Shown piece by piece: positions 1-62,280 of a stretch of DNA of 62,280 nt (position 1 is the stretch's first letter; each line of letters starts with the position of its first letter). The notes beneath the pieces are model-generated. The model made no database searches. It saw only the letters and a list, made by a program, of their open reading frames with translations, and was not told the DNA's origin. A program made the translations under genes and the position numbers. Source of the stretch: a virus (taxonomy: Duplodnaviria > Caudoviricetes); IMG/VR virus record IMGVR_UViG_3300030106_001081, positions 1-62,280 of that record; one strand, 5' to 3'.

Positions 1-2
1 AT

Positions 3-188
3 AGAAAAGAGGTTCACCTAATCCAAGCCGTAGATGACGCATACGAAAATCCTTTTACTTTATTTTCAGAAGACGACAGTTGGGGTGGACAATCAGTGGA
101 CATGCCCATGAGTATCGAAGACATCAAGAGTTTACATAAGGTTCTTGGTGACACGTTAACACAAATCAAGAAGGGAGAAACCAAATGA
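3..188 (+). CDS. 3' part of a hypothetical early protein that probably begins at 62243 (wraps the window ends)
   Basis: Open frame 3..188 (RKEVHLIQAVDD...KKGETK*) whose TGA overlaps the ATG at 185 (ATGA coupling). Confidence 0.6.
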   Translation, partial: RKEVHLIQAVDDAYENPFTLFSEDDSWGGQSVDMPMSIEDIKSLHKVLGDTLTQIKKGETK

Positions 189-1066
189 ACGAACAACTAC
201 TAACCACAACATCAATAACTGCACCAAGCCTTGCATCAAGCTCCATGCTTGTAGTCTTCTCAGTAAAGTTTTGGACAGGACGCAGTATGGACAGGCAAGC
301 AGGTGCAGAGATAGCAGCCATAAACAAAGCCCACCCCGACATGGCGAATGTTCACAAGAACTTATTACCAACATGCAAGGAACTTGTAGAACTTCAACAT
401 TTTGCAAGGAACGCTCGCAACAGAATACACTACCACCTGACCCTACCTTGGACGGACGCAGGGTTACGTGTTATCCCAACAACCTTATATTTTGAATACC
501 ATAAACAGATGACCGAGGCGAGCATGATCTATGACAAACTCGTTGAGAAGTTTTTCGATGTGTACGAGTGGTCTGTCATACAAGCAGAGACAGAGTATGA
601 GGCACTCGGTAAGTTATTCAAGAAAGAAGAGTATCCTTCTGTTGACACGTTACGAGGTAAGTTTAGTTGGACGCATACATACTTGCCTATGCCTGACGCA
701 GGAGATTTTCGTGTCGATATTGGTAACGAGCAAGCAGACGCAATAAGGGAACAATGCGCAGAATACTATAGCACCATGTTCCATCAAGCAATCCAAGAGA
801 TAGCCGAACCGCTAAAGAATATGTCGGAACGGTTAGACTACAGTAATGGCGAAGATAAGAAAGTGTTTCGTGACACGTTAGTATCCAATGTCGTTACTGC
901 CATCGATCTTCTCGGTGTAACAACTGACCCTAAGTTTGTTAAGATCAAGCAAGAGTTAGACCATGCGTTTGTGGGTGTTACCCCTGACGCATTACGAGAA
1001 GACCCAATTCTACGGAAGACCACAAAGCAAGCCGTAGACAATGCAATCGCATCACTAGACTTCTAA
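185..1066 (+). CDS. hypothetical protein, DUF3150-like, first gene of the AAA/vWA trio
   Basis: 293-aa ORF with AAGGGAG RBS; WTGR..D and TLPW.D.G.R motifs recall proteins that precede MoxR/vWA pairs in mobile elements (from memory). Confidence 0.6.
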   Translation: MNEQLLTTTSITAPSLASSSMLVVFSVKFWTGRSMDRQAGAEIAAINKAHPDMANVHKNLLPTCKELVELQHFARNARNRIHYHLTLPWTDAGLRVIPTTLYFEYHKQMTEASMIYDKLVEKFFDVYEWSVIQAETEYEALGKLFKKEEYPSVDTLRGKFSWTHTYLPMPDAGDFRVDIGNEQADAIREQCAEYYSTMFHQAIQEIAEPLKNMSERLDYSNGEDKKVFRDTLVSNVVTAIDLLGVTTDPKFVKIKQELDHAFVGVTPDALREDPILRKTTKQAVDNAIASLDF

Positions 1067-1073
1067 TGAAACC

Positions 1074-1091
1074 GATAAGTAAATACTTATC
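1074..1091. repeat. early-region palindrome copy (GATAAGT-AAAT-ACTTATC)
   Basis: Seen between the stop at 1066 and the AAA ATPase RBS; variant centre. Confidence 0.95.
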
Positions 1092-1112
1092 AAAACCGAA
1101 AGGAAAATTAAA

Positions 1113-2207
1113 ATGAGTAATTCAGCAATACAAATGTACGCACTATCACTTGACCAAGTGACCAACGCAATCAAGCAAGGTGGTAACAAGAGAACCATAC
1201 TTGTGCAAGGTGACATGGGTACAGGTAAATCCTCAATCCTTAAGAGGTTAGCAGAAGAACTACCAACACACACCCCCTGTTACTTTGATTGTACTACAAA
1301 AGACCTCGGTGATATTATGATCCCAAAGATGGCAGACGAAGATGGTAAGAACTATGTGACCTACGCAACCAACGAAGAACTTGGTGTTCATCTCAACAAG
1401 CCGATTATACTAATGTTTGATGAATGGTTGAAGAGTAATCGTTCTGTTATGAACGCAACCTTGTGTCCTATACTAGAGCGTAAGATTGCTAGTTATACGT
1501 TGCACCCTGACAGTATTGTGTTCTGTACGTCAAACAAAGGTAGCGAAGGTGTCGGTGATGTACTGCCACCCCACGCACGTAATCGTGTTACTGTGATAGA
1601 GACACGCAAGCCAAGTCAAGAAGAGTGGATAGATTGGGGTGTCAACAACAAGGTCGATGCTACAATACTTGGTTGGGCAAAAGACAACCCACAGTTATTT
1701 CATTCCTTTGAAGATGTGAAGAACCCCGAAGACAACCCATACATCTATCACCCGAACCAACAGCGTAATGCGTTTGTGACCCCACGATCCTTGGAAGGTG
1801 CAAGCGACTGGGTGAAACTGCGGGGTACTATGGATGATACTACCTTAACAGGTTTACTCATGGGTACTATAGGTGAACGCGGAGCTATGGACTTGATGGC
1901 ATTTGTAAAACTTGCAGACCAGATGCCCAAGCGTGATGATATTATCAATGACCCGAAGAACGCCAAGATACCGACAAGTGCAAGTGCAGTTGTCATGGTT
2001 GTGTTCCGATCACTCGCATCCATGAGCAAAGACTACATCAATCCGTTCATGGAATATTTGGTGCGACTAGACCAAGAGGCACAGGGTATGTTCGCCAACG
2101 GGGTGCGCAACCCGAAGTATCATGCACAGCAACTTGTTATGACAAACAAGAAGTTTACCGACTGGGCCATGAACAACAACTACATGTTCTCAGCAGATAA
2201 GAAGTGA
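1113..2207 (+). CDS. MoxR/CobS-like AAA+ ATPase
   Basis: Walker A GDMGTGKS, Walker B ILMFDE, sensor TSN, Arg finger RNR, TPRS motif. Confidence 0.9.
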   Translation: MSNSAIQMYALSLDQVTNAIKQGGNKRTILVQGDMGTGKSSILKRLAEELPTHTPCYFDCTTKDLGDIMIPKMADEDGKNYVTYATNEELGVHLNKPIILMFDEWLKSNRSVMNATLCPILERKIASYTLHPDSIVFCTSNKGSEGVGDVLPPHARNRVTVIETRKPSQEEWIDWGVNNKVDATILGWAKDNPQLFHSFEDVKNPEDNPYIYHPNQQRNAFVTPRSLEGASDWVKLRGTMDDTTLTGLLMGTIGERGAMDLMAFVKLADQMPKRDDIINDPKNAKIPTSASAVVMVVFRSLASMSKDYINPFMEYLVRLDQEAQGMFANGVRNPKYHAQQLVMTNKKFTDWAMNNNYMFSADKK

Positions 2208-2215
2208 GGTGAGTG

Positions 2216-2329
2216 ATGATAAGTAGTGATAAACATGAAAAGATCATGGAGTGGATCAAGAACATATTGGCAGGGTTAATCACCCTTGCCATTGTGGTGT
2301 TAATAATAATTTTCTTTTGTGCGATGTAA
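2216..2329 (+). CDS. small single-TM membrane peptide (37 aa)
   Basis: MISSDKHEKIMEWIKNILAGLITLAIVVLIIIFFCAM*, GAGGTG RBS, fills the gap after the AAA gene; below the ORF-track cutoff. Confidence 0.6.
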   Translation: MISSDKHEKIMEWIKNILAGLITLAIVVLIIIFFCAM

Positions 2330-2339
2330 GGAGGATAAC

Positions 2340-2597
2340 ATGCGAGGACTAGCATACAGAAGAGCTATGGCACATAGAGCCAGAGTGAAAGCGAGAAAGT
2401 CAAAGATGGTAAATTCGATAAGTAATTACTTATCAAAGTCAGACAGGGAAAGGATGGTTAATAAACTAGCCGATAACTTAGCTCAATGTTCTTGCTTTCT
2501 ATGTAAGGGTGAGAAAAAGTTAAACATCCCAACCAAGCAAGAACTTATCGCAATAGACGTAACCAAACTTAATAGAGGAGAACTACATAATGCTTAG
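2340..2597 (+). CDS. small basic protein with CxCxxC motif
   Basis: AAGGAGG RBS before ATG 2340; CSCFLC; contains a palindrome copy read as ISNYLSK. Confidence 0.7.
   Translation: MRGLAYRRAMAHRARVKARKSKMVNSISNYLSKSDRERMVNKLADNLAQCSCFLCKGEKKLNIPTKQELIAIDVTKLNRGELHNA
2417..2434. repeat. early-region palindrome copy (GATAAGTAATTACTTATC), intragenic
   Basis: Perfect 18-bp palindrome inside ORF 2340..2597. Confidence 0.95.
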
Positions 2598-3825
2598 CAT
2601 AGGTAAACAACTTACGGCAGAACAACGGTTGAACAAAGCAACCGTAGATATTATGGCGAACCCAAAGTATGTGGCGTTGGCAGGTATCTTGATGATTGGT
2701 GATAGGGGTGTCAAAGATGACATCCCGACTGCTTGCACGAATGGTCGAGACGAGTGGTATGGTCGAGCGTTTGTCGATAAGCTCAACGATGCAGAACTAC
2801 GGTTTCTTGTATTGCATGAGAGCTACCACAAGTTATACCGACATCTTATCACATGGAAACATTTACACGATGACGATGCGGAACTCGCAAACATATCGTG
2901 TGACTATGTTATCAATGTCAAACTTGTGGATGACAACAAGGATGGTTTTGCTACCATGACAGGAGAACTATCTAAGGGTTGCTTTGACGAGAAGTACCGT
3001 AATTGGGATAGTGCGCAAGTGTTCCATGACCTCAAGAAGAAAGGTCGAAGTGGTGGACAAGGCAACCCCAACGGTCCTGGTAATGGTAATGGTACAGGTG
3101 GTAACACGTCAGGTGGTGTTCCCTTTGACGAGCATGATTGGGAGGGGGCAAAGGAAATGACCCCCGAAGAGAAACGTGAACTTGCCAAAGATATTGACGA
3201 GAACATACGTCAAGGTGCAACTATGGCAGGGAAGATAGGTAGTGGTGGAGATCGTGACCTTGACGAACTGCTTGAACCTCAAGTGAATTGGCGAGAGAAA
3301 TTGCGTGACTTCATTACCGAAACATGTGCAGGGAAAGACTACTCTACATGGAACAGACCTAACCGAAGATATATTGGTATGGACATCTACATGCCGAGCG
3401 GTGTGTCAGAGAAGGTCGAAGAACTAGTATTAGCTATCGACACATCTGGTTCTATTGGACAGCAAGAACTCTCAGTGTTCCTCAGTGAAGTCGGTTCGAT
3501 ATGTGACACAGTAACACCTTCATGTGTGAGGATACTCTACTGGGACACCAAGGTGTGTCGTGAGGAAAAGTACGAGATGCACGAACTTGATAATATTACC
3601 AAGTCAACAAAACCAAGTGGAGGTGGTGGTACTATGATCGAGTGTGTTCCAGAGTACATGGCGATATATGGTATCAAGCCACAGGCTACTATCATATTGA
3701 CCGATGGTTACTTGGGTGGCTCATGGGGTTCTTGGGTATGCCCTACACTATGGTGCATCTTGGACAACAAGAGTGCCAAACCAAATGTCGGCAAGACGGT
3801 ACACGTCAAGTCGAGAGATATGTAA
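2590..3825 (+). CDS. DUF2201-type metallopeptidase-like + vWA domain protein (MoxR partner)
   Basis: TACTNG, HESYH (HExxH), Gly/Asn linker, vWA MIDAS DTSGS, GGGGT, LTDG. Confidence 0.9.
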   Translation: MLSIGKQLTAEQRLNKATVDIMANPKYVALAGILMIGDRGVKDDIPTACTNGRDEWYGRAFVDKLNDAELRFLVLHESYHKLYRHLITWKHLHDDDAELANISCDYVINVKLVDDNKDGFATMTGELSKGCFDEKYRNWDSAQVFHDLKKKGRSGGQGNPNGPGNGNGTGGNTSGGVPFDEHDWEGAKEMTPEEKRELAKDIDENIRQGATMAGKIGSGGDRDLDELLEPQVNWREKLRDFITETCAGKDYSTWNRPNRRYIGMDIYMPSGVSEKVEELVLAIDTSGSIGQQELSVFLSEVGSICDTVTPSCVRILYWDTKVCREEKYEMHELDNITKSTKPSGGGGTMIECVPEYMAIYGIKPQATIILTDGYLGGSWGSWVCPTLWCILDNKSAKPNVGKTVHVKSRDM

Positions 3826-3828
3826 ACC

Positions 3829-3846
3829 GATAAGTAATTACTTATC
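3829..3846. repeat. early-region palindrome copy
   Basis: GATAAGTAATTACTTATC 3 nt after the vWA stop, before the next RBS. Confidence 0.95.
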
Positions 3847-3865
3847 AAAATTAAGGAGAGAGAGT

Positions 3866-4954
3866 ATGAACTATAGATATAAAAATTATGTAATCGAAGA
3901 CTTTGCAGAGATGACAGAGAGGTACAACACAACCAAACCTGTTATCAGCAAGAACCACACAAGGGAAGATAACATCAAACCTGTGGGTAGACGGTCACGC
4001 AAGTGGGAACATATGATAAAAGTGTCGGCACGTAAGTACATGATCTATGATGGCTATTGTGAGGGCGACCCGAAATTCAGAGCTTGGTGGAACAGACAGG
4101 GCGAAAATCAGATAACAGAGAAAGAAACTCTAGCCCTTGCACCGATCATGTGGACGCTATCACCGCAGGGTGACATTGAGACTATACGAATACGCAATGG
4201 GTCAGGTGACTACGCACACTGCGCTCGGTATACTTTTCTTGAGAACACGTTACCACTTGGGCTACGGTTTATTGTTCACAATGGTAAGCAGTATATCGAA
4301 ATGGGTAGAGACAAACAAATGTACCTCTTACCCAAGAGCCGATACGCTCCAGTGCGATACGTAAACATGCGAGCATACAAACGGAAAAGTGAGTCTTATT
4401 CTGACAAAGACGACAAGAAGTATCTAACCTTTGCTCGCAAAGTTGGTGGTGACAGATACAGTTGGGAAGTCATTGGTGATACGTGGGATGTACGTGGCGC
4501 ACGTAAACAGGTTAACAAGAAAGCCAAAGCAGAGATCAAACCCTATGCAGATGCGTTCTATGAGTGGGTCACTACAATGTATAGGCTCATACCGTTCACA
4601 GATCACGAATATGCTAGTAAGCAACATCGAGAGTTAAGTGAGTGGGCATTCGAGCAAGGTTTGATAAAAAACACATGGGAACTTAACTCGTATGGGGATA
4701 GTGAGAAATGGCGACATATTGCCGATGAAGTATTCCGTGACGATCAACACCCTATGAGATTGCACCTTGCCGTTAACTTCTTATCACAAAGCAATCTTAA
4801 CGCTTATCGTTATGACCGTGACAATGTAATCAACGAGCCAACGACTAAGGAAGATGTAAGCAGACTACGTTCACAGTGGAACAGATACGTCAACAACAAA
4901 CTTGGGCTTGTTAAAAAGATTGCGCCAGAAAAAATTGTGAAAGGAGAAAAGTAA
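3866..4954 (+). CDS. hypothetical early protein (362 aa)
   Basis: AAGGAGAG RBS then ATG 3866 (preferred to the track start 3704); TAATG coupling to the next gene. Confidence 0.8.
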   Translation: MNYRYKNYVIEDFAEMTERYNTTKPVISKNHTREDNIKPVGRRSRKWEHMIKVSARKYMIYDGYCEGDPKFRAWWNRQGENQITEKETLALAPIMWTLSPQGDIETIRIRNGSGDYAHCARYTFLENTLPLGLRFIVHNGKQYIEMGRDKQMYLLPKSRYAPVRYVNMRAYKRKSESYSDKDDKKYLTFARKVGGDRYSWEVIGDTWDVRGARKQVNKKAKAEIKPYADAFYEWVTTMYRLIPFTDHEYASKQHRELSEWAFEQGLIKNTWELNSYGDSEKWRHIADEVFRDDQHPMRLHLAVNFLSQSNLNAYRYDRDNVINEPTTKEDVSRLRSQWNRYVNNKLGLVKKIAPEKIVKGEK

Positions 4955-5802
4955 TGAGTATATTTAGAAGAGTCAGCCAGTTAACACCTTACGAAGATTG
5001 TAATTCTGGGGGAACTTACGAGTTTGCCTGTGCGATACAAAAGGCCATACGTGGCGTTAAGTTTGGTAAGATTGGTAATGATAGTAACAGGGTACATGTC
5101 TACACCGAAGGGCAACCGTTCACTATGGGTTATATTGGTTACGGCGATTGGCGAGAGAGTGGGTATGAGAATATAGATTATTACAATGTTGTCAGTCCGA
5201 ATATAACCAACGAGAAGTATTCTTATGGTGATGCGAGGTTTAGGAAGATGTCCACCAAACTTAACGTTGCCCTCAAGACTGCCAAGCGTTACTTCCGTAA
5301 TCTCACGCCCGAACAGATGGCACAGAATGAGGCCGAGGGTATACGAGATAGTTACAATAGTATTAGGTATAAACTTAGAGAGGATAAAGAAAAAAAGCAC
5401 AGTAACATATTAGGAGGCGATGCAGTGATCTCGGAGTTTCGTCACATGTTACAACAGGGCTACGAGTTTGTTGACAAGAACTTTGGTGCGGAGGTTCAGG
5501 CATACATAACGTCAATAGATGAACATGCCGAGGCCAAAGCGAAAGGATTGAATGTTGCCTTTGTGCGTGTGTTTGAGAAGTTGGGTGAACAGACATTTCA
5601 AGTTGTTAAGATGCACGGACTTCACAATATGAGTAGACCTTCAAGTGCGTATGTAGATGATGATGCCGTTGAGTATACAGACAAGACGCTACCTGAAGAG
5701 TTAAGGGGTAAGTTATCAATCCTTAACATGTTAGAGAAAGATGGGTATGTCGAAGATGTGGGTTTCAATTCGGGAGACGGACTATTTTATGTCACTCTCT
5801 GA
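4954..5802 (+). CDS. hypothetical early protein (282 aa)
   Basis: AAGGAG RBS, coupled to the previous stop. Confidence 0.8.
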   Translation: MSIFRRVSQLTPYEDCNSGGTYEFACAIQKAIRGVKFGKIGNDSNRVHVYTEGQPFTMGYIGYGDWRESGYENIDYYNVVSPNITNEKYSYGDARFRKMSTKLNVALKTAKRYFRNLTPEQMAQNEAEGIRDSYNSIRYKLREDKEKKHSNILGGDAVISEFRHMLQQGYEFVDKNFGAEVQAYITSIDEHAEAKAKGLNVAFVRVFEKLGEQTFQVVKMHGLHNMSRPSSAYVDDDAVEYTDKTLPEELRGKLSILNMLEKDGYVEDVGFNSGDGLFYVTL

Positions 5803-6028
5803 CACGTTATACAGCGTTACTGTATCAAAACACACAAAAAAGGTTCATGTGACATGTATTGGTATGGAATGTGTTGACAACGAATTAAAAGACGTGTATA
5901 ACTCTGTAGATGATTTGCCGACATGGGTAAAAGATAAGATAGCATTACTCATGTTGGTGGACAAAGGACAAGGTATTGGCTACAGAGTTGGAGATGAAAA
6001 ATTTTACATCTATAAAACCGATAAGTAA
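5789..6028 (+). CDS. hypothetical protein (79 aa)
   Basis: GGGAG upstream of ATG 5789; stop TAA lies inside the palindrome (...KTDK*). Confidence 0.65.
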   Translation: MSLSDTLYSVTVSKHTKKVHVTCIGMECVDNELKDVYNSVDDLPTWVKDKIALLMLVDKGQGIGYRVGDEKFYIYKTDK

Positions 6029-6037
6029 TTACTTATC
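6020..6037. repeat. early-region palindrome copy (last of the series)
   Basis: GATAAGTAATTACTTATC; the 30-bp context 6016..6045 is identical to 60407..60436. Confidence 0.95.
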
Positions 6038-6045
6038 AAAAATGG

Positions 6046-6067
6046 TGAGGGGTCTTCGGACTCCTCA
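6046..6067 (+). terminator. stable cUUCGg hairpin without U-tract (pause/processing/terminator-like)
   Basis: TGAGGGGTC-TTCG-GACTCCTCA. Confidence 0.5.
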
Positions 6068-6092
6068 TAAACGTCGCCAGTTTTTGAAGCCA

Positions 6093-6287
6093 GTGCCTGA
6101 CGTAGTAGATTTAGAGATAAAGATAACAATTAGAGATCAACTAACGCATAGAACAAAAGAGGTAATGTTTGACGGTGCATTGTCCGATGAAACAATACTT
6201 ATGATATACAAGGACGTGGAGAGGGAATTAAAAAATGGTAATGAAACCAGAAGCAAAAGTAAAAAAGGTAGTGGTAAGACAGCTTAA
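6093..6287 (+). CDS. hypothetical protein (start uncertain)
   Basis: Open frame overlapping the VRR-NUC start; GTG 6093 chosen because the upstream part overlaps the hairpin and palindrome. Confidence 0.45.
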   Translation: MPDVVDLEIKITIRDQLTHRTKEVMFDGALSDETILMIYKDVERELKNGNETRSKSKKGSGKTA

Positions 6288-6555
6288 GCTGTTAGGAGCA
6301 TACTACTTCTATCCTGTAACAGGTGGCTACGGTATGTCAGGTGTTCCCGATATTGTCGGGTGCTACAAAGGTACTTTTTTTGGCATTGAATGTAAAGCAG
6401 GTAGCAATAAGCCTACAGCACTACAGCTTAAAAACCTAAAAGATATTGAATTAGCAGGGGGCATAGCCGTTGTTTGTAATGAGAAGAATATGAATATCGT
6501 TGAAGATTTATTGAATTGGTCGGGGGATAGACAGTTGGAGTTTGAGTTTAACTAG
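6235..6555 (+). CDS. VRR-NUC / PD-(D/E)XK nuclease (resolvase-like)
   Basis: E..V, GVPDI, FGIECK, PTALQ motifs. Confidence 0.85.
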   Translation: MVMKPEAKVKKVVVRQLKLLGAYYFYPVTGGYGMSGVPDIVGCYKGTFFGIECKAGSNKPTALQLKNLKDIELAGGIAVVCNEKNMNIVEDLLNWSGDRQLEFEFN

Positions 6556-6761
6556 TGGGGGTTTTTTGTTTTATTTGTTTGACCCACTAGGGCGTAAGCA
6601 GTGAGAGCGTCGGTTTTTAACATGTGACCATTATCCGCTGCAACAAGGGCAGACCAATCCTTTCTGTTTTTCTCGGTTCTGTGACTTTGTGATGGTAAGA
6701 CATCTAAAAATCTAGCCCCTGCAAACGTGTGTAGAAGCCACGTTGATTTCAGTGCAGGGGC
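6552..6761 (+). ncRNA. putative structured intergenic RNA / leader
   Basis: Stems CTAGTGGG/CCCACTAG, GCAGTG/CGCTGC, and GCCCCTGCA-AACGTG/CACGTT-TGCAGGGGC in a 230-bp gap; strand assumed from context. Confidence 0.4.
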
Positions 6762-6787
6762 GACCATAAAAATAAAAGGAGAGGGAT

Positions 6788-7240
6788 ATGATAGTTGAAG
6801 CGTTGCTATGTATGAGTTTGAATATATATTTTGAGGCGAGGTCTGAACCGATACAAGGGCAGATTGCCGTAGCAGAAGTTACGTTAAATAGAGTAAAATC
6901 ACCTGACTATCCTGACACCGTATGTGGTGTCGTGTTACAGGAAAACGAAGAAGGTTGTCAGTTTTCATGGTGGTGTGATGGTTTAAGCGATGAGCCAAAA
7001 GAATACAATTCTTTTCAGACAGCAAAAACACTAGCAAAACTTATGATAGAAGATGGAGATTATATTTCTGTTGTAGGAAAACATGTCACTCATTACCACA
7101 CAAAAGACATAACTCCTTATTGGATAAAAGATTTTGAATATGCAAGCACCGTAGGTAAACATATTTTTTACAGACCACTTGCGAGTAGCATAGAGCCTCT
7201 GCCAAGACCAAAAATAATAAGCGGATTATACAATGAGTAA
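6788..7240 (+). CDS. SleB/CwlJ-like cell wall hydrolase (Hydrolase_2)
   Basis: NIYFEARSE..GQIAVA.V.LNRV....PDTVCGVV, CQFSW, THYH, GKHIFY. Confidence 0.9.
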   Translation: MIVEALLCMSLNIYFEARSEPIQGQIAVAEVTLNRVKSPDYPDTVCGVVLQENEEGCQFSWWCDGLSDEPKEYNSFQTAKTLAKLMIEDGDYISVVGKHVTHYHTKDITPYWIKDFEYASTVGKHIFYRPLASSIEPLPRPKIISGLYNE

Positions 7241-7430
7241 TGGTGATTATGTTTTACACCGTCTCGTAAAAGTCGGTCTCAAAAGAGGTAATGTGTATAA
7301 ACACATTGATATAAAAACTTTTAATTGGCTCATTGATAAAACAATTAAAATTAAAGCCGACAATTTAGGCACAACGATAGCGTCGATGTTAAAAGATGCG
7401 TACCACGAAGAAAAGGGAGAAGAGAGATGA
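7233..7430 (+). CDS. hypothetical protein
   Basis: 65-aa ORF overlapping both neighbours. Confidence 0.6.
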   Translation: MSNGDYVLHRLVKVGLKRGNVYKHIDIKTFNWLIDKTIKIKADNLGTTIASMLKDAYHEEKGEER

Positions 7431-7867
7431 GAAAATCTAAAAAAGCAGATAAGGTATGGAGATATTTATTAAAAAATAAAACCGCTACTGCGTCAGAAGT
7501 AGCAAAGGCGTGTAAGGTATCTTATGGATATGCCCATAAACTAATGGGTAAAATTGCTACACCTAAAGAGGTATTTGAAAAGGAAGCTAACAAGGTAGAC
7601 CGTTGCGACTTATTGCGTGAAGCAGTGAGCCTCACAGGTGGAGATAGATTAAACGACTATGGTAGTCCTGTTGATAACCACCAACACATTGCCCGTATTT
7701 TTACGGCTATCACAGGTAAACACGTTACAGGTAGAGACATAGCTATAATGCACCAAGCAACCAAGTTGGCACGTAGGCAAACAACCCCCTTAGAAAAAGA
7801 TCACTATATAGACAACATGGCGTATGTTGGGATTGAGTACGAGTGTGCCGTAGCGGAGGAAGAGTAA
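7427..7867 (+). CDS. N-terminal HTH + DUF6378-like protein
   Basis: ATASEVAKACKVSYGYA helix-turn-helix; C-terminal GDR..DYG.P..N, KLAR, D.YID.MAY. Confidence 0.7.
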   Translation: MRKSKKADKVWRYLLKNKTATASEVAKACKVSYGYAHKLMGKIATPKEVFEKEANKVDRCDLLREAVSLTGGDRLNDYGSPVDNHQHIARIFTAITGKHVTGRDIAIMHQATKLARRQTTPLEKDHYIDNMAYVGIEYECAVAEEE

Positions 7868-9744
7868 TGGACTTAATTACTCTAGATTTTGAAACATACT
7901 ACGATAAGGACGTATCTTTACGTAAGATGACAACAGAGGAATATGTACGTGACCCATCGTTTGAAGTTATAGGCGTATGTGTTAAGGTAAACAACGAAGC
8001 AACGGAGTGGGCGAGTGGTACACACGAACAGATCAAGGAGTATTTACATACTTTTAAATGGACAGAAGCTATGGTCCTTGCTCACAACACGATGTTTGAC
8101 GGTGCTATACTTAATTGGCATTTTGGCATTAGTCCTCGTGTATATACCGATACTCTTTGTATTGGTCGTGCTATTCATGGAGTTGAACATAGTGTAAGTC
8201 TCAAAGCCTTGGCTGAACGCTATAACCTTGGAGTTAAAGGAGATGAAGTCCTTAATACTTTAGGGAAGAGACGTGAACAGTTTACAGACGAAGAACTAGA
8301 ACGGTTCGGTGACTATTGCGTCAACGATGTGGAGTTGACATACAAGCTGTTTATGAAAATGGCTAAAGGGTTTCCTAAGAAAGAACTTAAACTTATTGAT
8401 ACGACATTGCGTATGTTTGTAGAGCCTGTACTACGTCTAGATTTACAGCTGTTGGAAGAACATCTTACAGTAACACGTCAACGTAAAGAACACTTACTTT
8501 CCCTGGCGGGCGCTGAACGTGATGATTTGATGAGCAACCCCAAGTTTGCAGAACTACTAAAAGGTCTTGGTGTTGAGCCACCCACAAAGATAAGTCCTAC
8601 AACAGGAAAAGAAACTCTTGCTTTGGCAAAGTCAGACGAAGGGTTTAAGGCACTTGAAAGTCACCCAGACGAGAGGGTGCAACAGCTTGTAGCAGCAAGG
8701 CTTGGCAACAAAAGCACGTTGGAAGAAACAAGAACTCAACGGTTTATTGATATATCTAATCGTGGGTTATTGCCCGTGCCTGTTCGGTATTATGCAGCGC
8801 ACACGGGTCGTTGGGGTGGTGACGACAAGATCAATCTACAAAACCTACCTAGCCGTGGGGTCAACGGTAAGAAGTTAAAGCAGAGTATACTTGCACCCGA
8901 AGGACACACATTGATAGACGCTGACTCGGCACAGATCGAAGCAAGAGTATTGGCGTGGCTTGCAGAGCAAGATGATTTGACGCAAGCTTTCGAGGATGGC
9001 GAGGATGTATATAAGAAGATGGCATCACGCATCTATGGGGTCAAAGAAGAAGATGTTACTAAAGATCAAAGGTTCGTTGGTAAGACAACTATCTTGGGTG
9101 CAGGGTATGGTATGGGGGCGCAGAAGTTTCAGAACCAACTGCAAACATTTGGGTTTGATATGGAGTTGGATGAAGCGAGGCGTGTTATAAAGATATATCG
9201 TGAAGCTAACTATAAGATTAGCGGTCTATGGAAAACTTGTCAGAACATGTTAGTAGATATGTCACGAGGTGATGCGCAGGGTCCCTCACATAGTTTTGGT
9301 ACAAATGGTTTGATTAAATACGGTGCATCAGGTGATTATGTACGTAATGAAAAACATTTATATGCTTGTGATGCGTGGATGCGCTTGCCCTCTGAACTTT
9401 TATTACGATACGAAGACTTACAGTTCGACCAGACTGACAAGGGTGTAGAGTTTCATTACAAAGTTCGTCGTGGACGTAACAGGATATACGGCGGTAAGAT
9501 TATAGAGAACGTATGTCAAGCCATAGCACGTTGTATTATTGGCGAACAAATGTTAAAGATAGCTAAGAAACACAGGGTCGTTTTGACAGTCCATGACTCT
9601 GTGGTATGCTGTGTAAGAGATGAGGACGTAGCAGAAGCGCAAGAATACGTCGAAGAATGTATGCGTTGGACACCCGATTGGGCAAAAGGTTTACCGATTA
9701 ATTGTGAGTCGGGAACAGGCAAATCATATGGAGATTGTGAATGA
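7867..9744 (+). CDS. polA: family A DNA polymerase with 3'-5' exonuclease
   Basis: Exo DFETYY/HN..FD/YC.ND; TGRWGG, NLQNLP, motif A DSAQIEAR, motif B RFVGKTTILGAGYG, motif C VHD. Confidence 0.95.
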   Translation: MDLITLDFETYYDKDVSLRKMTTEEYVRDPSFEVIGVCVKVNNEATEWASGTHEQIKEYLHTFKWTEAMVLAHNTMFDGAILNWHFGISPRVYTDTLCIGRAIHGVEHSVSLKALAERYNLGVKGDEVLNTLGKRREQFTDEELERFGDYCVNDVELTYKLFMKMAKGFPKKELKLIDTTLRMFVEPVLRLDLQLLEEHLTVTRQRKEHLLSLAGAERDDLMSNPKFAELLKGLGVEPPTKISPTTGKETLALAKSDEGFKALESHPDERVQQLVAARLGNKSTLEETRTQRFIDISNRGLLPVPVRYYAAHTGRWGGDDKINLQNLPSRGVNGKKLKQSILAPEGHTLIDADSAQIEARVLAWLAEQDDLTQAFEDGEDVYKKMASRIYGVKEEDVTKDQRFVGKTTILGAGYGMGAQKFQNQLQTFGFDMELDEARRVIKIYREANYKISGLWKTCQNMLVDMSRGDAQGPSHSFGTNGLIKYGASGDYVRNEKHLYACDAWMRLPSELLLRYEDLQFDQTDKGVEFHYKVRRGRNRIYGGKIIENVCQAIARCIIGEQMLKIAKKHRVVLTVHDSVVCCVRDEDVAEAQEYVEECMRWTPDWAKGLPINCESGTGKSYGDCE

Positions 9745-9977
9745 CAGATGAAGAGGAAAAAGAAGAAGTTAAAAAACTTTTTAGGAGAAGGAGATGGGCT
9801 GACTTACAACATGCAATTCACGATCCTAATTATGTTGATAATTCTATTTTAGATAAAGATGCAGACAAATGGTTGGTTCGTTTAAATAGTTATCAATATC
9901 CATTAGAAAGAAGCCCTCAAGAAATGGAACGAAGGTATGTTGCAAATAAAAAAAGAGAGAAAAAATATGAGAAATAA
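9741..9977 (+). CDS. hypothetical protein
   Basis: 78-aa ORF overlapping the polA stop, GGAG RBS. Confidence 0.6.
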   Translation: MTDEEEKEEVKKLFRRRRWADLQHAIHDPNYVDNSILDKDADKWLVRLNSYQYPLERSPQEMERRYVANKKREKKYEK

Positions 9978-10197
9978 AGAAGAATTTGATGAACTTTGTC
10001 TTAAAGCATGGGAAGAAACAAAAGAACGAATAAAAGATTCTGCTCCAGAAGATTTTAAACGATTAAACAAAATGTCCTACAAATTATTTAAGCAAGGTTT
10101 ATGGCACGGTTGGAACTCTGGATCACGAAGTGTGGTAAATGAATTAATAAGGGAAGGTGTGTTAAAAGTTCCCAAAGAGGTTGAAGTTTTTCAATGA
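9967..10197 (+). CDS. hypothetical protein
   Basis: ATG 9967, coupled (ATGA) to the nuclease. Confidence 0.6.
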   Translation: MRNKEEFDELCLKAWEETKERIKDSAPEDFKRLNKMSYKLFKQGLWHGWNSGSRSVVNELIREGVLKVPKEVEVFQ

Positions 10198-10859
10198 GCA
10201 TAGCACCGTGGTCATTTAGTAGAATAAAAAGCTTTGAGCAATGCCCGAAGCAGTTCTACCATATGAAGATAGCCAAGGATTACAAAGAACCATACACCGA
10301 AGCTATGCGTTATGGAACAGAGGCCCACCTCGTTGCTGAAGAATTTATACGTGATGGAAAACCCGTGCCTGATAAGTTTGCTTACATGAGAGGCCCCCTG
10401 GAGTCCCTACGTAACAGACGTGGTAACAAGTTAACAGAAATACGTATGGGTTTGACATCAGATTTAGAACCTTGTGGATTTAGAGATGAGAACGTGTGGT
10501 GGCGTGGTATCGCTGATCTTGTTATTATGGATGGAGCAAAGGCATGGGTGGTAGACTATAAAACAAGCAAGTCTGCTAAATATGCAGATAAAGGTCAGCT
10601 TGAGTTAATGGCTATGGCGACCTTCAAACATTTCCCAGAAGTAACACAAGTTAATGCAGGGTTGATGTTTGTTATAGCTAAAAAGTTTGTTAAAGAGAAA
10701 TATACAGATGACATGCTACCTGCTTTGTGGGATAAATGGTTAGCGAGTTACAAACAGATGGAGATTGCATACGAAGAGGATGTTTGGAACGCAAGACCAA
10801 GTGGACTGTGCAGAAAACACTGTGCAGTAATCGAATGTGTATACAATGGGAGTAATTGA
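10194..10859 (+). CDS. PD-(D/E)XK exonuclease, Cas4/RecB-like, with four Cys (possible Fe-S)
   Basis: WSFS..FEQCP, GTEAH, GIAD, VDYKT, QL; C-terminal CRKHCAVIEC. Confidence 0.85.
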   Translation: MSIAPWSFSRIKSFEQCPKQFYHMKIAKDYKEPYTEAMRYGTEAHLVAEEFIRDGKPVPDKFAYMRGPLESLRNRRGNKLTEIRMGLTSDLEPCGFRDENVWWRGIADLVIMDGAKAWVVDYKTSKSAKYADKGQLELMAMATFKHFPEVTQVNAGLMFVIAKKFVKEKYTDDMLPALWDKWLASYKQMEIAYEEDVWNARPSGLCRKHCAVIECVYNGSN

Positions 10860-11113
10860 TGCCATATACAAAATCACCTAGACCATACAAACGTGAATAT
10901 CAACTACAAAAAAGACGTGGGGAAAATCCAGAAAGAGCAGAGCGACAACGTGCTAGACGTGCCTATGATAAAAAAGGCATCAACCGCAGAGGTAAAGACA
11001 TATCACACAATAAGATGTTAAGCAAAGGTGGGTCTAACAAGGACGGTACGAGATTAGAAAGCCCTTCAAAGAACCGTGCAAGAAACGGACAAAAAAAGAA
11101 AGGTAAGAAATGA
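10856..11113 (+). CDS. small basic HNH-like endonuclease
   Basis: GKDISH....SKGGSN....NRARN pattern. Confidence 0.6.
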   Translation: MMPYTKSPRPYKREYQLQKRRGENPERAERQRARRAYDKKGINRRGKDISHNKMLSKGGSNKDGTRLESPSKNRARNGQKKKGKK

Positions 11114-11397
11114 AAAAGAAAGACCCAAAAACAGGAACAGGTAAAAAACCGAAGGGGTCAGGGCGTAGGCTATATACAGACGAGAACCCTAAAGATACTG
11201 TTCCTATTAAGTTTGCTACCGTTGCTGATGCTAGAGCTACAGCCAACAAGGTTAAAAAAATTAATAAACCTTTTGCTAGGAAGATACAGATACTTACCGT
11301 GGTAGAACAAAGAGCCAAAGTAGCAGGTAAACCAGAACAAGCCGCAATCGCTCGTAGAGCAAAAGAACAACTAAGAGCAAAACATAAAAAGAAATAG
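11110..11397 (+). CDS. basic hypothetical protein
   Basis: 95-aa Lys-rich ORF with overlapping start. Confidence 0.75.
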   Translation: MKKKDPKTGTGKKPKGSGRRLYTDENPKDTVPIKFATVADARATANKVKKINKPFARKIQILTVVEQRAKVAGKPEQAAIARRAKEQLRAKHKKK

Positions 11398-11415
11398 ATA
11401 ACTTGGGAGAGTTAA

Positions 11416-12951
11416 ATGGAAATAATAAACGACAAGGCGTTGTTGTTACGTCTACGTGACCCTGATAAAGTAACGAGTGTTATACCCAAAAGTAAAGACG
11501 TTGGAGATAACAGGGTCGTTGTGCATTGGGGGTTGCAAGAAGCAGTGAGCCTCAACTTGCTTGACATAAAAGCTCCGTCACCCATAGAAAAACTGTATCA
11601 ATGGACAGGTAAGCACAAACCGTTCAAGCACCAAATAGCAACAGCATCTTTTCTTACATTAAATAAGAAAGCGTTTTGTTTTAATGAACAAGGCACAGGT
11701 AAGACAGCAAGTGCTATTTGGGCATCAGATTATTTACTTAAACACAAAATCATAAACCGTGTATTAGTTATCTGCCCGCTCTCGATTATGGATAGTGCAT
11801 GGCGTGATGACTTGTTTACATTTGCTACACACAGGACAGTATCTGTAGCACATGGTGCATCACAAAAGAGAAAGAAGATAGTCAACGAGGGTTCTGAATA
11901 TGTTATAATAAACTATGATGGTGTAGCCATAGTGTTAGATGAAATACGAAAAGGCGGATTTGACCTTATTATTGTAGACGAGGCAACGCACTATAAGAAC
12001 GCACAAACTACACGTTGGAAAACATTGAGACAGTTAATAGGTGAAAGTACGTGGCTGTGGATGATGACAGGAACTCCCGCAGCGCAAAATCCTACAGATG
12101 CTTACGGGCTTGCAAAACTTGTAAACCCTAATGGAGTGCCAAGATTTTTTGGGTCCTTCAAAGACCAACTTATGTATAAAGTATCACAGTTTACATGGAA
12201 AGTCCGAGAATCTGCTACAGACACTGTTTACAGGGCGTTACAACCTGCAATACGATTTACAAAAGAAGAATGTCTTGATCTCCCCGAAATGGTATTTACC
12301 AAACGTGCTGTGGAAATGACCGCACAACAAAAGAAATACTACAAACAACTCAAAGATCAAATGGTCATGGACATAACAGGCGAACAAGTTACCGCCATGA
12401 ATGCAGCAGTGAGCCTTAACAAGTTATTACAAATATCTGCGGGTGCTGTATACACGGATGGAGGTGATGCACTAGAGTTTGATATTAGACACCGATACAA
12501 AGTTTTGCGGGAAGTCATTGATGAATCAAGTCAAAAGATATTAATATTTGTACCATTCAAGCACGTCATTGATATATTGACAGACAAGCTAAGAGGTGAA
12601 GGCATAACCACAGAAATTATACGTGGTGATGTTCCTGCACATAAAAGGACAAGTATATTTAAAGCTTTTCAAGAGTCCGTAGACCCGAAAGTTCTAGTGA
12701 TACAACCACAAGCTGCGTCGCACGGTGTCACGTTAACAGCCGCTAACACAGTGGTGTGGTGGGGGCCTACAAGTTCATTAGAGACATACGACCAAGCGAA
12801 TGCAAGGGTACATAGATCAGGGCAGAAGCATAAATCTACGGTAATACAACTACAAGGCTCTGCCGCAGAAAAACACGTTTATAGACTATTAGATAAAAGA
12901 ATAAACGTACACGCAAAACTTACAGATTTATACAAAGAAATACTTGACTAA
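11416..12951 (+). CDS. SNF2-family (SF2) helicase
   Basis: EQGTGKT, DEAT, MTGTP, QANARVHRSGQ. Confidence 0.92.
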   Translation: MEIINDKALLLRLRDPDKVTSVIPKSKDVGDNRVVVHWGLQEAVSLNLLDIKAPSPIEKLYQWTGKHKPFKHQIATASFLTLNKKAFCFNEQGTGKTASAIWASDYLLKHKIINRVLVICPLSIMDSAWRDDLFTFATHRTVSVAHGASQKRKKIVNEGSEYVIINYDGVAIVLDEIRKGGFDLIIVDEATHYKNAQTTRWKTLRQLIGESTWLWMMTGTPAAQNPTDAYGLAKLVNPNGVPRFFGSFKDQLMYKVSQFTWKVRESATDTVYRALQPAIRFTKEECLDLPEMVFTKRAVEMTAQQKKYYKQLKDQMVMDITGEQVTAMNAAVSLNKLLQISAGAVYTDGGDALEFDIRHRYKVLREVIDESSQKILIFVPFKHVIDILTDKLRGEGITTEIIRGDVPAHKRTSIFKAFQESVDPKVLVIQPQAASHGVTLTAANTVVWWGPTSSLETYDQANARVHRSGQKHKSTVIQLQGSAAEKHVYRLLDKRINVHAKLTDLYKEILD

Positions 12952-13003
12952 CGTATTATTAGTTATTATATGTAACTATACGATAGTTGAGAGGGAGAAT
13001 TAA

Positions 13004-13396
13004 ATGAGTGATATAACACCAGATAAGCTGACAAAAGCTTACATAAATATAAGAGCAGAACGGTCTGCGCTTTCCGCAGACTATAAAGAAAAAGATGGGG
13101 AGTTAGCAAGGCAACTTGACCGTCTTAAACAGGCTATGCTTGACCATTGTGAACGCCACAATGCGGAAAGTGTTAGAACTTCAGAAGGATTGTTTTTTAG
13201 GTCTAAGAGAACAAAGTATTGGGTAAAAGATTGGGATGCCATGCACAACTTTATAAAAGAGCATGATGTTCCAGAACTACTTGATAAGCGTATAAACCAG
13301 ACCAATACAAGACAATTCTTAGAAGAAAACCCTACCCTAATTCCAGACGGTTTAGATACTGAAACGGAATTAGTAATTTCTGTGAGGAAAAAATGA
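13004..13396 (+). CDS. conserved coiled-coil replication-module protein
   Basis: GAGGGAG RBS; helical N-terminus then RTSEG..W..DW. Confidence 0.75.
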   Translation: MSDITPDKLTKAYINIRAERSALSADYKEKDGELARQLDRLKQAMLDHCERHNAESVRTSEGLFFRSKRTKYWVKDWDAMHNFIKEHDVPELLDKRINQTNTRQFLEENPTLIPDGLDTETELVISVRKK

Positions 13397-13656
13397 ATGA
13401 ACCTTTTGTGTCAATAGAAGATGTAGCCAAACATTTTAGTGTGTCTATATCGACTGTGCGTTCTTGGGTGCGTCAAAAACGTATTCCTGAAAACACCTAT
13501 ATTAAAATAGGTAACACTCAGCGATTTCGTATTAGAGACGTAGCCGATGCACTAACTAATGCTAAAAAAGAAACAATACATGTGATTGATTCGATCAAGA
13601 ATATGCACAAAATCAACGACGATCTAGACTTCAACGATCTAGACGAAGATATATAA
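13393..13656 (+). CDS. MerR/excisionase-like HTH protein
   Basis: SIEDVAKHFSVSISTVRSWVR...IP...KIG...RF. Confidence 0.8.
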   Translation: MNEPFVSIEDVAKHFSVSISTVRSWVRQKRIPENTYIKIGNTQRFRIRDVADALTNAKKETIHVIDSIKNMHKINDDLDFNDLDEDI

Positions 13657-13677
13657 ATAGGAAGTGGAGAAGCGAAT

Positions 13678-14337
13678 ATGGAAACATATATAATAAAAAA
13701 TGTAGAGGCTTTATGGCCTAAAATTAATACTACCTATCACTTTGATAGTAAGGTAAACAAGTCAATGCCCTGCGGTGCATTAGACGACGGTGCAGAATAT
13801 TCTATACAATTTCGTATGAACGATGCGACTGCAAAAGCTTTGTATATAGCTATGGCTAAGTCTTACCAAGCAAACAGGAAAGACAAATGGGCAGAAAAAC
13901 TAGAGCGTCCGTTTGTTAAAGACGATGACGGTATGTTTACCCACAAGGCTAACTTGAAGGGTGCATACAGCAACAACAAAACAACTAAGCCTTTACAGGT
14001 TGATGCACAAAATACGAAGTTACCAGATGACTTCTTGCTTACAACAGGTAGTACAGTAAATATTGCTGTAACATTTAACCCTTATGATTTTGGGGGTAAA
14101 CAGAATGTAAACCTACGTTTGAAAGCCGTGCAAGTTGTTAAGTACGTACCTATGGAAGATAGAAATCCTTTTGAATCTGTCGAAGGATTTACTATAGGAG
14201 ATGACCCAAACCCTTTTATTGAAGAACCAAAAGAAGAGGTTGTCGAAGAGCCAAAGAAGGTCGTTAAAAAATCATCTCCTCCACCCAAAGATGACGATGA
14301 CGGGCTGAGTGATATTGTTGATAATTGGGACGACTAA
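13678..14337 (+). CDS. single-stranded DNA-binding protein (gp2.5-like OB fold)
   Basis: GSTVNI, LRLKAVQVVKY, acidic C-terminal tail ending NWDD. Confidence 0.7.
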   Translation: METYIIKNVEALWPKINTTYHFDSKVNKSMPCGALDDGAEYSIQFRMNDATAKALYIAMAKSYQANRKDKWAEKLERPFVKDDDGMFTHKANLKGAYSNNKTTKPLQVDAQNTKLPDDFLLTTGSTVNIAVTFNPYDFGGKQNVNLRLKAVQVVKYVPMEDRNPFESVEGFTIGDDPNPFIEEPKEEVVEEPKKVVKKSSPPPKDDDDGLSDIVDNWDD

Positions 14338-14351
14338 TTATAATATCATTC

Positions 14352-14391
14352 CACTACGGCAGAAATCATGTACCTCTGCCGTAGTGTCTTT
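14352..14391 (+). terminator. 12-bp perfect stem-loop after SSB
   Basis: CACTACGGCAGA-N11-TCTGCCGTAGTG followed by TCTTT. Confidence 0.6.
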
Positions 14392-14408
14392 AAATATGGG
14401 TGGAGATT

Positions 14409-17174
14409 ATGGAAGCAAAAACATTTTTAGAAAATGTATTGGGGAGTGACGGTTATTACAGCGTATTAGCATTAAATGCCAATAAACGGATACAAAAAAT
14501 ATATAACTCTGTTGAGGCTGTATTACACGAAACAAATACCCTAGATACACAAGGATTTAATACTTTTTATGGGTTGGCTACTTTAGAAGATGGTAGCAGT
14601 CGTAAAAGTGAAAACGTAAAACATCTTAAGTCATTCTTTTTAGATTTAGACTGTGGAGAGGGTAAAGACTACCCAAACCAAACAGAAGCGATCAACGCTC
14701 TACGCGTATTTGTAAAGACGTTATCTTTACCTAAACCTGTTATGGTGAGTTCTGGATATGGAGTGCATGTCTATTGGATGTTAGAAGATACCGTGCATCC
14801 TGACGAGTGGATTCCCGTAGCAATGCGCCTTAAGAAACTGTGTGTAGAGCATGGGTTGAGGGCCGATCCTGCGGTTACGGCTGACACGGCTAGAGTATTA
14901 CGTGTGCCAGGGACCCACAACCATAAGGGTGACACACCTAAACAAGTTAAGGTGTTAGGTATAGAACCACCAACACTCGTGAACTTTGAAGGTTTTAAAG
15001 AATTGTTGGGCGGAGGTATAACACCTGTACCTGTAAAGGTAGGTTCTTTTAAGAGTGCGATAAGAGAACATGAGAGAGAAAATTCTCAGTACAGTTTTAA
15101 AACTATAATAATTAAGACTAAAGAAGGCACAGGATGCGACCAGATTAAATACATACTGCAGAATAAAAAGAGTATTAGTGAACCGCTATGGAGAGGAGGT
15201 ATATCCGTAGCAAACGAATGTAAGGACTCCGTTAAAGCTATAAAAATTATATCTGAAGGACATGAAGGGTATTCAGAAGAAGCAACGCAAAGAAAAGCAG
15301 ACGGTATAGCAGGGGATTACAAATGCACAACATTTGATGAACTTAACCCTGGAGTTTGTGAGGGTTGTTACAATTTTCGTAAAATAGAGCGTCCGTTAGT
15401 TTTAGGTAAAGAGATAAAGAAAGCACCTCTAGAACATAATGAGATACCTAAATACCCAGAGCCTTACTTCAGAGGTGTAAATGGTGGGGTGTATGTAAGA
15501 TTTCGTAATGCAGATGGCGATCCAGAGGATAAACTTATATATCATAACGACTTATATGTTATTAAACGTATACGTGATGTGGAGATTGGAGAAGCTATTG
15601 TAATGAAGCTCCACTTGCCAAGAGATGGGGTAAGAGAGTTTACAGTACCATTAACTTCTGTAACATCAAAAGAAGAATTAAGAAAACAACTATCTATGCA
15701 GGGCATAGCAGTAACAAGAATGGATGAACTTATGCAATATACAACGACGTGGGTAAATGAACTACAGATGCAAAGCGAAGCTGATGAAGCACGAAGGCAG
15801 TTTGGTTGGACAGATGATGAATTTAGTGGGTTTGTTCTTGGTAATGAAGAGGTTCGAAAAGACGAAATAAAATTTAACCCTCCTGCTACACCAACATTAC
15901 CATTGTTTCATTTGTTTAAACCTAAAGGTACATTAGAGGGTTGGAAGGATGCGGCTAATTTTTACAACCGTGACACCTTTGAACTGCATCAATTTATAGT
16001 CGGTACGTCTTTTGGTTCTCCACTTATGGCTTTAGCTCCTATAAACTGCGCAGGGTTGCATCTGCAAGGTATTACAGGTGTGGGTAAAACAACTGCTATG
16101 AAAGCAGGTTTAGCTATATGGGGAAACCCATCCGAATTAATTTTAGAAGAAGAGGATACAAAGGCTTTTAGTATGAACAGGGGGGAATTATACCATAGTC
16201 TACCTTTTTATTTAGATGAAATTACAAATATGTCAGGTAAAGAAATGTCTGTTTTGGCTTATCAAATTACAGGTGGTAAACAGCGTGGGCGTATGTCAGC
16301 AAACAGTAATGTAGAACGGGCTAGGGGTAAACCTTGGAAATTAATTTGTATTACATCAGGCAATACAAGCATGATAGAAAAAATAAGTTTATATAAAGCA
16401 ATACCTAAAGCAGAGGCACAAAGAGTATTGGAGTGTAGAGTGGCAGGAAAAGTTTTTGATACTAAAAAAGAAACTGATGACCTTTTAGCCGCTATAGATA
16501 ATAACTACGGTCATGCAGGTAAAATATATATACAACATGTTATGAATAATTTAGACGAAATTAAAAAACTTCTTATAGATGTGCAGACAAAAGTTGATAA
16601 AGCCGCAGGATTAAAAGCTGAAAATAGGTTTTGGTCTATACTTGTTTCTTGTACGCTAACAGGAATATTACTGGCAAACCGATTGGGACTTATTAATTAC
16701 GATACAAAGAAAGTATTTGCGTGGGCAATAGGTTTATTAAAAACTAACAAAAACCAAGTTGAAGATATGAGCATGTCTGTAGAAGAAACTCTTAATAACT
16801 ACATACACGAACATTGGAGCAACGTGCTATGGATAAAAAGCACAGATGATTTACGTAAGCAAGATGGTGAGGTCGATGACGATGTTTCGGACCTTATTAT
16901 ACCTGAAGCTAACGCTAGAATTAAATTTATTGCACGATATGAGACAGATTTAAAACGTGCGTATCTTATTCCCAAACCATTAAAGACTTGGTGCGGAGAA
17001 CAACAGATAAATTATAGTTCATTTGTGCATGACCTCAAAACGAAGTTAGGGGCTAAAAGAGCAAAAGTAAGATTAAGTAAAGGCACAAAGTTGCAACTTC
17101 CCGCAACAGATGTACTAGTAGTGGATTGTTCTATAGAAAATGAGACTAAGACAAGGAATACTGAGGACTTATGA
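14409..17174 (+). CDS. primase-helicase (AEP-type primase + Cys cluster + DUF927/P-loop helicase)
   Basis: FFLDLD, SSGYGVHVYW, RVLRVPGT.N.K; C..C cluster; Walker A GITGVGKT, Walker B YLDE. Confidence 0.88.
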   Translation: MEAKTFLENVLGSDGYYSVLALNANKRIQKIYNSVEAVLHETNTLDTQGFNTFYGLATLEDGSSRKSENVKHLKSFFLDLDCGEGKDYPNQTEAINALRVFVKTLSLPKPVMVSSGYGVHVYWMLEDTVHPDEWIPVAMRLKKLCVEHGLRADPAVTADTARVLRVPGTHNHKGDTPKQVKVLGIEPPTLVNFEGFKELLGGGITPVPVKVGSFKSAIREHERENSQYSFKTIIIKTKEGTGCDQIKYILQNKKSISEPLWRGGISVANECKDSVKAIKIISEGHEGYSEEATQRKADGIAGDYKCTTFDELNPGVCEGCYNFRKIERPLVLGKEIKKAPLEHNEIPKYPEPYFRGVNGGVYVRFRNADGDPEDKLIYHNDLYVIKRIRDVEIGEAIVMKLHLPRDGVREFTVPLTSVTSKEELRKQLSMQGIAVTRMDELMQYTTTWVNELQMQSEADEARRQFGWTDDEFSGFVLGNEEVRKDEIKFNPPATPTLPLFHLFKPKGTLEGWKDAANFYNRDTFELHQFIVGTSFGSPLMALAPINCAGLHLQGITGVGKTTAMKAGLAIWGNPSELILEEEDTKAFSMNRGELYHSLPFYLDEITNMSGKEMSVLAYQITGGKQRGRMSANSNVERARGKPWKLICITSGNTSMIEKISLYKAIPKAEAQRVLECRVAGKVFDTKKETDDLLAAIDNNYGHAGKIYIQHVMNNLDEIKKLLIDVQTKVDKAAGLKAENRFWSILVSCTLTGILLANRLGLINYDTKKVFAWAIGLLKTNKNQVEDMSMSVEETLNNYIHEHWSNVLWIKSTDDLRKQDGEVDDDVSDLIIPEANARIKFIARYETDLKRAYLIPKPLKTWCGEQQINYSSFVHDLKTKLGAKRAKVRLSKGTKLQLPATDVLVVDCSIENETKTRNTEDL

Positions 17175-17373
17175 TCTTTGCCCTGACGGAGTGCGGGTTA
17201 TAGTAAACTGGGAACGTATGGTAACAGGTTCTTCTGTGTTCATCCAATGTATCAACACCCAGGCGGCACTACATAGCTTGGTAAAGATAGCAAGAGATAG
17301 GAAATGGGAAATAAAAACAGAAATTCGTATAGAAAATAACAAATTGGGGGTTCGCATGTGGAGAATTGTGTGA
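17140..17373 (+). CDS. hypothetical protein, last gene of the + arm
   Basis: 77-aa ORF; GSSVFI.C and GVR.WR motifs. Confidence 0.7.
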   Translation: MRLRQGILRTYDLCPDGVRVIVNWERMVTGSSVFIQCINTQAALHSLVKIARDRKWEIKTEIRIENNKLGVRMWRIV

Positions 17374-17420
17374 TATGGGTGACGAGACAGATACATTTCT
17401 GTCACTCTCCCTCCCATACT

Positions 17421-17445
17421 AGACCGCCTTCGGGCGGTCTTTTTT
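17421..17445 (+). terminator. intrinsic terminator at the convergence of the two arms
   Basis: AGACCGCC-TTCG-GGCGGTCT-TTTTT. Confidence 0.85.
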
Positions 17446-17686
17446 AAAACCTTTTTGAGTTGAACCCCATATAAGCACCAACAATTCCTGCGCCACTGAG
17501 ATAAAATAAATTTGAAATATCCGACAAAGCATTTACTCTTTCGACAGGTACAAAAAACATTGCTGCTGTGAAAACTCCCATAGACATCAGGGTGTATCTT
17601 GCCATTCTAAGTTGTGCAAGTTGTCTTCTTAAAGCCGCCTTGTCTTCGTTCTTAAAATCTTCTTCTGTTTTATTTTCTTCTTTCAT
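17444..17686 (-). CDS. small 2-TM membrane protein, paralog of 36804..37172
   Basis: MKEENK...FTAAMF...NLFYLSGAGIVGAYMG; two hydrophobic stretches. Confidence 0.7.
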   Translation of the reverse strand: MKEENKTEEDFKNEDKAALRRQLAQLRMARYTLMSMGVFTAAMFFVPVERVNALSDISNLFYLSGAGIVGAYMGFNSKRF

Positions 17687-17697
17687 GTAAAAATTTT

Positions 17698-20600
17698 TTA
17701 ATCTTCTTGGTAAGGAGAAACAAAAGCATCTATGGTAGACATTATTATGTTTGGAGGAGGTCCCCAATCTGCTCCGCTAAGTTGTAACCTACGTTTTGTA
17801 GCTTCGTTAAGTATAGCCCCATGATGTGCGTCCGCAGATATTTTAAAACTATTTATTAAAGACCTTTCAATGCCATCATAGTCTATTGCAAATTCAGGAT
17901 ATTTTTTATTATATTTTGTAATTTCTTTAAATATTTCAGGTAATTCATCTTGTTGTTGAAATCTTATCGCAGCAAATATTTTTCTATACAGACTGGTCCG
18001 TTTAGTTCTAATAGCCTTATCTATTTTTTTAAGTTGAGCATTTTCTTGTATTTGTCTAGAGTAATTAGAAGATGAAAAACCTAAAAACTGGGCAAGCACT
18101 CCCCCTGCACTAATATCTTCTACAATCTTATCCCCTCTTCTTGTTATAGCCGTGCCGTCACCAAAATCAGAAAAACGATATGCTTTAAGGGCATTCCTTA
18201 TAGCAGCGGGCAACATAGCCTCAAGACCTCTCATTTTAGCTCCTTCTTGAAAAAATAACTCGTTAGCCCCCCGAACAAAGCTATCAGATATACCCATGAC
18301 AGGTCCCCCTACTGCCATAAATGCTTGATATATTAATGGATTTTCACTTTGGTATATGTTCTTTCGGAAAAGTAAATTAGATAATCCAATACGTGTTGAC
18401 ACGTCAATACCAAGCAATGCGTTAGGTAAACCTCCGTACATACCTTCCTTTACATATTTACGAACAGTTGTTTCAAAATCATCCTCATCGTCGTCCTTAA
18501 AAAACGTATTCATAAAAGTAGCAAGTGTGCCAAATAATGGTACTCCTTGAACACCTGCTAATAACGCTGCAGAACCATAAGTCCCCGCAAGTTTCATTCT
18601 TGCAGAACGTCTTACCTCTTTACTTGCTCCTCTAAGAGCGTCATCTAAATTTTTACCAAGTATATACATCATGGATATACCAAATCGTTTAAATAAAAAT
18701 GCTACTTTACCAATGCCCTTTTGTGCAAATCTTGGAGCAGTTGTGGCTATGTTGCCACCATGAGTAAGTTCGGTTAAATACAAAGCTTTATCTGCAGAGT
18801 CTCGAATCATTTTGTTTGTAATTTTATCTTTTGCGTAGGCTTCTCCTAATTTAGCAGGGTCAATTTTTAATTTTTTTGCTAATTCTAATTCAAAAGCAGT
18901 CATCAATGTAACTTGTCTGTTATATCTTTCTGCATGATGAAATACAAACCCACTAATTTTGTTTATAAGTTCAAAGGGAATATATCCTCCTTCAGGGGGG
19001 CTTTCATAATCTAAAATATCTCCTGTTATACTTCTGTTTAAAGCCCCATTCTCTCTCCAATATTGCACAGCTACTCCAAGATGAGCTATGTCTTTGTTTT
19101 CTTTTGCAGAATAGTCTATATTATCTATAGAAAAACCACCTTCAACTTCTTTATCTTGATATTTTCCATCAGGACCCATTACAGTCACGGTTCTTTTAGA
19201 ACCTATGCTGCGAGTAAAAACTCTACTAGCTCTCCCTAAACTAGTGGTTACTCGCCCAACACCTCCATAATCAGGAGCAAATTGTGGCACTACAACTAAT
19301 GGTATCTGTGATAAGTTTACTACGGCAGAAGACACGTTTGCACCTAATGTAAAAGCAAAACCTGTGCTTGTAGCTACTTTTGCCCAATTTTGAACATATG
19401 GGTCTTGCATAAATTTAGCTCGTAGAGCCAATTCATCTCGTAGAATATAAATATTTTCGCTAACTCTAGCGTCACTCGCACCTTTTGGTATGGTTTCTTT
19501 TATATGTTTTTCTATTCTATCTACTACCTTTTGCACGTCTGCGGCATATTTTATTTGAGTGTATTGGCGAGCCATAGATTTAGCTTTATCTCTGAACCCT
19601 GCTATACCTGCTTCTACTACAGTGGCTTCTTTTACTTTTTGTAGTTTAGATAATGGAGTTGTATCATTAATAAACCCTCTAACACCTTCTCTAGAGCGGA
19701 AAGCTTGTAGTACAGATTGTTCTGGTAAAGCGTCTAAAAACATCTCAATTAATTTATCTTGCACGTCTGTTTCTACGCCTTCTTTTTTTAACATTTTTAA
19801 AACGTCGTTTACAAAAGACCCAGACGGAGCCTTTCTGTACGCATCACCTATTGTTTTACGTTCAAAGTTTTCTGTTTTAATACCATTAGCTTCTAACAAT
19901 TTAGCAGCTTTAGCTCGTTCTGCAGCACTTTCAAATAAATGCACAAACCGTTCATTTTTGTTGTCAGATAGTGGGTCTTTACCACTGTAAGATAGCCAGT
20001 AAGAACCTTTCCGTTGTAAAGAAAAATACGGGTCAATTATACCGCTTTCTTCTATTAATTTTTTATATATTTGACTTACTTTCTTTTTAACGGCCTCACC
20101 GTTTTTACCCACCTCATCTTTAACTCTATTGAGAAATAAGTCTTTTATTCTATTAAAACCTTCAGTGTTAATATTTTTCATTATGTTGTAAATATCTTGA
20201 CCTTTAGATTTTTCTATAGAATCCCAATCTTTTTGCATGTCATCCCACACCTGCAACTTTTCTTTAGAATTTTTAACTTTATTAGTTGGGGTGCTTATAT
20301 AATTTTGTCTGGGTTTACTTGGGTCCACTTGATTTAAAGTTGCTTTTGCTTGCAACCGTAAAATTTTAACCATGTCTTCTTTGTTAGTTCGACCCCATTT
20401 TGTTATATCTTTTATGGTTTGGTCTAGACCACTTGTTATAGTGTCATATTCACCTGTTTGTTTTCTTGCTATTTTATTTAATTCATTAGCTAGATTAACA
20501 CCTTTCCTAGTAAAATATTTTTTTACCATTCTTGTATCAGCAAGCATATTTAATGCCCACAAACCTAACCACCCAGATTTAACTTTACTCGGTACTCGTT

Positions 20601-23600
20601 GAGCCATTAAATTGTCTAATATACTACTGGATTGTTCAGCGGTAATTTCTATTAATTCTGGCGAAGCATCATCAAATTCTTTTTTAGCTTTTTTGGGAGA
20701 AGCCATATAAAACTCTCCTGCATCTCTAAACTTTGGCGCAGGGGCTAGTAAGCTATTAATGAGTCTATCAGTTTTATATTCAGTCCAAGGTATTGTTGGT
20801 TTGTTAGATATTTGCGCAGTGCGACCAAGAACTCTTAACAAGTTATCAATTATATGTTTAATTCTATCAAGCGCCGTTCTTATAACAGATTCTTTTTGGT
20901 CTATGACCTGTGCAACTTTTGCTTGAAAATCTGGGTTACTAAATATTTCAGATACAAACTCATCTAAAGAAGTTGTGCCATATTCAGAATCTATGTTCTT
21001 TTTTATATAATTATATTGTTTAGTAAGTGCTTTTGTTGTTTGACTTGATTTGTTTTTTAACTGTGCCGATACAGCAGCATGTGTCATTTCATGCAATATG
21101 GTATGAGTATTAAGACCGTAGTTTGCGTTTAATTTTATAGTATTTGTTTTAGGGTCAAACGACCCCGCAGCATCTAAATTTTTAACAATTTGAAATTTAG
21201 TAGTGCCAACCACAGTGGCTAATGTTTCTGCGATCCTAGCTACTCTTTCGTTTTTATTTGTAGCTCCTATAGCGAGTAATGTATTTTTTAAATTGCCTGA
21301 AGATAAAGCTCTTAACACCATGTTATGTAACGGTATATCGATACCAGTTATCTCGTCTATTGGTAGGTCTAATTCTTGTTTCCTTGCTGCTTCTATCGCT
21401 GCATCATCATATTCTGTTGCTATTTGTTCTGCATCTTCCGCAGCTTGTATATCTGCTCTATCCCTCTTTACTACACCTCTTGTAATTATTCTATTACCTG
21501 CTTTAGCAGACTGTACTGCACCTTCAAACCAAGTTTGTACTTCCTTACTAAGATTTTTGTTAACCCACTCTTGTACTTGTTTTCCTAAGTTAGAACCCGT
21601 GCCTTTATATATCTCAAGCTCAAGATCACCGTAAAGTGGTACACCATTCTTAGTGGTGTTTATTGTTGGAGGGCTAAGAGCTATATCTTGCGCAGCCGAT
21701 AGTAATCTCTCTAACACAGAAGGAGTTCTGCTAAAAAACTCTTGTACTTTTTTCTCGTAGTTTACATCAGACTTTTTCTTTGGGTCTTTAGATGGAACAC
21801 GTTCAGGTAATTTTTTTCCTATAAGTTGAGTAACTTTATCTATATCTTTTGCGGTTAATGGGTCAGCTTCTAGTGTTTCAGCTTCTTTCTTTTCAAACTC
21901 TAATTGTTTTTTAGTTTCATTAAGATTTTGTTTTAACGTTTTTATACGTCTAAGGTCTAATTGAGCTTCATCTTTTTGACGTTCTGTTAAATTTTTACCT
22001 TCAGTTTGTTTTTTTGCTATTTCTTTTTCTTGAACTTCTATGTTTTTATTAAGTGTATTTATTTTATTTTGTAGAAGTCTAGACTTTTGCACAGGAGTAC
22101 CTAAACCCTCCATATCGTCCCCATACTTACGAGTAAAATCTTTTAATGTTTTTATCCTAGGAGTTGTTTCAGGAGTATTGAAGAATTGCGCTGTACGAGC
22201 AATAATGCTATCTGCTTTTTGTCTTGTTTTTCTTTCTTTAATACGTGCATCTATAGCACCCACTTCAACACCCTCTACCGCACTTATAATTTTACTTGAT
22301 AATTTAGCAGTGTCGTCACCGCCTTTTAATTTTTTAGTTGTCTCTGTACGGGCATCGACTTCTTGAACACTTTCTGCTAACGGGACAGGTTTTCCTTTTG
22401 TAATTATTTTTTTCTTACCTTTTACGACTGCAGGTACTACTTTTGTTTCTTTGAGCAAAGATTTTAAAGGCTTCGGGTAAACAGAAGTTACGGCGGGTTC
22501 TTTTTTCTCCGTAGGTTTTTTCTGGTCAAGATTATAGAAAGAACGAACTTCATCTATTAAATCTTGTCGAGCTTTTGTTTCTTCTTCAAGGGTTGCATCC
22601 ATTCTTCCAGAGGCAAGATATCCTGGTTGGCTTTGATTAAAATCTTCTGGAGTTTTTATTTCTTCATCTCTTATTCTATTTGTTATAGTAGACTCCATTC
22701 TTAAATTAAAATCTACAGCCCCAGTTCTAGGAGTTTTTAAAACTCTACCTTTAAGGTTAGAAACGTCAACAAGCACTTCTTGTTGTTCTTTGATTAAGTT
22801 CTTTGCACGATCTACAGGATTTTTTACTTCGCTACTAGATGGTGTGGCTTTCCCTATACCAAGCTCTTTAACTTTTTTATTGTGTTTTTGTTCTAAACTA
22901 TCTGAGAGTGCAGGCATATAGGCTTTAATATCTTTTCTTGGAACATCATACCTAATTACTCTTTGAAAATCGCCGACTCTATTTTTTGTAGCCTCCATAG
23001 TGGATTGTGTTGCTAGTTTAACAAAAGCGGCACTTCCTTTAGGAGTCAAAGAAGCAGAGACAAGCTTTTCTTGTTTAGGTTTTGTTTTTTTGTCGTATGC
23101 AATAAATCTATATACAGGTATTGTATCTCCTTCAGGTAAACCTGTTACAGCACGTTTAGATAATTCAGGACTTTCTTCTATTTTTTTAACTACAGTGTCT
23201 CTACCTGTTCTTTCATCGTTAACATAAGCTACTACTGTTTCTTCTGGCGATAACGTATCTGTGTTTAATGCACTGTCGTCTCCGACTTCTCTATCATCAA
23301 CTCCTCCAGTAACTGACTTATCTTCTTCCACTCCTTCGGTTTCAGATGCTCTAATTCTTTTGGGATCAACAAGTTCTTCTTCGGTCTCCTCGACAACATC
23401 ACTCTTTGTATCATCTTGAACGCCAACTCTAGCTCCTGCTGTGTCAATAATTGCATTTTTCTCTCCTACTGGTATTGTTGTTACACCTTCTTCTGTTGTG
23501 TACGCAAGTAATTCTTTTTCTGCTTTAGCTTTTGCACCTTCTGCTTTAATTTGTTCTTTTCGTACTCTTTCTAACTCTGTTGTTAAATCTGTTACATCTT

Positions 23601-24813
23601 TTGCAAGACTATCTTCATCTGTTTTGCCCTCTATAGGGTCATCTGGAAAAAACATTTTATCAATAGCAGCTTCGTCTCTTTCCCTCATTCTTTTTTGAGT
23701 TACATCTATTGGTTCTGTTTCAGGAGTAATAATACCCGTGAATTTTTGTAACTCATCAGCTAATTCTTTGTCAGCTTTTCTTTTTTGTTTTTCTAATCTT
23801 CTTAACTCGTTGCTCTCTAATTCATCTACAGTTCTCTCGTCATCTCCAATAGTTGCATCGCCTTGAAGTATATTAGTAGCACCTCTTACTGTACCACCTA
23901 CAAGTGCCGCTGCCCTACCCGCTTCTACATACTCACTTATAGCTTCATCACTAAATAAATCTAACCCCGCCTGCGCTCTTTCAATTACTTGTTGCCCTAT
24001 TTCTGTAGGAACTTCTGCTACTGCACCTACACCTACACCTTTAACTGCCCTAGTAAATAAACCCCCACCCCGTAACATTTTAGGAGTAATAAACTTACCA
24101 AACAATAATTTGTCAGCTATACCTTCTAAAGCTGCTTGCGGTATAGATGAGAAAAACGCCGCACCTTCGTTTACTTCTGTTCTAAGTCCTTGATCTATAG
24201 CTTCTTTTTGTCGTTCTCTATTAAGACCATAAAAAAGAGGAATTTGTGTAAGTGCGGCTGCCCCCGCTGCTATAATAAAGGCAGGTACTGCACCGACTAC
24301 GGCTGCAGGTGCGGCTAATGCTGCTATTCCTAGCCCCGCTGCACCGATAGCAAGTTGAGGAGCTTGTTCTCCAAGCACTTGTGCATAATAACCTAAAGCC
24401 CCTTCACCTCTAGCTCTACTTTGAGCCTCTAACCTGTTACGCTCTGCAACCTCTGCGCCATATTCTTCTAGCCCCTCTGCACCTGTAATTCTTCCAATGC
24501 CTTCAAGAGTAGAACCTGTAGCTTGTTGTATTACGTCAATACCAGATTTAACTCCTCCAACAAAAGCGCTATCGTCTTGTTGTTGTGCTACTCCTAATTC
24601 TTCTAATATAGATTGTTTTAAAGCTTCTCTATCTTCAAGATCAGTGGTTAAAGGAGTATCTACTTCAGGAGTTGTAGTTGAAGGAATAAGTTGTTGTTCT
24701 GCAAGTATGCCTTGTAAAGCCCCTATTATTTGAGACTCACTAGCTCCTCTAGGTCCTTTAAGCCTGTATATTTGTCCATCAGGACCTTGAACTCTATATA
24801 TTTGTTCAGACAC
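17698..24813 (-). CDS. giant internal virion/ejection protein with ART-like and HExxH metallopeptidase-like domains
   Basis: 2371 aa, last large gene of the structural arm; hydrophobic Ala/Gly N-region; VYR..SASL..QQEVLV; HEMTH..DEFVSE. Confidence 0.75.
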   Translation of the reverse strand: MSEQIYRVQGPDGQIYRLKGPRGASESQIIGALQGILAEQQLIPSTTTPEVDTPLTTDLEDREALKQSILEELGVAQQQDDSAFVGGVKSGIDVIQQATGSTLEGIGRITGAEGLEEYGAEVAERNRLEAQSRARGEGALGYYAQVLGEQAPQLAIGAAGLGIAALAAPAAVVGAVPAFIIAAGAAALTQIPLFYGLNRERQKEAIDQGLRTEVNEGAAFFSSIPQAALEGIADKLLFGKFITPKMLRGGGLFTRAVKGVGVGAVAEVPTEIGQQVIERAQAGLDLFSDEAISEYVEAGRAAALVGGTVRGATNILQGDATIGDDERTVDELESNELRRLEKQKRKADKELADELQKFTGIITPETEPIDVTQKRMRERDEAAIDKMFFPDDPIEGKTDEDSLAKDVTDLTTELERVRKEQIKAEGAKAKAEKELLAYTTEEGVTTIPVGEKNAIIDTAGARVGVQDDTKSDVVEETEEELVDPKRIRASETEGVEEDKSVTGGVDDREVGDDSALNTDTLSPEETVVAYVNDERTGRDTVVKKIEESPELSKRAVTGLPEGDTIPVYRFIAYDKKTKPKQEKLVSASLTPKGSAAFVKLATQSTMEATKNRVGDFQRVIRYDVPRKDIKAYMPALSDSLEQKHNKKVKELGIGKATPSSSEVKNPVDRAKNLIKEQQEVLVDVSNLKGRVLKTPRTGAVDFNLRMESTITNRIRDEEIKTPEDFNQSQPGYLASGRMDATLEEETKARQDLIDEVRSFYNLDQKKPTEKKEPAVTSVYPKPLKSLLKETKVVPAVVKGKKKIITKGKPVPLAESVQEVDARTETTKKLKGGDDTAKLSSKIISAVEGVEVGAIDARIKERKTRQKADSIIARTAQFFNTPETTPRIKTLKDFTRKYGDDMEGLGTPVQKSRLLQNKINTLNKNIEVQEKEIAKKQTEGKNLTERQKDEAQLDLRRIKTLKQNLNETKKQLEFEKKEAETLEADPLTAKDIDKVTQLIGKKLPERVPSKDPKKKSDVNYEKKVQEFFSRTPSVLERLLSAAQDIALSPPTINTTKNGVPLYGDLELEIYKGTGSNLGKQVQEWVNKNLSKEVQTWFEGAVQSAKAGNRIITRGVVKRDRADIQAAEDAEQIATEYDDAAIEAARKQELDLPIDEITGIDIPLHNMVLRALSSGNLKNTLLAIGATNKNERVARIAETLATVVGTTKFQIVKNLDAAGSFDPKTNTIKLNANYGLNTHTILHEMTHAAVSAQLKNKSSQTTKALTKQYNYIKKNIDSEYGTTSLDEFVSEIFSNPDFQAKVAQVIDQKESVIRTALDRIKHIIDNLLRVLGRTAQISNKPTIPWTEYKTDRLINSLLAPAPKFRDAGEFYMASPKKAKKEFDDASPELIEITAEQSSSILDNLMAQRVPSKVKSGWLGLWALNMLADTRMVKKYFTRKGVNLANELNKIARKQTGEYDTITSGLDQTIKDITKWGRTNKEDMVKILRLQAKATLNQVDPSKPRQNYISTPTNKVKNSKEKLQVWDDMQKDWDSIEKSKGQDIYNIMKNINTEGFNRIKDLFLNRVKDEVGKNGEAVKKKVSQIYKKLIEESGIIDPYFSLQRKGSYWLSYSGKDPLSDNKNERFVHLFESAAERAKAAKLLEANGIKTENFERKTIGDAYRKAPSGSFVNDVLKMLKKEGVETDVQDKLIEMFLDALPEQSVLQAFRSREGVRGFINDTTPLSKLQKVKEATVVEAGIAGFRDKAKSMARQYTQIKYAADVQKVVDRIEKHIKETIPKGASDARVSENIYILRDELALRAKFMQDPYVQNWAKVATSTGFAFTLGANVSSAVVNLSQIPLVVVPQFAPDYGGVGRVTTSLGRASRVFTRSIGSKRTVTVMGPDGKYQDKEVEGGFSIDNIDYSAKENKDIAHLGVAVQYWRENGALNRSITGDILDYESPPEGGYIPFELINKISGFVFHHAERYNRQVTLMTAFELELAKKLKIDPAKLGEAYAKDKITNKMIRDSADKALYLTELTHGGNIATTAPRFAQKGIGKVAFLFKRFGISMMYILGKNLDDALRGASKEVRRSARMKLAGTYGSAALLAGVQGVPLFGTLATFMNTFFKDDDEDDFETTVRKYVKEGMYGGLPNALLGIDVSTRIGLSNLLFRKNIYQSENPLIYQAFMAVGGPVMGISDSFVRGANELFFQEGAKMRGLEAMLPAAIRNALKAYRFSDFGDGTAITRRGDKIVEDISAGGVLAQFLGFSSSNYSRQIQENAQLKKIDKAIRTKRTSLYRKIFAAIRFQQQDELPEIFKEITKYNKKYPEFAIDYDGIERSLINSFKISADAHHGAILNEATKRRLQLSGADWGPPPNIIMSTIDAFVSPYQED

Positions 24814-24822
24814 ATTTAACCC

Positions 24823-26652
24823 CTAGCGAGATGGAAGAAGAGTAAAACCGCCGAAGCTACCACCGTATTTAATTCCACCCAATGCTGCAAGTTTACTATC
24901 TATTTGCGCTAGTAACGCATCATTCTCGTCTTTAAGCTTTTTCATATAATCTAGAGCTTTCTTTCTAACATCTCTTTTATTCATTATAGCATCTGCTTTT
25001 CTTTCCTTATCAAACGAGGTAGTGTCGCTCATAAAAGATATTTCTTGTTCAAGCTTTGCAAGAGTCTCTCCCATAGTTTTCTCAAGTCTAGCAATATTAG
25101 CAGCTGTTTGTGCTTTTGCGCTTGATTTTAAAGTAACCAAAGTATTAAAATCATTAGAACGGTTTAACTCTCGTCTAAGTTTTGTGTTTGCGTCTATCTG
25201 CAATAGTGTTGCTTGAAACGTTTGATTTACTATGTCAGCTTTTAATTTGTTATCAACATTCTTTAAACCTATTTCTACGAAAGTCTTAAAATTTGTCGCC
25301 GCATTTGCTAAATCTGCATCTATATCTTTCCAATCTGCTGCTATAAACAATTTAGCATTATTATTTATTTGCCCTAATACATCTTTGTTTAATCCTACGC
25401 TCATTCCTGCAGCTTGGAATTTTTTATTTACCTCGTCTCGATACCTTTCCGCACCTGCTTGAAATACTTCTTTTCGTATACCCATAGCATCACGTACCGC
25501 TTGGTTATTTAAATTAAAATACTGTTGGCTTAACCCTCTTTCAACTTCGCCCCTCGCTGCTTTTGAAGTTTCTTCTTTTCCCTCTTGTCTTGATAAAGCT
25601 CTAATACCTCCACCAATTCCACCTAAAGCGCCTCCAGTTATTAAAGCATTAAGTCGTCTTTTTCTTTCCTCTTCAGGAGAATACATACGAGCGGATTCAG
25701 CTTGGTAATCAGTTAAATTTTTTAGTATTCTAGCTCTTTCTCCCGCCATTAACTCTTGTTCACTAGGAGACATACCAATATATTTTTGAGCCTCTTCCAT
25801 GTAACTTTTTCTAAATGCGTCTTCGTCTCTCCCCATTTGCGCCTCAAGAAAAGCGCCAACGCCCCCTTCTCCTAATATCTTTCGTGCCTCATCCTTACCG
25901 ATAATGTTACCGATTAAAGCTGTAGAATAGTCAGTGCCTTCAGGGCGTTTAAATTCTGGGACATCTATTTTATCTTCAGTTACAGTCTGCCGTAGCATAG
26001 CTTGTTTTGCGTTATATTTGTCTATCAAAGATTGTTTTGCTATTTCTATAGGATTACCTTTAGTTAAGCCAGGATTATTGGCGGCATTAAGTCTTGCTAT
26101 TTCAGCTTGAATCTCTTCTGCTGTAAATTCTGGTACAGAGCTACCTGTTTGAAATTTTGGCATTATACCGCCCGATTTAGCGGCTAGTGTAGTACCTTGT
26201 AGAGTTCCAAGACCTTGTTTTTTAGTTGCAGGTCTAGACATAGCCGCAGGTATACCCATAGGTCGTCTTGCGGCATTGGTTGCAAGTTTGTTCATCGCTG
26301 CTTTTTTTCGCTTGTTCATATTTGCATACGCACCGCCAATTTGACTTGCCATCTCTTGTGTTTTTGTGCCAACAACAGTTTGTGCTAGTTTATCTTTAAC
26401 TGTCATGTTAGCTTCAGGATTCATGTTTGCTTGTTTTATTGCTAAATCTCTTGATATTGCATCTTGTTCACTTTTAATTTGTTGGAGCGCCAAAAGATCA
26501 AGTAACTCCCTAGACATCTGATACCGTTCTTGTAACTTTTTTGGATTACTTTTGTATGTTCGCACCCTATCAGAAACTTCTTTATTAAGATCAACTCCCA
26601 TAGTCCTTTGAGCCGTAATAGGATTAGATAAATTTTCTGCTATGCCTGCCAT
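24823..26652 (-). CDS. putative internal virion (ejection) protein
   Basis: 609 aa, helical, GGALGGIGGG segment, within the ejection-protein block. Confidence 0.65.
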   Translation of the reverse strand: MAGIAENLSNPITAQRTMGVDLNKEVSDRVRTYKSNPKKLQERYQMSRELLDLLALQQIKSEQDAISRDLAIKQANMNPEANMTVKDKLAQTVVGTKTQEMASQIGGAYANMNKRKKAAMNKLATNAARRPMGIPAAMSRPATKKQGLGTLQGTTLAAKSGGIMPKFQTGSSVPEFTAEEIQAEIARLNAANNPGLTKGNPIEIAKQSLIDKYNAKQAMLRQTVTEDKIDVPEFKRPEGTDYSTALIGNIIGKDEARKILGEGGVGAFLEAQMGRDEDAFRKSYMEEAQKYIGMSPSEQELMAGERARILKNLTDYQAESARMYSPEEERKRRLNALITGGALGGIGGGIRALSRQEGKEETSKAARGEVERGLSQQYFNLNNQAVRDAMGIRKEVFQAGAERYRDEVNKKFQAAGMSVGLNKDVLGQINNNAKLFIAADWKDIDADLANAATNFKTFVEIGLKNVDNKLKADIVNQTFQATLLQIDANTKLRRELNRSNDFNTLVTLKSSAKAQTAANIARLEKTMGETLAKLEQEISFMSDTTSFDKERKADAIMNKRDVRKKALDYMKKLKDENDALLAQIDSKLAALGGIKYGGSFGGFTLLPSR

Positions 26653-27504
26653 TTACCCACCTCCACTAGTTGGACTAAATAAATTCAATAATTCAGTAAT
26701 AGTTTTCGCTGCTCCAAGTCCTGATTGATAAGCAGAAGGTTGTGAATAACTATAACTTTCTGTGGCAATAGGTAATCCTTGTAACAATGATTGCGCATAT
26801 TGTAGCTGCTTATACGGATAATCACGTTCTTCTTCAAACTGTAACTTGTCAGCAGTTATACCCTCAGACTCTATACCTCTTTGCACACCGCCCGCTCCTA
26901 ACTGCGCTGCTAAAGCATCTAATCCAAATCTATCTCTCCTTGTGCTTGCGTCTAACCCTCTATCTTGCTGTACGTTAAATTGATCCACCGCTCTATCATA
27001 AGCATCCCTGTACCCCGTGCCTGTAATGCCCGCTAGGTTACGTAATAAAGCTTCTTGATTTGCTGCCTCCATCACAGCTTGGCGACCTCCGCCAAAAGAC
27101 CCCGCCTGCATTAATCGGCTTGCAGTTCTTTGTCTTTCTAGATCAGATTGCCGTCTTGCCTCCTCTAGTTGAGGATTTAATGCAGCCATAAGGTAAGGGT
27201 TCATAAGTCCTTGTGCTGCTGTAGCCGTAAGCTCTTCAGGTGCATATGTTCCCATTGTATCTGTTGGTATAGTTAAACCCGCAAGTCCGCCAAAAGCTGT
27301 TTCCTGTAAACCCGAAGCGCCTGCGGTCAAAGGGCCTGTATAAGCTTCATAAGGAGTATCAGCAAGTGCTGCTCCTTTACCCAACATATCTGTAACATAA
27401 GGACCAACGTAAGGAGACAGCGAGGATTCAACTCCTGTTCTAGTCCCTACAGCGGGATCATCAATATCAGCAAGATCAGCTATTGGGTTTGTTTCTTCAA
27501 CCAT
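26653..27504 (-). CDS. putative DNA-injection/pilot protein
   Basis: Gly/Ala/Gln-rich; YEAYTG, MNPY, GSFGGGRQA. Confidence 0.65.
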   Translation of the reverse strand: MVEETNPIADLADIDDPAVGTRTGVESSLSPYVGPYVTDMLGKGAALADTPYEAYTGPLTAGASGLQETAFGGLAGLTIPTDTMGTYAPEELTATAAQGLMNPYLMAALNPQLEEARRQSDLERQRTASRLMQAGSFGGGRQAVMEAANQEALLRNLAGITGTGYRDAYDRAVDQFNVQQDRGLDASTRRDRFGLDALAAQLGAGGVQRGIESEGITADKLQFEEERDYPYKQLQYAQSLLQGLPIATESYSYSQPSAYQSGLGAAKTITELLNLFSPTSGGG

Positions 27505-27513
27505 ATCTATCTC

Positions 27514-28296
27514 CTATGCGGGTAGTAACTTGTTAGGGTCTATCTCTTTACCCTGCTTACCGTTTCCAGTACGTGCTTTGCGTATACGCTCCATCATTTT
27601 ATCTAATATCTTAGCCCCTGCATCTGAATTACCGTTACCCAAATGACTTACAACATCTGCAGGAATTACATATTCCCCACCACTTAAAGCAGCGGGTTGT
27701 GTTTTGTCTATTGTTGCGGGTATTTTATCTGCCATACCATCACTGGACGACCTCAAGTATCGCCCTTTTGCAAGCCCTGCTAAACCACCTGTTGCCATAG
27801 TTTGAGTTTCTTCTACAGGAAATTCGTCTGCCATTGTGTATGTTGGCACAGGTAGTAAATTAGCTACTCCAGAAGCAGGTAAAGTTACTTTTGGACCTGT
27901 AAGTGACGGTATTGCTATTTTATTCTCTATTTCTTCTCTTGCAGGGTTAGCCCTGTTAAGATTAGCTAGTCCATATGCTTGTTCTGCTGCATTTAATTGA
28001 ACTTGAGACAATGGTGTTTGTTTATTAGGGTCAGTCTCATCTAAATTTACAAATCTAGTATCTGTAAAATATCGTTGCCCACTACTCCCTGGACGACGTG
28101 CAGGATCATATGTGCCTTGAACACGATCACGTACAACCCTGTAATTGGGGATGCTACCTTGATACCCCCTTGGACCTGTATTTCTAGCACCTGTAAGATT
28201 ATCAAGAAGTCCTGTCATACCTGCAAGGCCCGTTAACGCAATAGCTTCCGATTTATTATCTTGTAAATACTTTAACGCTGTGTCTAACCAACTCAT
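27514..28296 (-). CDS. putative internal virion protein
   Basis: C-terminal DGMAD.IPA...LSGGEYVIPADVVS.LGNG.S.AGA domain; MATGGLA motif. Confidence 0.65.
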   Translation of the reverse strand: MSWLDTALKYLQDNKSEAIALTGLAGMTGLLDNLTGARNTGPRGYQGSIPNYRVVRDRVQGTYDPARRPGSSGQRYFTDTRFVNLDETDPNKQTPLSQVQLNAAEQAYGLANLNRANPAREEIENKIAIPSLTGPKVTLPASGVANLLPVPTYTMADEFPVEETQTMATGGLAGLAKGRYLRSSSDGMADKIPATIDKTQPAALSGGEYVIPADVVSHLGNGNSDAGAKILDKMMERIRKARTGNGKQGKEIDPNKLLPA

Positions 28297-31200
28297 TACG
28301 CCTTACCTCCAAGTAATCTTATTAATTCGTTTGTTCGCTCATTATAGTTCATTGGTTTATTTTCTGCGAACATATTACTAAAATTATCTATATCTGTATA
28401 GTCTGAATATGGAGTAATAAACCTTTTCTCTTGTTCTGGATTAGCAAATATACTTGAAAAATCATACAAATAGTCAATATCTGCTATAAACGGTGTTTTT
28501 ATTGTAGTGTCCATAGCTGTTTGCGTAGGACTTTCTTCCTCCTTTTCTTCCTCTTTTTCTTCTTCAGGCACATCTACGTTTATATTTGCATCTACTTCAA
28601 CTTCTGTTTCAGCCTCAACTTCTGGTTCTACTTCAACTTCTGTTTCAGCCTCAACTTCTGGTTCTACTTCAACTTCTGTTTCAGCCTCAACTTCTGGTTC
28701 TACATCTGGTTCTACATCTGGTTCTACTTCAGCTTCTGTTTCAGCCTCAACTTCTGGTTCTACATCTGGTTCTACATCTGGTTCTACATCTGGTTCTACA
28801 TCTGGTTCTACATCTGGTTCTACATCTGGTTCTACATCTAACGAACTATCTGGATCAACAGAACCTACTATAGATATTAAATCTACGGTAGAATCTATAT
28901 CTGTATTAAGAGTATCAGCTAAATCTGTAATAATTTCTTCGTTTGGGTCCACAGGTGCTGTTTCTGTTGTATCTACTGCGGTATCATCAACAACATCCCC
29001 ACCAGAAGTGGTTAAATATGGAGGTATTGTCAGCGTTCCTGTTGTATCTACTGCGGTATCATCAACATCTACAGGTGCTGTATCCACTGTTTCTGTTGTA
29101 TCATCAACATCTACAGGTGCTGTATCCACTGTTTCTGTTGTATCATCAACATCTATAGGCGTTGTATCCACTGTTTCTGTTGTATCATCAACTATTACAG
29201 GCGCTGTCTCTGCTGTAGTAAGTAAATCTTCTAAAATAGTAGCGGTATCATCAACATCTACAGGCGTTGTATCTACTGTTTCTGTTGTATCTAATATGGT
29301 AGAAATAGCATCTGGGGGTCTTTGTATAATACCCGCTTCTTGTAAAACATTGTCTACCAATTCGGGGTCAAGACCTGCTTCAATCAAAGCATTACTTGTT
29401 AATTCTATTTCTTCCGATTTAGTAAATCCAGAATTTACAGCTGTAGTGTTCATATTTGACACTATTTGCCCAACTTCACTACTTGGCAAAGCTCCTGTGG
29501 TAGTAAATGTTGTGCCTGTAACATTAATTGGCTCAGCCATGCCTGTAGTAACAGGAGTTGTAGGCACTTCGTCATAAGTAGGTCCACCAAACGGATCAAC
29601 CGCACTTGCTGTCGAAATAGCTGCAACTGCACTAGAGCCGCTTTCTAAAGCACCGTTGAGGATAGATGATATAACTGAGTCTCCGCCTTCGGCTAAATCC
29701 ACGTTTTCAAGTGCTTGATTTACTATTTCTTCTTGATACCCCTCACCCAAAGCATCTACAGCAGTATCTGCTACAAAACCTGTGGCTATTTTAGCCGCTA
29801 TTAGAAGTGGATTTTTACCTTTATAATCTGCTAAAGACCTACCTAAACTACCTGTAAACGCTCCACTAGCACTTTCTCCTAAAGCTGCTAAATCTTTATA
29901 CCCGTTAGCTACGTGATCTGTAAGCATAACGAGTGCATTTTGGTCACTTCCCGTCGCATTACGATAGTCTTCCCACAATGGAGATTCTTGCAATGTGCCA
30001 TTTTGGTAAGCCGCTAACATAGTATCTTCGATATTTTGAGCTGATTCTCCAACACCTTCAAGGTATCCTGCTAAAAGATTTATAGGTAATCCCCATTTTT
30101 TAAATATTGCTCCCGTTAAAAATTCTGTAGCTGCGTCGCCCCCTCCTTTTGCTTGTGTTCCTAAAAGTCCTTTGACAGTAGTGTCTCCCCCAGTTACAGG
30201 AGATGTTTGTTCAAACCTAATCCCAAACGGTGAATCAGGGTCGTCTACAACAGTAACATCTCCACCACCAAACATTTGTGCGTCAATAGCAGCTTTAACT
30301 TCAGGCGAAACATTATCGTCATATATGCCTTTTCCTAAAGCTATAGAAGCGCTTATAAAATCAGCAAACAATCCTTTTTTAGACGTATATAAATCTACAT
30401 ATTCATCTAATAGTTTTTGTTTTATTTCAGGAGAAACATCCATATTTGAAATGTCTTGCATCATGTCCATTGGGTCTACAAAAGCTCCAGTGCCATATTT
30501 TGCGAGTCGCTCTGCATAGAGATCATTTATTTTTTCTGCTAAACCTTTTGTTATATAAGGCACATTTTCCTTTAAAATCTCACTTACCAGAACCGCAGGA
30601 TAAGACGTTACCATTTGACCCATCAATTTAGCGGCTTCAGGATTGTTTATTTTCCACAACGCATCTTCAAAATCTTCATTTGTAGGTCCAAGAGTATCAG
30701 GAAAATCTGGCATGGCCCCTGACGCTTCCAAAGCTTCTAATTCTAATTGTTTTTCATAAGCTATTTTTGTTTCTTCATTTGTTGGACCTACATAACCTTC
30801 TTTATCTTTATTTGGATCATTACCTGCATTTGCAGCATCTCTTAATTCTTCAGTAGCATGAGATACCCCGCTTGCGTCTAAAAATCTTGTTGCATCATCT
30901 GATATAGGCGGTTTAGTTCCATCTCCTAACGCATTAATAGCATCTATGACATCCTGTTCTCCTCCTGCAGGGGGTGTATATCCCGACTCTGGGTAAATAT
31001 CACTAGGCTCATCGAATACGGGAGGCTTGTCTGATATTACTGGAGGGTCATCAGATGCAGGGGCAGTAGGGGGAACAGAAGGTGGATCACCCACAGGTTG
31101 AGAGAGAGGGGTAGTGTCAATATCAGGACCAATAATATCTCCTAGATCACCTACATTAGTTAAACCTGCTTCCTCCAAAGATTCAGCAAGGTCTTGATAA

Positions 31201-32666
31201 GCTTCAACATCAACAGTGGCCTCTGCTCCTGTTTCTGCTTCTGCCATAGCATCAAGAGTTTCAGCATCTACTATCATAGCAGTGCCGTCTTCACCCTCTG
31301 GAGGTTTATATGTTGCAGTTGTTACAAGTCCTCCCCCTATGGCTGCGTCTAGTGCGCTAACTGCGTCTGACCCTTGAAGTAGTTGATTGCCCCCTGTAAC
31401 AAAAGTGGTTACAATACCTTCTGCTGCAGCATCAGAAAGATCGGGGTACGCCTCTTTTATTACGTTTGCTATGTCTTTTCCTATAGTCTCAAGAGCGTCA
31501 CCTGCAAACGTATCTATTGCAATTCCAGTTAAATTTTTTCCTTCACCTGCGGCTTTAATAGCATTAACCACTGTGCTTGACGGAGCTTTACCTGTTGCTT
31601 CTGTTATTGAATTAATTACGGAGTTTGTTAAGGGCGCAAGCGCCCCTGAAGCAGCTAATGCTTGAAAAGCGTTTAAATTCCCGTCAGCCACACCTTTGAC
31701 TATTGATGCTGCTGTTGTGTAAGGTATAGAAGCTCCACCTGTAGCAAGTGCAAGAAGTCCTTTGGCAATATTACTCTCAAGAAATTTGTTAATAAAACCT
31801 CCAAGGCCCTCACGTCTTTCACCCTCTGCGCCTTTTTCCCAATCTACAGCGTGTTCAAATTTCTTTCTGCCTGTATCTTTTTCTACCGCCTCTCCATCTT
31901 CATTTACGTAAACTTGCGCCCAAGTATCCCCAATGTCTTTAAAGACCGTACCATCTTCACTAAACCTGTAACCTTTTTTGGGTTCGCCATCTTCATCTAC
32001 ATACGCACTCGTGTCTGTCAAAGGAGTTAAATTTTCATTAACAACTTCTTCATAGTTATCTAAAAGTTCTTTAGCTCTATCCTCATCACGAACACCTATG
32101 TCAATCTCATTACCATCTTCATCTCTGTAATACCAATACCCGTCACTTTTTTCATAAATATCAACATCATATGGAGGAGGTGAGGGAGGTAAAGGAGGTG
32201 GAGCAATAGCGGGAGTTTGGTTTGCAGCTGCAAAAGCCTTGGTGTCAAAATTGGTAAAAGTTTTACCGTCTATAGTTACCGTATCGGTTCCACCTGTACC
32301 TACAAAATCATTAAGGTTAGATGTATTAATACCTGTGTACTGTTCTTCAGGACCATCTCCAATTTTAACACTAGTAAACGTAGGAGCAGGTGGAGCAGGA
32401 GTGGTAGGGGGGGCAGGAGTGGGGGTGGGATAACCAGTATTTGCCGCCGCTGCCATTTGCTCGGCTACTTGAGCTTCAAATGCTGCTTGTGCAGCTGCTG
32501 CTTCAGCATTCGCTTTTTCTATTGCCGCTGCTTTCGCCTCCGCCGCTGCCGCTCGCTCAGCTAGTAGACGTTCACGTTCCATATTCGCTTTTTCCGTCGC
32601 TGCTTTTGCTGCTGCTATTGCTTCGTTTATACGTTCAATTTCTTTTAACATTTCCGCTCTTGTCAT
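28296..32666 (-). CDS. large acidic low-complexity protein with tandem repeats (putative virion protein)
   Basis: 1456 aa; Ala coiled coil, Pro-rich linkers, DVEP/EAETEV/VDDTTET repeats. Confidence 0.75.
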   Translation of the reverse strand: MTRAEMLKEIERINEAIAAAKAATEKANMERERLLAERAAAAEAKAAAIEKANAEAAAAQAAFEAQVAEQMAAAANTGYPTPTPAPPTTPAPPAPTFTSVKIGDGPEEQYTGINTSNLNDFVGTGGTDTVTIDGKTFTNFDTKAFAAANQTPAIAPPPLPPSPPPYDVDIYEKSDGYWYYRDEDGNEIDIGVRDEDRAKELLDNYEEVVNENLTPLTDTSAYVDEDGEPKKGYRFSEDGTVFKDIGDTWAQVYVNEDGEAVEKDTGRKKFEHAVDWEKGAEGERREGLGGFINKFLESNIAKGLLALATGGASIPYTTAASIVKGVADGNLNAFQALAASGALAPLTNSVINSITEATGKAPSSTVVNAIKAAGEGKNLTGIAIDTFAGDALETIGKDIANVIKEAYPDLSDAAAEGIVTTFVTGGNQLLQGSDAVSALDAAIGGGLVTTATYKPPEGEDGTAMIVDAETLDAMAEAETGAEATVDVEAYQDLAESLEEAGLTNVGDLGDIIGPDIDTTPLSQPVGDPPSVPPTAPASDDPPVISDKPPVFDEPSDIYPESGYTPPAGGEQDVIDAINALGDGTKPPISDDATRFLDASGVSHATEELRDAANAGNDPNKDKEGYVGPTNEETKIAYEKQLELEALEASGAMPDFPDTLGPTNEDFEDALWKINNPEAAKLMGQMVTSYPAVLVSEILKENVPYITKGLAEKINDLYAERLAKYGTGAFVDPMDMMQDISNMDVSPEIKQKLLDEYVDLYTSKKGLFADFISASIALGKGIYDDNVSPEVKAAIDAQMFGGGDVTVVDDPDSPFGIRFEQTSPVTGGDTTVKGLLGTQAKGGGDAATEFLTGAIFKKWGLPINLLAGYLEGVGESAQNIEDTMLAAYQNGTLQESPLWEDYRNATGSDQNALVMLTDHVANGYKDLAALGESASGAFTGSLGRSLADYKGKNPLLIAAKIATGFVADTAVDALGEGYQEEIVNQALENVDLAEGGDSVISSILNGALESGSSAVAAISTASAVDPFGGPTYDEVPTTPVTTGMAEPINVTGTTFTTTGALPSSEVGQIVSNMNTTAVNSGFTKSEEIELTSNALIEAGLDPELVDNVLQEAGIIQRPPDAISTILDTTETVDTTPVDVDDTATILEDLLTTAETAPVIVDDTTETVDTTPIDVDDTTETVDTAPVDVDDTTETVDTAPVDVDDTAVDTTGTLTIPPYLTTSGGDVVDDTAVDTTETAPVDPNEEIITDLADTLNTDIDSTVDLISIVGSVDPDSSLDVEPDVEPDVEPDVEPDVEPDVEPDVEPEVEAETEAEVEPDVEPDVEPEVEAETEVEVEPEVEAETEVEVEPEVEAETEVEVDANINVDVPEEEKEEEKEEESPTQTAMDTTIKTPFIADIDYLYDFSSIFANPEQEKRFITPYSDYTDIDNFSNMFAENKPMNYNERTNELIRLLGGKA
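28590..29290 (-). repeat. coding tandem repeats (12-, 36- and 42-bp units)
   Basis: (TTCTACATCTGG)n = DVEP x7, EAETEVEVEPEV units, VDDTTETVDTAPVD units. Confidence 0.9.
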
Positions 32667-32986
32667 TATGTTATCTCCAATATACTAGCAACGACATGGA
32701 GCCTATTAGCGGTAGCAGCGGTTACTTTTAATATTTCTGATGCCTGAACAACTAAGGGAGATGTTAGTAATTCTGTGGTAGCATTTGCACTTATAGACTT
32801 TGTTTTATACAAACTAAATACATCAGAACCACTAGTTAATGTAACAGTTATAGTGTCTGCATTACCTGAATCTTCAGATACAAGAATAGATTTAACTATG
32901 GCAGTCGTAGACGTAGAACAAGTATATAAAGTGGTTACACTTGTTGAAGTTAAATCTACTTTTGCATTTACGTATTTATTAGCCAT
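32666..32986 (-). CDS. small beta-rich virion protein
   Basis: MANKYVNAK...SILEIT, coupled to neighbours. Confidence 0.7.
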   Translation of the reverse strand: MANKYVNAKVDLTSTSVTTLYTCSTSTTAIVKSILVSEDSGNADTITVTLTSGSDVFSLYKTKSISANATTELLTSPLVVQASEILKVTAATANRLHVVASILEIT

Positions 32987-33174
32987 TATCCTAAAAACCA
33001 CCCTTGTGCTTCAGATTTGTTTACAATAGACGTGTCACGTAATGTATTGTCTACTTGATTAAAGTATATACGTAATAATGCGTTAAACTGACTTACATAC
33101 ATCTTATCATACTCGTCAGGAGGAAAAGGTAGTGCAGGTGCGCGAAAATTTATAGCATACTCTTCAGCCATCAA
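32986..33174 (-). CDS. hypothetical protein
   Basis: 62 aa, LP.PP.EY...LR.YFNQ motif, overlapping stops/starts. Confidence 0.7.
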   Translation of the reverse strand: MMAEEYAINFRAPALPFPPDEYDKMYVSQFNALLRIYFNQVDNTLRDTSIVNKSEAQGWFLG

Positions 33175-35306
33175 CGCCTCCCATCAGGACGTAGATCAAG
33201 TCTAGGAGCGCCCAACTGCCATTGCACTCCTGTGGTAGTTGATTCAATCTTCAAAGACATCTGCCTGCCTCGCACTCGTGTATGCACTTGTGTTGTATAG
33301 ACTTCGACAGGAGATGTAGCTGAACGTGTTATAGTGCCTGTATTAACGCCACTTGTTGACGCGGGATCGTTATAACCTGAACCTGAAGACCCTAAACCAA
33401 AGAAAGTCATTGCTACAGCAGGACTACCTGATGTGGACCCTTCAAAAGATACGTCAGGCACTACACGAGACATTAACATAAATTGATGCCCATCATCTAG
33501 ATCAAACTCTGAAGATGTTACAAAAGCAGATATGGCAGCTGTGGTGCTTGTCTCATTATCATCTATACCCTCCTCGTGGTTTACAAGCACCCCATTATAA
33601 GTGGCTGCAAGTGGAAAATTACGAAGCCCTGAATCTAACCAAGCAGAACGTGCCATAGACCCATAATACCATATATTCTCTAAATAATTATATACAATGT
33701 ATTTATCAATATTGGTGGCACTGCTAGAACAATAAAACCACCATATTTCATTGTATCCTTCGTTACTACCACCAAACACTTGAGTGTACTGTTCAGTATT
33801 AAAATCAGTAAAAACATGTTTACGCAAATCACATGGTAATGTTTGCACCCGCCCATCATATTTGTAAAACTTATCTTTACCCATCCAGTAGGTTGCGCCC
33901 CCTGCAGTAACCATAGCATTTTGTGAAGCTATAGATATTTTTTCACCAAGAAGTTGAGAACCCCACACACCTGAATCTATTCCTACATATTGTAAAGAAT
34001 ACAAAGCGGCATCAGTCCAAACAAGGATTTCTTGTCTACCTTGTTTTGCCCCAACTATCTCTGTTCCTTTAGATAACGTCAGAAACCCTGCTTGGCTAGT
34101 ATCAGCGACCTCCCAATTTACAGCACTTTCTATATCTGACCAACGTATAAGCATAGGATTTTGTGTAGTAGACCCGTATATATTAGCACCAAAACAAAAT
34201 ACAAAATTGCTTACATCAGAAACTAATATTCCATTTTGGACAGTAGGTACGTTAGATGCTCCTGAAAGAGTAGAAAGCTCAACAGCCCTTGTTTCTAAAG
34301 GAGCGTCTACACTTGCATCCCAATAATATAATCTACCTCCTCTTGGACCAAAAATTAAATCTTCTGAAAAATTACTTTGTGTCCATAAACGAAAATCTTC
34401 TGTGCTTGTTTCACCAGTACCAAAAGGACCCGATCCCCAAGCACCTGCGCCCCAACCTCTTACCTCTGTAGCAGATGCTGCGGTTGTACTTACTTGATAA
34501 GATGCAACAACACTACTACCACCGTTGCCAGAATCTGAACTAGTAGAAGCAACATTAGTAAACTTTAATGTGGTGTCACTAAAACTTTTAGCAAGTATTG
34601 TGTATGTATCTACGGTTTCTACAGCTTCTATTTGGTAGTTTCTGTTTAAAACACTAGCGGTAATATTGCCCCCCAATGACGCAGCGCCACTAAAAGTAAC
34701 AAAGTCATTTGCAACAACTCCATGCGCAGCATCAGTAACCAATATGGTAAAACATGTTACCGCAGCGCCAGAACTATGCGTTGCTGCCGTTGTGCTAGTG
34801 GCTACATTATCTATGAGTTTAGAAGCCCCTCGTGTGCAACCTGTCAACGTATTGTCGGTAATACCTGTATAATCTATTATTTCACTATCTATTAAAACTT
34901 TCCCTGCTATTGGAAACCCCGTAGCATCAGTCAATGCTATAGTTGTAGCACTTGTTGAACTTACAGCAGAACTTAAAGTAGTATTAGAAGCACTAAAAGT
35001 TACATCTCCTGATGAAGTTGTGCTACGCAAAGGTGTTATGTCGTTATAAGCACCTCCATTCTCAATAAGAAATTTAAGGTTAGTGCCTACACCTAACAAG
35101 TTTTGCCCTGATAAAGTTATCCAATTATGTAAAGAACGAGCGATCCCGTCAAAAGTTGAAGAGTTTATGCGAGTCCACCCACCAATTTTTTCAGGATTAC
35201 CTTGACGAAAACGTATGTTATTACACTCATGCCAACCCCCTTCAGTAGAGTAACGAGTGTTTTCTCTGTTAACCCCAGACTTAAATGTTAACTTCTTAAT
35301 AGGCAT
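33171..35306 (-). CDS. tail nozzle / packaged-DNA stabilization protein (P22 gp10 / tail tubular B-like)
   Basis: 711 aa, beta-propeller-like; IRWSD, RVRGRQ, C-terminal RPDGRR. Confidence 0.7.
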   Translation of the reverse strand: MPIKKLTFKSGVNRENTRYSTEGGWHECNNIRFRQGNPEKIGGWTRINSSTFDGIARSLHNWITLSGQNLLGVGTNLKFLIENGGAYNDITPLRSTTSSGDVTFSASNTTLSSAVSSTSATTIALTDATGFPIAGKVLIDSEIIDYTGITDNTLTGCTRGASKLIDNVATSTTAATHSSGAAVTCFTILVTDAAHGVVANDFVTFSGAASLGGNITASVLNRNYQIEAVETVDTYTILAKSFSDTTLKFTNVASTSSDSGNGGSSVVASYQVSTTAASATEVRGWGAGAWGSGPFGTGETSTEDFRLWTQSNFSEDLIFGPRGGRLYYWDASVDAPLETRAVELSTLSGASNVPTVQNGILVSDVSNFVFCFGANIYGSTTQNPMLIRWSDIESAVNWEVADTSQAGFLTLSKGTEIVGAKQGRQEILVWTDAALYSLQYVGIDSGVWGSQLLGEKISIASQNAMVTAGGATYWMGKDKFYKYDGRVQTLPCDLRKHVFTDFNTEQYTQVFGGSNEGYNEIWWFYCSSSATNIDKYIVYNYLENIWYYGSMARSAWLDSGLRNFPLAATYNGVLVNHEEGIDDNETSTTAAISAFVTSSEFDLDDGHQFMLMSRVVPDVSFEGSTSGSPAVAMTFFGLGSSGSGYNDPASTSGVNTGTITRSATSPVEVYTTQVHTRVRGRQMSLKIESTTTGVQWQLGAPRLDLRPDGRR

Positions 35307-35314
35307 AGTGCTTC

Positions 35315-35827
35315 CTACTCTAGTAATTCTAACGCTTGCTCTAAAGCTTCCTTATTTCTCCTTGTCCAACCCTTACCAAACGTATCAAAAGTAGATAATC
35401 CTTCATAGAAATCTTGTCTTACACCGTGCATTTTGTGTAGAACTTCTTTTGTATCATGTTCTGCAAGAGTTTTTAAAGTTTTAGGTCCTATGCCACCGTC
35501 TTGTTTTGCACCAATAATACCTTGCAAAGCTTTCGCACTGCGCCCAGTCCCTGAATTAACACCCCAATCAAAGCAAAAAAAGTCTAAACCTGGGGGTAAG
35601 TCATCACATTTTAATCGTTGCCAATAACTTTTTTCGTATATCGGAGCTACATCTTCATGAGTAAGTTTTTTCATCTCTCCATCTTCTACAGGACGTTTAA
35701 CCCAATCTTCGTATACTTTACGAGTTACTCCGTGGTTAGTCTCGCCCCCAGGATCACGCTCGTGCCAAACGTAGCCGCCTTCATGTTTTAGAAGCATCTG
35801 TAGAGATTTTCCGAAATTTTCTTTCAT
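35315..35827 (-). CDS. endolysin, glycoside hydrolase family 108 + PG-binding
   Basis: HEGGY...DPGGETNHGVT, FDWGVNSG, DG.IGPKT, FGKGWTRR. Confidence 0.92.
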   Translation of the reverse strand: MKENFGKSLQMLLKHEGGYVWHERDPGGETNHGVTRKVYEDWVKRPVEDGEMKKLTHEDVAPIYEKSYWQRLKCDDLPPGLDFFCFDWGVNSGTGRSAKALQGIIGAKQDGGIGPKTLKTLAEHDTKEVLHKMHGVRQDFYEGLSTFDTFGKGWTRRNKEALEQALELLE

Positions 35828-35945
35828 CGTCCTTCCTTTGTTTGCAAATAAGGCAAACTTCTTTTATTTTCTTCCATTTTTTATCAACAGTATACACTTG
35901 ATACACATTTATTTTATTACCGCAAGCAGTGCAAACATCTTTTAT
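35781..35945 (-). CDS. possible CxxC-CxxC zinc-ribbon peptide lacking a canonical start
   Basis: Frame IKDVCTACG...EVCLICKQ...SKT* fills the holin-lysin gap. Confidence 0.35.
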   Translation of the reverse strand: MKDVCTACGNKINVYQVYTVDKKWKKIKEVCLICKQRKDDERKFRKISTDASKT

Positions 35946-36343
35946 TTTGTTAAACCTTTCTGCTTCTCATATGTTCTAAGCCCACCAATTCCGAGCATTC
36001 CACCTAAAACCGTGAGGAGAGTAGACATATCAAACTCTGGTAAGTCTGGTATTTCAACTCCAATAAGAGCCACTATAAAAATAATAACTGGCTGAACAAC
36101 AAAATGATACCCAAAAGCAATCCCGCACACCCAACCAATGCAAGGTCGCCAACCACCTTTAAAAAGGCTTCCCGAAGCAGCTTCTGCCTTATTAACTTCG
36201 ATTTGTGCAAGTTGTTGTTCATGGGATAATTTATCAGCCATCGTAGCTAATTCGTGGGCTAACTTGGCTTTTTGATCCTTGTCCTCTATGACTTTATCTA
36301 GGATACCAGTTACTGGACCTATAAGACTGTTTAATAAACTCAT
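35942..36343 (-). CDS. 3TM holin (GTA-holin-like)
   Basis: GGWRPCIGWVCG, GGMLGIGGLRTYEK.KG; adjacent to the lysin. Confidence 0.85.
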   Translation of the reverse strand: MSLLNSLIGPVTGILDKVIEDKDQKAKLAHELATMADKLSHEQQLAQIEVNKAEAASGSLFKGGWRPCIGWVCGIAFGYHFVVQPVIIFIVALIGVEIPDLPEFDMSTLLTVLGGMLGIGGLRTYEKQKGLTK

Positions 36344-36807
36344 CTTGTCCCCATGATTTGTTTATTATATCTATCAAGAAAATCAAATAAAGAATCTGAT
36401 TGGGGTGTTGATAACGTGGTCGCACGATCAGTGATTGGAGATGGTCCGAATAAAGAATTTGAATAATCTAAATCTGGAAAAGTTCTATCCGTTATTTCAG
36501 TAACTTCATTTATATAAGTTGGTATCTTATCCTGATGCACTGCTGCATGTTGTCGCCCTGCCATATTAATAATTGGTTGTAATAAAGAAGCTATCCCTGT
36601 ATGGGGGAATACCTGTGGAGATGCTATAATGTGTGGTTCTTGAGGGTCGTAAGGAGGATCAGGTGCTATTTCTCTTCCTGTGCCAACAGGAGAAAGTTCA
36701 GGGATAGGTGGAGCTGAAGCAGAGGGGGGTTGTTGAAAATCAGAAATATTAACACTAGGACTTATACTAGATATTAAATCATTAATATAGTTAGGATCGG
36801 GTCTCAT
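36340..36807 (-). CDS. Pro/Ser-rich hypothetical protein
   Basis: 155 aa, ATGA-coupled at both ends. Confidence 0.6.
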   Translation of the reverse strand: MRPDPNYINDLISSISPSVNISDFQQPPSASAPPIPELSPVGTGREIAPDPPYDPQEPHIIASPQVFPHTGIASLLQPIINMAGRQHAAVHQDKIPTYINEVTEITDRTFPDLDYSNSLFGPSPITDRATTLSTPQSDSLFDFLDRYNKQIMGTR

Positions 36808-37172
36808 TTGCTCTCTCCATTACCATTCCCATTTTTGCCCTTGCTATACGCTGTTGCACCCATAAACACACTTACTACAGCAGCTTGACTAACATAGAAT
36901 GTGTTTAAAATTCCAGAAAATGTAGTAACCTTAGATTCAGCAACAAACGGTAAAAACATAGCTGCTGTAAACAAAACCATTGACCCCATTGCAACCCACG
37001 CCATCATACGTTGTTGGTCCATCATACGGTCTAAATTTTCATTCATTTCTCTTTGATGTTGCAGTTGCTCCATTTTTGAAGCCATAGCAAGCTCACCATC
37101 TGTTATGGTCCCATCACCATCCAGATCAGCTTGTTCCCATGCACTACCTTTCTGAAGTTTTTTTTGAGCCAT
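36804..37172 (-). CDS. 2-TM membrane protein with EF-hand-like loop
   Basis: DLDGDGTITDGE; QRMMAW...FTAAMF...FYVSQAAVV; AGGAG RBS. Confidence 0.75.
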   Translation of the reverse strand: MAQKKLQKGSAWEQADLDGDGTITDGELAMASKMEQLQHQREMNENLDRMMDQQRMMAWVAMGSMVLFTAAMFLPFVAESKVTTFSGILNTFYVSQAAVVSVFMGATAYSKGKNGNGNGESK

Positions 37173-37180
37173 GCTATCTC

Positions 37181-37288
37181 CTATTTTATAAGTAGCCACA
37201 TAGGCTGTGTTCTATACAACGACGAAAAGTATGCGTAAACAAAACATATTAACGTCAATAATACAAGTATTTTCGGGTCATTCAACAT
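37181..37288 (-). CDS. small hydrophobic peptide (35 aa)
   Basis: MLNDPKILVLLTLICFVYAYFSSLYRTQPMWLLIK* fills the gap. Confidence 0.5.
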   Translation of the reverse strand: MLNDPKILVLLTLICFVYAYFSSLYRTQPMWLLIK

Positions 37289-37289
37289 T

Positions 37290-37766
37290 CTACCACGTTC
37301 TTGATAAAATATACAACAATAACATTCCAAGTCCACAAACAGCTAATATAACTAATGTTATCCCAACAACTTCCATAATTTCATCCCGTTTTTGTTTTGC
37401 TATCTTTGCTTGCTCTTTTGCATGTTCCTTTGCTTCTTGAAGCCGTCTAGCACGTTCATCTACAATAGATTTCCAAGTCCCATTACCAAAACGATGATCT
37501 ATTAATAATGACATTTCATACCTTTTCTCAGCAGCAAGTTTAGCATCAATAATCTCTGTAGCTACAGTTTTTAGACCAAATTGATCGGCAATACCCATCT
37601 TAGCTTTTTTAGAACGGCCTTTTTGTATTTGGTCTTCAGCATCTAAAATACTACTAATAGATTCAGCAAAGGAGCTAATGTCCTTGGCGGTATTAATATT
37701 TGTTTTAATAAAATCTACGGACTTGTTCAACAGAGCCAAGCCAGTAAGGACTTCAGCAACTACCAA
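37290..37766 (-). CDS. coiled-coil protein with C-terminal TM
   Basis: AGGAG RBS + TTG start; C-terminal hydrophobic helix. Confidence 0.7.
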   Translation of the reverse strand: MVVAEVLTGLALLNKSVDFIKTNINTAKDISSFAESISSILDAEDQIQKGRSKKAKMGIADQFGLKTVATEIIDAKLAAEKRYEMSLLIDHRFGNGTWKSIVDERARRLQEAKEHAKEQAKIAKQKRDEIMEVVGITLVILAVCGLGMLLLYILSRTW

Positions 37767-37801
37767 TTATTTCTCCTAACACGTTTACGTGAGTATATTT
37801 A

Positions 37802-37972
37802 CTACGCTCTAACGACTAAAGATAGTAGTAGGACAATGGTTGTCCCCGCAGTGCCGATTAAGACCATTTCCAGTCTTTTAACACGTCCTAATATTTCAAG
37901 CCACCGTTCTTCAGATACAGCTTTATGAGTTTGCAAATCTGCAGATACTGAATGTACGGTGGTCTTATTCAT
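37802..37972 (-). CDS. small membrane-anchored protein (56 aa)
   Basis: MNKTTVHSV...H.AV.EERW..I..R.KRLE followed by a TM helix. Confidence 0.65.
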   Translation of the reverse strand: MNKTTVHSVSADLQTHKAVSEERWLEILGRVKRLEMVLIGTAGTTIVLLLSLVVRA

Positions 37973-38330
37973 CTAAATTATTTTCCTTTTTCCAATCTTC
38001 ATAAGTCATATATGGCGCTCCAGATGCCATTTCTGCTCCGTATTTTCGATGATTTATTTCATCTTCGGTGCAGTCTTCAACAGTCACTTTAATTGTCCAT
38101 ACACCATTTACTAACACAGGTACAGTAGCATGAGTGTACTTTTGAATTTCATGATTGCAAGTGTAACTTTCTTCATACACAGGATAAATATTAAACTTTG
38201 CAAATGTTTCATTCGATATATCTGCTTCAAACGTTACATTTGGATATGCCTTTCGTAAATCATCTCCAAAATAAGGAAACTTTTCTATATTATTATTTCC
38301 ATCTGTTTTTACATGTCCGCAAAAAGACAT
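37965..38330 (-). CDS. tail fibre assembly-associated protein
   Basis: LRK..PNV.F...P.LVNG.W; directly after the fibre genes. Confidence 0.55.
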   Translation of the reverse strand: MSFCGHVKTDGNNNIEKFPYFGDDLRKAYPNVTFEADISNETFAKFNIYPVYEESYTCNHEIQKYTHATVPVLVNGVWTIKVTVEDCTEDEINHRKYGAEMASGAPYMTYEDWKKENNLDE

Positions 38331-38340
38331 ATTATTCTCC

Positions 38341-39978
38341 TTAATCAGAAACTGTTACTTTAGCTTCATCTATACCACCTGCTGATATAGTACCACCATC
38401 ATCAGCAGAACCACCAACATCTAACCTATCTTTAAAGTCAGGGCTTGAGCTTGCTGTGTAGGATATTGCCGTTGCTTCTGAAGACGTTCTATTTGTAATA
38501 GTTCTTGAAGCCCCTTGAATCGACCAATTTGTAGGTGTTTGATTAGATGTTGAACCATCACCATGTATAGCGATTGCTCCACTTCTATAGGCTAAAACAA
38601 CACTATCAGAAGGACCAAGACACATGCAGCTTCTTTGATAAAAAGTTCCTTGATTTGCCCCTTTCCAGGACATCCTGGTTTGTTTTGTGCTAGTTGTGTT
38701 TAGCTCGTAAAATACATGTTTTTGCCACTGAATCGTGCCACTACTATTAAAGGCTGCAACCCACATGCCTTGAGCGGAATTTGAAAAGTTTGTTTCAACA
38801 CCTGCAACAATAATATTACCACCAGATTGTATAGCAATACTTCCTAGTTTTAAATAATAACCACTTGTAATGCTTACTTCTCTGGCCCACTGAAAAGCAT
38901 TCGACGAATTAAATTTTGCTACGATACCTGTGTTTCCTTCAGACATCCCTGCACAGTATCTGTTCCCACTTCCATCTACCGCAATGCAACACAAACGTGT
39001 CATCGTACCACCAGAAAAAGTATGCCTTACTCCGCTCCAAGATTGTGCTGTATTATTAGCGGCTCCTCCTAGTGTGAAATTACCAACAACGCCTTTATCG
39101 TTGTCCGTTGTATGACCACAAATTGCATAACTATTCGTTCCTATCTTTGCCACATCCTGCAAGCGAAGAGGATCGCCATCACTATCACTGCAATCAAACG
39201 TGCTATGATCCCCATTACCAAAATCTGTATCAAAGCACTCAATCCAACAAAAGCCGTTACCAGACGTAGAAGCACTATGTTTTCCAAAATGAATGATCTT
39301 GCTGTCAATTATTTTTAAACCACCGTAATCGTGATCGCCACCCACAATATCTGCTGCGTTGCCCAAGTCTGTTACATAATGACCTCCTGATGGAACAGTC
39401 CAATCGCTTGAACCACTATGGTCCATCAACATCATTGTCGTTGCTCTAGCTGTAGCAGCCGTAGTATTTGCTCCATATATGTCCATCGTTGTTATTAAAG
39501 TGTCGCTATCAATAATTCCTAAATTATTGCCATGAGCCATTGTGCTGTTTGGTCTAAAATTACCAGTAGAATAATTGTGAGTACCCCATCGCCCTGTAGA
39601 GCCATCTGACAAATCTAATTCTATTATACCCGCTCCATATTTGAAACTTCCACTTGATGGTTCGGTAAAAACAAAGACATATAGCTTGTTGTTTGTCGAA
39701 TCATAGACAGGATTGCCACCGCCATATCTATTACTGCCATGAAAATATGGATACTGATTTGTCGTTGCTGTTACACCATGTCCATCGGCCCAAACCACTC
39801 CCCAGTAAGCAACGCTGCTTGCTCCGTACCATTCGTTAAAAGACATTTGCGCCTCTGATGACTTACCAATCAACCCACGAATATCTGAATCGTTAATAGA
39901 ACAATTTGTACCTGAAGACCCTCCTGCTTCTACATGAAAGTCATTTAAAGATATTGTGCCACTACTTGCTACGGGCAT
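38341..39978 (-). CDS. putative receptor-binding/adhesin protein
   Basis: N-terminal SSGTISL.D....GG...S.ND..IR.L...WYG module, then a Gly/Ser-rich propeller-like body. Confidence 0.65.
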   Translation of the reverse strand: MPVASSGTISLNDFHVEAGGSSGTNCSINDSDIRGLIGKSSEAQMSFNEWYGASSVAYWGVVWADGHGVTATTNQYPYFHGSNRYGGGNPVYDSTNNKLYVFVFTEPSSGSFKYGAGIIELDLSDGSTGRWGTHNYSTGNFRPNSTMAHGNNLGIIDSDTLITTMDIYGANTTAATARATTMMLMDHSGSSDWTVPSGGHYVTDLGNAADIVGGDHDYGGLKIIDSKIIHFGKHSASTSGNGFCWIECFDTDFGNGDHSTFDCSDSDGDPLRLQDVAKIGTNSYAICGHTTDNDKGVVGNFTLGGAANNTAQSWSGVRHTFSGGTMTRLCCIAVDGSGNRYCAGMSEGNTGIVAKFNSSNAFQWAREVSITSGYYLKLGSIAIQSGGNIIVAGVETNFSNSAQGMWVAAFNSSGTIQWQKHVFYELNTTSTKQTRMSWKGANQGTFYQRSCMCLGPSDSVVLAYRSGAIAIHGDGSTSNQTPTNWSIQGASRTITNRTSSEATAISYTASSSPDFKDRLDVGGSADDGGTISAGGIDEAKVTVSD

Positions 39979-42900
39979 CTAATTTTTCCTCCAAATCCTT
40001 AACTTTAGCTGATAATTCTTTGACGGCTTCAATTAAGTATCCTGTAATATTACCATAGGATACAGATTTGTATTCTTGTGAACTATCTACGAGTTCAGGA
40101 GCAATTTTTTCCAACTCTTGTGCGATAACACCAGAACCTGCTTTAGCGTCTCTTTCATAGTGAACACCACGCATGGCTTCTACTTTAGCCAAAGCTTCTG
40201 GTATAGTGATAATATTATCTTTTAGTCGTTCATCTGAATAAGCAGTTACATTACCTACTGCAGTTACGTTATTAGACTTATCAATCGTAAAAGCAAGACT
40301 TTCATTAGTAAGAAATTTTATATCAGCAGGAACTGTTCCACTTTCTGCTCCATTTTGTACTACCTGTATTTCAGCACCAATGTCAGAAACAGTAGAAGTA
40401 TTTACACCTCTAAACTTAATTGAGCCTAGTGATTCACCATCGACTGTCGCTGCAAAGTTACCAGAATTAGTAGAAGATTTTTGCATTATAATTTCACACT
40501 GATGTGCGTCTGTTGTACTTCTAGTTAAAAGAGATAAAGCTGCGCCCGCAGCAGACGTAGCAATAGATAACTTACCACCATTTACTTGACTCGTCTCACC
40601 AATAGCAACAAAATCACTACCTGCATCGCATACCAAAAGTTGCTCATCCCCAGTTCCTTCAACCCTAAAGTCTACGTCAGCACCACTTTCATTAAAGACT
40701 ACTCCACCGTTGGCTGTAAGAACTCCTGTTTGTGTTAATGTACCTGTTACAGTAAGATTGTCAGCAACTGTAGTTTCAGAAGTAGAATGCCCAAGCGTAA
40801 TAGCTGTGCCAGATATGCCTGTACCTATAGATACAGACTCACTACTATTTGCTGTATCTATAATAAGGTAAGCGTCTGAACCTTGTTTAATTGTAAGAGC
40901 AGTTGCAGAGTTATCAGTTACAGCTACATTTATATCTGTATCATCAGCACTAATAGAATCTAATTTAATATCACCTACGTTAGTAATATTACCATCACCA
41001 AAACTAGTAGAACTACTAGCACTAAGATTAATAATATTACCTGATATAGTTAAATCTGTACCATCACCTTCAATCTTTTCACCATCATCACCAAAAGTTA
41101 AACCTATATTAGCAGGTATATTTATGTCGCCACCTGAACCTACTGTAATTGAAAGATCAGTTCCATCCGATTCAATTTTTTCTGCAGTAGCAAAAGTAAG
41201 TCCAACTCCTGACGGTATATTTACATCAGCTGTAGCTGTTAAATTTATATTGTTACCTGATATAGTTAAATCTGTACCGTCACCTTCAATCTTTTCACCA
41301 TCATCACCGAAAGTTAAACCTATATTAGCAGGTATATTAATATCATTCCCTGAAACAATGTGTAAATCTGTCCCATCACCATAAATATACTCCCCACCTT
41401 TATCAAAGAAATATAAACGTCTATCATCAGCAATACGAACTACTTCATTACCATCATACTGTTGAAACACTAGATCGTCAGAATCTACTTCTAATTTAAT
41501 TAATTGTACGCCTCCCGTACCGTCCATATCTAAGGTTAATTGTAACGTGCCACCATCTTTAAATTCAATATTACCCCCTGCAGCATCTAAAACAATATCG
41601 TCCCCAGAATCTATTGTAATATCAGCGCTTGTACTTCCATTTCCTATTGTAACAGCAGCATCTCCTGCGACTATATCATCTGCGGCGATTGAAGAGGCAG
41701 TAACGTTACTTTGAAAATATGTTTTCATTCTTGATGCAGTTGTTTTTCTGTTTGTGCCGCCTGCACCATCGTCCACAATAAATAAGTCAGCATCAACAAT
41801 CGCAGCGCCAATATCTGTTCCACCATCAATATCTAGGTCTGCAATGTTTATAGAACCGTCTGGAAAAACAGGAGCTTGAGTAAATGTTACAACCCCACTA
41901 CTACTAATTGCCATAGAATCAGAGTCACCTGCGGACCCAATATTACCATCATTGGCAACTTTAATACCCCCACTAAAAAGCGAAGCATCATCTGCCGTAA
42001 GCGCCCCTACACGAAGATTAGCGTAATCGTCAAGGTCTACGTTACCTGTAGTCGTTCCCGCTTCATCATTAGTATTTGCAACCACAAAAGTATCTGCAGA
42101 TTCATCCCAAAGAAAACCTACGTTTTGTGTATTAGAAGAAGACCCATCACCTCTAGTAAAAATAATACCTTGATCGTTAGCACTACCTGTATACCCTTGA
42201 CCTAATTTAATAAGATGGTCAGATACAGTTGTATTAGTTGTAGCTACTGTAGTGGTTGTTCCATTAATTGTAAGATCACCTGTTACAGTAAGATTATCGT
42301 TTATGGTGGTTTCAGACGTACCATGTCCAATAGATATAGGAACACCAGAAGTTGCAGTACCAATAGTAATACCGTTTGATGTATTTGAATTGTCAATATT
42401 TAACGTAGTTGTACTATCTAATGATATGTTAGACCCATCAACAACAAGTGTACCATCTATATCTGTATTATCTAAGTTAGCAGTGCCGCCCACACTTAAA
42501 TCTGTGCCAACATATAATTTTTTAGCTATACTCGCCCCACCTTCAAGACGTAAAGCTCCTGTATCTCCTGTAGCATCACTAGAGTCAGTGGTATCAGTTA
42601 TATCAATTACACCTGAAACGGTTACTGTGGACGTAGGACTTAAATTTATATTGTTACCTGATATAGTTAAATCTGTACCGTCACCTTCAATCTTCTCACC
42701 ATCATTACCGAAAGTTACTCCTATATCAGCGGGTATATTAATGTCTCCTCCTGAACCTACTGTAATTGAAAGGTCAGTTCCGTCTGACTCAATTTTTTCT
42801 GTAGTTGCAAAAGTAAGCCCAACTCCTGATGGTATATTTACATCAGCCGTAGCTGTTAGATTTATATTATTACCTGATATAGTTAAATCTGTACCGTTAC

Positions 42901-44440
42901 CTTCTATCTTCTCTCCATCATCACCAAAAGTTAGACCAACATTGGCAGGGATATTAATATCTGTAGTAGCAGTAAGATTAAGATCGGCTGAAGCACTAAT
43001 AGTTAAATCTGTACCATCACCTTCAATTTTTTCACCATCATCACCGAAAGTTAACCCTATACTAGCAGGTATATTTATGTCCCCACCTGAACCTACACTG
43101 ATGCTAATATCTGTTCCATCTGATTCTATCTTCTCATTTCCAGAGCCATCAAGAACTAAACCTACACCTGAAGGAATAATAACGTCTGAGGTAGCAGCTA
43201 AATTTATTTTACCCCCAGAAGTAATCGTTAAATCTGTGTTATCACCTTCTATTTTTTCACCAGTACCAAATGTAATACCTACATCAGCAGGAACAACTAC
43301 ATCAGCCGTAGCTGTTAAATTTATATTGTTACCTGATATAGTTAAATCTGTACCGTCACCTTCAATTTTCTCAGCATCATCGCCGAAAGTTAAACCAACA
43401 TTAGCAGGGATATTGATGTCTGTAGTAGCGGTAAGATTAAGATCATTAGAAGAATTAATAGTTAAATCTGTACCATTACCCTCTATCTTCTCCCCATCAT
43501 CACCAAAAGTAACTCCAATATTAGCGGGTATATTTATGTCCCCACCTGAACCCACAGTTATAGAAAGATCAGTACCATCAGACTCTATTTTTTCCGCAGT
43601 AGCAAAAGTAAGCCCAACACCTGATGGTATGTTTACATCTGCAACGGCAGTTAGATTTATATTATTACCTGATATAGTTAAGTCAGTACCATCACCTTCA
43701 ATCTTCTCCCCATCATCACCAAAAGTTAAACCTATATTGGCGGGTATGTTAACATCTCCATTTGCTGCTGCTTCAAGTTCTATATCTCCGCCAGAGTCTA
43801 GAGTTATTGTTGTTCCTACAGCTTCAAATGTACCATCTGCGGTTATAGTTATATTTGCCGCCGCCGCCGCTGTATCAGTGGTTGTAATAGCTAGAGTGCC
43901 GTTAGTGCCTACAGTCATTACAGCCGTGTCATCCGTAGAACCTGTCATGGTAATAACTTTACCATCTATGGCTACATCATCTACAGTAAGTGCAGTGGCG
44001 ACAGTTGTACCCGCAAGATTTACATCTGTTAATAAATCATAAACAGCAGCGCCAGAACCTTGTCCATCAGTAGCTATCATCTTAACTTGCCCTGCTGCAA
44101 TATCTACAGTTGCTCCAGTGCCTTGTTTCATTGTAAGCGTATAACTTGTAGTATTTTCTATTAACCAAACTTTGCTAAGATCGTTTGGTTTTAAAGTTAC
44201 CGTACAAGCTTGACCACCGCCTGTAAGTTTTAAGTATAAAGACCTTGCTTGGTCAGAAGCCCCATCAGCAACTGTTATATCATGAGTAGAAGCATTAGCC
44301 ACTGCTTCCCCAGTAAAACTATAACTAAAAGCTTCAGCGATTAACTCTAAATTTGTATTAGTCGTTGCCCCCCAGTCACCCGACTGTTCACCTGTTCCTA
44401 TCTCTTCTAATCTAAGATGATTTGTATATACACTTGCCAT
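39962..44440 (-). CDS. long tail fibre with internal repeats and C-terminal intramolecular chaperone (peptidase S74)
   Basis: GEQSGDWG.TTN.NL N-terminus; 13 EKIE(G/S)-GTDL-type repeats; YSDERLKDNI..GVIAQE..coiled coil. Confidence 0.85.
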   Translation of the reverse strand: MASVYTNHLRLEEIGTGEQSGDWGATTNTNLELIAEAFSYSFTGEAVANASTHDITVADGASDQARSLYLKLTGGGQACTVTLKPNDLSKVWLIENTTSYTLTMKQGTGATVDIAAGQVKMIATDGQGSGAAVYDLLTDVNLAGTTVATALTVDDVAIDGKVITMTGSTDDTAVMTVGTNGTLAITTTDTAAAAANITITADGTFEAVGTTITLDSGGDIELEAAANGDVNIPANIGLTFGDDGEKIEGDGTDLTISGNNINLTAVADVNIPSGVGLTFATAEKIESDGTDLSITVGSGGDINIPANIGVTFGDDGEKIEGNGTDLTINSSNDLNLTATTDINIPANVGLTFGDDAEKIEGDGTDLTISGNNINLTATADVVVPADVGITFGTGEKIEGDNTDLTITSGGKINLAATSDVIIPSGVGLVLDGSGNEKIESDGTDISISVGSGGDINIPASIGLTFGDDGEKIEGDGTDLTISASADLNLTATTDINIPANVGLTFGDDGEKIEGNGTDLTISGNNINLTATADVNIPSGVGLTFATTEKIESDGTDLSITVGSGGDINIPADIGVTFGNDGEKIEGDGTDLTISGNNINLSPTSTVTVSGVIDITDTTDSSDATGDTGALRLEGGASIAKKLYVGTDLSVGGTANLDNTDIDGTLVVDGSNISLDSTTTLNIDNSNTSNGITIGTATSGVPISIGHGTSETTINDNLTVTGDLTINGTTTTVATTNTTVSDHLIKLGQGYTGSANDQGIIFTRGDGSSSNTQNVGFLWDESADTFVVANTNDEAGTTTGNVDLDDYANLRVGALTADDASLFSGGIKVANDGNIGSAGDSDSMAISSSGVVTFTQAPVFPDGSINIADLDIDGGTDIGAAIVDADLFIVDDGAGGTNRKTTASRMKTYFQSNVTASSIAADDIVAGDAAVTIGNGSTSADITIDSGDDIVLDAAGGNIEFKDGGTLQLTLDMDGTGGVQLIKLEVDSDDLVFQQYDGNEVVRIADDRRLYFFDKGGEYIYGDGTDLHIVSGNDINIPANIGLTFGDDGEKIEGDGTDLTISGNNINLTATADVNIPSGVGLTFATAEKIESDGTDLSITVGSGGDINIPANIGLTFGDDGEKIEGDGTDLTISGNIINLSASSSTSFGDGNITNVGDIKLDSISADDTDINVAVTDNSATALTIKQGSDAYLIIDTANSSESVSIGTGISGTAITLGHSTSETTVADNLTVTGTLTQTGVLTANGGVVFNESGADVDFRVEGTGDEQLLVCDAGSDFVAIGETSQVNGGKLSIATSAAGAALSLLTRSTTDAHQCEIIMQKSSTNSGNFAATVDGESLGSIKFRGVNTSTVSDIGAEIQVVQNGAESGTVPADIKFLTNESLAFTIDKSNNVTAVGNVTAYSDERLKDNIITIPEALAKVEAMRGVHYERDAKAGSGVIAQELEKIAPELVDSSQEYKSVSYGNITGYLIEAVKELSAKVKDLEEKLDARSK

Positions 44441-44451
44441 ATCTTAATCCT

Positions 44452-44892
44452 CTAACCGATTCTTATTATTGCAGTAGTAGCAGACGAAACGGGAAATGTA
44501 ACTGTAAAAGTTTCACTGCTTGTCGTTTTATCAGCCCCGAAGTCTAGCACAGCAACTGCAGGGTTTGTACCCCCAGACTTATATATTAACGCCCCTCTCG
44601 CTGTTATGGATGAACTTGTCCATGTCGTGTCAGAAAAATCTAAATATGCTACAGTCCCATCTGTATCATTTGTGGGATTAGTAGCTATTGTTAACGTGTT
44701 ACCACCCGCTGTATAACCTGTGCCTGAAATCTCATTGGTCGTTGAATATGCTGTAGTAGTGGCATCAAGAGTTGCATCTGAGGTATATAAAGCAATTTTA
44801 AAAGTTTGTGATGTGTCACTACTAAAGTCCATCTCTCCATTTAGAAGAGCAACTTTAAAAGACGTACACATGTAATTACCAGTAAAAGCCAT
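44452..44892 (-). CDS. virion structural protein
   Basis: CTSFK..LL, FKIALYT, GYTAGG, TARGALIY motifs. Confidence 0.7.
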   Translation of the reverse strand: MAFTGNYMCTSFKVALLNGEMDFSSDTSQTFKIALYTSDATLDATTTAYSTTNEISGTGYTAGGNTLTIATNPTNDTDGTVAYLDFSDTTWTSSSITARGALIYKSGGTNPAVAVLDFGADKTTSSETFTVTFPVSSATTAIIRIG

Positions 44893-45536
44893 TAAGTAGC
44901 ATCCTGCCTATATTGTCCAGAACGATAACTGTCCTGTCGTAGTTTACCATCTACAGTATTCTTTAGTAACCCCAAAGATAATGCGTATTGCTTTTCATAC
45001 ATTGCAACGACATCAGCCTCACCTTTTTGAAACCGTATAGCTTCCACCAAAGCACCATTTAACAACGCTGAGTCAAAATTATCTCCAAGATATGTACCTC
45101 CTGCGGTCACTATGGATGTGGGGTACTTAGCATATGTATGTTCAATTTCATAATTTTGATCTGGAGTTGGAGCTAACATTAAATTTACAGTTGACCCAGT
45201 GGTTTTATGGTAAGCATAAAACTTAGGGCGACCTTGTTTTGCACTTGTAGTTATAGGGTATGCGTCCCGCAAAAAGTTAACATCTTTATTTAATAAATAA
45301 TATATCGTGTTACTATCAATTATAGCAATACTGTAAGTATATAAAAACCCGCTTGGAGGAACATAAAACTTGTTTGTGGCTGTTAAAGGTCCACTATCTA
45401 CATTACGCATAGAAGGTAATTCTACAGCATTAAATATTTTTTGTTCTGCCTGTTGCGTAAACATAGCAAGTTGGTCATCTGTAAATGTCGTTTCGCAAAT
45501 GTCTGCTATATTTGTTTTAAGAGAAGTATAATTCAT
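44892..45536 (-). CDS. putative tail adaptor (tail tubular A-like)
   Basis: MNY..L...I, G.PKFYA, LAPTPDQNY, LL.G.L.EA. Confidence 0.65.
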   Translation of the reverse strand: MNYTSLKTNIADICETTFTDDQLAMFTQQAEQKIFNAVELPSMRNVDSGPLTATNKFYVPPSGFLYTYSIAIIDSNTIYYLLNKDVNFLRDAYPITTSAKQGRPKFYAYHKTTGSTVNLMLAPTPDQNYEIEHTYAKYPTSIVTAGGTYLGDNFDSALLNGALVEAIRFQKGEADVVAMYEKQYALSLGLLKNTVDGKLRQDSYRSGQYRQDAT

Positions 45537-45539
45537 ATA

Positions 45540-45893
45540 TTACCCCGTTGTTACCGTAACATCGCCCACTGCGCCTGTTGCTTGTAGATTATTGGGACTC
45601 AATCCGTAAATATTTTTAGCATCACCCACAGGGTCCCAACCCCATTGAATATTCCTACTACTACTTCGCCCTGCAAAATCAGGACGTGGGTTACGTATAG
45701 CCTGCGGGTCATTTACAGGGAACAACCCAAGTTTATTCTGTGGATGATCTGGACTCCAACACTCAATGCAAGCGAGTAAGTTTGTATCTCGTCCACGAAC
45801 AACTAAGTTTTTCAAGTTTTTCAGTTTATACTGAAAACCACAAATATCACATTCTGCTATTGCTCTTTTATTTGATGCAAAAGCTTTAGCCAT
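45540..45893 (-). CDS. CxxC-CxxC conserved late protein
   Basis: CDICG...CIECW..DHPQ..DPQA.R.PRP. Confidence 0.7.
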   Translation of the reverse strand: MAKAFASNKRAIAECDICGFQYKLKNLKNLVVRGRDTNLLACIECWSPDHPQNKLGLFPVNDPQAIRNPRPDFAGRSSSRNIQWGWDPVGDAKNIYGLSPNNLQATGAVGDVTVTTG

Positions 45894-46582
45894 TATATCC
45901 TCCCTACACGGGGAACAAACCGTTCAGAAGTCTTTTCTCTATCTTCACCTGCTGCAAGTGCGTATTGTTCTTCATAAGCTGCTTTTAACATAGTCATACG
46001 ATCTGCAAGTTCAGGCACTTTCATAGCAATATGATAAGCCAAACCTGCTACAAGACAGGGTAAAAATCTAAAATTCATATCTGCGGTTTCAACACCATTA
46101 CCTGCATCTTCAACTCTACGGAGCCTCCAATATACAAAAGTATAAGTGGTGGAGTCATCAGGTACAGGCCATAGATTTATTCTAGGTGCAGCACGTAGTC
46201 GCTCAACCCACACCTGAATAGGTCTACCCCGTGTTAACTTGTTAGGGATAGATGCGTAAGTACTCACACCTATACGACTTATGGTGAGATCGGCTTGGGT
46301 AGTTGTATTACCTGCGTCAGTCCTAATTACATGGTCAAGCAGATCAATAGTATCAGCAGGTAATGTATATTGAGCGGTTCCTGCAGTTAAAGTTTGAGTT
46401 CCGCTATCTATAGTCCAAAGATTTAAACCCCTGTTCTGCCACTCAATAGTCATTAAATTCATAGACCTACGAGCAGTTCTCAAATCGTAACCAGAACGCA
46501 TTTCACGACCTGCACGTTCCCACGCTTCTTCAGCGATCTCCGTGAAGTCCATATCAAAGGCAGTAGTCCCTGAAGTAGCCAT
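45893..46582 (-). CDS. putative head-tail adaptor
   Basis: EEAWER.G, ARRS.NL...W.NRG.NLW, LWPVPD. Confidence 0.7.
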   Translation of the reverse strand: MATSGTTAFDMDFTEIAEEAWERAGREMRSGYDLRTARRSMNLMTIEWQNRGLNLWTIDSGTQTLTAGTAQYTLPADTIDLLDHVIRTDAGNTTTQADLTISRIGVSTYASIPNKLTRGRPIQVWVERLRAAPRINLWPVPDDSTTYTFVYWRLRRVEDAGNGVETADMNFRFLPCLVAGLAYHIAMKVPELADRMTMLKAAYEEQYALAAGEDREKTSERFVPRVGRI

Positions 46583-46585
46583 ATA

Positions 46586-46861
46586 TTACTCCTTAAAGAA
46601 GTCTTCCACTTCTACTAATAATTCTTTCTTGCTCTTTCGCCTGTCAAGCTCAACACCATGTTCTCGCATCATTGCTTCTAATTCTAACTTTGACATAGAT
46701 TTGTAACTAGAAGTTGATCCACCGTTAACTAGTGCTTCTGCCTCTGATAGACTTAAAGCCTTCTCGACAACAAGCTCACCGCCCTTACTATTGTCACGGA
46801 CATTATACAAAGAATTACCATCTTTATCCGTGCCTATTTCTACCATCTTTAAATCTGCCAT
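46586..46861 (-). CDS. small protein with C-terminal Rho-N/HeH-like motif
   Basis: MSKLELEAM.REHGVELDRRKSK.EL. Confidence 0.65.
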   Translation of the reverse strand: MADLKMVEIGTDKDGNSLYNVRDNSKGGELVVEKALSLSEAEALVNGGSTSSYKSMSKLELEAMMREHGVELDRRKSKKELLVEVEDFFKE

Positions 46862-46870
46862 ACTCGTCTC

Positions 46871-47083
46871 CTAAGTATATAAAGTTTTCTTACGTTTATT
46901 CTCCATGATAGCGCCACAACCTCGTGCTATACTTCTCTTTCTTCTAGCAAGACCTCCGTTTTTAAAACCTTCTTCTTCAGTTATTCTTTTATAAGCAGCG
47001 GGATACTCTTTAAATAAATCTGATAAAGCTTCTGCGTCGCCGTCTCTTGCTAAAGATATTAATTGTTGTTGTCTGGTACTCAT
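46871..47083 (-). CDS. small basic late protein
   Basis: FKNGGLARRKR..ARGCGA. Confidence 0.65.
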   Translation of the reverse strand: MSTRQQQLISLARDGDAEALSDLFKEYPAAYKRITEEEGFKNGGLARRKRSIARGCGAIMENKRKKTLYT

Positions 47084-47349
47084 CTTCGTCTCCTAGCTAA
47101 CCCGCCTTGTCGCATTTTCACTGTAGCAGGTTTTGTGTTTTTTACTACAGTTTTTCCCTTTGAACCTTCTCGCTTCTTTTTCTTAGCTGTTGCAGCTCTT
47201 TGAGATTGGCTTAAACTACTGGCCTTGCTTCTTGGTAAGCATCTATCGGGGTTCTTCTTATCTTTAGAAGTACCGCACTTACCTTTTATTTTTCCGTCCG
47301 TACCAATACGGACCCAATCTTGTTTAACCCAATCTTTAAGAGCGCCCAT
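47080..47349 (-). CDS. small basic late protein
   Basis: L.DW.KQDWV.IG...CG...RCLP; MRQGGLARRRR. Confidence 0.75.
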   Translation of the reverse strand: MGALKDWVKQDWVRIGTDGKIKGKCGTSKDKKNPDRCLPRSKASSLSQSQRAATAKKKKREGSKGKTVVKNTKPATVKMRQGGLARRRR

Positions 47350-47489
47350 TACTTTTTCTTCTTCTTCTTTTTAGTGGCAGAACTTACAACCTTTTCAAGT
47401 TTTTTAGCCTGCCCTGCATGTGAACGAGAAGCTTTCTTTAATGCCCGTGCAACACGTTTAACAGTTGATTTTTTTCTTGCACTTAACAT
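47349..47489 (-). CDS. small basic late protein (46 aa)
   Basis: MLSARKKST...KASRSHAGQAK...KKKK*, TAATG coupling at both ends. Confidence 0.65.
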   Translation of the reverse strand: MLSARKKSTVKRVARALKKASRSHAGQAKKLEKVVSSATKKKKKKK

Positions 47490-47656
47490 TATTTCTTCTT
47501 CTTTTTGCCCTTACTACCTTTTGCATAGTTAGGGTCTTTACAATATTTAGAAGCAGCCATATTAGCATAAGCGCTTGGATAAGTATCAAAGGTTCGTTTT
47601 GCCCAAGCTTTACCTTTTGGACAAATCTTACCTCCAGATTTATAATATCTACGCAT
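47489..47656 (-). CDS. small basic late protein (55 aa)
   Basis: MRRYYKSGGKICPKGKAWAKRTFDTYPSAYAN..., GAGGT RBS. Confidence 0.7.
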   Translation of the reverse strand: MRRYYKSGGKICPKGKAWAKRTFDTYPSAYANMAASKYCKDPNYAKGSKGKKKKK

Positions 47657-47658
47657 GA

Positions 47659-47985
47659 CTACCTCATTTTAACAGGACGTACACCTTTTTTAGCTATACC
47701 TGATCCACGTACCTTAGACTTCTTGCCACCGTTAGCTGCGCCTTTGGTTTTGCCGCCCGCCATCATTTTCTTAACCATTTTGCCCTTGGCATAACCCTTC
47801 TTCATCATGCCGCCTGCTTTCATCATTTTAAAATCATCACCAGATATTTTTCCATCGTTATTTTTATCTAGTTTTTTCTGCCCACCAACAAGTTTACCTG
47901 CAGCCATCATTTTCTTGGCTTTGCCACCTGCCATCATCTTCTTGACCATTTTGCCTTTAGCCATCATTTTCTTTTTCATCTTCAT
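47659..47985 (-). CDS. Met/Lys/Gly-rich basic late protein with EF-hand-like loop
   Basis: AKGKMVKKMMAGGK twice; DKNNDGKISGDD; RGSGIA.KG. Confidence 0.7.
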   Translation of the reverse strand: MKMKKKMMAKGKMVKKMMAGGKAKKMMAAGKLVGGQKKLDKNNDGKISGDDFKMMKAGGMMKKGYAKGKMVKKMMAGGKTKGAANGGKKSKVRGSGIAKKGVRPVKMR

Positions 47986-48661
47986 CTTCTTCTTCCTTAT
48001 ACAAGTTGTTGAAAACACGTTGAGTATCCCACACATATTCATGATTTTGTTTAGAATGAAAAATGTGTTGGTTTGGTCTAAAGTCTGGTGCGCCTTCACC
48101 AGTCTCAAACCACGCAGGGTGCGTGACCCGAACTCTATTATTGGGTAAAGCAACAATATTACCCGTATACTCACCTGCGTCTAACAACTCCAAAACATGG
48201 CTTTGTTTATGCTGTGCAGGGTCGTCCGCTACTTCACTGTTTGTATAATCCACAGTAAAATAGTATTTCGCAGGATAGAACTCTCCATCAACCTTTGCTA
48301 TCCAAGGTGCAGGGCTTGCTCTATTCAAGACATAGACTGAATGATCGTGAGACATACAATCCCAAGGTTGTGCTATGTAAGGTGGTAATTCTGTGGGCCA
48401 CTCTTCATAAGTCACATCAGCAACAAGAGCTGTTAACGGCATTCTTGCCCACATAGCCCCACCGTGTACGTTAGGCTCATCCGTATCATCAGTTTCACAC
48501 CCAGTAAATATTACTTGGAAACTAAGAGTCCTATTCGGCATTGTTGTTACTGCAACCACCATAGCGTGTAAAAATTCTCCGTGATACTCTATAAAATTCT
48601 TCGTGTACTCTCTTCTCACCCATGCTTTAAAATAAGGTATATTACTTTGTAGATATGCCAT
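47957..48661 (-). CDS. conserved hypothetical late protein (234 aa)
   Basis: Long clean ORF; GGAMWARMP, YYFTVD, ALPNNR. Confidence 0.8.
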   Translation of the reverse strand: MAYLQSNIPYFKAWVRREYTKNFIEYHGEFLHAMVVAVTTMPNRTLSFQVIFTGCETDDTDEPNVHGGAMWARMPLTALVADVTYEEWPTELPPYIAQPWDCMSHDHSVYVLNRASPAPWIAKVDGEFYPAKYYFTVDYTNSEVADDPAQHKQSHVLELLDAGEYTGNIVALPNNRVRVTHPAWFETGEGAPDFRPNQHIFHSKQNHEYVWDTQRVFNNLYKEEEDEDEKENDG

Positions 48662-48779
48662 CCTTCTTTTTTCTCTCCTTCTCCGCTGCCTTTTTTCTCT
48701 TCTGCGAGAGTTTAGACATTTTATTTTTCATTGGTGGGTTCATTATTTGTTTACCCATTTGTGCGCGAGATATAGCCAT
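48642..48779 (-). CDS. small basic protein starting MAISRAQ (45 aa)
   Basis: MAISRAQMGKQIMNPPMK...; TAATG coupling with the upstream gene. Confidence 0.6.
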   Translation of the reverse strand: MAISRAQMGKQIMNPPMKNKMSKLSQKRKKAAEKERKKKDGISTK

Positions 48780-49087
48780 TAGCCATTCCTTGTAAATTTA
48801 CCACCTTGCGTAGCTGCACCCATACCACGAGCCATACCACCACCACTCATCCTTTGAGCGGGAAAACCAAAAGACTTACCTTTCATAGCATCATCTCCAT
48901 AATTATACATATTACTTATATTTTCCCCTGCTTTTTTAGTTGTGTCAGTCGTTTTATTTCTTTCACCTCTTTGTTCTGTTAGGGCATCTTTCACATCTCT
49001 ATTAAAAGACTCAAAATTACGCTTATACCTTCTAAAATCAGCTAAATCTTTATTTACCTTTGGTTTAGTTAGTTTTTTTCTTGACAT
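48779..49087 (-). CDS. small basic late protein
   Basis: MSGGGMARGMGAATQGGKF C-terminus. Confidence 0.7.
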   Translation of the reverse strand: MSRKKLTKPKVNKDLADFRRYKRNFESFNRDVKDALTEQRGERNKTTDTTKKAGENISNMYNYGDDAMKGKSFGFPAQRMSGGGMARGMGAATQGGKFTRNG

Positions 49088-49088
49088 A

Positions 49089-49400
49089 TTAACACTTCCA
49101 CCTTCTTCTTGCTTGCCGTAAACGGCTGTTAGGGTCTTTTGCTGCTTTAGGAAACTTCTTCATCTGCCCTGCTGAACGAGCGCAATATGATTTTCTACGG
49201 GCAGCTCTCTTACCTGTAGGTTTGTCTTCTGTAACAGCGGTCTTGAGTTTTGATCCAGGGTTGTTTCTTCTATACTTAGCAACGCCTTTAGCGGTCATAC
49301 CCGCACCAGACTTCGTGGGGCGCTTGTCCCCACTTTTGATGGACATGCCTTTCATGCCCTTGCCTTTTACTTTGCGCCCTCTTTTGTAATATTCACGCAT
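49089..49400 (-). CDS. basic late protein (DUF6321-like)
   Basis: G.T.KG...Y..NPGS.LK, RRKSYCAR, DPNSR...RRWKC. Confidence 0.7.
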   Translation of the reverse strand: MREYYKRGRKVKGKGMKGMSIKSGDKRPTKSGAGMTAKGVAKYRRNNPGSKLKTAVTEDKPTGKRAARRKSYCARSAGQMKKFPKAAKDPNSRLRQARRRWKC

Positions 49401-49995
49401 GAAATACAGTTATCATATCAGCAACATCTAAAGTGTATTTGATAGATAAACCACTCCTAAATATAACCCCCTCTGAAGGTATTGTTCTGTCAATAACTGT
49501 GTTTGCCGTGCCTATAGTCCGTGACTTAAATAAAGTCGTGCCATCTTCAGGTGCGCCGTCAATAAATTCTACGTCTCCTGCAGTGCCGCCAGATGTAATA
49601 GACATCCCTTTTAATCGTACTCTATTACTACCGTTTACAGCTTGAGCGCAGGTTGTTCCAGAACCAACTTTTATATTAGCTGCATACTGTTCAGAACACT
49701 CTACAGCGGTTACTGTTAAAAATAGTTTTGTACCTGCAACTGCTTCTGCAGAACCTGTAGAAGTAATAGTCTCTGTCATAGCGTCACCAAAAACATCAGT
49801 ACCTGTTATGGTACAAGTTTTTGAATTATCGCCAGTCCCTGTTGTTGTCACTATAACATTCCTAGCCGCACCTCCTGCAAAAGTGGTATTCGCCATCGTT
49901 GCTGAAGTATCTGGTCTGGCTGCTGTAACTAATCGGTCATCATCCGAAGCATTTTCGTCATTTATGGTGAGCGCTAGTACGTCTGAAAGTCCCAT
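49393..49995 (-). CDS. virion structural protein
   Basis: 200 aa, Thr/Gly-rich beta protein, AGGAG RBS. Confidence 0.7.
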   Translation of the reverse strand: MGLSDVLALTINDENASDDDRLVTAARPDTSATMANTTFAGGAARNVIVTTTGTGDNSKTCTITGTDVFGDAMTETITSTGSAEAVAGTKLFLTVTAVECSEQYAANIKVGSGTTCAQAVNGSNRVRLKGMSITSGGTAGDVEFIDGAPEDGTTLFKSRTIGTANTVIDRTIPSEGVIFRSGLSIKYTLDVADMITVFHA

Positions 49996-50016
49996 ATTAA
50001 TCTCCTATTTTGGGTA

Positions 50017-50034
50017 GTGGGGCTTTCGCCCCAC
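50017..50034 (-). terminator. GAAA-tetraloop hairpin (no clear U-tract)
   Basis: GTGGGGC-GAAA-GCCCCAC on the - strand after the 50043 stop. Confidence 0.5.
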
Positions 50035-50042
50035 CTGATTAA

Positions 50043-50774
50043 TTAGCCGTTTGCATAATCAAACGCTGCACCATGTATCTTGATAACAAGTTTACCTGCG
50101 GTATACGCTGCGTCTGTCGCATCGCCGCAAGTTAGATAGAGATACTTTTTACTTAGAGCTGCTAAAGTAGAACCTGCATCTGCTTCGTTATGAAGACCTA
50201 ATGTTAAATCTCCATTGTTAAACAAGACTGTACCACTTGTTACAGCAGCGTTTTCAGCGCTAGTTCCAGTTGCGGAACAAACTAAGTTAATATCTGGATC
50301 ACCACCTGTTGGAACTTCTAAACAAATAAACTCTAACTTATAGGGGATACCGTTTACAGGACTTGTAAGCTCCGCAATGTAAGCATTTGCGGCTCCGCCA
50401 TCTGTACCAATAATGTCATCAGCTGCACCGCCAGAAGCTAAACCACCATGTAAATCAATTAAAATAGTTGTAACAATATCACCACCGATTTTATTTATAA
50501 AAGTATTGATTGCATCATCGGCTATACCAGAACCATGTGCGTTTGGAGTAATATTAAAGATCGTAGCTGCTGTACCAAGACTTGCATTGTTAGAACCTAC
50601 AGTTGTACCTGCGGCAACAATATTATCTCTACCAGAAGTTGCTACTTTTTGAACTTCTAAAACACCATCACTTGAAGCGACGATTTGTTCAGTAAAAGCA
50701 CCTATGGCACTTTTTGAAACTGTTTTAAACCCGTTTTCGGAGCGGACTGCACCGTTAAAAGTTGTATTAGCCAT
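50043..50774 (-). CDS. putative capsid decoration/minor head protein
   Basis: MANTTFNG.VRSENGF N-terminus; follows the MCP. Confidence 0.65.
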   Translation of the reverse strand: MANTTFNGAVRSENGFKTVSKSAIGAFTEQIVASSDGVLEVQKVATSGRDNIVAAGTTVGSNNASLGTAATIFNITPNAHGSGIADDAINTFINKIGGDIVTTILIDLHGGLASGGAADDIIGTDGGAANAYIAELTSPVNGIPYKLEFICLEVPTGGDPDINLVCSATGTSAENAAVTSGTVLFNNGDLTLGLHNEADAGSTLAALSKKYLYLTCGDATDAAYTAGKLVIKIHGAAFDYANG

Positions 50775-50835
50775 ATGTCAAATCTCCTTGTCTTGGCTAT
50801 TGTCAGCCACACCATGCGACTGTCAAGGTATTTGT

Positions 50836-50864
50836 AGTATAGAGTAAAAAGGGGCGACCTGCAA
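50836..50864 (-). promoter_or_regulatory. sigma70-like promoter embedded in the MCP terminator
   Basis: TTGCAG-N17-TATACT on the - strand. Confidence 0.5.
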
Positions 50865-50875
50865 GCCACCCCTTT
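50846..50875 (-). terminator. intrinsic terminator after the major capsid gene
   Basis: AAAGGGGTGGC-TTGCAG-GTCGCCCCTTT-TT. Confidence 0.75.
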
Positions 50876-50882
50876 AAGTTTT

Positions 50883-51791
50883 TTAGGCTCCTGGGGAACC
50901 AAAGATTCCCAACGGATCGGATACACCAAAGGAGTATCTTTCTCTAGCCTTATAACGGCTGTTGCCTGTATCGAAATCAGCATCCATAGACGTTGCCATT
51001 GGGCTACGTGTAAAGTGCTTCAGACCATTAGGTACATCCGTCATCAAGAACCATGCGTCGGTATCAGTTAAATAGTGGTTGACTGCGAACCCTTCAGGGA
51101 CAGAACTCATGCTACGTATCGCATTGAGGTCATTATCTGCGGTTCCCACTCTTCCCTCAGTTTGAAGCAAACGAGTTGCAACAAATTGTAAATCTGAAGG
51201 AATAATCAACTTACGAGCTTTCGATGCGATGAGAAGTCCTCTTTCATCTGTCCACCCTGCGATCTGAATAATAGCCGCTTCTAAAGAAGTTTCATTAAGA
51301 TCAGCTGCAGTTGCAGGTTCGTTAGAGTTAGTTCCACCTGAAACTAATGGGTGTGCAGTAGAACAAAGCTCCACTCCATCTCCGTAAGTTGTGCCAGAAT
51401 CAAAAGCGTTGTTCAAAATAGAAGCTGCTTTGACCTGCTTTGTGTACGCCATAGCACGGGCAAGCGCTTTGGTATAACGAGATGATAAAGAATCATACAA
51501 GTTATCCTCAATAGCCTCTTCAGTAATTGAAAAGCCCATTGCGACTGTCTCGTGGTTATAGCGAGCTGTGAAAGCCTCTTGAGCATTGTCGTACTCGATG
51601 GCAGAGCCTTCGTCTTTGACTGGTGCTGCGGAGAAGCCTGATAGTTTAGTTTCTTCTTCGAAAGAACGATCAGAAGTTTCTGCTTCAAAAATTTCTGCAT
51701 GTTCCTCACCGTACTTAGCATACTCTAAACCGAAAAGTGCGTTAAGCCCAGGAAGTAGTTCTTTAAGAAGTTGTGCGCGAGATATTGCCAT
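50883..51791 (-). CDS. major capsid protein
   Basis: MAISRAQLLKELLPGLNALFGLEY, EDNLY, YKARERYSFG; position after the scaffold; followed by a terminator. Confidence 0.9.
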   Translation of the reverse strand: MAISRAQLLKELLPGLNALFGLEYAKYGEEHAEIFEAETSDRSFEEETKLSGFSAAPVKDEGSAIEYDNAQEAFTARYNHETVAMGFSITEEAIEDNLYDSLSSRYTKALARAMAYTKQVKAASILNNAFDSGTTYGDGVELCSTAHPLVSGGTNSNEPATAADLNETSLEAAIIQIAGWTDERGLLIASKARKLIIPSDLQFVATRLLQTEGRVGTADNDLNAIRSMSSVPEGFAVNHYLTDTDAWFLMTDVPNGLKHFTRSPMATSMDADFDTGNSRYKARERYSFGVSDPLGIFGSPGA

Positions 51792-51804
51792 TTTACATTA
51801 CTCC

Positions 51805-52446
51805 TTAAATGCCAACTGGGTTACGATAGGCATGTCCACCAATGAACACGTTACTACCATTATCAGTATGTGTGCTAAATATAACTAACAGTTCCTGAAA
51901 GGTATCACTTCCAGTCGCTGTGCTATCAACTACATCAATGATGTGAAGCGGTAGTGTTGAAGTTGTAGCCACACTATTGTTAGCGGCTAACTTCGACGCA
52001 CCATTAGTAGTATTGAGTGTATTACTAATGATAGCTGTTTTATTACCAATCACAGTTCTTCCCAATGTTGCCATTGTTGTACCTGAAGAGCATATAGCTA
52101 CTTTCATTATTAAGTCAGGATCATCAGCAACAAACGCATGAATATCACTAGCAACGATGCTACCAGGATATTGATTGTTAAATGTTAACTGATTAGTATT
52201 TGGGTCCGTATACTGACATCCCATAAAGACACCTAATGTGCCAGTAGCGGGAAGAGCAGATGTGCTTCCGTCACGGTCAATAGTACCATCGTTTACACGC
52301 TTCACTAGATCGCCTTTTCCAATAGCTGTACCATAGTTACTAGCTATTTTCATTTGTCGAGTAGCACCTGTGTAAGGACGACCACCAATTAAGCCAACGG
52401 GAACAAGCCCATAAGGGGCATCTATAGTAGGATAAGCCATATCCAT
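51805..52446 (-). CDS. capsid-associated/stabilizing protein
   Basis: APYGL.PV, GD.V, GVF.GC.YTDP, DDP; immediately upstream of the MCP. Confidence 0.65.
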   Translation of the reverse strand: MDMAYPTIDAPYGLVPVGLIGGRPYTGATRQMKIASNYGTAIGKGDLVKRVNDGTIDRDGSTSALPATGTLGVFMGCQYTDPNTNQLTFNNQYPGSIVASDIHAFVADDPDLIMKVAICSSGTTMATLGRTVIGNKTAIISNTLNTTNGASKLAANNSVATTSTLPLHIIDVVDSTATGSDTFQELLVIFSTHTDNGSNVFIGGHAYRNPVGI

Positions 52447-52459
52447 TGTCTCCTATTAA

Positions 52460-52909
52460 TTAATTGCCTTTGCCAAAAGTGACCTTAGACTTCCGATCAT
52501 TAAATAACGGCATTCTAGGGTCGTTTTCTCGCATGAGGTTGTTGTCCACGGAATGTATTTGATTGTCCGCCTGCTGTTTATAATATTCAGTGCGTTCTTC
52601 TACTAATTCCTGGGGAGCCTTACACAGCATCAAACCACCAATAACAACATTATCTCTAAAGTTTTCATTCTCTATAGTAACCAATGTTATTTCTGGATGG
52701 TCGCTTGCTTTTACAGGTTCCCAACCTTCACGTAATTTTGAGGAAACATTAGTGGGGTCAATAGTTCCTTGATTGCTTGTCCGTATCCAACGATATGCGT
52801 ACCCTGGCTCTGGAGTCGGTGAAGGTAAAACTTCAGGACGTTGCCAAGACTTTTTGCGTACAGTCTTCTCACGAGTTTCAAGTTCTCTGTTAATTCTATT
52901 TTCAGCCAT
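52460..52909 (-). CDS. conserved head-module protein
   Basis: GY.YRWIR, REGWEPV, GGL.LCK.P. Confidence 0.7.
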   Translation of the reverse strand: MAENRINRELETREKTVRKKSWQRPEVLPSPTPEPGYAYRWIRTSNQGTIDPTNVSSKLREGWEPVKASDHPEITLVTIENENFRDNVVIGGLMLCKAPQELVEERTEYYKQQADNQIHSVDNNLMRENDPRMPLFNDRKSKVTFGKGN

Positions 52910-53978
52910 TAGCTTTCCTCATTTCTTCTGCAACCTTTTGGGCGTATAATTCAAGTGGCACTCCTAGCCGTTTCGCTATAGCAACTTGTGTTTGCGTTAA
53001 TTTTACCTTTTTAGGGGCCATGCTCCGTGTAGCGGGTGCAACCACATTTGCTTGTCGTTTCGGCTTTTCAGCCTCTGGTTCTGCAATGTCCTCAAAATTA
53101 TCTGGGAACACTTGCCGCATACGAGTATCTATTGCCTCGTAGTATTCATCACTCTGCAAATCAACACCTTGTTTTGCAAGTTTGTTATGTAGACCCAGTG
53201 CTAGACTTGTCATTTCTTCATCAGCACCAAACCAAGTATTCTTTTTAGCCCATTCTACTGCCCGCACGTCGGCAACGGGTCCTGGCGTAGGTTGACTAGC
53301 TACTTCTGGTTCTACAGAAGTTTTTTCCTCCTGTAAAGATGGTATTTTAAAATTATTTAACTTGTCGCTTTTAATCTTGACATTTGTTAAACTTTCTTGC
53401 GCTGCAAGAATAGCGTCTGAGTCCCCTGCTTCATAAGCAGTTTTATATGCTTTTTTAGCTTGTTCAAGCTCTACGGCTGTTGTCTTCTTAGCTTGCTCAA
53501 GTAAAGCTGTCTGGTTTTTGTTAACACTACCTTTTAATTTAGCATTTTCTTCTTGCAACGATTTAGCAAACTTCTCTAGCTCTTCCCTTTCCCTGAACGC
53601 CGTTTCTTTCGCCCGCCTTTCGTCGTGGTAGCCTTTACTGAAGTGTTGGATTCTTTTTCTGACTTTTTCGGAGTAGTCTTCAAGTTCTTCCTCCGTAACA
53701 TCTTCAGGGGGTTCAGAAGGTTTACGATTGCGGTCAGCTTTCGGCGTATCGTCAACAACTTCGATTTCAAGGTCACTTTTATCAGGAGAATCCTTCCTTG
53801 CAGCACGAGCATTTGTGTCTGCGTTAGATTTTTCCTTATTATCTTTGGACTCATTTGTTACCTCTTTTTTATCTTTACCTGAAATATCAATCTCTACTGC
53901 GCTAGAATCTTCGATTTCAATATCTGGTTTTTTCTTTTCTTCGTCGGGAAATGTGTACTCTACTTTTTGAAATGCCAT
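52902..53978 (-). CDS. putative scaffolding protein
   Basis: Acidic N-terminus, long coiled coil, W...N.WFG, C-terminal IAKRLGVPLE.YA. Confidence 0.7.
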   Translation of the reverse strand: MAFQKVEYTFPDEEKKKPDIEIEDSSAVEIDISGKDKKEVTNESKDNKEKSNADTNARAARKDSPDKSDLEIEVVDDTPKADRNRKPSEPPEDVTEEELEDYSEKVRKRIQHFSKGYHDERRAKETAFREREELEKFAKSLQEENAKLKGSVNKNQTALLEQAKKTTAVELEQAKKAYKTAYEAGDSDAILAAQESLTNVKIKSDKLNNFKIPSLQEEKTSVEPEVASQPTPGPVADVRAVEWAKKNTWFGADEEMTSLALGLHNKLAKQGVDLQSDEYYEAIDTRMRQVFPDNFEDIAEPEAEKPKRQANVVAPATRSMAPKKVKLTQTQVAIAKRLGVPLELYAQKVAEEMRKANG

Positions 53979-53988
53979 ATTAAGTTCC

Positions 53989-54369
53989 TCAAATTGCTCT
54001 CGTGACACCACGAGGGTCGGCTACAACGGCTTCTATGGAATCATCGTTCATTAAACGATACTCCTTACCATCTATTTTAAATCGTGTACCACTATTGGCA
54101 CGAAACATTACGAAATCACCTATTTTACACCAAGGAGTGTCTCCAAACCTATCTTTATCTTTATAAGCTTGGTCGCCCATATCAACGACTAACCCAATGA
54201 TAGACATAATATGTTCGTCTCTCATTTCTTTCGTTGTTTTTAGCACACTTGTATTTTCGTAATTTTCTTCTATTTCGGGTAGTGCTACTAACACTCTATA
54301 CCCCACAGGTTGCGGAAGTTGTATTTCTAACTCCGCATCCGTTAGTTTTACTGCTTCATTACTATTCAT
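53989..54369 (-). CDS. groES: GroES-like co-chaperonin
   Basis: P.GYRVLV, G.VV..G, CK.GD.V.F...SG.....DG.EYRL.NDD.I.AVV. Confidence 0.8.
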   Translation of the reverse strand: MNSNEAVKLTDAELEIQLPQPVGYRVLVALPEIEENYENTSVLKTTKEMRDEHIMSIIGLVVDMGDQAYKDKDRFGDTPWCKIGDFVMFRANSGTRFKIDGKEYRLMNDDSIEAVVADPRGVTRAI

Positions 54370-54559
54370 CGTCGTCTTCCATATAGTTGCGCGAGAGGTC
54401 GGATATATGTGTGAGACTAGCATTTAGACCTCGGATCAGGCCAGTCACTTCCTTGTATTGGGCAAAGTCTTTTGCTCCACCATTACCAAGAAACTCTTGT
54501 GCAGAAACTTTATCAGCTTCGATTTTTTCTTTCAGCACGTCAAAGACGGTTTTAGCCAT
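54362..54559 (-). CDS. hypothetical head-module protein
   Basis: 65 aa; G...D...Y....G.I.GL. Confidence 0.7.
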   Translation of the reverse strand: MAKTVFDVLKEKIEADKVSAQEFLGNGGAKDFAQYKEVTGLIRGLNASLTHISDLSRNYMEDDDE

Positions 54560-57006
54560 TAATTATTCCTATCTCTCCCCTTGTTTTGGTTTAAAATATC
54601 CATTTTCATTTTATCTTGCTCACTTTGTCTAGCATCATTTAATTTAATACCATCTTTTCTAGCTTCAAGAGTCAATTCTGCTTGCTCAAGTTCTAATTTT
54701 TTAACATCTATAGCTCCATCAGTCATATCTTTTTGTGCTTTACGTTGTTGTTCTGCTTGACGTAACTGTATATCAGCTTGATCTTTTTGCGCCTTTCTTT
54801 GAACTTCAGCCTGTTTGATCTGCAACTCTGCCTGCTGCATTTGAACAATTGGGTCTTGCGCTTTCTGTTGTGCCTGTTGTTGTGCAGCCTGTTGTTGATG
54901 GGCTTGTGTAAGTTGCTTACCTGCATCGGCGACAAGTCTAGCTAAATTAACTTCTACATCTTCTGCAAGAGGTTGATCTGGAGGTGGTAACTCTACACCA
55001 AGCCTCTCTTCTATATCTTTACGATACTTAAACCCAAGATGTTCAGCTATATGTGCTTGTAAGGATGCCATAATCTTTTTTGCCTGTGGATTCTGACCTA
55101 TCATCTGCATAATCATAGGGTCCTGCATAAATGACATATGCGTTGCAATATGAGCTTCCTGATCTTGATACAAAAATGCTTTCATGGGCTTACCCTGCAA
55201 TGCTGCCATGTTTTCACTTACAGGATCAACAGGAGTCATATCATCCTCTACAGGAACAAGTTTATCTGCGTTCTTTACCCCAAGAACTTCTATCATCTGT
55301 CTATGTAATTGAGGCAGGTCATATATTTGTGGTGCAGATTGAGACATCTGGAGAACTGCCTGATACTGCACCACTCTCTGTGCCATAGTGGAGCTATTTG
55401 GGTCTGACACAGGTATAACATCAACCATAGCGTAGTCGGCTTGCCGTGCGCTAACTTCCCCTCGTTGTGGTTGATATGCGTATTCAATCGGGGCATACTC
55501 CGCTAATAAAGTTCTTAAGAGTTTAAACTCCTGCTTCATAGCGTAGTGGACACGAGCCTGAACTGCCGCCATTGGTTTTAGAGTACGCTCTAACAGAGCA
55601 AGAGTTGTCCCCACAGGAGCATTAGCAGACATATCAGATATGTTCATATCGCTGATTGCGCCTAACCTTCTCCCTTCTTGAGTTATTTGATTCAACAAAG
55701 CCAACAAAGTTTGGCTCGGTTCTTTGTAAGGAAGGGGCATTATATTCTCACGAATACTGCCAGACGGCACATCTACATCTCTAAATGACCCAGGTTCTAT
55801 AGGAGTGTCATCTCCTTTTATGCGTAAGCCTCTTGTTTTTAACCCTCCTGGGAGGTTTGCTAATGTCCCTGCATCCACAAGCTGCCGTATGAGCGAGGTT
55901 CCCGCTTTAGCGTACCCCCCTATTATATGTATCAAACCTAACCCGTAAAACCCAAATCCTGGGACATATACATAATGTACGAAGTGTTGTCGTTTTAACA
56001 TCAACTCGTCATCAGAGTTCCAGTTTCTCCGTATCGCCAATACTTCATTAGAACCACGTTCTATAGTTACAACGTAAGGTTTAGCAATTTCATCTTCAGA
56101 ATCATCAATACCATCAATAACAAGGTCTGCATGTACCTCGTAAACACTATATCTATAGTCGTCCGTTAAAGAATACCCACCTTCTTCGGCTTTTCTTTTC
56201 TCAATGTCATTGTGGTATGGCTGCGGCTCTCCAAGTTCTACATCACGGTAAAACCCGTTAGCCTGTAACTTCTTCAACTCATTTTTTGTTTTTCGCATAA
56301 CATGGGTAACACGTTCTGCGGTTTCTACGTGTGAAGCTCCATAGGGTACAATAACATCTTCTGCGGGTATATAAACCGCCATCTGTCGTCCTAGATTTGG
56401 ATCATAATATACTTTCTTGAACGCCGACCCTGCTAAACCAAGACTATAGAGCAATCTCTCATGTTCTGGTCTGTATTCAACCATATTCTCGGTAAGCTCA
56501 TAATTCATATCCGCCTTAACACGAAGTGCAGCGGCTTCTTTTTCTTTAGTCTCTTCCCCAAGAATTTTTGTCTTTACAGGCCCTGCAGAAGGAAAAGTTT
56601 CACTCATTGTCTCTGCCTGAAACCGTATAGCGGCTTCGGCTAATACTGTAGAATACACCCCACAAGCTCCGTCCCATGGTTCAGTACGCTCTTCATACTT
56701 AAACCCTAACACGTCAAGACCCTTTACAAATGTATCAGCCCAGTCTTTACGACTATCTACATCTGAATCAATCGACCCCATAAGATCATCTGCCAACAAA
56801 GATAGTTCGTTCTCTTCCAATACTTCAGCAAGATTCTCGTCAAATGCACCTGTGGAAGCCATTTTATCTTCAGGAATAATAGTAATCTCCATACTACCAT
56901 CATCCAATGTTACCATATCAGGGTTGACTATCTCTACCTCCAGAGCAGAAGTGTCTTCACCGTTTATACCTTGAGGTGCTTGGTATAGTCCTTTTTCAAC
57001 TGCCAT
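54559..57006 (-). CDS. portal protein
   Basis: 815 aa directly after TerL; GSAFKKVY, DAGTL.NLP.G, Gln-rich C-terminal barrel. Confidence 0.85.
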   Translation of the reverse strand: MAVEKGLYQAPQGINGEDTSALEVEIVNPDMVTLDDGSMEITIIPEDKMASTGAFDENLAEVLEENELSLLADDLMGSIDSDVDSRKDWADTFVKGLDVLGFKYEERTEPWDGACGVYSTVLAEAAIRFQAETMSETFPSAGPVKTKILGEETKEKEAAALRVKADMNYELTENMVEYRPEHERLLYSLGLAGSAFKKVYYDPNLGRQMAVYIPAEDVIVPYGASHVETAERVTHVMRKTKNELKKLQANGFYRDVELGEPQPYHNDIEKRKAEEGGYSLTDDYRYSVYEVHADLVIDGIDDSEDEIAKPYVVTIERGSNEVLAIRRNWNSDDELMLKRQHFVHYVYVPGFGFYGLGLIHIIGGYAKAGTSLIRQLVDAGTLANLPGGLKTRGLRIKGDDTPIEPGSFRDVDVPSGSIRENIMPLPYKEPSQTLLALLNQITQEGRRLGAISDMNISDMSANAPVGTTLALLERTLKPMAAVQARVHYAMKQEFKLLRTLLAEYAPIEYAYQPQRGEVSARQADYAMVDVIPVSDPNSSTMAQRVVQYQAVLQMSQSAPQIYDLPQLHRQMIEVLGVKNADKLVPVEDDMTPVDPVSENMAALQGKPMKAFLYQDQEAHIATHMSFMQDPMIMQMIGQNPQAKKIMASLQAHIAEHLGFKYRKDIEERLGVELPPPDQPLAEDVEVNLARLVADAGKQLTQAHQQQAAQQQAQQKAQDPIVQMQQAELQIKQAEVQRKAQKDQADIQLRQAEQQRKAQKDMTDGAIDVKKLELEQAELTLEARKDGIKLNDARQSEQDKMKMDILNQNKGRDRNN

Positions 57007-58559
57007 TAGTAATATCCACTTCCTCTACGTTTAAAGTATTGAACCTCTTCAGGTTCATCGGTTGGTAGTCTTATAAAGCCGCCCTGTCTGAACCGCATAA
57101 GCGCCATCACAGTCGAATCTACAAGGTCATCGTGACTCATAAACGGAAATCCTGCAATCTCTTCTATTACCTCTTCTGCCCATCGTGTCTCTGGAACCCA
57201 TACAAGCCCAGAGGATACTATATCTGTTACGGAGTTCAGACGTGCTAACTTGTCACCAGAACCCCTATGCGGTGTATACTCCTGTATCGGAAGTCCCATT
57301 CGCCGCATCTCTTGGTAAAGAGCCGTACCTGCGCTCTTCTTCTCAACTATGAACGAATCAGGTTCCCACTCAGCATACTCATCCATCGCTAGTTGCTTAA
57401 GTTCTGGAAACTCCATTCGCTTTTTAATACTGTTTAACAGAATAATGTTATAGTTGTCCACCTCTTCGTTCAAAAATACACCCCAAGTCGTCAAAGCAGT
57501 GTAATCGGCACGATTGTGTGTCTCTGCTGCCGCATCAAGAGACATGATAATGTACTCACAGGCAGGAGGTTCCTCCTTCTTCCACATCTGCCACCACTCA
57601 CGTTTAACCAAAGCCGCCTCTTCAGCTGTCGGTTCTTGTTGATATTGAGCGTTCCACTGAAACACAGGCATAGAAGCTTTGGTACGTAGTAGTGCTTCAA
57701 GATCAAAGAACTCAGGCCAGAGAGGTTTTTGTACCGACTCCCCTGTTTTCTTACTGGTCGTATCTAAAATAGCAGGGAACTCCACAACCTCATACTGATC
57801 TGCCCTTTCATTCTGAGACATGTCCCTTACAACACGCCCCGTCAAGTCATCCATATGCCAACGTGTCTGTATTATGGCAACTCGACCTCCAGGCATAAGA
57901 CGGGTCCTCGCACCAAAGGTGAACCAGTCATAAGCTTTTTCGAACACTTCAAAGTTTCCGTTAATGACATCTTGTTCAGAATGGGGGTCATCGACGAGCA
58001 GGAGGTCAGCACCACGACCTGCAATAGAAGAACCAATACCACACGCATAATACTCACCTCCTACATTTGTGTTCCATCGACCTGCAGATTTTGAATCAAC
58101 AGCCAAAGATACCGTAGGAAATATCGCTTTGTATTCTTCTGTTGCAATTAAGTTACGCACTTTTCGTCCAAAATCTACCGCTAAGTCCGTGGTGTGTGAC
58201 ACCATCATAACCTTCTTATTCGGGTTCCTACCCAGAAACCAAGCAGGGAACATAATAGAAACAAGCTGTGATTTACCATGTCTGGGGGGTATATTAACAC
58301 AAATTCTGTCTTTTTTGCCTTGTTCTATGTCCATTAACATATCAGCAAGCAGTCTATGATGCCGCCCAACTATGTAATCAGGTTGCATATGCTTACAAAA
58401 CGCTATTAAATCGTCATAAGCCGCCTGATTATAGTTACGTGTTGCTAATTCTTCAACCATTCGGTCAATCTCAGCAACCTCTTCGGTACTATATTGGTCC
58501 AGATTATCCAACATTATCTGGATTTCAGCCTCTGTAAAATCTAACGTGTGTTTATTCAC
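57006..58559 (-). CDS. terL: terminase large subunit
   Basis: PPRHGKS, LVDDPH, QTRW..DDL, YQQ.P, SLD.A, FP..HDD.VD. Confidence 0.95.
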   Translation of the reverse strand: MNKHTLDFTEAEIQIMLDNLDQYSTEEVAEIDRMVEELATRNYNQAAYDDLIAFCKHMQPDYIVGRHHRLLADMLMDIEQGKKDRICVNIPPRHGKSQLVSIMFPAWFLGRNPNKKVMMVSHTTDLAVDFGRKVRNLIATEEYKAIFPTVSLAVDSKSAGRWNTNVGGEYYACGIGSSIAGRGADLLLVDDPHSEQDVINGNFEVFEKAYDWFTFGARTRLMPGGRVAIIQTRWHMDDLTGRVVRDMSQNERADQYEVVEFPAILDTTSKKTGESVQKPLWPEFFDLEALLRTKASMPVFQWNAQYQQEPTAEEAALVKREWWQMWKKEEPPACEYIIMSLDAAAETHNRADYTALTTWGVFLNEEVDNYNIILLNSIKKRMEFPELKQLAMDEYAEWEPDSFIVEKKSAGTALYQEMRRMGLPIQEYTPHRGSGDKLARLNSVTDIVSSGLVWVPETRWAEEVIEEIAGFPFMSHDDLVDSTVMALMRFRQGGFIRLPTDEPEEVQYFKRRGSGYY

Positions 58560-59154
58560 CTTTTTCCTCGTCTAAACCTAGCTCTTTGTCCACATCTAAG
58601 GGTTCTCCGTCTATTACAACGGCGTTTTCTACATTTTCAGGTGGATTTACTAGTTTTGCGAGCTTAGAACGCAGTTTTTCACGTAGATCATCCGTAGACT
58701 GATGTGTTATGGTGACTTCAGACTTCTCTGCGAACAATCCTACGTCTGAAATTTTACCTAAAAGCTCCAAAGCACGGATTCTGACCCGTGGATCAGGGTT
58801 ATCTGTCTCCAATAATAGCTTATTTGTTACTAAATGGCGTATTTGCACCGAACTTTCGACCACAGAACGCCCAAATTCTTGCAAAATGCTGTTTGTCAGC
58901 ACCAAAGATGCGGGTGTGAGGGTTGCGAGATTCTTTTCAGAAGCTTTTTTAGAAGTTTTTTCAGGGTTATCAGCATAAGCCGTAACAAGTTTAGCTGCCA
59001 CATCTTTATCTTCCTTGGTCGGTTCCAGTTCTAAACCATGTTCTTCAAGTTCTTTAGCCGTATTTGCTGCTGCCTCTACACGATCTTTAAGGTCAACAGG
59101 AGGTTTACCCTCTGTCATAGGTACACCAAGTTCAGGTTCTACTACTATAGTCAT
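58552..59154 (-). CDS. terS: terminase small subunit (putative)
   Basis: Upstream of terL; RIRALELLGK...VGLF.EK.EV motif. Confidence 0.7.
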   Translation of the reverse strand: MTIVVEPELGVPMTEGKPPVDLKDRVEAAANTAKELEEHGLELEPTKEDKDVAAKLVTAYADNPEKTSKKASEKNLATLTPASLVLTNSILQEFGRSVVESSVQIRHLVTNKLLLETDNPDPRVRIRALELLGKISDVGLFAEKSEVTITHQSTDDLREKLRSKLAKLVNPPENVENAVVIDGEPLDVDKELGLDEEKGE

Positions 59155-59260
59155 ATCTACTCGCAGGTTGCCAACCGAATATGGTGCGTAGCTGCAAGGT
59201 AATTAGTCAACAAAATGATTCTTAAAAAATAATGTTAAAATAACACAGCCACGCAAAAAC

Positions 59261-59290
59261 ATTATATAACGCAAAAAATTTTTTTGTAAA
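59261..59290 (-). promoter_or_regulatory. sigma70-like late promoter upstream of terS
   Basis: TTTACA-N18-TATAAT on the - strand. Confidence 0.6.
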
Positions 59291-59297
59291 GTAGTTT

Positions 59298-59342
59298 GGG
59301 ACTCCAAAGGGGGGGTGTTCCTATATAGAGGGGGGTGGGGGG
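59298..59342 (+). other. G-tract cluster between the divergent arms
   Basis: GGG, G7, G6, G6 within 45 bp of an AT-rich spacer. Confidence 0.7.
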
Positions 59343-59490
59343 TCCAATCTCAGAATTTTACGATTTATTTGAGTAAATTAATATATATACACCTGCGTAT
59401 AGCTATAACAGCATAGCGGGCCATGCCCTACCCGTACCCATTAAATACCACCAAAAAACACTATATGGTAATATATTTCATCTCATACCA

Positions 59491-59519
59491 TTGTACGTGC
59501 TAACGTGTTTTGGTAGGTT
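59491..59519 (+). promoter_or_regulatory. possible early promoter
   Basis: TTGTAC-N17-TAGGTT with TGn extension. Confidence 0.4.
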
Positions 59520-59559
59520 TATCTTATCAGCAAGACAATAATGTTTTGTTGTTTTAACC

Positions 59560-59577
59560 GATAAGTAATTACTTATC
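59560..59577. repeat. early-region palindrome copy (first of the series)
   Basis: GATAAGTAATTACTTATC in the leader of the first early gene. Confidence 0.95.
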
Positions 59578-59600
59578 ACATTTTGAAAGGAAATAGCCAA

Positions 59601-60419
59601 ATGGCGAAATCAAATATAATTACTGAAGAGTTTGCGAAATCATTAGAAGAAAAGGGGATTGCAGAAATGCAAGGCTCTTTGGCAGTATATCAAGAATTAA
59701 ACTTGTTATGCGATCAATCCACTGATCCCGCAAAGGAAATTGCGAATGGGTACGACACAAACCGTAATTGGGATAAGGCTAAGACTAGGCTAAGTAAAAA
59801 AGTCTATGATAGTATTATCTTTCCTATGTTTTGCGCAATTGCTCATGGTGGTCGAAAGAGCGCGGCTTTTATAGCCATTCAAGAATTTACTGATAATTTT
59901 ACTACCTATGATAAAGATAAGATCAAAGATACTAGGTATGATAAAGTTATCGAAACTATTCATGGTAAAATGATAAGTTTGGATAGGGCGCTTGCTATGG
60001 TCGGCGACAAAAATAGAAAGTATGTCAAACGTGTTGCTGATATAGCTATGGCTAACAAAGTCGAGGCTTTTGAGGCTAAAGAAGATCAAGCTCTAGCTAA
60101 GAAGTTTGCAAGTATAGATGCTAACGAAAGTAAAACTGAAGATCAAAAGACTGATCTTAAGAATAAGGCTTTCGCAGCAAGTAAAGAAAGAGTTGCTGCA
60201 TATACTCGCAAGGCTAAAAATTCAACTAAGGATAACAATAAGTCTGACTATGCTAGTAAATTGGATAGGGCTTGGAAGGTTGTTATTGCCGAGTTAGCAA
60301 ATGTTGAAAAGTTAAATGCGAAGAGTAAGGTATTCGGGAAAGCTATGACGTGTAAGTTTGACACTCCTGAAGATCTACTTGAGCACGTTAAGTCGATCGC
60401 AACATTAACCGATAAGTAA
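59601..60419 (+). CDS. hypothetical helical early protein (272 aa)
   Basis: GAAAGGA RBS; stop TAA inside the palindrome (...LTDK*). Confidence 0.8.
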   Translation: MAKSNIITEEFAKSLEEKGIAEMQGSLAVYQELNLLCDQSTDPAKEIANGYDTNRNWDKAKTRLSKKVYDSIIFPMFCAIAHGGRKSAAFIAIQEFTDNFTTYDKDKIKDTRYDKVIETIHGKMISLDRALAMVGDKNRKYVKRVADIAMANKVEAFEAKEDQALAKKFASIDANESKTEDQKTDLKNKAFAASKERVAAYTRKAKNSTKDNNKSDYASKLDRAWKVVIAELANVEKLNAKSKVFGKAMTCKFDTPEDLLEHVKSIATLTDK

Positions 60420-60428
60420 TTACTTATC
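60411..60428. repeat. early-region palindrome copy
   Basis: GATAAGTAATTACTTATC. Confidence 0.95.
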
Positions 60429-60434
60429 AAAAAT

Positions 60435-60456
60435 GGGATGCAAGAAATTGCATCCC
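60435..60456 (+). terminator. GAAA-tetraloop hairpin without U-tract
   Basis: GGGATGCAA-GAAA-TTGCATCCC. Confidence 0.5.
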
Positions 60457-60479
60457 GACAACCCGAAAGGATAAAAACA

Positions 60480-60578
60480 ATGCAAGACGAACACGTTATG
60501 GCATGGGCAAGACTGCAGCCCAAACCAATGCCATTAATTCTAAAATTGTTATTGCAACGCAAAATTGCAAGAGATTAG
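60480..60578 (+). CDS. small peptide (32 aa)
   Basis: GAAAGGA RBS; MQDEHVMAWARLQPKPMPLILKLLLQRKIARD*. Confidence 0.5.
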   Translation: MQDEHVMAWARLQPKPMPLILKLLLQRKIARD

Positions 60579-60580
60579 AT

Positions 60581-60730
60581 ATGGGAAAGAATATCTACAA
60601 GAAAGTAATTGAAGGCGTAAAGAAAGCACGTAAATTAAAAAGGGCCGCTCGTAGATCAAAAGACTTGCGGCGGCGTTTAAAATCGATGCAAGGTTATCAT
60701 GAGCTAATTGATAGTCTTACGCCACGCTAA
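60581..60730 (+). CDS. small basic peptide (49 aa)
   Basis: ATG 2 nt after the previous stop; Arg/Lys-rich. Confidence 0.5.
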   Translation: MGKNIYKKVIEGVKKARKLKRAARRSKDLRRRLKSMQGYHELIDSLTPR

Positions 60731-60735
60731 AACTT

Positions 60736-60753
60736 TGGGAGCTACGGCTCCCA
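60736..60753 (+). terminator. cUACGg hairpin
   Basis: TGGGAGC-TACG-GCTCCCA; no U-tract. Confidence 0.5.
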
Positions 60754-60874
60754 TCGTCGCCAGTGTTCTGACTAGCGTAGCGTCTTGACGTGTCACTCTA
60801 TATTACACAATCCCCCCCGTAATCTGATAAGTGATTACTTATCGTCGCCAGTGTTCTGACTAGCGTAGCGTCTT
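60753..60874 (+). repeat. 34-bp exact direct repeat, two copies (60753..60786, 60841..60874)
   Basis: ATCGTCGCCAGTGTTCTGACTAGCGTAGCGTCTT. Confidence 0.95.
60826..60843. repeat. early-region palindrome copy (GATAAGT-GATT-ACTTATC)
   Basis: Variant centre. Confidence 0.95.
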
Positions 60875-60891
60875 AACATGTTACTATAAGT

Positions 60892-60909
60892 GATAAGTGA
60901 TTACTTATC
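60892..60909. repeat. early-region palindrome copy (GATAAGT-GATT-ACTTATC)
   Basis: Variant centre. Confidence 0.95.
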
Positions 60910-60915
60910 GAATTT

Positions 60916-61260
60916 GTAATGTTCGGTAATGTTCGGTAATGTTCGGTGAATGTTCGGTTTTTTTAGAGCAAAAACGAACAATATGTTTCGTGGTATCTAA
61001 TGGTATCTAATAGCAAGTAGTAATAAATAATATAGTAAAAATAGGTATATATATATATATATCTTATAATGTTCGTTTTCTAAAATTTATGCGGTGACAT
61101 TTTGCTTACCCCCCTAATGTTCGTTTTTCTACACTCTTCTCTCCCCCACATTTTGCCCTCTTCATAATTCCTGTAAAAAACGAACATTAGAACATTCCAA
61201 TCTTTTCAGATACTTGCAAGCCCTACTAACAGAACATTATGGAACATTACCGAACATTAC
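60916..61260. repeat. iteron-like inverted repeat array with AT-rich core (putative replication origin)
   Basis: (GTAATGTTCG)x3 plus a variant on the left, GAACATTA(C/T)x3 inverted on the right, internal TAATGTTCGTTTT/AAAACGAACA copies, (TA)8 core. Confidence 0.75.
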
Positions 61261-61315
61261 ACTAAAACACACTATTTACTAAAACATACCACTTCTAAAT
61301 CTCACAAAATAGTTC

Positions 61316-61344
61316 TTGACATTTCGTGTTATTTGTGTTATACT
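61316..61344 (+). promoter_or_regulatory. near-consensus sigma70 early promoter
   Basis: TTGACA-N17-TATACT with extended -10 TG. Confidence 0.85.
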
Positions 61345-61401
61345 GTAGGCATAATCGAAATATATCTAAAAAACAGGTCATTTACCACAGGAGAACATGT
61401 T

Positions 61402-61620
61402 ATGACACAGAAAAAACCGATAAGTAATTACTTATCAAAACCACGATGTAAGGAGTGTGGGGAAAGATACAATCCCAAGCGCAAAGCTTTGGGGTATACC
61501 ACTTGTCTAGATTGTGGATCACCTATCAAGCAATTTTGCACGGTAGTGTTTCACAAGCAAGCCCCGCAGGTCGTAACACGTTTAGAGCAACTGACCCAAA
61601 CAAACCAGAAAAACCGATAA
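61402..61620 (+). CDS. C4 zinc-finger protein, DksA/TraR-finger-like
   Basis: AGGAG RBS; CKECGE....R..LGY.TCLDC. Confidence 0.65.
   Translation: MTQKKPISNYLSKPRCKECGERYNPKRKALGYTTCLDCGSPIKQFCTVVFHKQAPQVVTRLEQLTQTNQKNR
61419..61436. repeat. early-region palindrome copy, intragenic (ISNYLSK)
   Basis: GATAAGTAATTACTTATC. Confidence 0.95.
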
Positions 61621-61633
61621 GTAATTACTTATC
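61616..61633. repeat. early-region palindrome copy, supplies the Zn-finger gene stop
   Basis: AAC CGA TAA GTAATTACTTATC. Confidence 0.95.
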
Positions 61634-61656
61634 AAAAACCAGAAAGGAGAAAGACT

Positions 61657-62250
61657 ATGAGTAAACAAAACGAAATGATGGCACAGGCACTCAAGGAGTA
61701 CATGCAAATGAGAGCCGACGATATCGCAGAGGTGTATGAGATAATGTCGATAGAAGATGTTAAGACCAGAAACGCACGGGAAGATAAATACATCGAAGAC
61801 ACACTCAATGACGTGTTCGCACGTAACATGCCAGAACTACAGGAAGAAGACATGGAGGTGGACGAGACAATATACCACCCAAGTGCAGAACCAAAGCCAT
61901 TCGTAAAACCACGAACTATAGAAGAAGTAAACAAACTGAAGGGAGAAACCAAAAGAAAAAAGAAGAGTATCCTTGTGTTGATGGACAAGTTACACCCACG
62001 AACTCAAGAGTATATCAAATGGGTGTTTAAATATGGGGTGGGTATTTTAATTCCAAATGACAGTCCCGAAATGAAACGTAATTGTATTGAAACTGCATTA
62101 CGGTTTGAGCAAAGCACAGGCAAAACATATGCCCCAAGTGAGCCTTGGATTAATGAACTTAACAGAGCGATAGATGCACAATACGGCAGTATTGCAGAAA
62201 GAAAAAGAAAATTTAAACTAAACAAACCAAAGGGAGAAACCAATGAGTAA
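61657..62250 (+). CDS. hypothetical early protein (197 aa)
   Basis: AAAGGAG RBS; acidic N-half, basic C-half. Confidence 0.8.
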   Translation: MSKQNEMMAQALKEYMQMRADDIAEVYEIMSIEDVKTRNAREDKYIEDTLNDVFARNMPELQEEDMEVDETIYHPSAEPKPFVKPRTIEEVNKLKGETKRKKKSILVLMDKLHPRTQEYIKWVFKYGVGILIPNDSPEMKRNCIETALRFEQSTGKTYAPSEPWINELNRAIDAQYGSIAERKRKFKLNKPKGETNE

Positions 62251-62280
62251 AGCAAAAGTAATATGGAGCATCGAAAAAGA
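62243..62280 (+). CDS. 5' part of a hypothetical gene running off the window end (likely joins 3..188)
   Basis: AAGGGAG RBS + MSKAKVIWSIEK... Confidence 0.55.
   Translation, partial: MSKAKVIWSIEK

What the first reader, a model, noticed from the sequence alone, without database searches (positions are those of the whole stretch)
59560..61633. Ten copies of an 18-bp palindrome GATAAGT-N4-ACTTATC confined to the early region: candidate undescribed control or cassette system
Seen: copies at 59560, 60411, 60826, 60892, 61419, 61616, 1074, 2417, 3829 and 6020, i.e. within ~9 kb of the circular map; I noticed none in the other 53 kb. The 7-bp arms are invariant and only the centre varies (AATT x7, GATT x2, AAAT x1). 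Most copies have oriented flanks (AACC left, AAA right). No integrase or evident repressor lies nearby. Inference, as alternatives: (a) operators or roadblocks for a dimeric phage or host protein, or a decoy array titrating one; (b) RNA or ssDNA hairpins for processing, antitermination or stepwise injection; (c) recombination sites making the early region an integron-like array of exchangeable host-interaction genes.
Basis: partly seen in the sequence, partly recalled or inferred. Interest (0 to 1): 0.85.

Follow-up and report, generated by a model that had tools for sequence, protein, structure and literature searches.

The report
Phage early-region palindromic operator-like array
Ten identical 18-base palindromes punctuate the early genes of this uncultured marine phage, and its many relatives each carry their own version at the same places, which most likely marks the landing sites of a still unidentified phage regulator.

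Summary
There are 10 exact copies of GATAAGT-N4-ACTTATC, with 0 expected by chance and no extra copies at up to 2 mismatches. All lie in 8.8 kb of the plus-strand early arm.

The feature is shared by the whole phage family. All 80 fetched relatives, out of 310 found, carry 7-8 bp-arm palindromes with 3-4 nt centres at the same junctions. Arm sequences differ between phages (GTTAGTG, GTTAGGG, GTTAGTC, TTTACGG, TGTAGTG and others). In 26 relatives there are 0 copies in 164 kb of late genes against 216 in 274 kb of early/middle genes.

The arms are nearly invariant and the centres are free in sequence. Dyad symmetry runs through the centre, there is no G:U excess, and I found no phage RNA polymerase. 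I therefore favour duplex-DNA sites for a symmetric phage-encoded regulator (about 45%) over RNA or DNA hairpins. The binding protein was not identified.

Some gene insertions and mosaics are bounded by the palindromes. An integron-like system is not supported.

The closest published parallel is the unexplained 17-bp repeat of Cluster O mycobacteriophages. This scan noted the same motif family earlier on other DNA (e1-371580).

The parts
59560..59577 (.). Palindrome copy (centre AATT), 23 nt before the ATG of the 272-aa ORF at 59601
60411..60428 (.). Palindrome copy (AATT). It contains the TAA stop of ORF 59601-60419 and is followed by AAAAAT and the GC hairpin at 60435-60456 (GAAA loop).
60826..60843 (.). 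Palindrome copy (GATT) in the non-coding control region, at the end of the first 88-bp tandem unit
60892..60909 (.). Palindrome copy (GATT) in the control region, directly before the TAATGTTCGG iterons
61419..61436 (.). Palindrome copy (AATT) inside the N-terminal codons of the Zn-ribbon ORF, about 70 nt downstream of the sigma-70-type promoter
   Evidence: the same placement with other arm sequences occurs in L012, L013 and L116
61616..61633 (.). Palindrome copy (AATT). It contains the TAA stop of the Zn-ribbon ORF and lies 23 nt before ATG 61657.
1074..1091 (.). Palindrome copy (AAAT) between the DUF3150-like gene (185-1066) and the MoxR-type AAA gene (ATG 1113)
2417..2434 (.). Palindrome copy (AATT) inside ORF 2319-2597, or 19 nt before its in-frame ATG at 2454. 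L012 has a one-mismatch GATAAGT-like copy at the equivalent place.
3829..3846 (.). Palindrome copy (AATT) between the DUF2201/vWA gene (stop 3825) and ATG 3866. In L007 the same slot holds GGTTAGTC-AGT-GACTAACC.
6020..6037 (.). Palindrome copy (AATT). It contains the stop of ORF 5741-6028 and is followed by AAAAAT, the UUCG hairpin at 6045-6068, and then GTCGCCAGT.
61316..61344 (+). Consensus sigma-70-type early promoter (TTGACA-17-TATACT with TG)
   Evidence: equivalent promoters in L012, L047 and L049
60753..60888 (+). Two tandem 48-nt units (GTCGCCAGT...TAGCGT...) of a second family-wide motif (CCAGTT-N7-9-TAGCGT..GAG), each followed by a palindrome. A third copy lies at 6072-6110.
60917..61260 (.). 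Origin-like block: TAATGTTCG iterons at 60917, 60927, 60937, 61067 and 61115; an AT run near 61046-61062; and inverted GAACATT copies at 61182-61252
61402..61620 (+). First early gene, a 72-aa CxxC...CxxC zinc ribbon with only a weak TraR/DksA-like signal, boxed by two palindromes
59601..60419 (+). 272-aa orphan ORF preceded by a palindrome. It is the positional counterpart of the variable f10/f210 gene of relatives and a weak candidate for the binding protein.

Best explanation
The palindromes are most likely duplex-DNA binding sites (operators) for a symmetric, probably dimeric, phage-encoded DNA-binding protein. That protein would act on the whole plus-strand early/middle arm. Early transcription starts from an ordinary sigma-70-type promoter. 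The protein would then sit on sites spread through the control region, the leader and the gene junctions. There it would block or silence host RNA polymerase, for example to shut off early genes, much as repeated operator or 'stoperator' arrays do in other phages. Each phage lineage has its own arm sequence, which implies a regulator that changes together with its sites. Shown here: the sites, their symmetry, their confinement to the early arm, and their family-wide presence with lineage-specific sequence. Inferred: that a protein binds them, that the phage encodes it, and that binding represses transcription. As a side effect, the repeated units of palindrome plus spacer plus SD serve as break and join points when early genes are gained or lost.
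For: (1) The sites are non-random and arm-specific. The window has 10 copies against 0 expected. In 26 relatives with full flanks there are 0 sites in 164,004 bp of late genes against 216 in 273,842 bp of the early/middle arm.

(2) The feature is family-wide and the sequence is lineage-specific. In 75 of 80 loci a perfect palindrome recurs at least twice, and all 80 hold at least one site of the core types (median 7). There are 424 non-redundant sites: GTTAGTG 224, GTTAGGG 95, GTTAGTC 35, TTTACGG 20, GATAAGT 16, TGTAGTG 12, TTTAGGG 9, and smaller groups.

(3) Both arms are under base-by-base constraint. There are 436 perfect sites against 44 with one mismatch.

(4) The centre is free in sequence, yet symmetry continues through it. 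Of 127 four-nt centres, 65 are self-complementary. Of 295 three-nt centres, 158 have complementary outer bases against 91 expected. A hairpin loop has no need for this. The phage's real RNA hairpins use UUCG, GAAA or UACG loops instead.

(5) Spacer length is mostly uniform within a genome. Only 21 of 424 sites have the minority length.

(6) There is no wobble signal: G:T+T:G 7 against A:C+C:A 7 among one-mismatch sites.

(7) Sites are kept inside coding N-termini with whatever arm sequence the genome uses. This holds for the Zn-ribbon gene in the window, L012, L013 and L116, and for the DUF3150-like gene in most relatives.

(8) Host RNA polymerase drives the early genes. There is a consensus sigma-70 promoter here and in L012, L047 and L049.

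(9) A published parallel is read the same way by its authors. These are the Cluster O 17-bp TGTTCGG-NNN-CCGAACA repeats (PMC4351075, section 8 read). I confirmed 34 copies in Corndog.
Against: No binding protein was identified.
- The positional orphan gene family (f10) folds confidently (pLDDT 91) but matches nothing in the PDB.
- The model of the window's 272-aa orphan is poor (pLDDT 63) and matches nothing.
- The Zn ribbon does not track arm type. Similar proteins go with GTTAGTG, GTTAGTC and GTTAGGG.
- No core gene tree tracks the type (9-14 changes against a minimum of 5-8).

Most sites are far from any promoter and lie inside operons.

Sites are enriched right before SD+ATG (131 of 421 against 313 of 4,210 random positions). 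The base after the arm is A in 86% of sites, but its mirror base is T in only 57%. This points to an oriented function at the RNA or translation level.

Twelve of 51 loci mix 3- and 4-nt centres, which a rigid dimer would tolerate poorly.

Genomes with two arm types exist (L061, L073, L007, L116). In those genomes one regulator could not serve all sites.

Copies are related by descent, so the counts overstate the number of independent events.
Confidence: 0.45

Rival explanations
1. The palindromes act as RNA hairpins in the polycistronic early transcripts. A 7-bp stem-loop just upstream of each ribosome-binding site would serve as a processing, stabilising or translation-control element. It might be recognised by a phage RNA-binding or RNA-cutting protein in the manner of Cas6/Csy4 hairpins. 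Alternatively it might simply insulate each SD from upstream structure.
For: All sites lie in the sense-transcribed arm. Sites are enriched at gene junctions. SD+ATG lies 8-30 nt downstream in 131 of 421 sites against 313 of 4,210 random positions, and a long ORF ends within 25 nt in 171 of 421 against 460 of 4,210. The hairpin is the predicted fold in all 10 copies, at about -6.2 kcal/mol with flanks and SD unpaired. An A follows the stem in 86% of sites. Pairing does not extend beyond +/-1.
Against: Loop sequence is unconstrained and often self-complementary. There is no excess of G:U-compatible mismatches (7 against 7; P = 0.04 if 3:1 were expected). Identical stems within a genome would need a reader of stem sequence, which is rare for RNA. 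Triloops dominate (295 of 424 sites). Some copies lie in the control region or upstream of predicted promoters, where transcription is uncertain. The phage uses UNCG or GNRA loops when it builds real RNA hairpins.
Confidence: 0.2
2. The palindromes are primarily recombination linkers. Short identical units (palindrome plus spacer plus SD) at gene junctions would let co-infecting relatives swap, gain or lose early genes. This could work by short-homology recombination or by a structure-specific nuclease acting on extruded cruciforms. Any regulatory role would be secondary.
For: L061 carries a 293-bp insert (a 62-aa gene) with donor-type TTTACGG palindromes, placed directly after a resident GTTAGTG palindrome. 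L057 has 95.7% identical flanks and lacks the insert. Further palindrome-bounded indels separate L049 from L034 and L087/L090 from L084/L086/L089. In L116 the Zn-ribbon segment between window positions 61411 and 61644 is replaced by a 590-bp segment with three GTTAGGG palindromes, and homology resumes about 10 nt after the palindrome. L007 has a precise swap of the site at 3829. The arm left of the DUF3150-like gene is variable and dense in palindromes. A VRR-NUC/Hjc-like nuclease lies at 6235-6555. Deletions between repeats are also reported for Cluster O (PMC4351075, section 8).
Against: There is no control for how often indels end elsewhere. Only 18 of 991 junction queries matched, reflecting about 4 events. 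Other variants of this very phage use other repeats or none: L109 has a deletion not at palindromes, and L118 and L120 recombined between similar gene starts. No joints at palindromes appeared in four metagenome runs. No recombinase or integrase was found. Perfect symmetry and base-by-base conservation of both arms exceed what a homology patch needs. Sites also lie between core genes that are never exchanged.
Confidence: 0.12
3. The palindromes are DNA hairpin or cruciform promoters of the kind used by coliphage N4's virion RNA polymerase. The replication and early module of this phage is distantly N4-like.
For: The AAA and DUF2201/vWA proteins have their nearest cultured relatives in N4-like phages, at about 24-32% identity. 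The genome layout resembles N4, with a giant 2371-aa virion protein at the arm boundary. Stems of 7 bp with 3-nt loops match the N4 hairpin dimensions (PMC4496689 and PMC3715699, passages read).
Against: No RNA polymerase domain appears in any scanned ORF. The 2371-aa protein looks like a polyvalent ejection protein, with an HEMTH zincin motif, LPD39 and a DarB-like C-terminus. The two conserved orphan early proteins have no invariant Asp and no PDB or Pfam hit. The early promoter is a consensus sigma-70 type. N4 needs a conserved central purine in the loop, whereas here the centre base of 3-nt loops is C 132, G 85, T 40 and A 38. There are ten or more copies inside operons instead of about three at operon heads.
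Confidence: 0.04
4. The palindromes are sites for a host protein, meaning a host regulator box or nucleoid protein that the phage exploits or titrates.
For: The outer GATAA...TTATC resembles a Fur-type box (recalled, not tested). The first early gene is a weakly TraR-like host-RNAP modulator.
Against: Close relatives (AAA protein 76-89% identical) carry four different arm sequences. The exact 18-mer occurs once each in 14 scattered bacterial genomes among 185,579 species, which I estimate to be roughly chance level, and never in clusters. Spacing differs from the Fur box.
Confidence: 0.04

Closest known systems
17-bp palindromic repeats of Cluster O mycobacteriophages (Corndog: TGTTCGG-NNN-CCGAACA, 34 copies), PMC4351075
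   Same: Both have 7-bp invariant inverted arms with a short variable centre and many exact copies per genome. Copies are mostly in short intergenic spaces, with some near 5' ends of genes or inside genes. The phage has no integrase. Deletions occur between copies. The function is unknown, and the authors propose a dimeric regulator. The outer TGTT...AACA is shared with the commonest type here (TGTTAGTG...CACTAACA). Sources.
   Different: The Corndog repeats are spread over the whole genome and both transcription directions. Here they are confined to the early/middle arm. One sequence is shared by all five Cluster O phages, whereas here the arms differ between close relatives. No protein homology was detected between the window and Corndog (tblastn E <= 1e-3).
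Stoperators of Cluster A mycobacteriophages (L5 gp71 repressor). Recalled, and mentioned in the PMC4351075 discussion.
   Same: There are many copies of one short site in short intergenic regions of operons. The sites are read as roadblocks to elongating host RNA polymerase, and site and repressor co-evolve between relatives.
   Different: Stoperators are asymmetric 13-bp sites oriented with transcription, and they belong to temperate phages with a known repressor. Here the sites are symmetric, the phage has no integrase, and no repressor is known.
Conserved inverted repeats (CIR operators) of Streptomyces phage phiC31 and the OB operators of KorB on plasmid RK2. Both are recalled from memory and come from no call.
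   Same: Each has a dozen or more near-identical palindromic operators spread over intergenic regions, bound by one global regulator. The OB half-site TTTAGC resembles the TTTAGGG and GTTAGGG arms seen here.
   Different: Both have an identified binding protein (the phiC31 repressor and the ParB-family KorB). No ParB/KorB-like or repressor-like domain was found in the window.
PeSL cassettes of T4-type phages and SAS/ESAS repeats of Cluster K mycobacteriophages. PeSL is recalled. SAS is mentioned in the PMC4351075 discussion.
   Same: These are repeated regulatory units at the junctions of small early genes. They are linked to gene shuffling (PeSL) or sit directly before start codons (SAS).
   Different: PeSLs carry a promoter plus stem-loop, and SAS is an asymmetric SD-containing word. 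Here the repeated unit is a perfect palindrome 19-23 nt before the ATG and has no promoter.
Hairpin promoters of coliphage N4 virion RNA polymerase (PMC4496689, PMC3715699)
   Same: Both are short inverted repeats (5-7 bp stem, 3-nt loop) in the early region of a phage whose replication module is distantly related.
   Different: N4 has three copies at operon heads, a conserved loop purine and a virion RNA polymerase. None of these holds here.

Membership tests
N4-type DNA-hairpin early promoter | A phage-encoded, virion-packaged T7-like RNA polymerase is present | tested here: not met
   No RNA polymerase family appears in Pfam or PHROGs scans of all large ORFs and most small ORFs. The 2371-aa and 1456-aa proteins have no PDB sequence match to N4 vRNAP. 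A very divergent polymerase in the 1456-aa protein is not strictly excluded.
N4-type DNA-hairpin early promoter | A 3-nt loop with a conserved central purine, with about three copies at the heads of early operons | tested here: not met
   Window centres are 4 nt long. In relatives the central base of 3-nt centres is C 132, G 85, T 40 and A 38 of 295. There are 10 copies, mostly inside operons.
Cluster O-type 17-bp palindromic phage repeat | Two invariant 7-bp inverted arms, a short variable centre, and many exact copies in one phage genome | tested here: met
   The published definition was read in PMC4351075 section 8 and re-counted in Corndog (34 copies).
Cluster O-type 17-bp palindromic phage repeat | Genome-wide distribution, and membership of the Corndog-like phage group | tested here: not met
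   There are 0 sites in late arms against 216 in early/middle arms. There are no tblastn hits between window ORFs and Corndog.
Stoperator array (Cluster A mycobacteriophages) | An asymmetric site in one orientation relative to transcription | tested here: not met
   The sites are perfect palindromes. Only the flanks are oriented.
Stoperator array (Cluster A mycobacteriophages) | A cognate repressor encoded by the phage binds the sites | not testable with these tools
   The candidates are the 59601 orphan, the f10 family, the HTH_17 protein at 13393 and the DUF6378 protein at 7427. They gave no decisive fold or family result.
Integron attC / cassette array | A tyrosine-recombinase integrase (IntI) next to the array | tested here: not met
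   No integrase or recombinase family was found in any scanned ORF.
Integron attC / cassette array | Imperfect R''-L''...L'-R' sites with extrahelical bases, with the RYYYAAC...GTTRRRY order | tested here: not met
   The sites are perfect, 17-18 bp long, and in the reverse order (GTTAG..-N-..CTAAC).
Integron attC / cassette array | Genes are gained and lost as units bounded by the sites | tested here: inconclusive
   About 4 palindrome-bounded indels plus the L116 and L007 mosaics were found. There was no control, and other variants break elsewhere.
Intrinsic (Rho-independent) terminator | A GC-rich stem followed by a U tract on the transcribed strand | tested here: not met
   The terminator scan did not flag them. 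The stems are AT-rich and followed by A runs.
ParB-parS / KorB-OB type site array | A ParB/KorB-family protein encoded by the element | tested here: not met
   No ParBc or KorB family appears in the scanned ORFs. Fold-level similarity of the orphan proteins could not be settled (the wide fold library was unavailable).

The most novel reading that the evidence does not exclude
The palindrome type is an 'immunity type' of a virulent marine phage family. An early, fast-evolving regulator would silence every early operon that carries its own palindrome. A resident phage would thereby shut down late-arriving relatives of the same type. Frequency-dependent selection would then drive the rapid, concerted switching of arm sequence seen among close relatives. 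The shared palindrome-plus-SD units would at the same time act as the joints through which early host-takeover genes are traded. This would be a Cluster-A-like heteroimmunity and stoperator logic operating in lytic ocean phages.
Probability: 0.15. Interest if true: 0.75.

Novelty: new variant of a known kind. Interest (0 to 1): 0.5.

Why it matters
Repeated palindromes of this size have been reported in phages (Cluster O) without an explanation. This window belongs to a large uncultured marine family: 310 related stretches in IMG/VR, with near-identical DNA in marine or seawater metagenomes of 14 studies. In this family the same slots hold different palindromes in close relatives. That natural swap experiment offers hundreds of site and genome combinations. 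With them one can find the binding protein by covariation and ask whether such arrays control early-gene shut-off, competition between co-infecting phages, or gene exchange. If the regulator is found, it would also give a compact, orthogonal set of operator and repressor pairs.

Tried and rejected
RNA evidence. The look-up of sequencing runs listed no RNA holder. The two metatranscriptome rows held next to none of the words.

Read laying on four DNA runs. Only short unitigs were laid, and they break at the repeats. There was no joint at a palindrome. One joint (61015 to 61232) lies inside the iteron block.

Phage RNA polymerase. I searched by Pfam, PHROGs, PDB sequence and motif and found none. 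A homology search with the 1456-aa protein gave 4 unnamed proteins.

Binding-protein hunt.
- f10 family: model pLDDT 91, no Foldseek PDB match at E <= 0.001, and no Pfam family.
- The 59601 orphan: only 3 close homologues, model pLDDT 63, and no match. A winged-helix plus coiled-coil impression from the secondary structure is not reliable.
- hhalign of f10 against the 59601 family: probability 0.2%.
- Zn ribbon: only weak TraR or zinc-ribbon hits (E about 0.01), and it does not track arm type.
- Gene-tree test: no core gene follows the type. The f10/f210 tree follows it somewhat (12 changes, minimum 8, shuffled mean 18.2), but that gene is physically linked to the sites.
- Protein atlas: DUF3150-like for ORF 185-1066 and nothing for ORF 4954-5802.

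Stem extension or covariation beyond the arms. None was found, and pairing at +/-2 to +/-4 is below expectation.

T7-like promoter resemblance. GTTAGTG-act-CACTAAC contains GACTCACTA. I rejected this because it depends on one loop variant and there is no polymerase.

Host operator. A genome-contig scan gave 14 single scattered hits.

Cultured relatives. Phage 023Pt_psg01 (TerL 46% identical) has no repeated palindrome in its first 50 kb. The window had no nucleotide match in the phage collection.

Literature. PMC9599517 on the HTVC023P type has no occurrence of 'promoter', 'palindrom', 'hairpin' or 'RNA polymerase'. PMC12753301 had nothing relevant. Searches found no description of this array and no follow-up on the Cluster O repeats. 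Supplementary files were not opened.

CRISPR-repeat mimicry (Racr-like, PMC10651486, seen in a search listing only). I considered it but did not test it, because the host is unknown and the conserved part is only about 18-26 nt.

Full report
**Observation.** The pattern GATAAGT-N4-ACTTATC occurs exactly 10 times in the 62,280-bp window. Zero copies are expected from shuffles. Allowing two mismatches adds none. The window is a complete IMG/VR virus record whose ends split a gene. The copies at 59560-61633 and 1074-6037 therefore form one 8,758-bp cluster.

**Context.** Plus-strand genes run from about 59601 across the record end to about 17200. They include:
- an orphan 272-aa gene;
- a 72-aa zinc ribbon;
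- a DUF3150-like protein;
- a MoxR-type AAA ATPase;
- a DUF2201 metallopeptidase/vWA protein;
- a VRR-NUC-like nuclease;
- PolA, an SNF2 helicase, an SSB and a DUF927 primase-helicase.

Minus-strand genes (17698-59154) are structural. They include the terminase, the capsid and a 2371-aa polyvalent ejection protein.

A consensus sigma-70-type promoter lies at 61316-61344. Upstream of it is a gene-free control region. It holds a UACG hairpin, two 88-bp tandem units of a second motif (GTCGCCAGT...TAGCGT), two palindromes, direct and inverted TAATGTTCG iterons, and an AT run that looks like an origin.

The ten palindromes are placed as follows:
- four or five lie 19-23 nt before an SD+ATG;
- three supply the stop codon of the gene before them;
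- one lies inside the zinc-ribbon ORF;
- two lie in the control region;
- two (60411, 6020) are followed by AAAAAT and a strong tetraloop hairpin.

**The feature belongs to a large phage family.** The AAA protein has 310 related stretches in IMG/VR. I fetched 80 of them, at 68-89% identity. In 75 of 80 a perfect palindrome recurs at least twice. All 80 have sites of the core types, with a median of 7 per locus.

The sites occupy the same slots as in the window:
- before the positional orphan gene left of the control region;
- in the control region beside the second motif;
- in the leader or the first codons of the first early gene;
- before and inside the DUF3150-like gene;
- before the AAA gene, and further junctions.

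The arm sequence differs between phages. Among 424 non-redundant sites the types are GTTAGTG (224), GTTAGGG (95), GTTAGTC (35), TTTACGG (20), GATAAGT (16), TGTAGTG (12), TTTAGGG (9) and others. The four nearest relatives of the window each have a different type. In 26 loci with a full left flank there are 0 sites in 164 kb of late genes and 216 in 274 kb of the early/middle arm.

**Anatomy statistics.**
- There are 436 perfect sites against 44 with one mismatch.
- Centres are 3 nt in 295 sites and 4 nt in 127 sites, and they vary in sequence.
- Symmetry continues into the centre. Of the 4-nt centres, 65 of 127 are self-complementary. Of the 3-nt centres, 158 of 295 have complementary outer bases against 91 expected.
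- Beyond position +/-1 the flanks pair less often than expected.
- The base 3' of the arm is A in 86% of sites, while the mirror base is T in 57%.
- Sites are enriched at junctions. SD+start lies 8-30 nt downstream in 131 of 421 sites against 313 of 4,210 random positions. A long ORF ends within 25 nt in 171 of 421 against 460 of 4,210.
- Still, about half of the sites are not directly before a start.

**Hairpin-promoter idea.** The early and replication module is distantly N4-like, and N4 uses DNA-hairpin promoters (PMC4496689 and PMC3715699, passages read). I found no RNA polymerase. The early promoter is host-type here and in three relatives. The loop base that N4 requires is not conserved. 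I reject this reading, at about 4%.

**RNA hairpin idea.** The stem-loop is the predicted fold in all ten contexts, at about -6.2 kcal/mol with the SD free. The junction enrichment and the 3' A fit an RNA-level role. Several points count against it:
- there is no excess of wobble-compatible mismatches (7 against 7);
- loops are unconstrained and often self-complementary;
- triloops predominate;
- stems within a genome are identical, which structure alone does not require;
- where this phage makes strong RNA hairpins it uses UUCG, GAAA or UACG loops.

I keep this reading at about 20%.

**Duplex operator idea.** Four features are what a symmetric dimer on double-stranded DNA would produce: base-by-base conservation of both arms, a free but symmetric centre, a mostly uniform spacer length within a genome (21 of 424 sites differ), and lineage-specific arm sequences. 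The same reading was offered for the closest published case, the Cluster O mycobacteriophage repeat TGTTCGG-NNN-CCGAACA (PMC4351075, abstract passages and section 8 read). I re-counted 34 copies in Corndog.

The weak points are these:
- I could not name the protein;
- 12 of 51 loci mix spacer lengths;
- genomes with two types exist (L061, L073, L007, L116);
- most sites are not at promoters.

I rate this reading at about 45%.

**Recombination.** I built junction queries across pairs of palindromes. Of 991 queries, 18 matched. The clearest case is L061 against L057, whose flanks are 95.7% identical. L061 has a 62-aa gene with donor-type TTTACGG palindromes inserted right after a resident GTTAGTG palindrome.

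Among metagenome contigs of the window's own type, L116 replaces the zinc-ribbon segment (window 61411-61644) with a 590-bp segment. That segment carries another zinc ribbon, an extra 99-aa gene and three GTTAGGG palindromes. L007 has a precise swap of the 3829 site.

Other variants break elsewhere (L109, L118, L120), and four metagenome runs showed no joint at a palindrome. I read the recombination as a real but probably secondary property of repeated palindrome-plus-SD units. I give about 12% to its being the primary function. An integron-like mechanism fails its defining tests.

**Search for the binding protein.** Candidate by candidate:
- The zinc ribbon diverges fast (38-43% identity, where the AAA protein is 76-89%). 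But similar zinc ribbons accompany three different arm types.
- No core gene tree tracks the type.
- The gene left of the control region is position-conserved and sequence-variable. It is the f10 family in most relatives, a divergent f210 branch with the TTTACG types, an unrelated 229-aa ORF in L012, and the 59601 orphan family in the GATAAGT-type contigs that cover that position (L005, L110, L111, L114). Its tree follows the local type fairly well (12 changes, minimum 8). It is physically linked to the sites, though, and its confident model has no known DNA-binding fold match.

The question stays open.

**Comparison and novelty.** The kind of element is known: many exact copies of a short palindrome at gene junctions of a phage. 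The known cases are Cluster O, plus the phiC31 CIRs, Cluster A stoperators and KorB OB sites, which I recall from memory. The new points are:
- strict confinement to the early/middle arm;
- concerted switching of arm sequence among close relatives;
- retention inside coding N-termini;
- a fixed unit with the SD;
- occurrence in a large uncultured marine family.

I found no description of this family in print. This scan had already noted the same motif family on other DNA (e1-371580, GTTAG-N-CTAAC) and read it as an operator array.

**Verdict.** This is a real, family-wide regulatory-looking array. It is most likely a set of operators for an unidentified regulator. I rate it of moderate interest (0.5).

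Noticed in passing
window 60753-60888 and 6072-6110; L012 7340-7470, L047 1040-1160, L049 8270-8300: A second family-wide motif, CCAGTT-N7-9-TAGCGT-N-GAG, often runs into AATGTTC. It follows terminator hairpins in 2-3 tandem copies in the control region and appears again at the end of the early operon. It looks like a phage-specific (middle?) promoter or an activator site, and it is not sigma-70-like.
   Followed up: partly
window 60917-61260: Direct TAATGTTCG iterons (x5) and inverted GAACATT copies (x5) flank an AT-rich run. This looks like a replication origin and is conserved in layout in L012, L047 and L049. One metagenome contig skips 61015-61232.
   Followed up: partly
window 59260-59345: The G-rich non-coding element GGGGGGGTGTTCCTATATAGAGGGGGGTGGGGGGTCC lies next to the leftward TTTACA-18-TATAAT promoter. 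It is fully conserved in L005 while its flanks diverge. It has about 5-fold higher contig depth than its surroundings in two metagenomes, with many different loose ends, so many phages appear to share it.
   Followed up: no
window 61643-61676 and 62229-62262: Two neighbouring early genes start with near-identical SD-plus-first-codon stretches. Contigs L118 and L120 appear to have recombined between these stretches, removing or rearranging gene 61657-62250.
   Followed up: partly
window 17698-24813 (-): The 2371-aa virion protein has an HEMTH zincin motif near residue 1240, an LPD39 domain, and a C-terminal region matching 'DarB-like antirestriction' PHROGs. It is probably a polyvalent ejected protein and not a polymerase.
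   Followed up: partly
L012 11284-11301: A GTTAGTC-type relative keeps a one-mismatch GATAAGT-type copy (AATAAGT-AATT-ACTTATC) at the slot equivalent to window 2417, inside a conserved small ORF. This may be a relic of an earlier type or a site held in place by coding constraint.
   Followed up: no
loci L045, L013, L075 and others (f10 family, ~170 aa; no window copy detected): A conserved all-alpha early protein carries the motif SPK..ST...KRYWQQQIGARRNDFK. It is modelled at pLDDT 91 and has no PDB fold match or Pfam family.
   Followed up: partly
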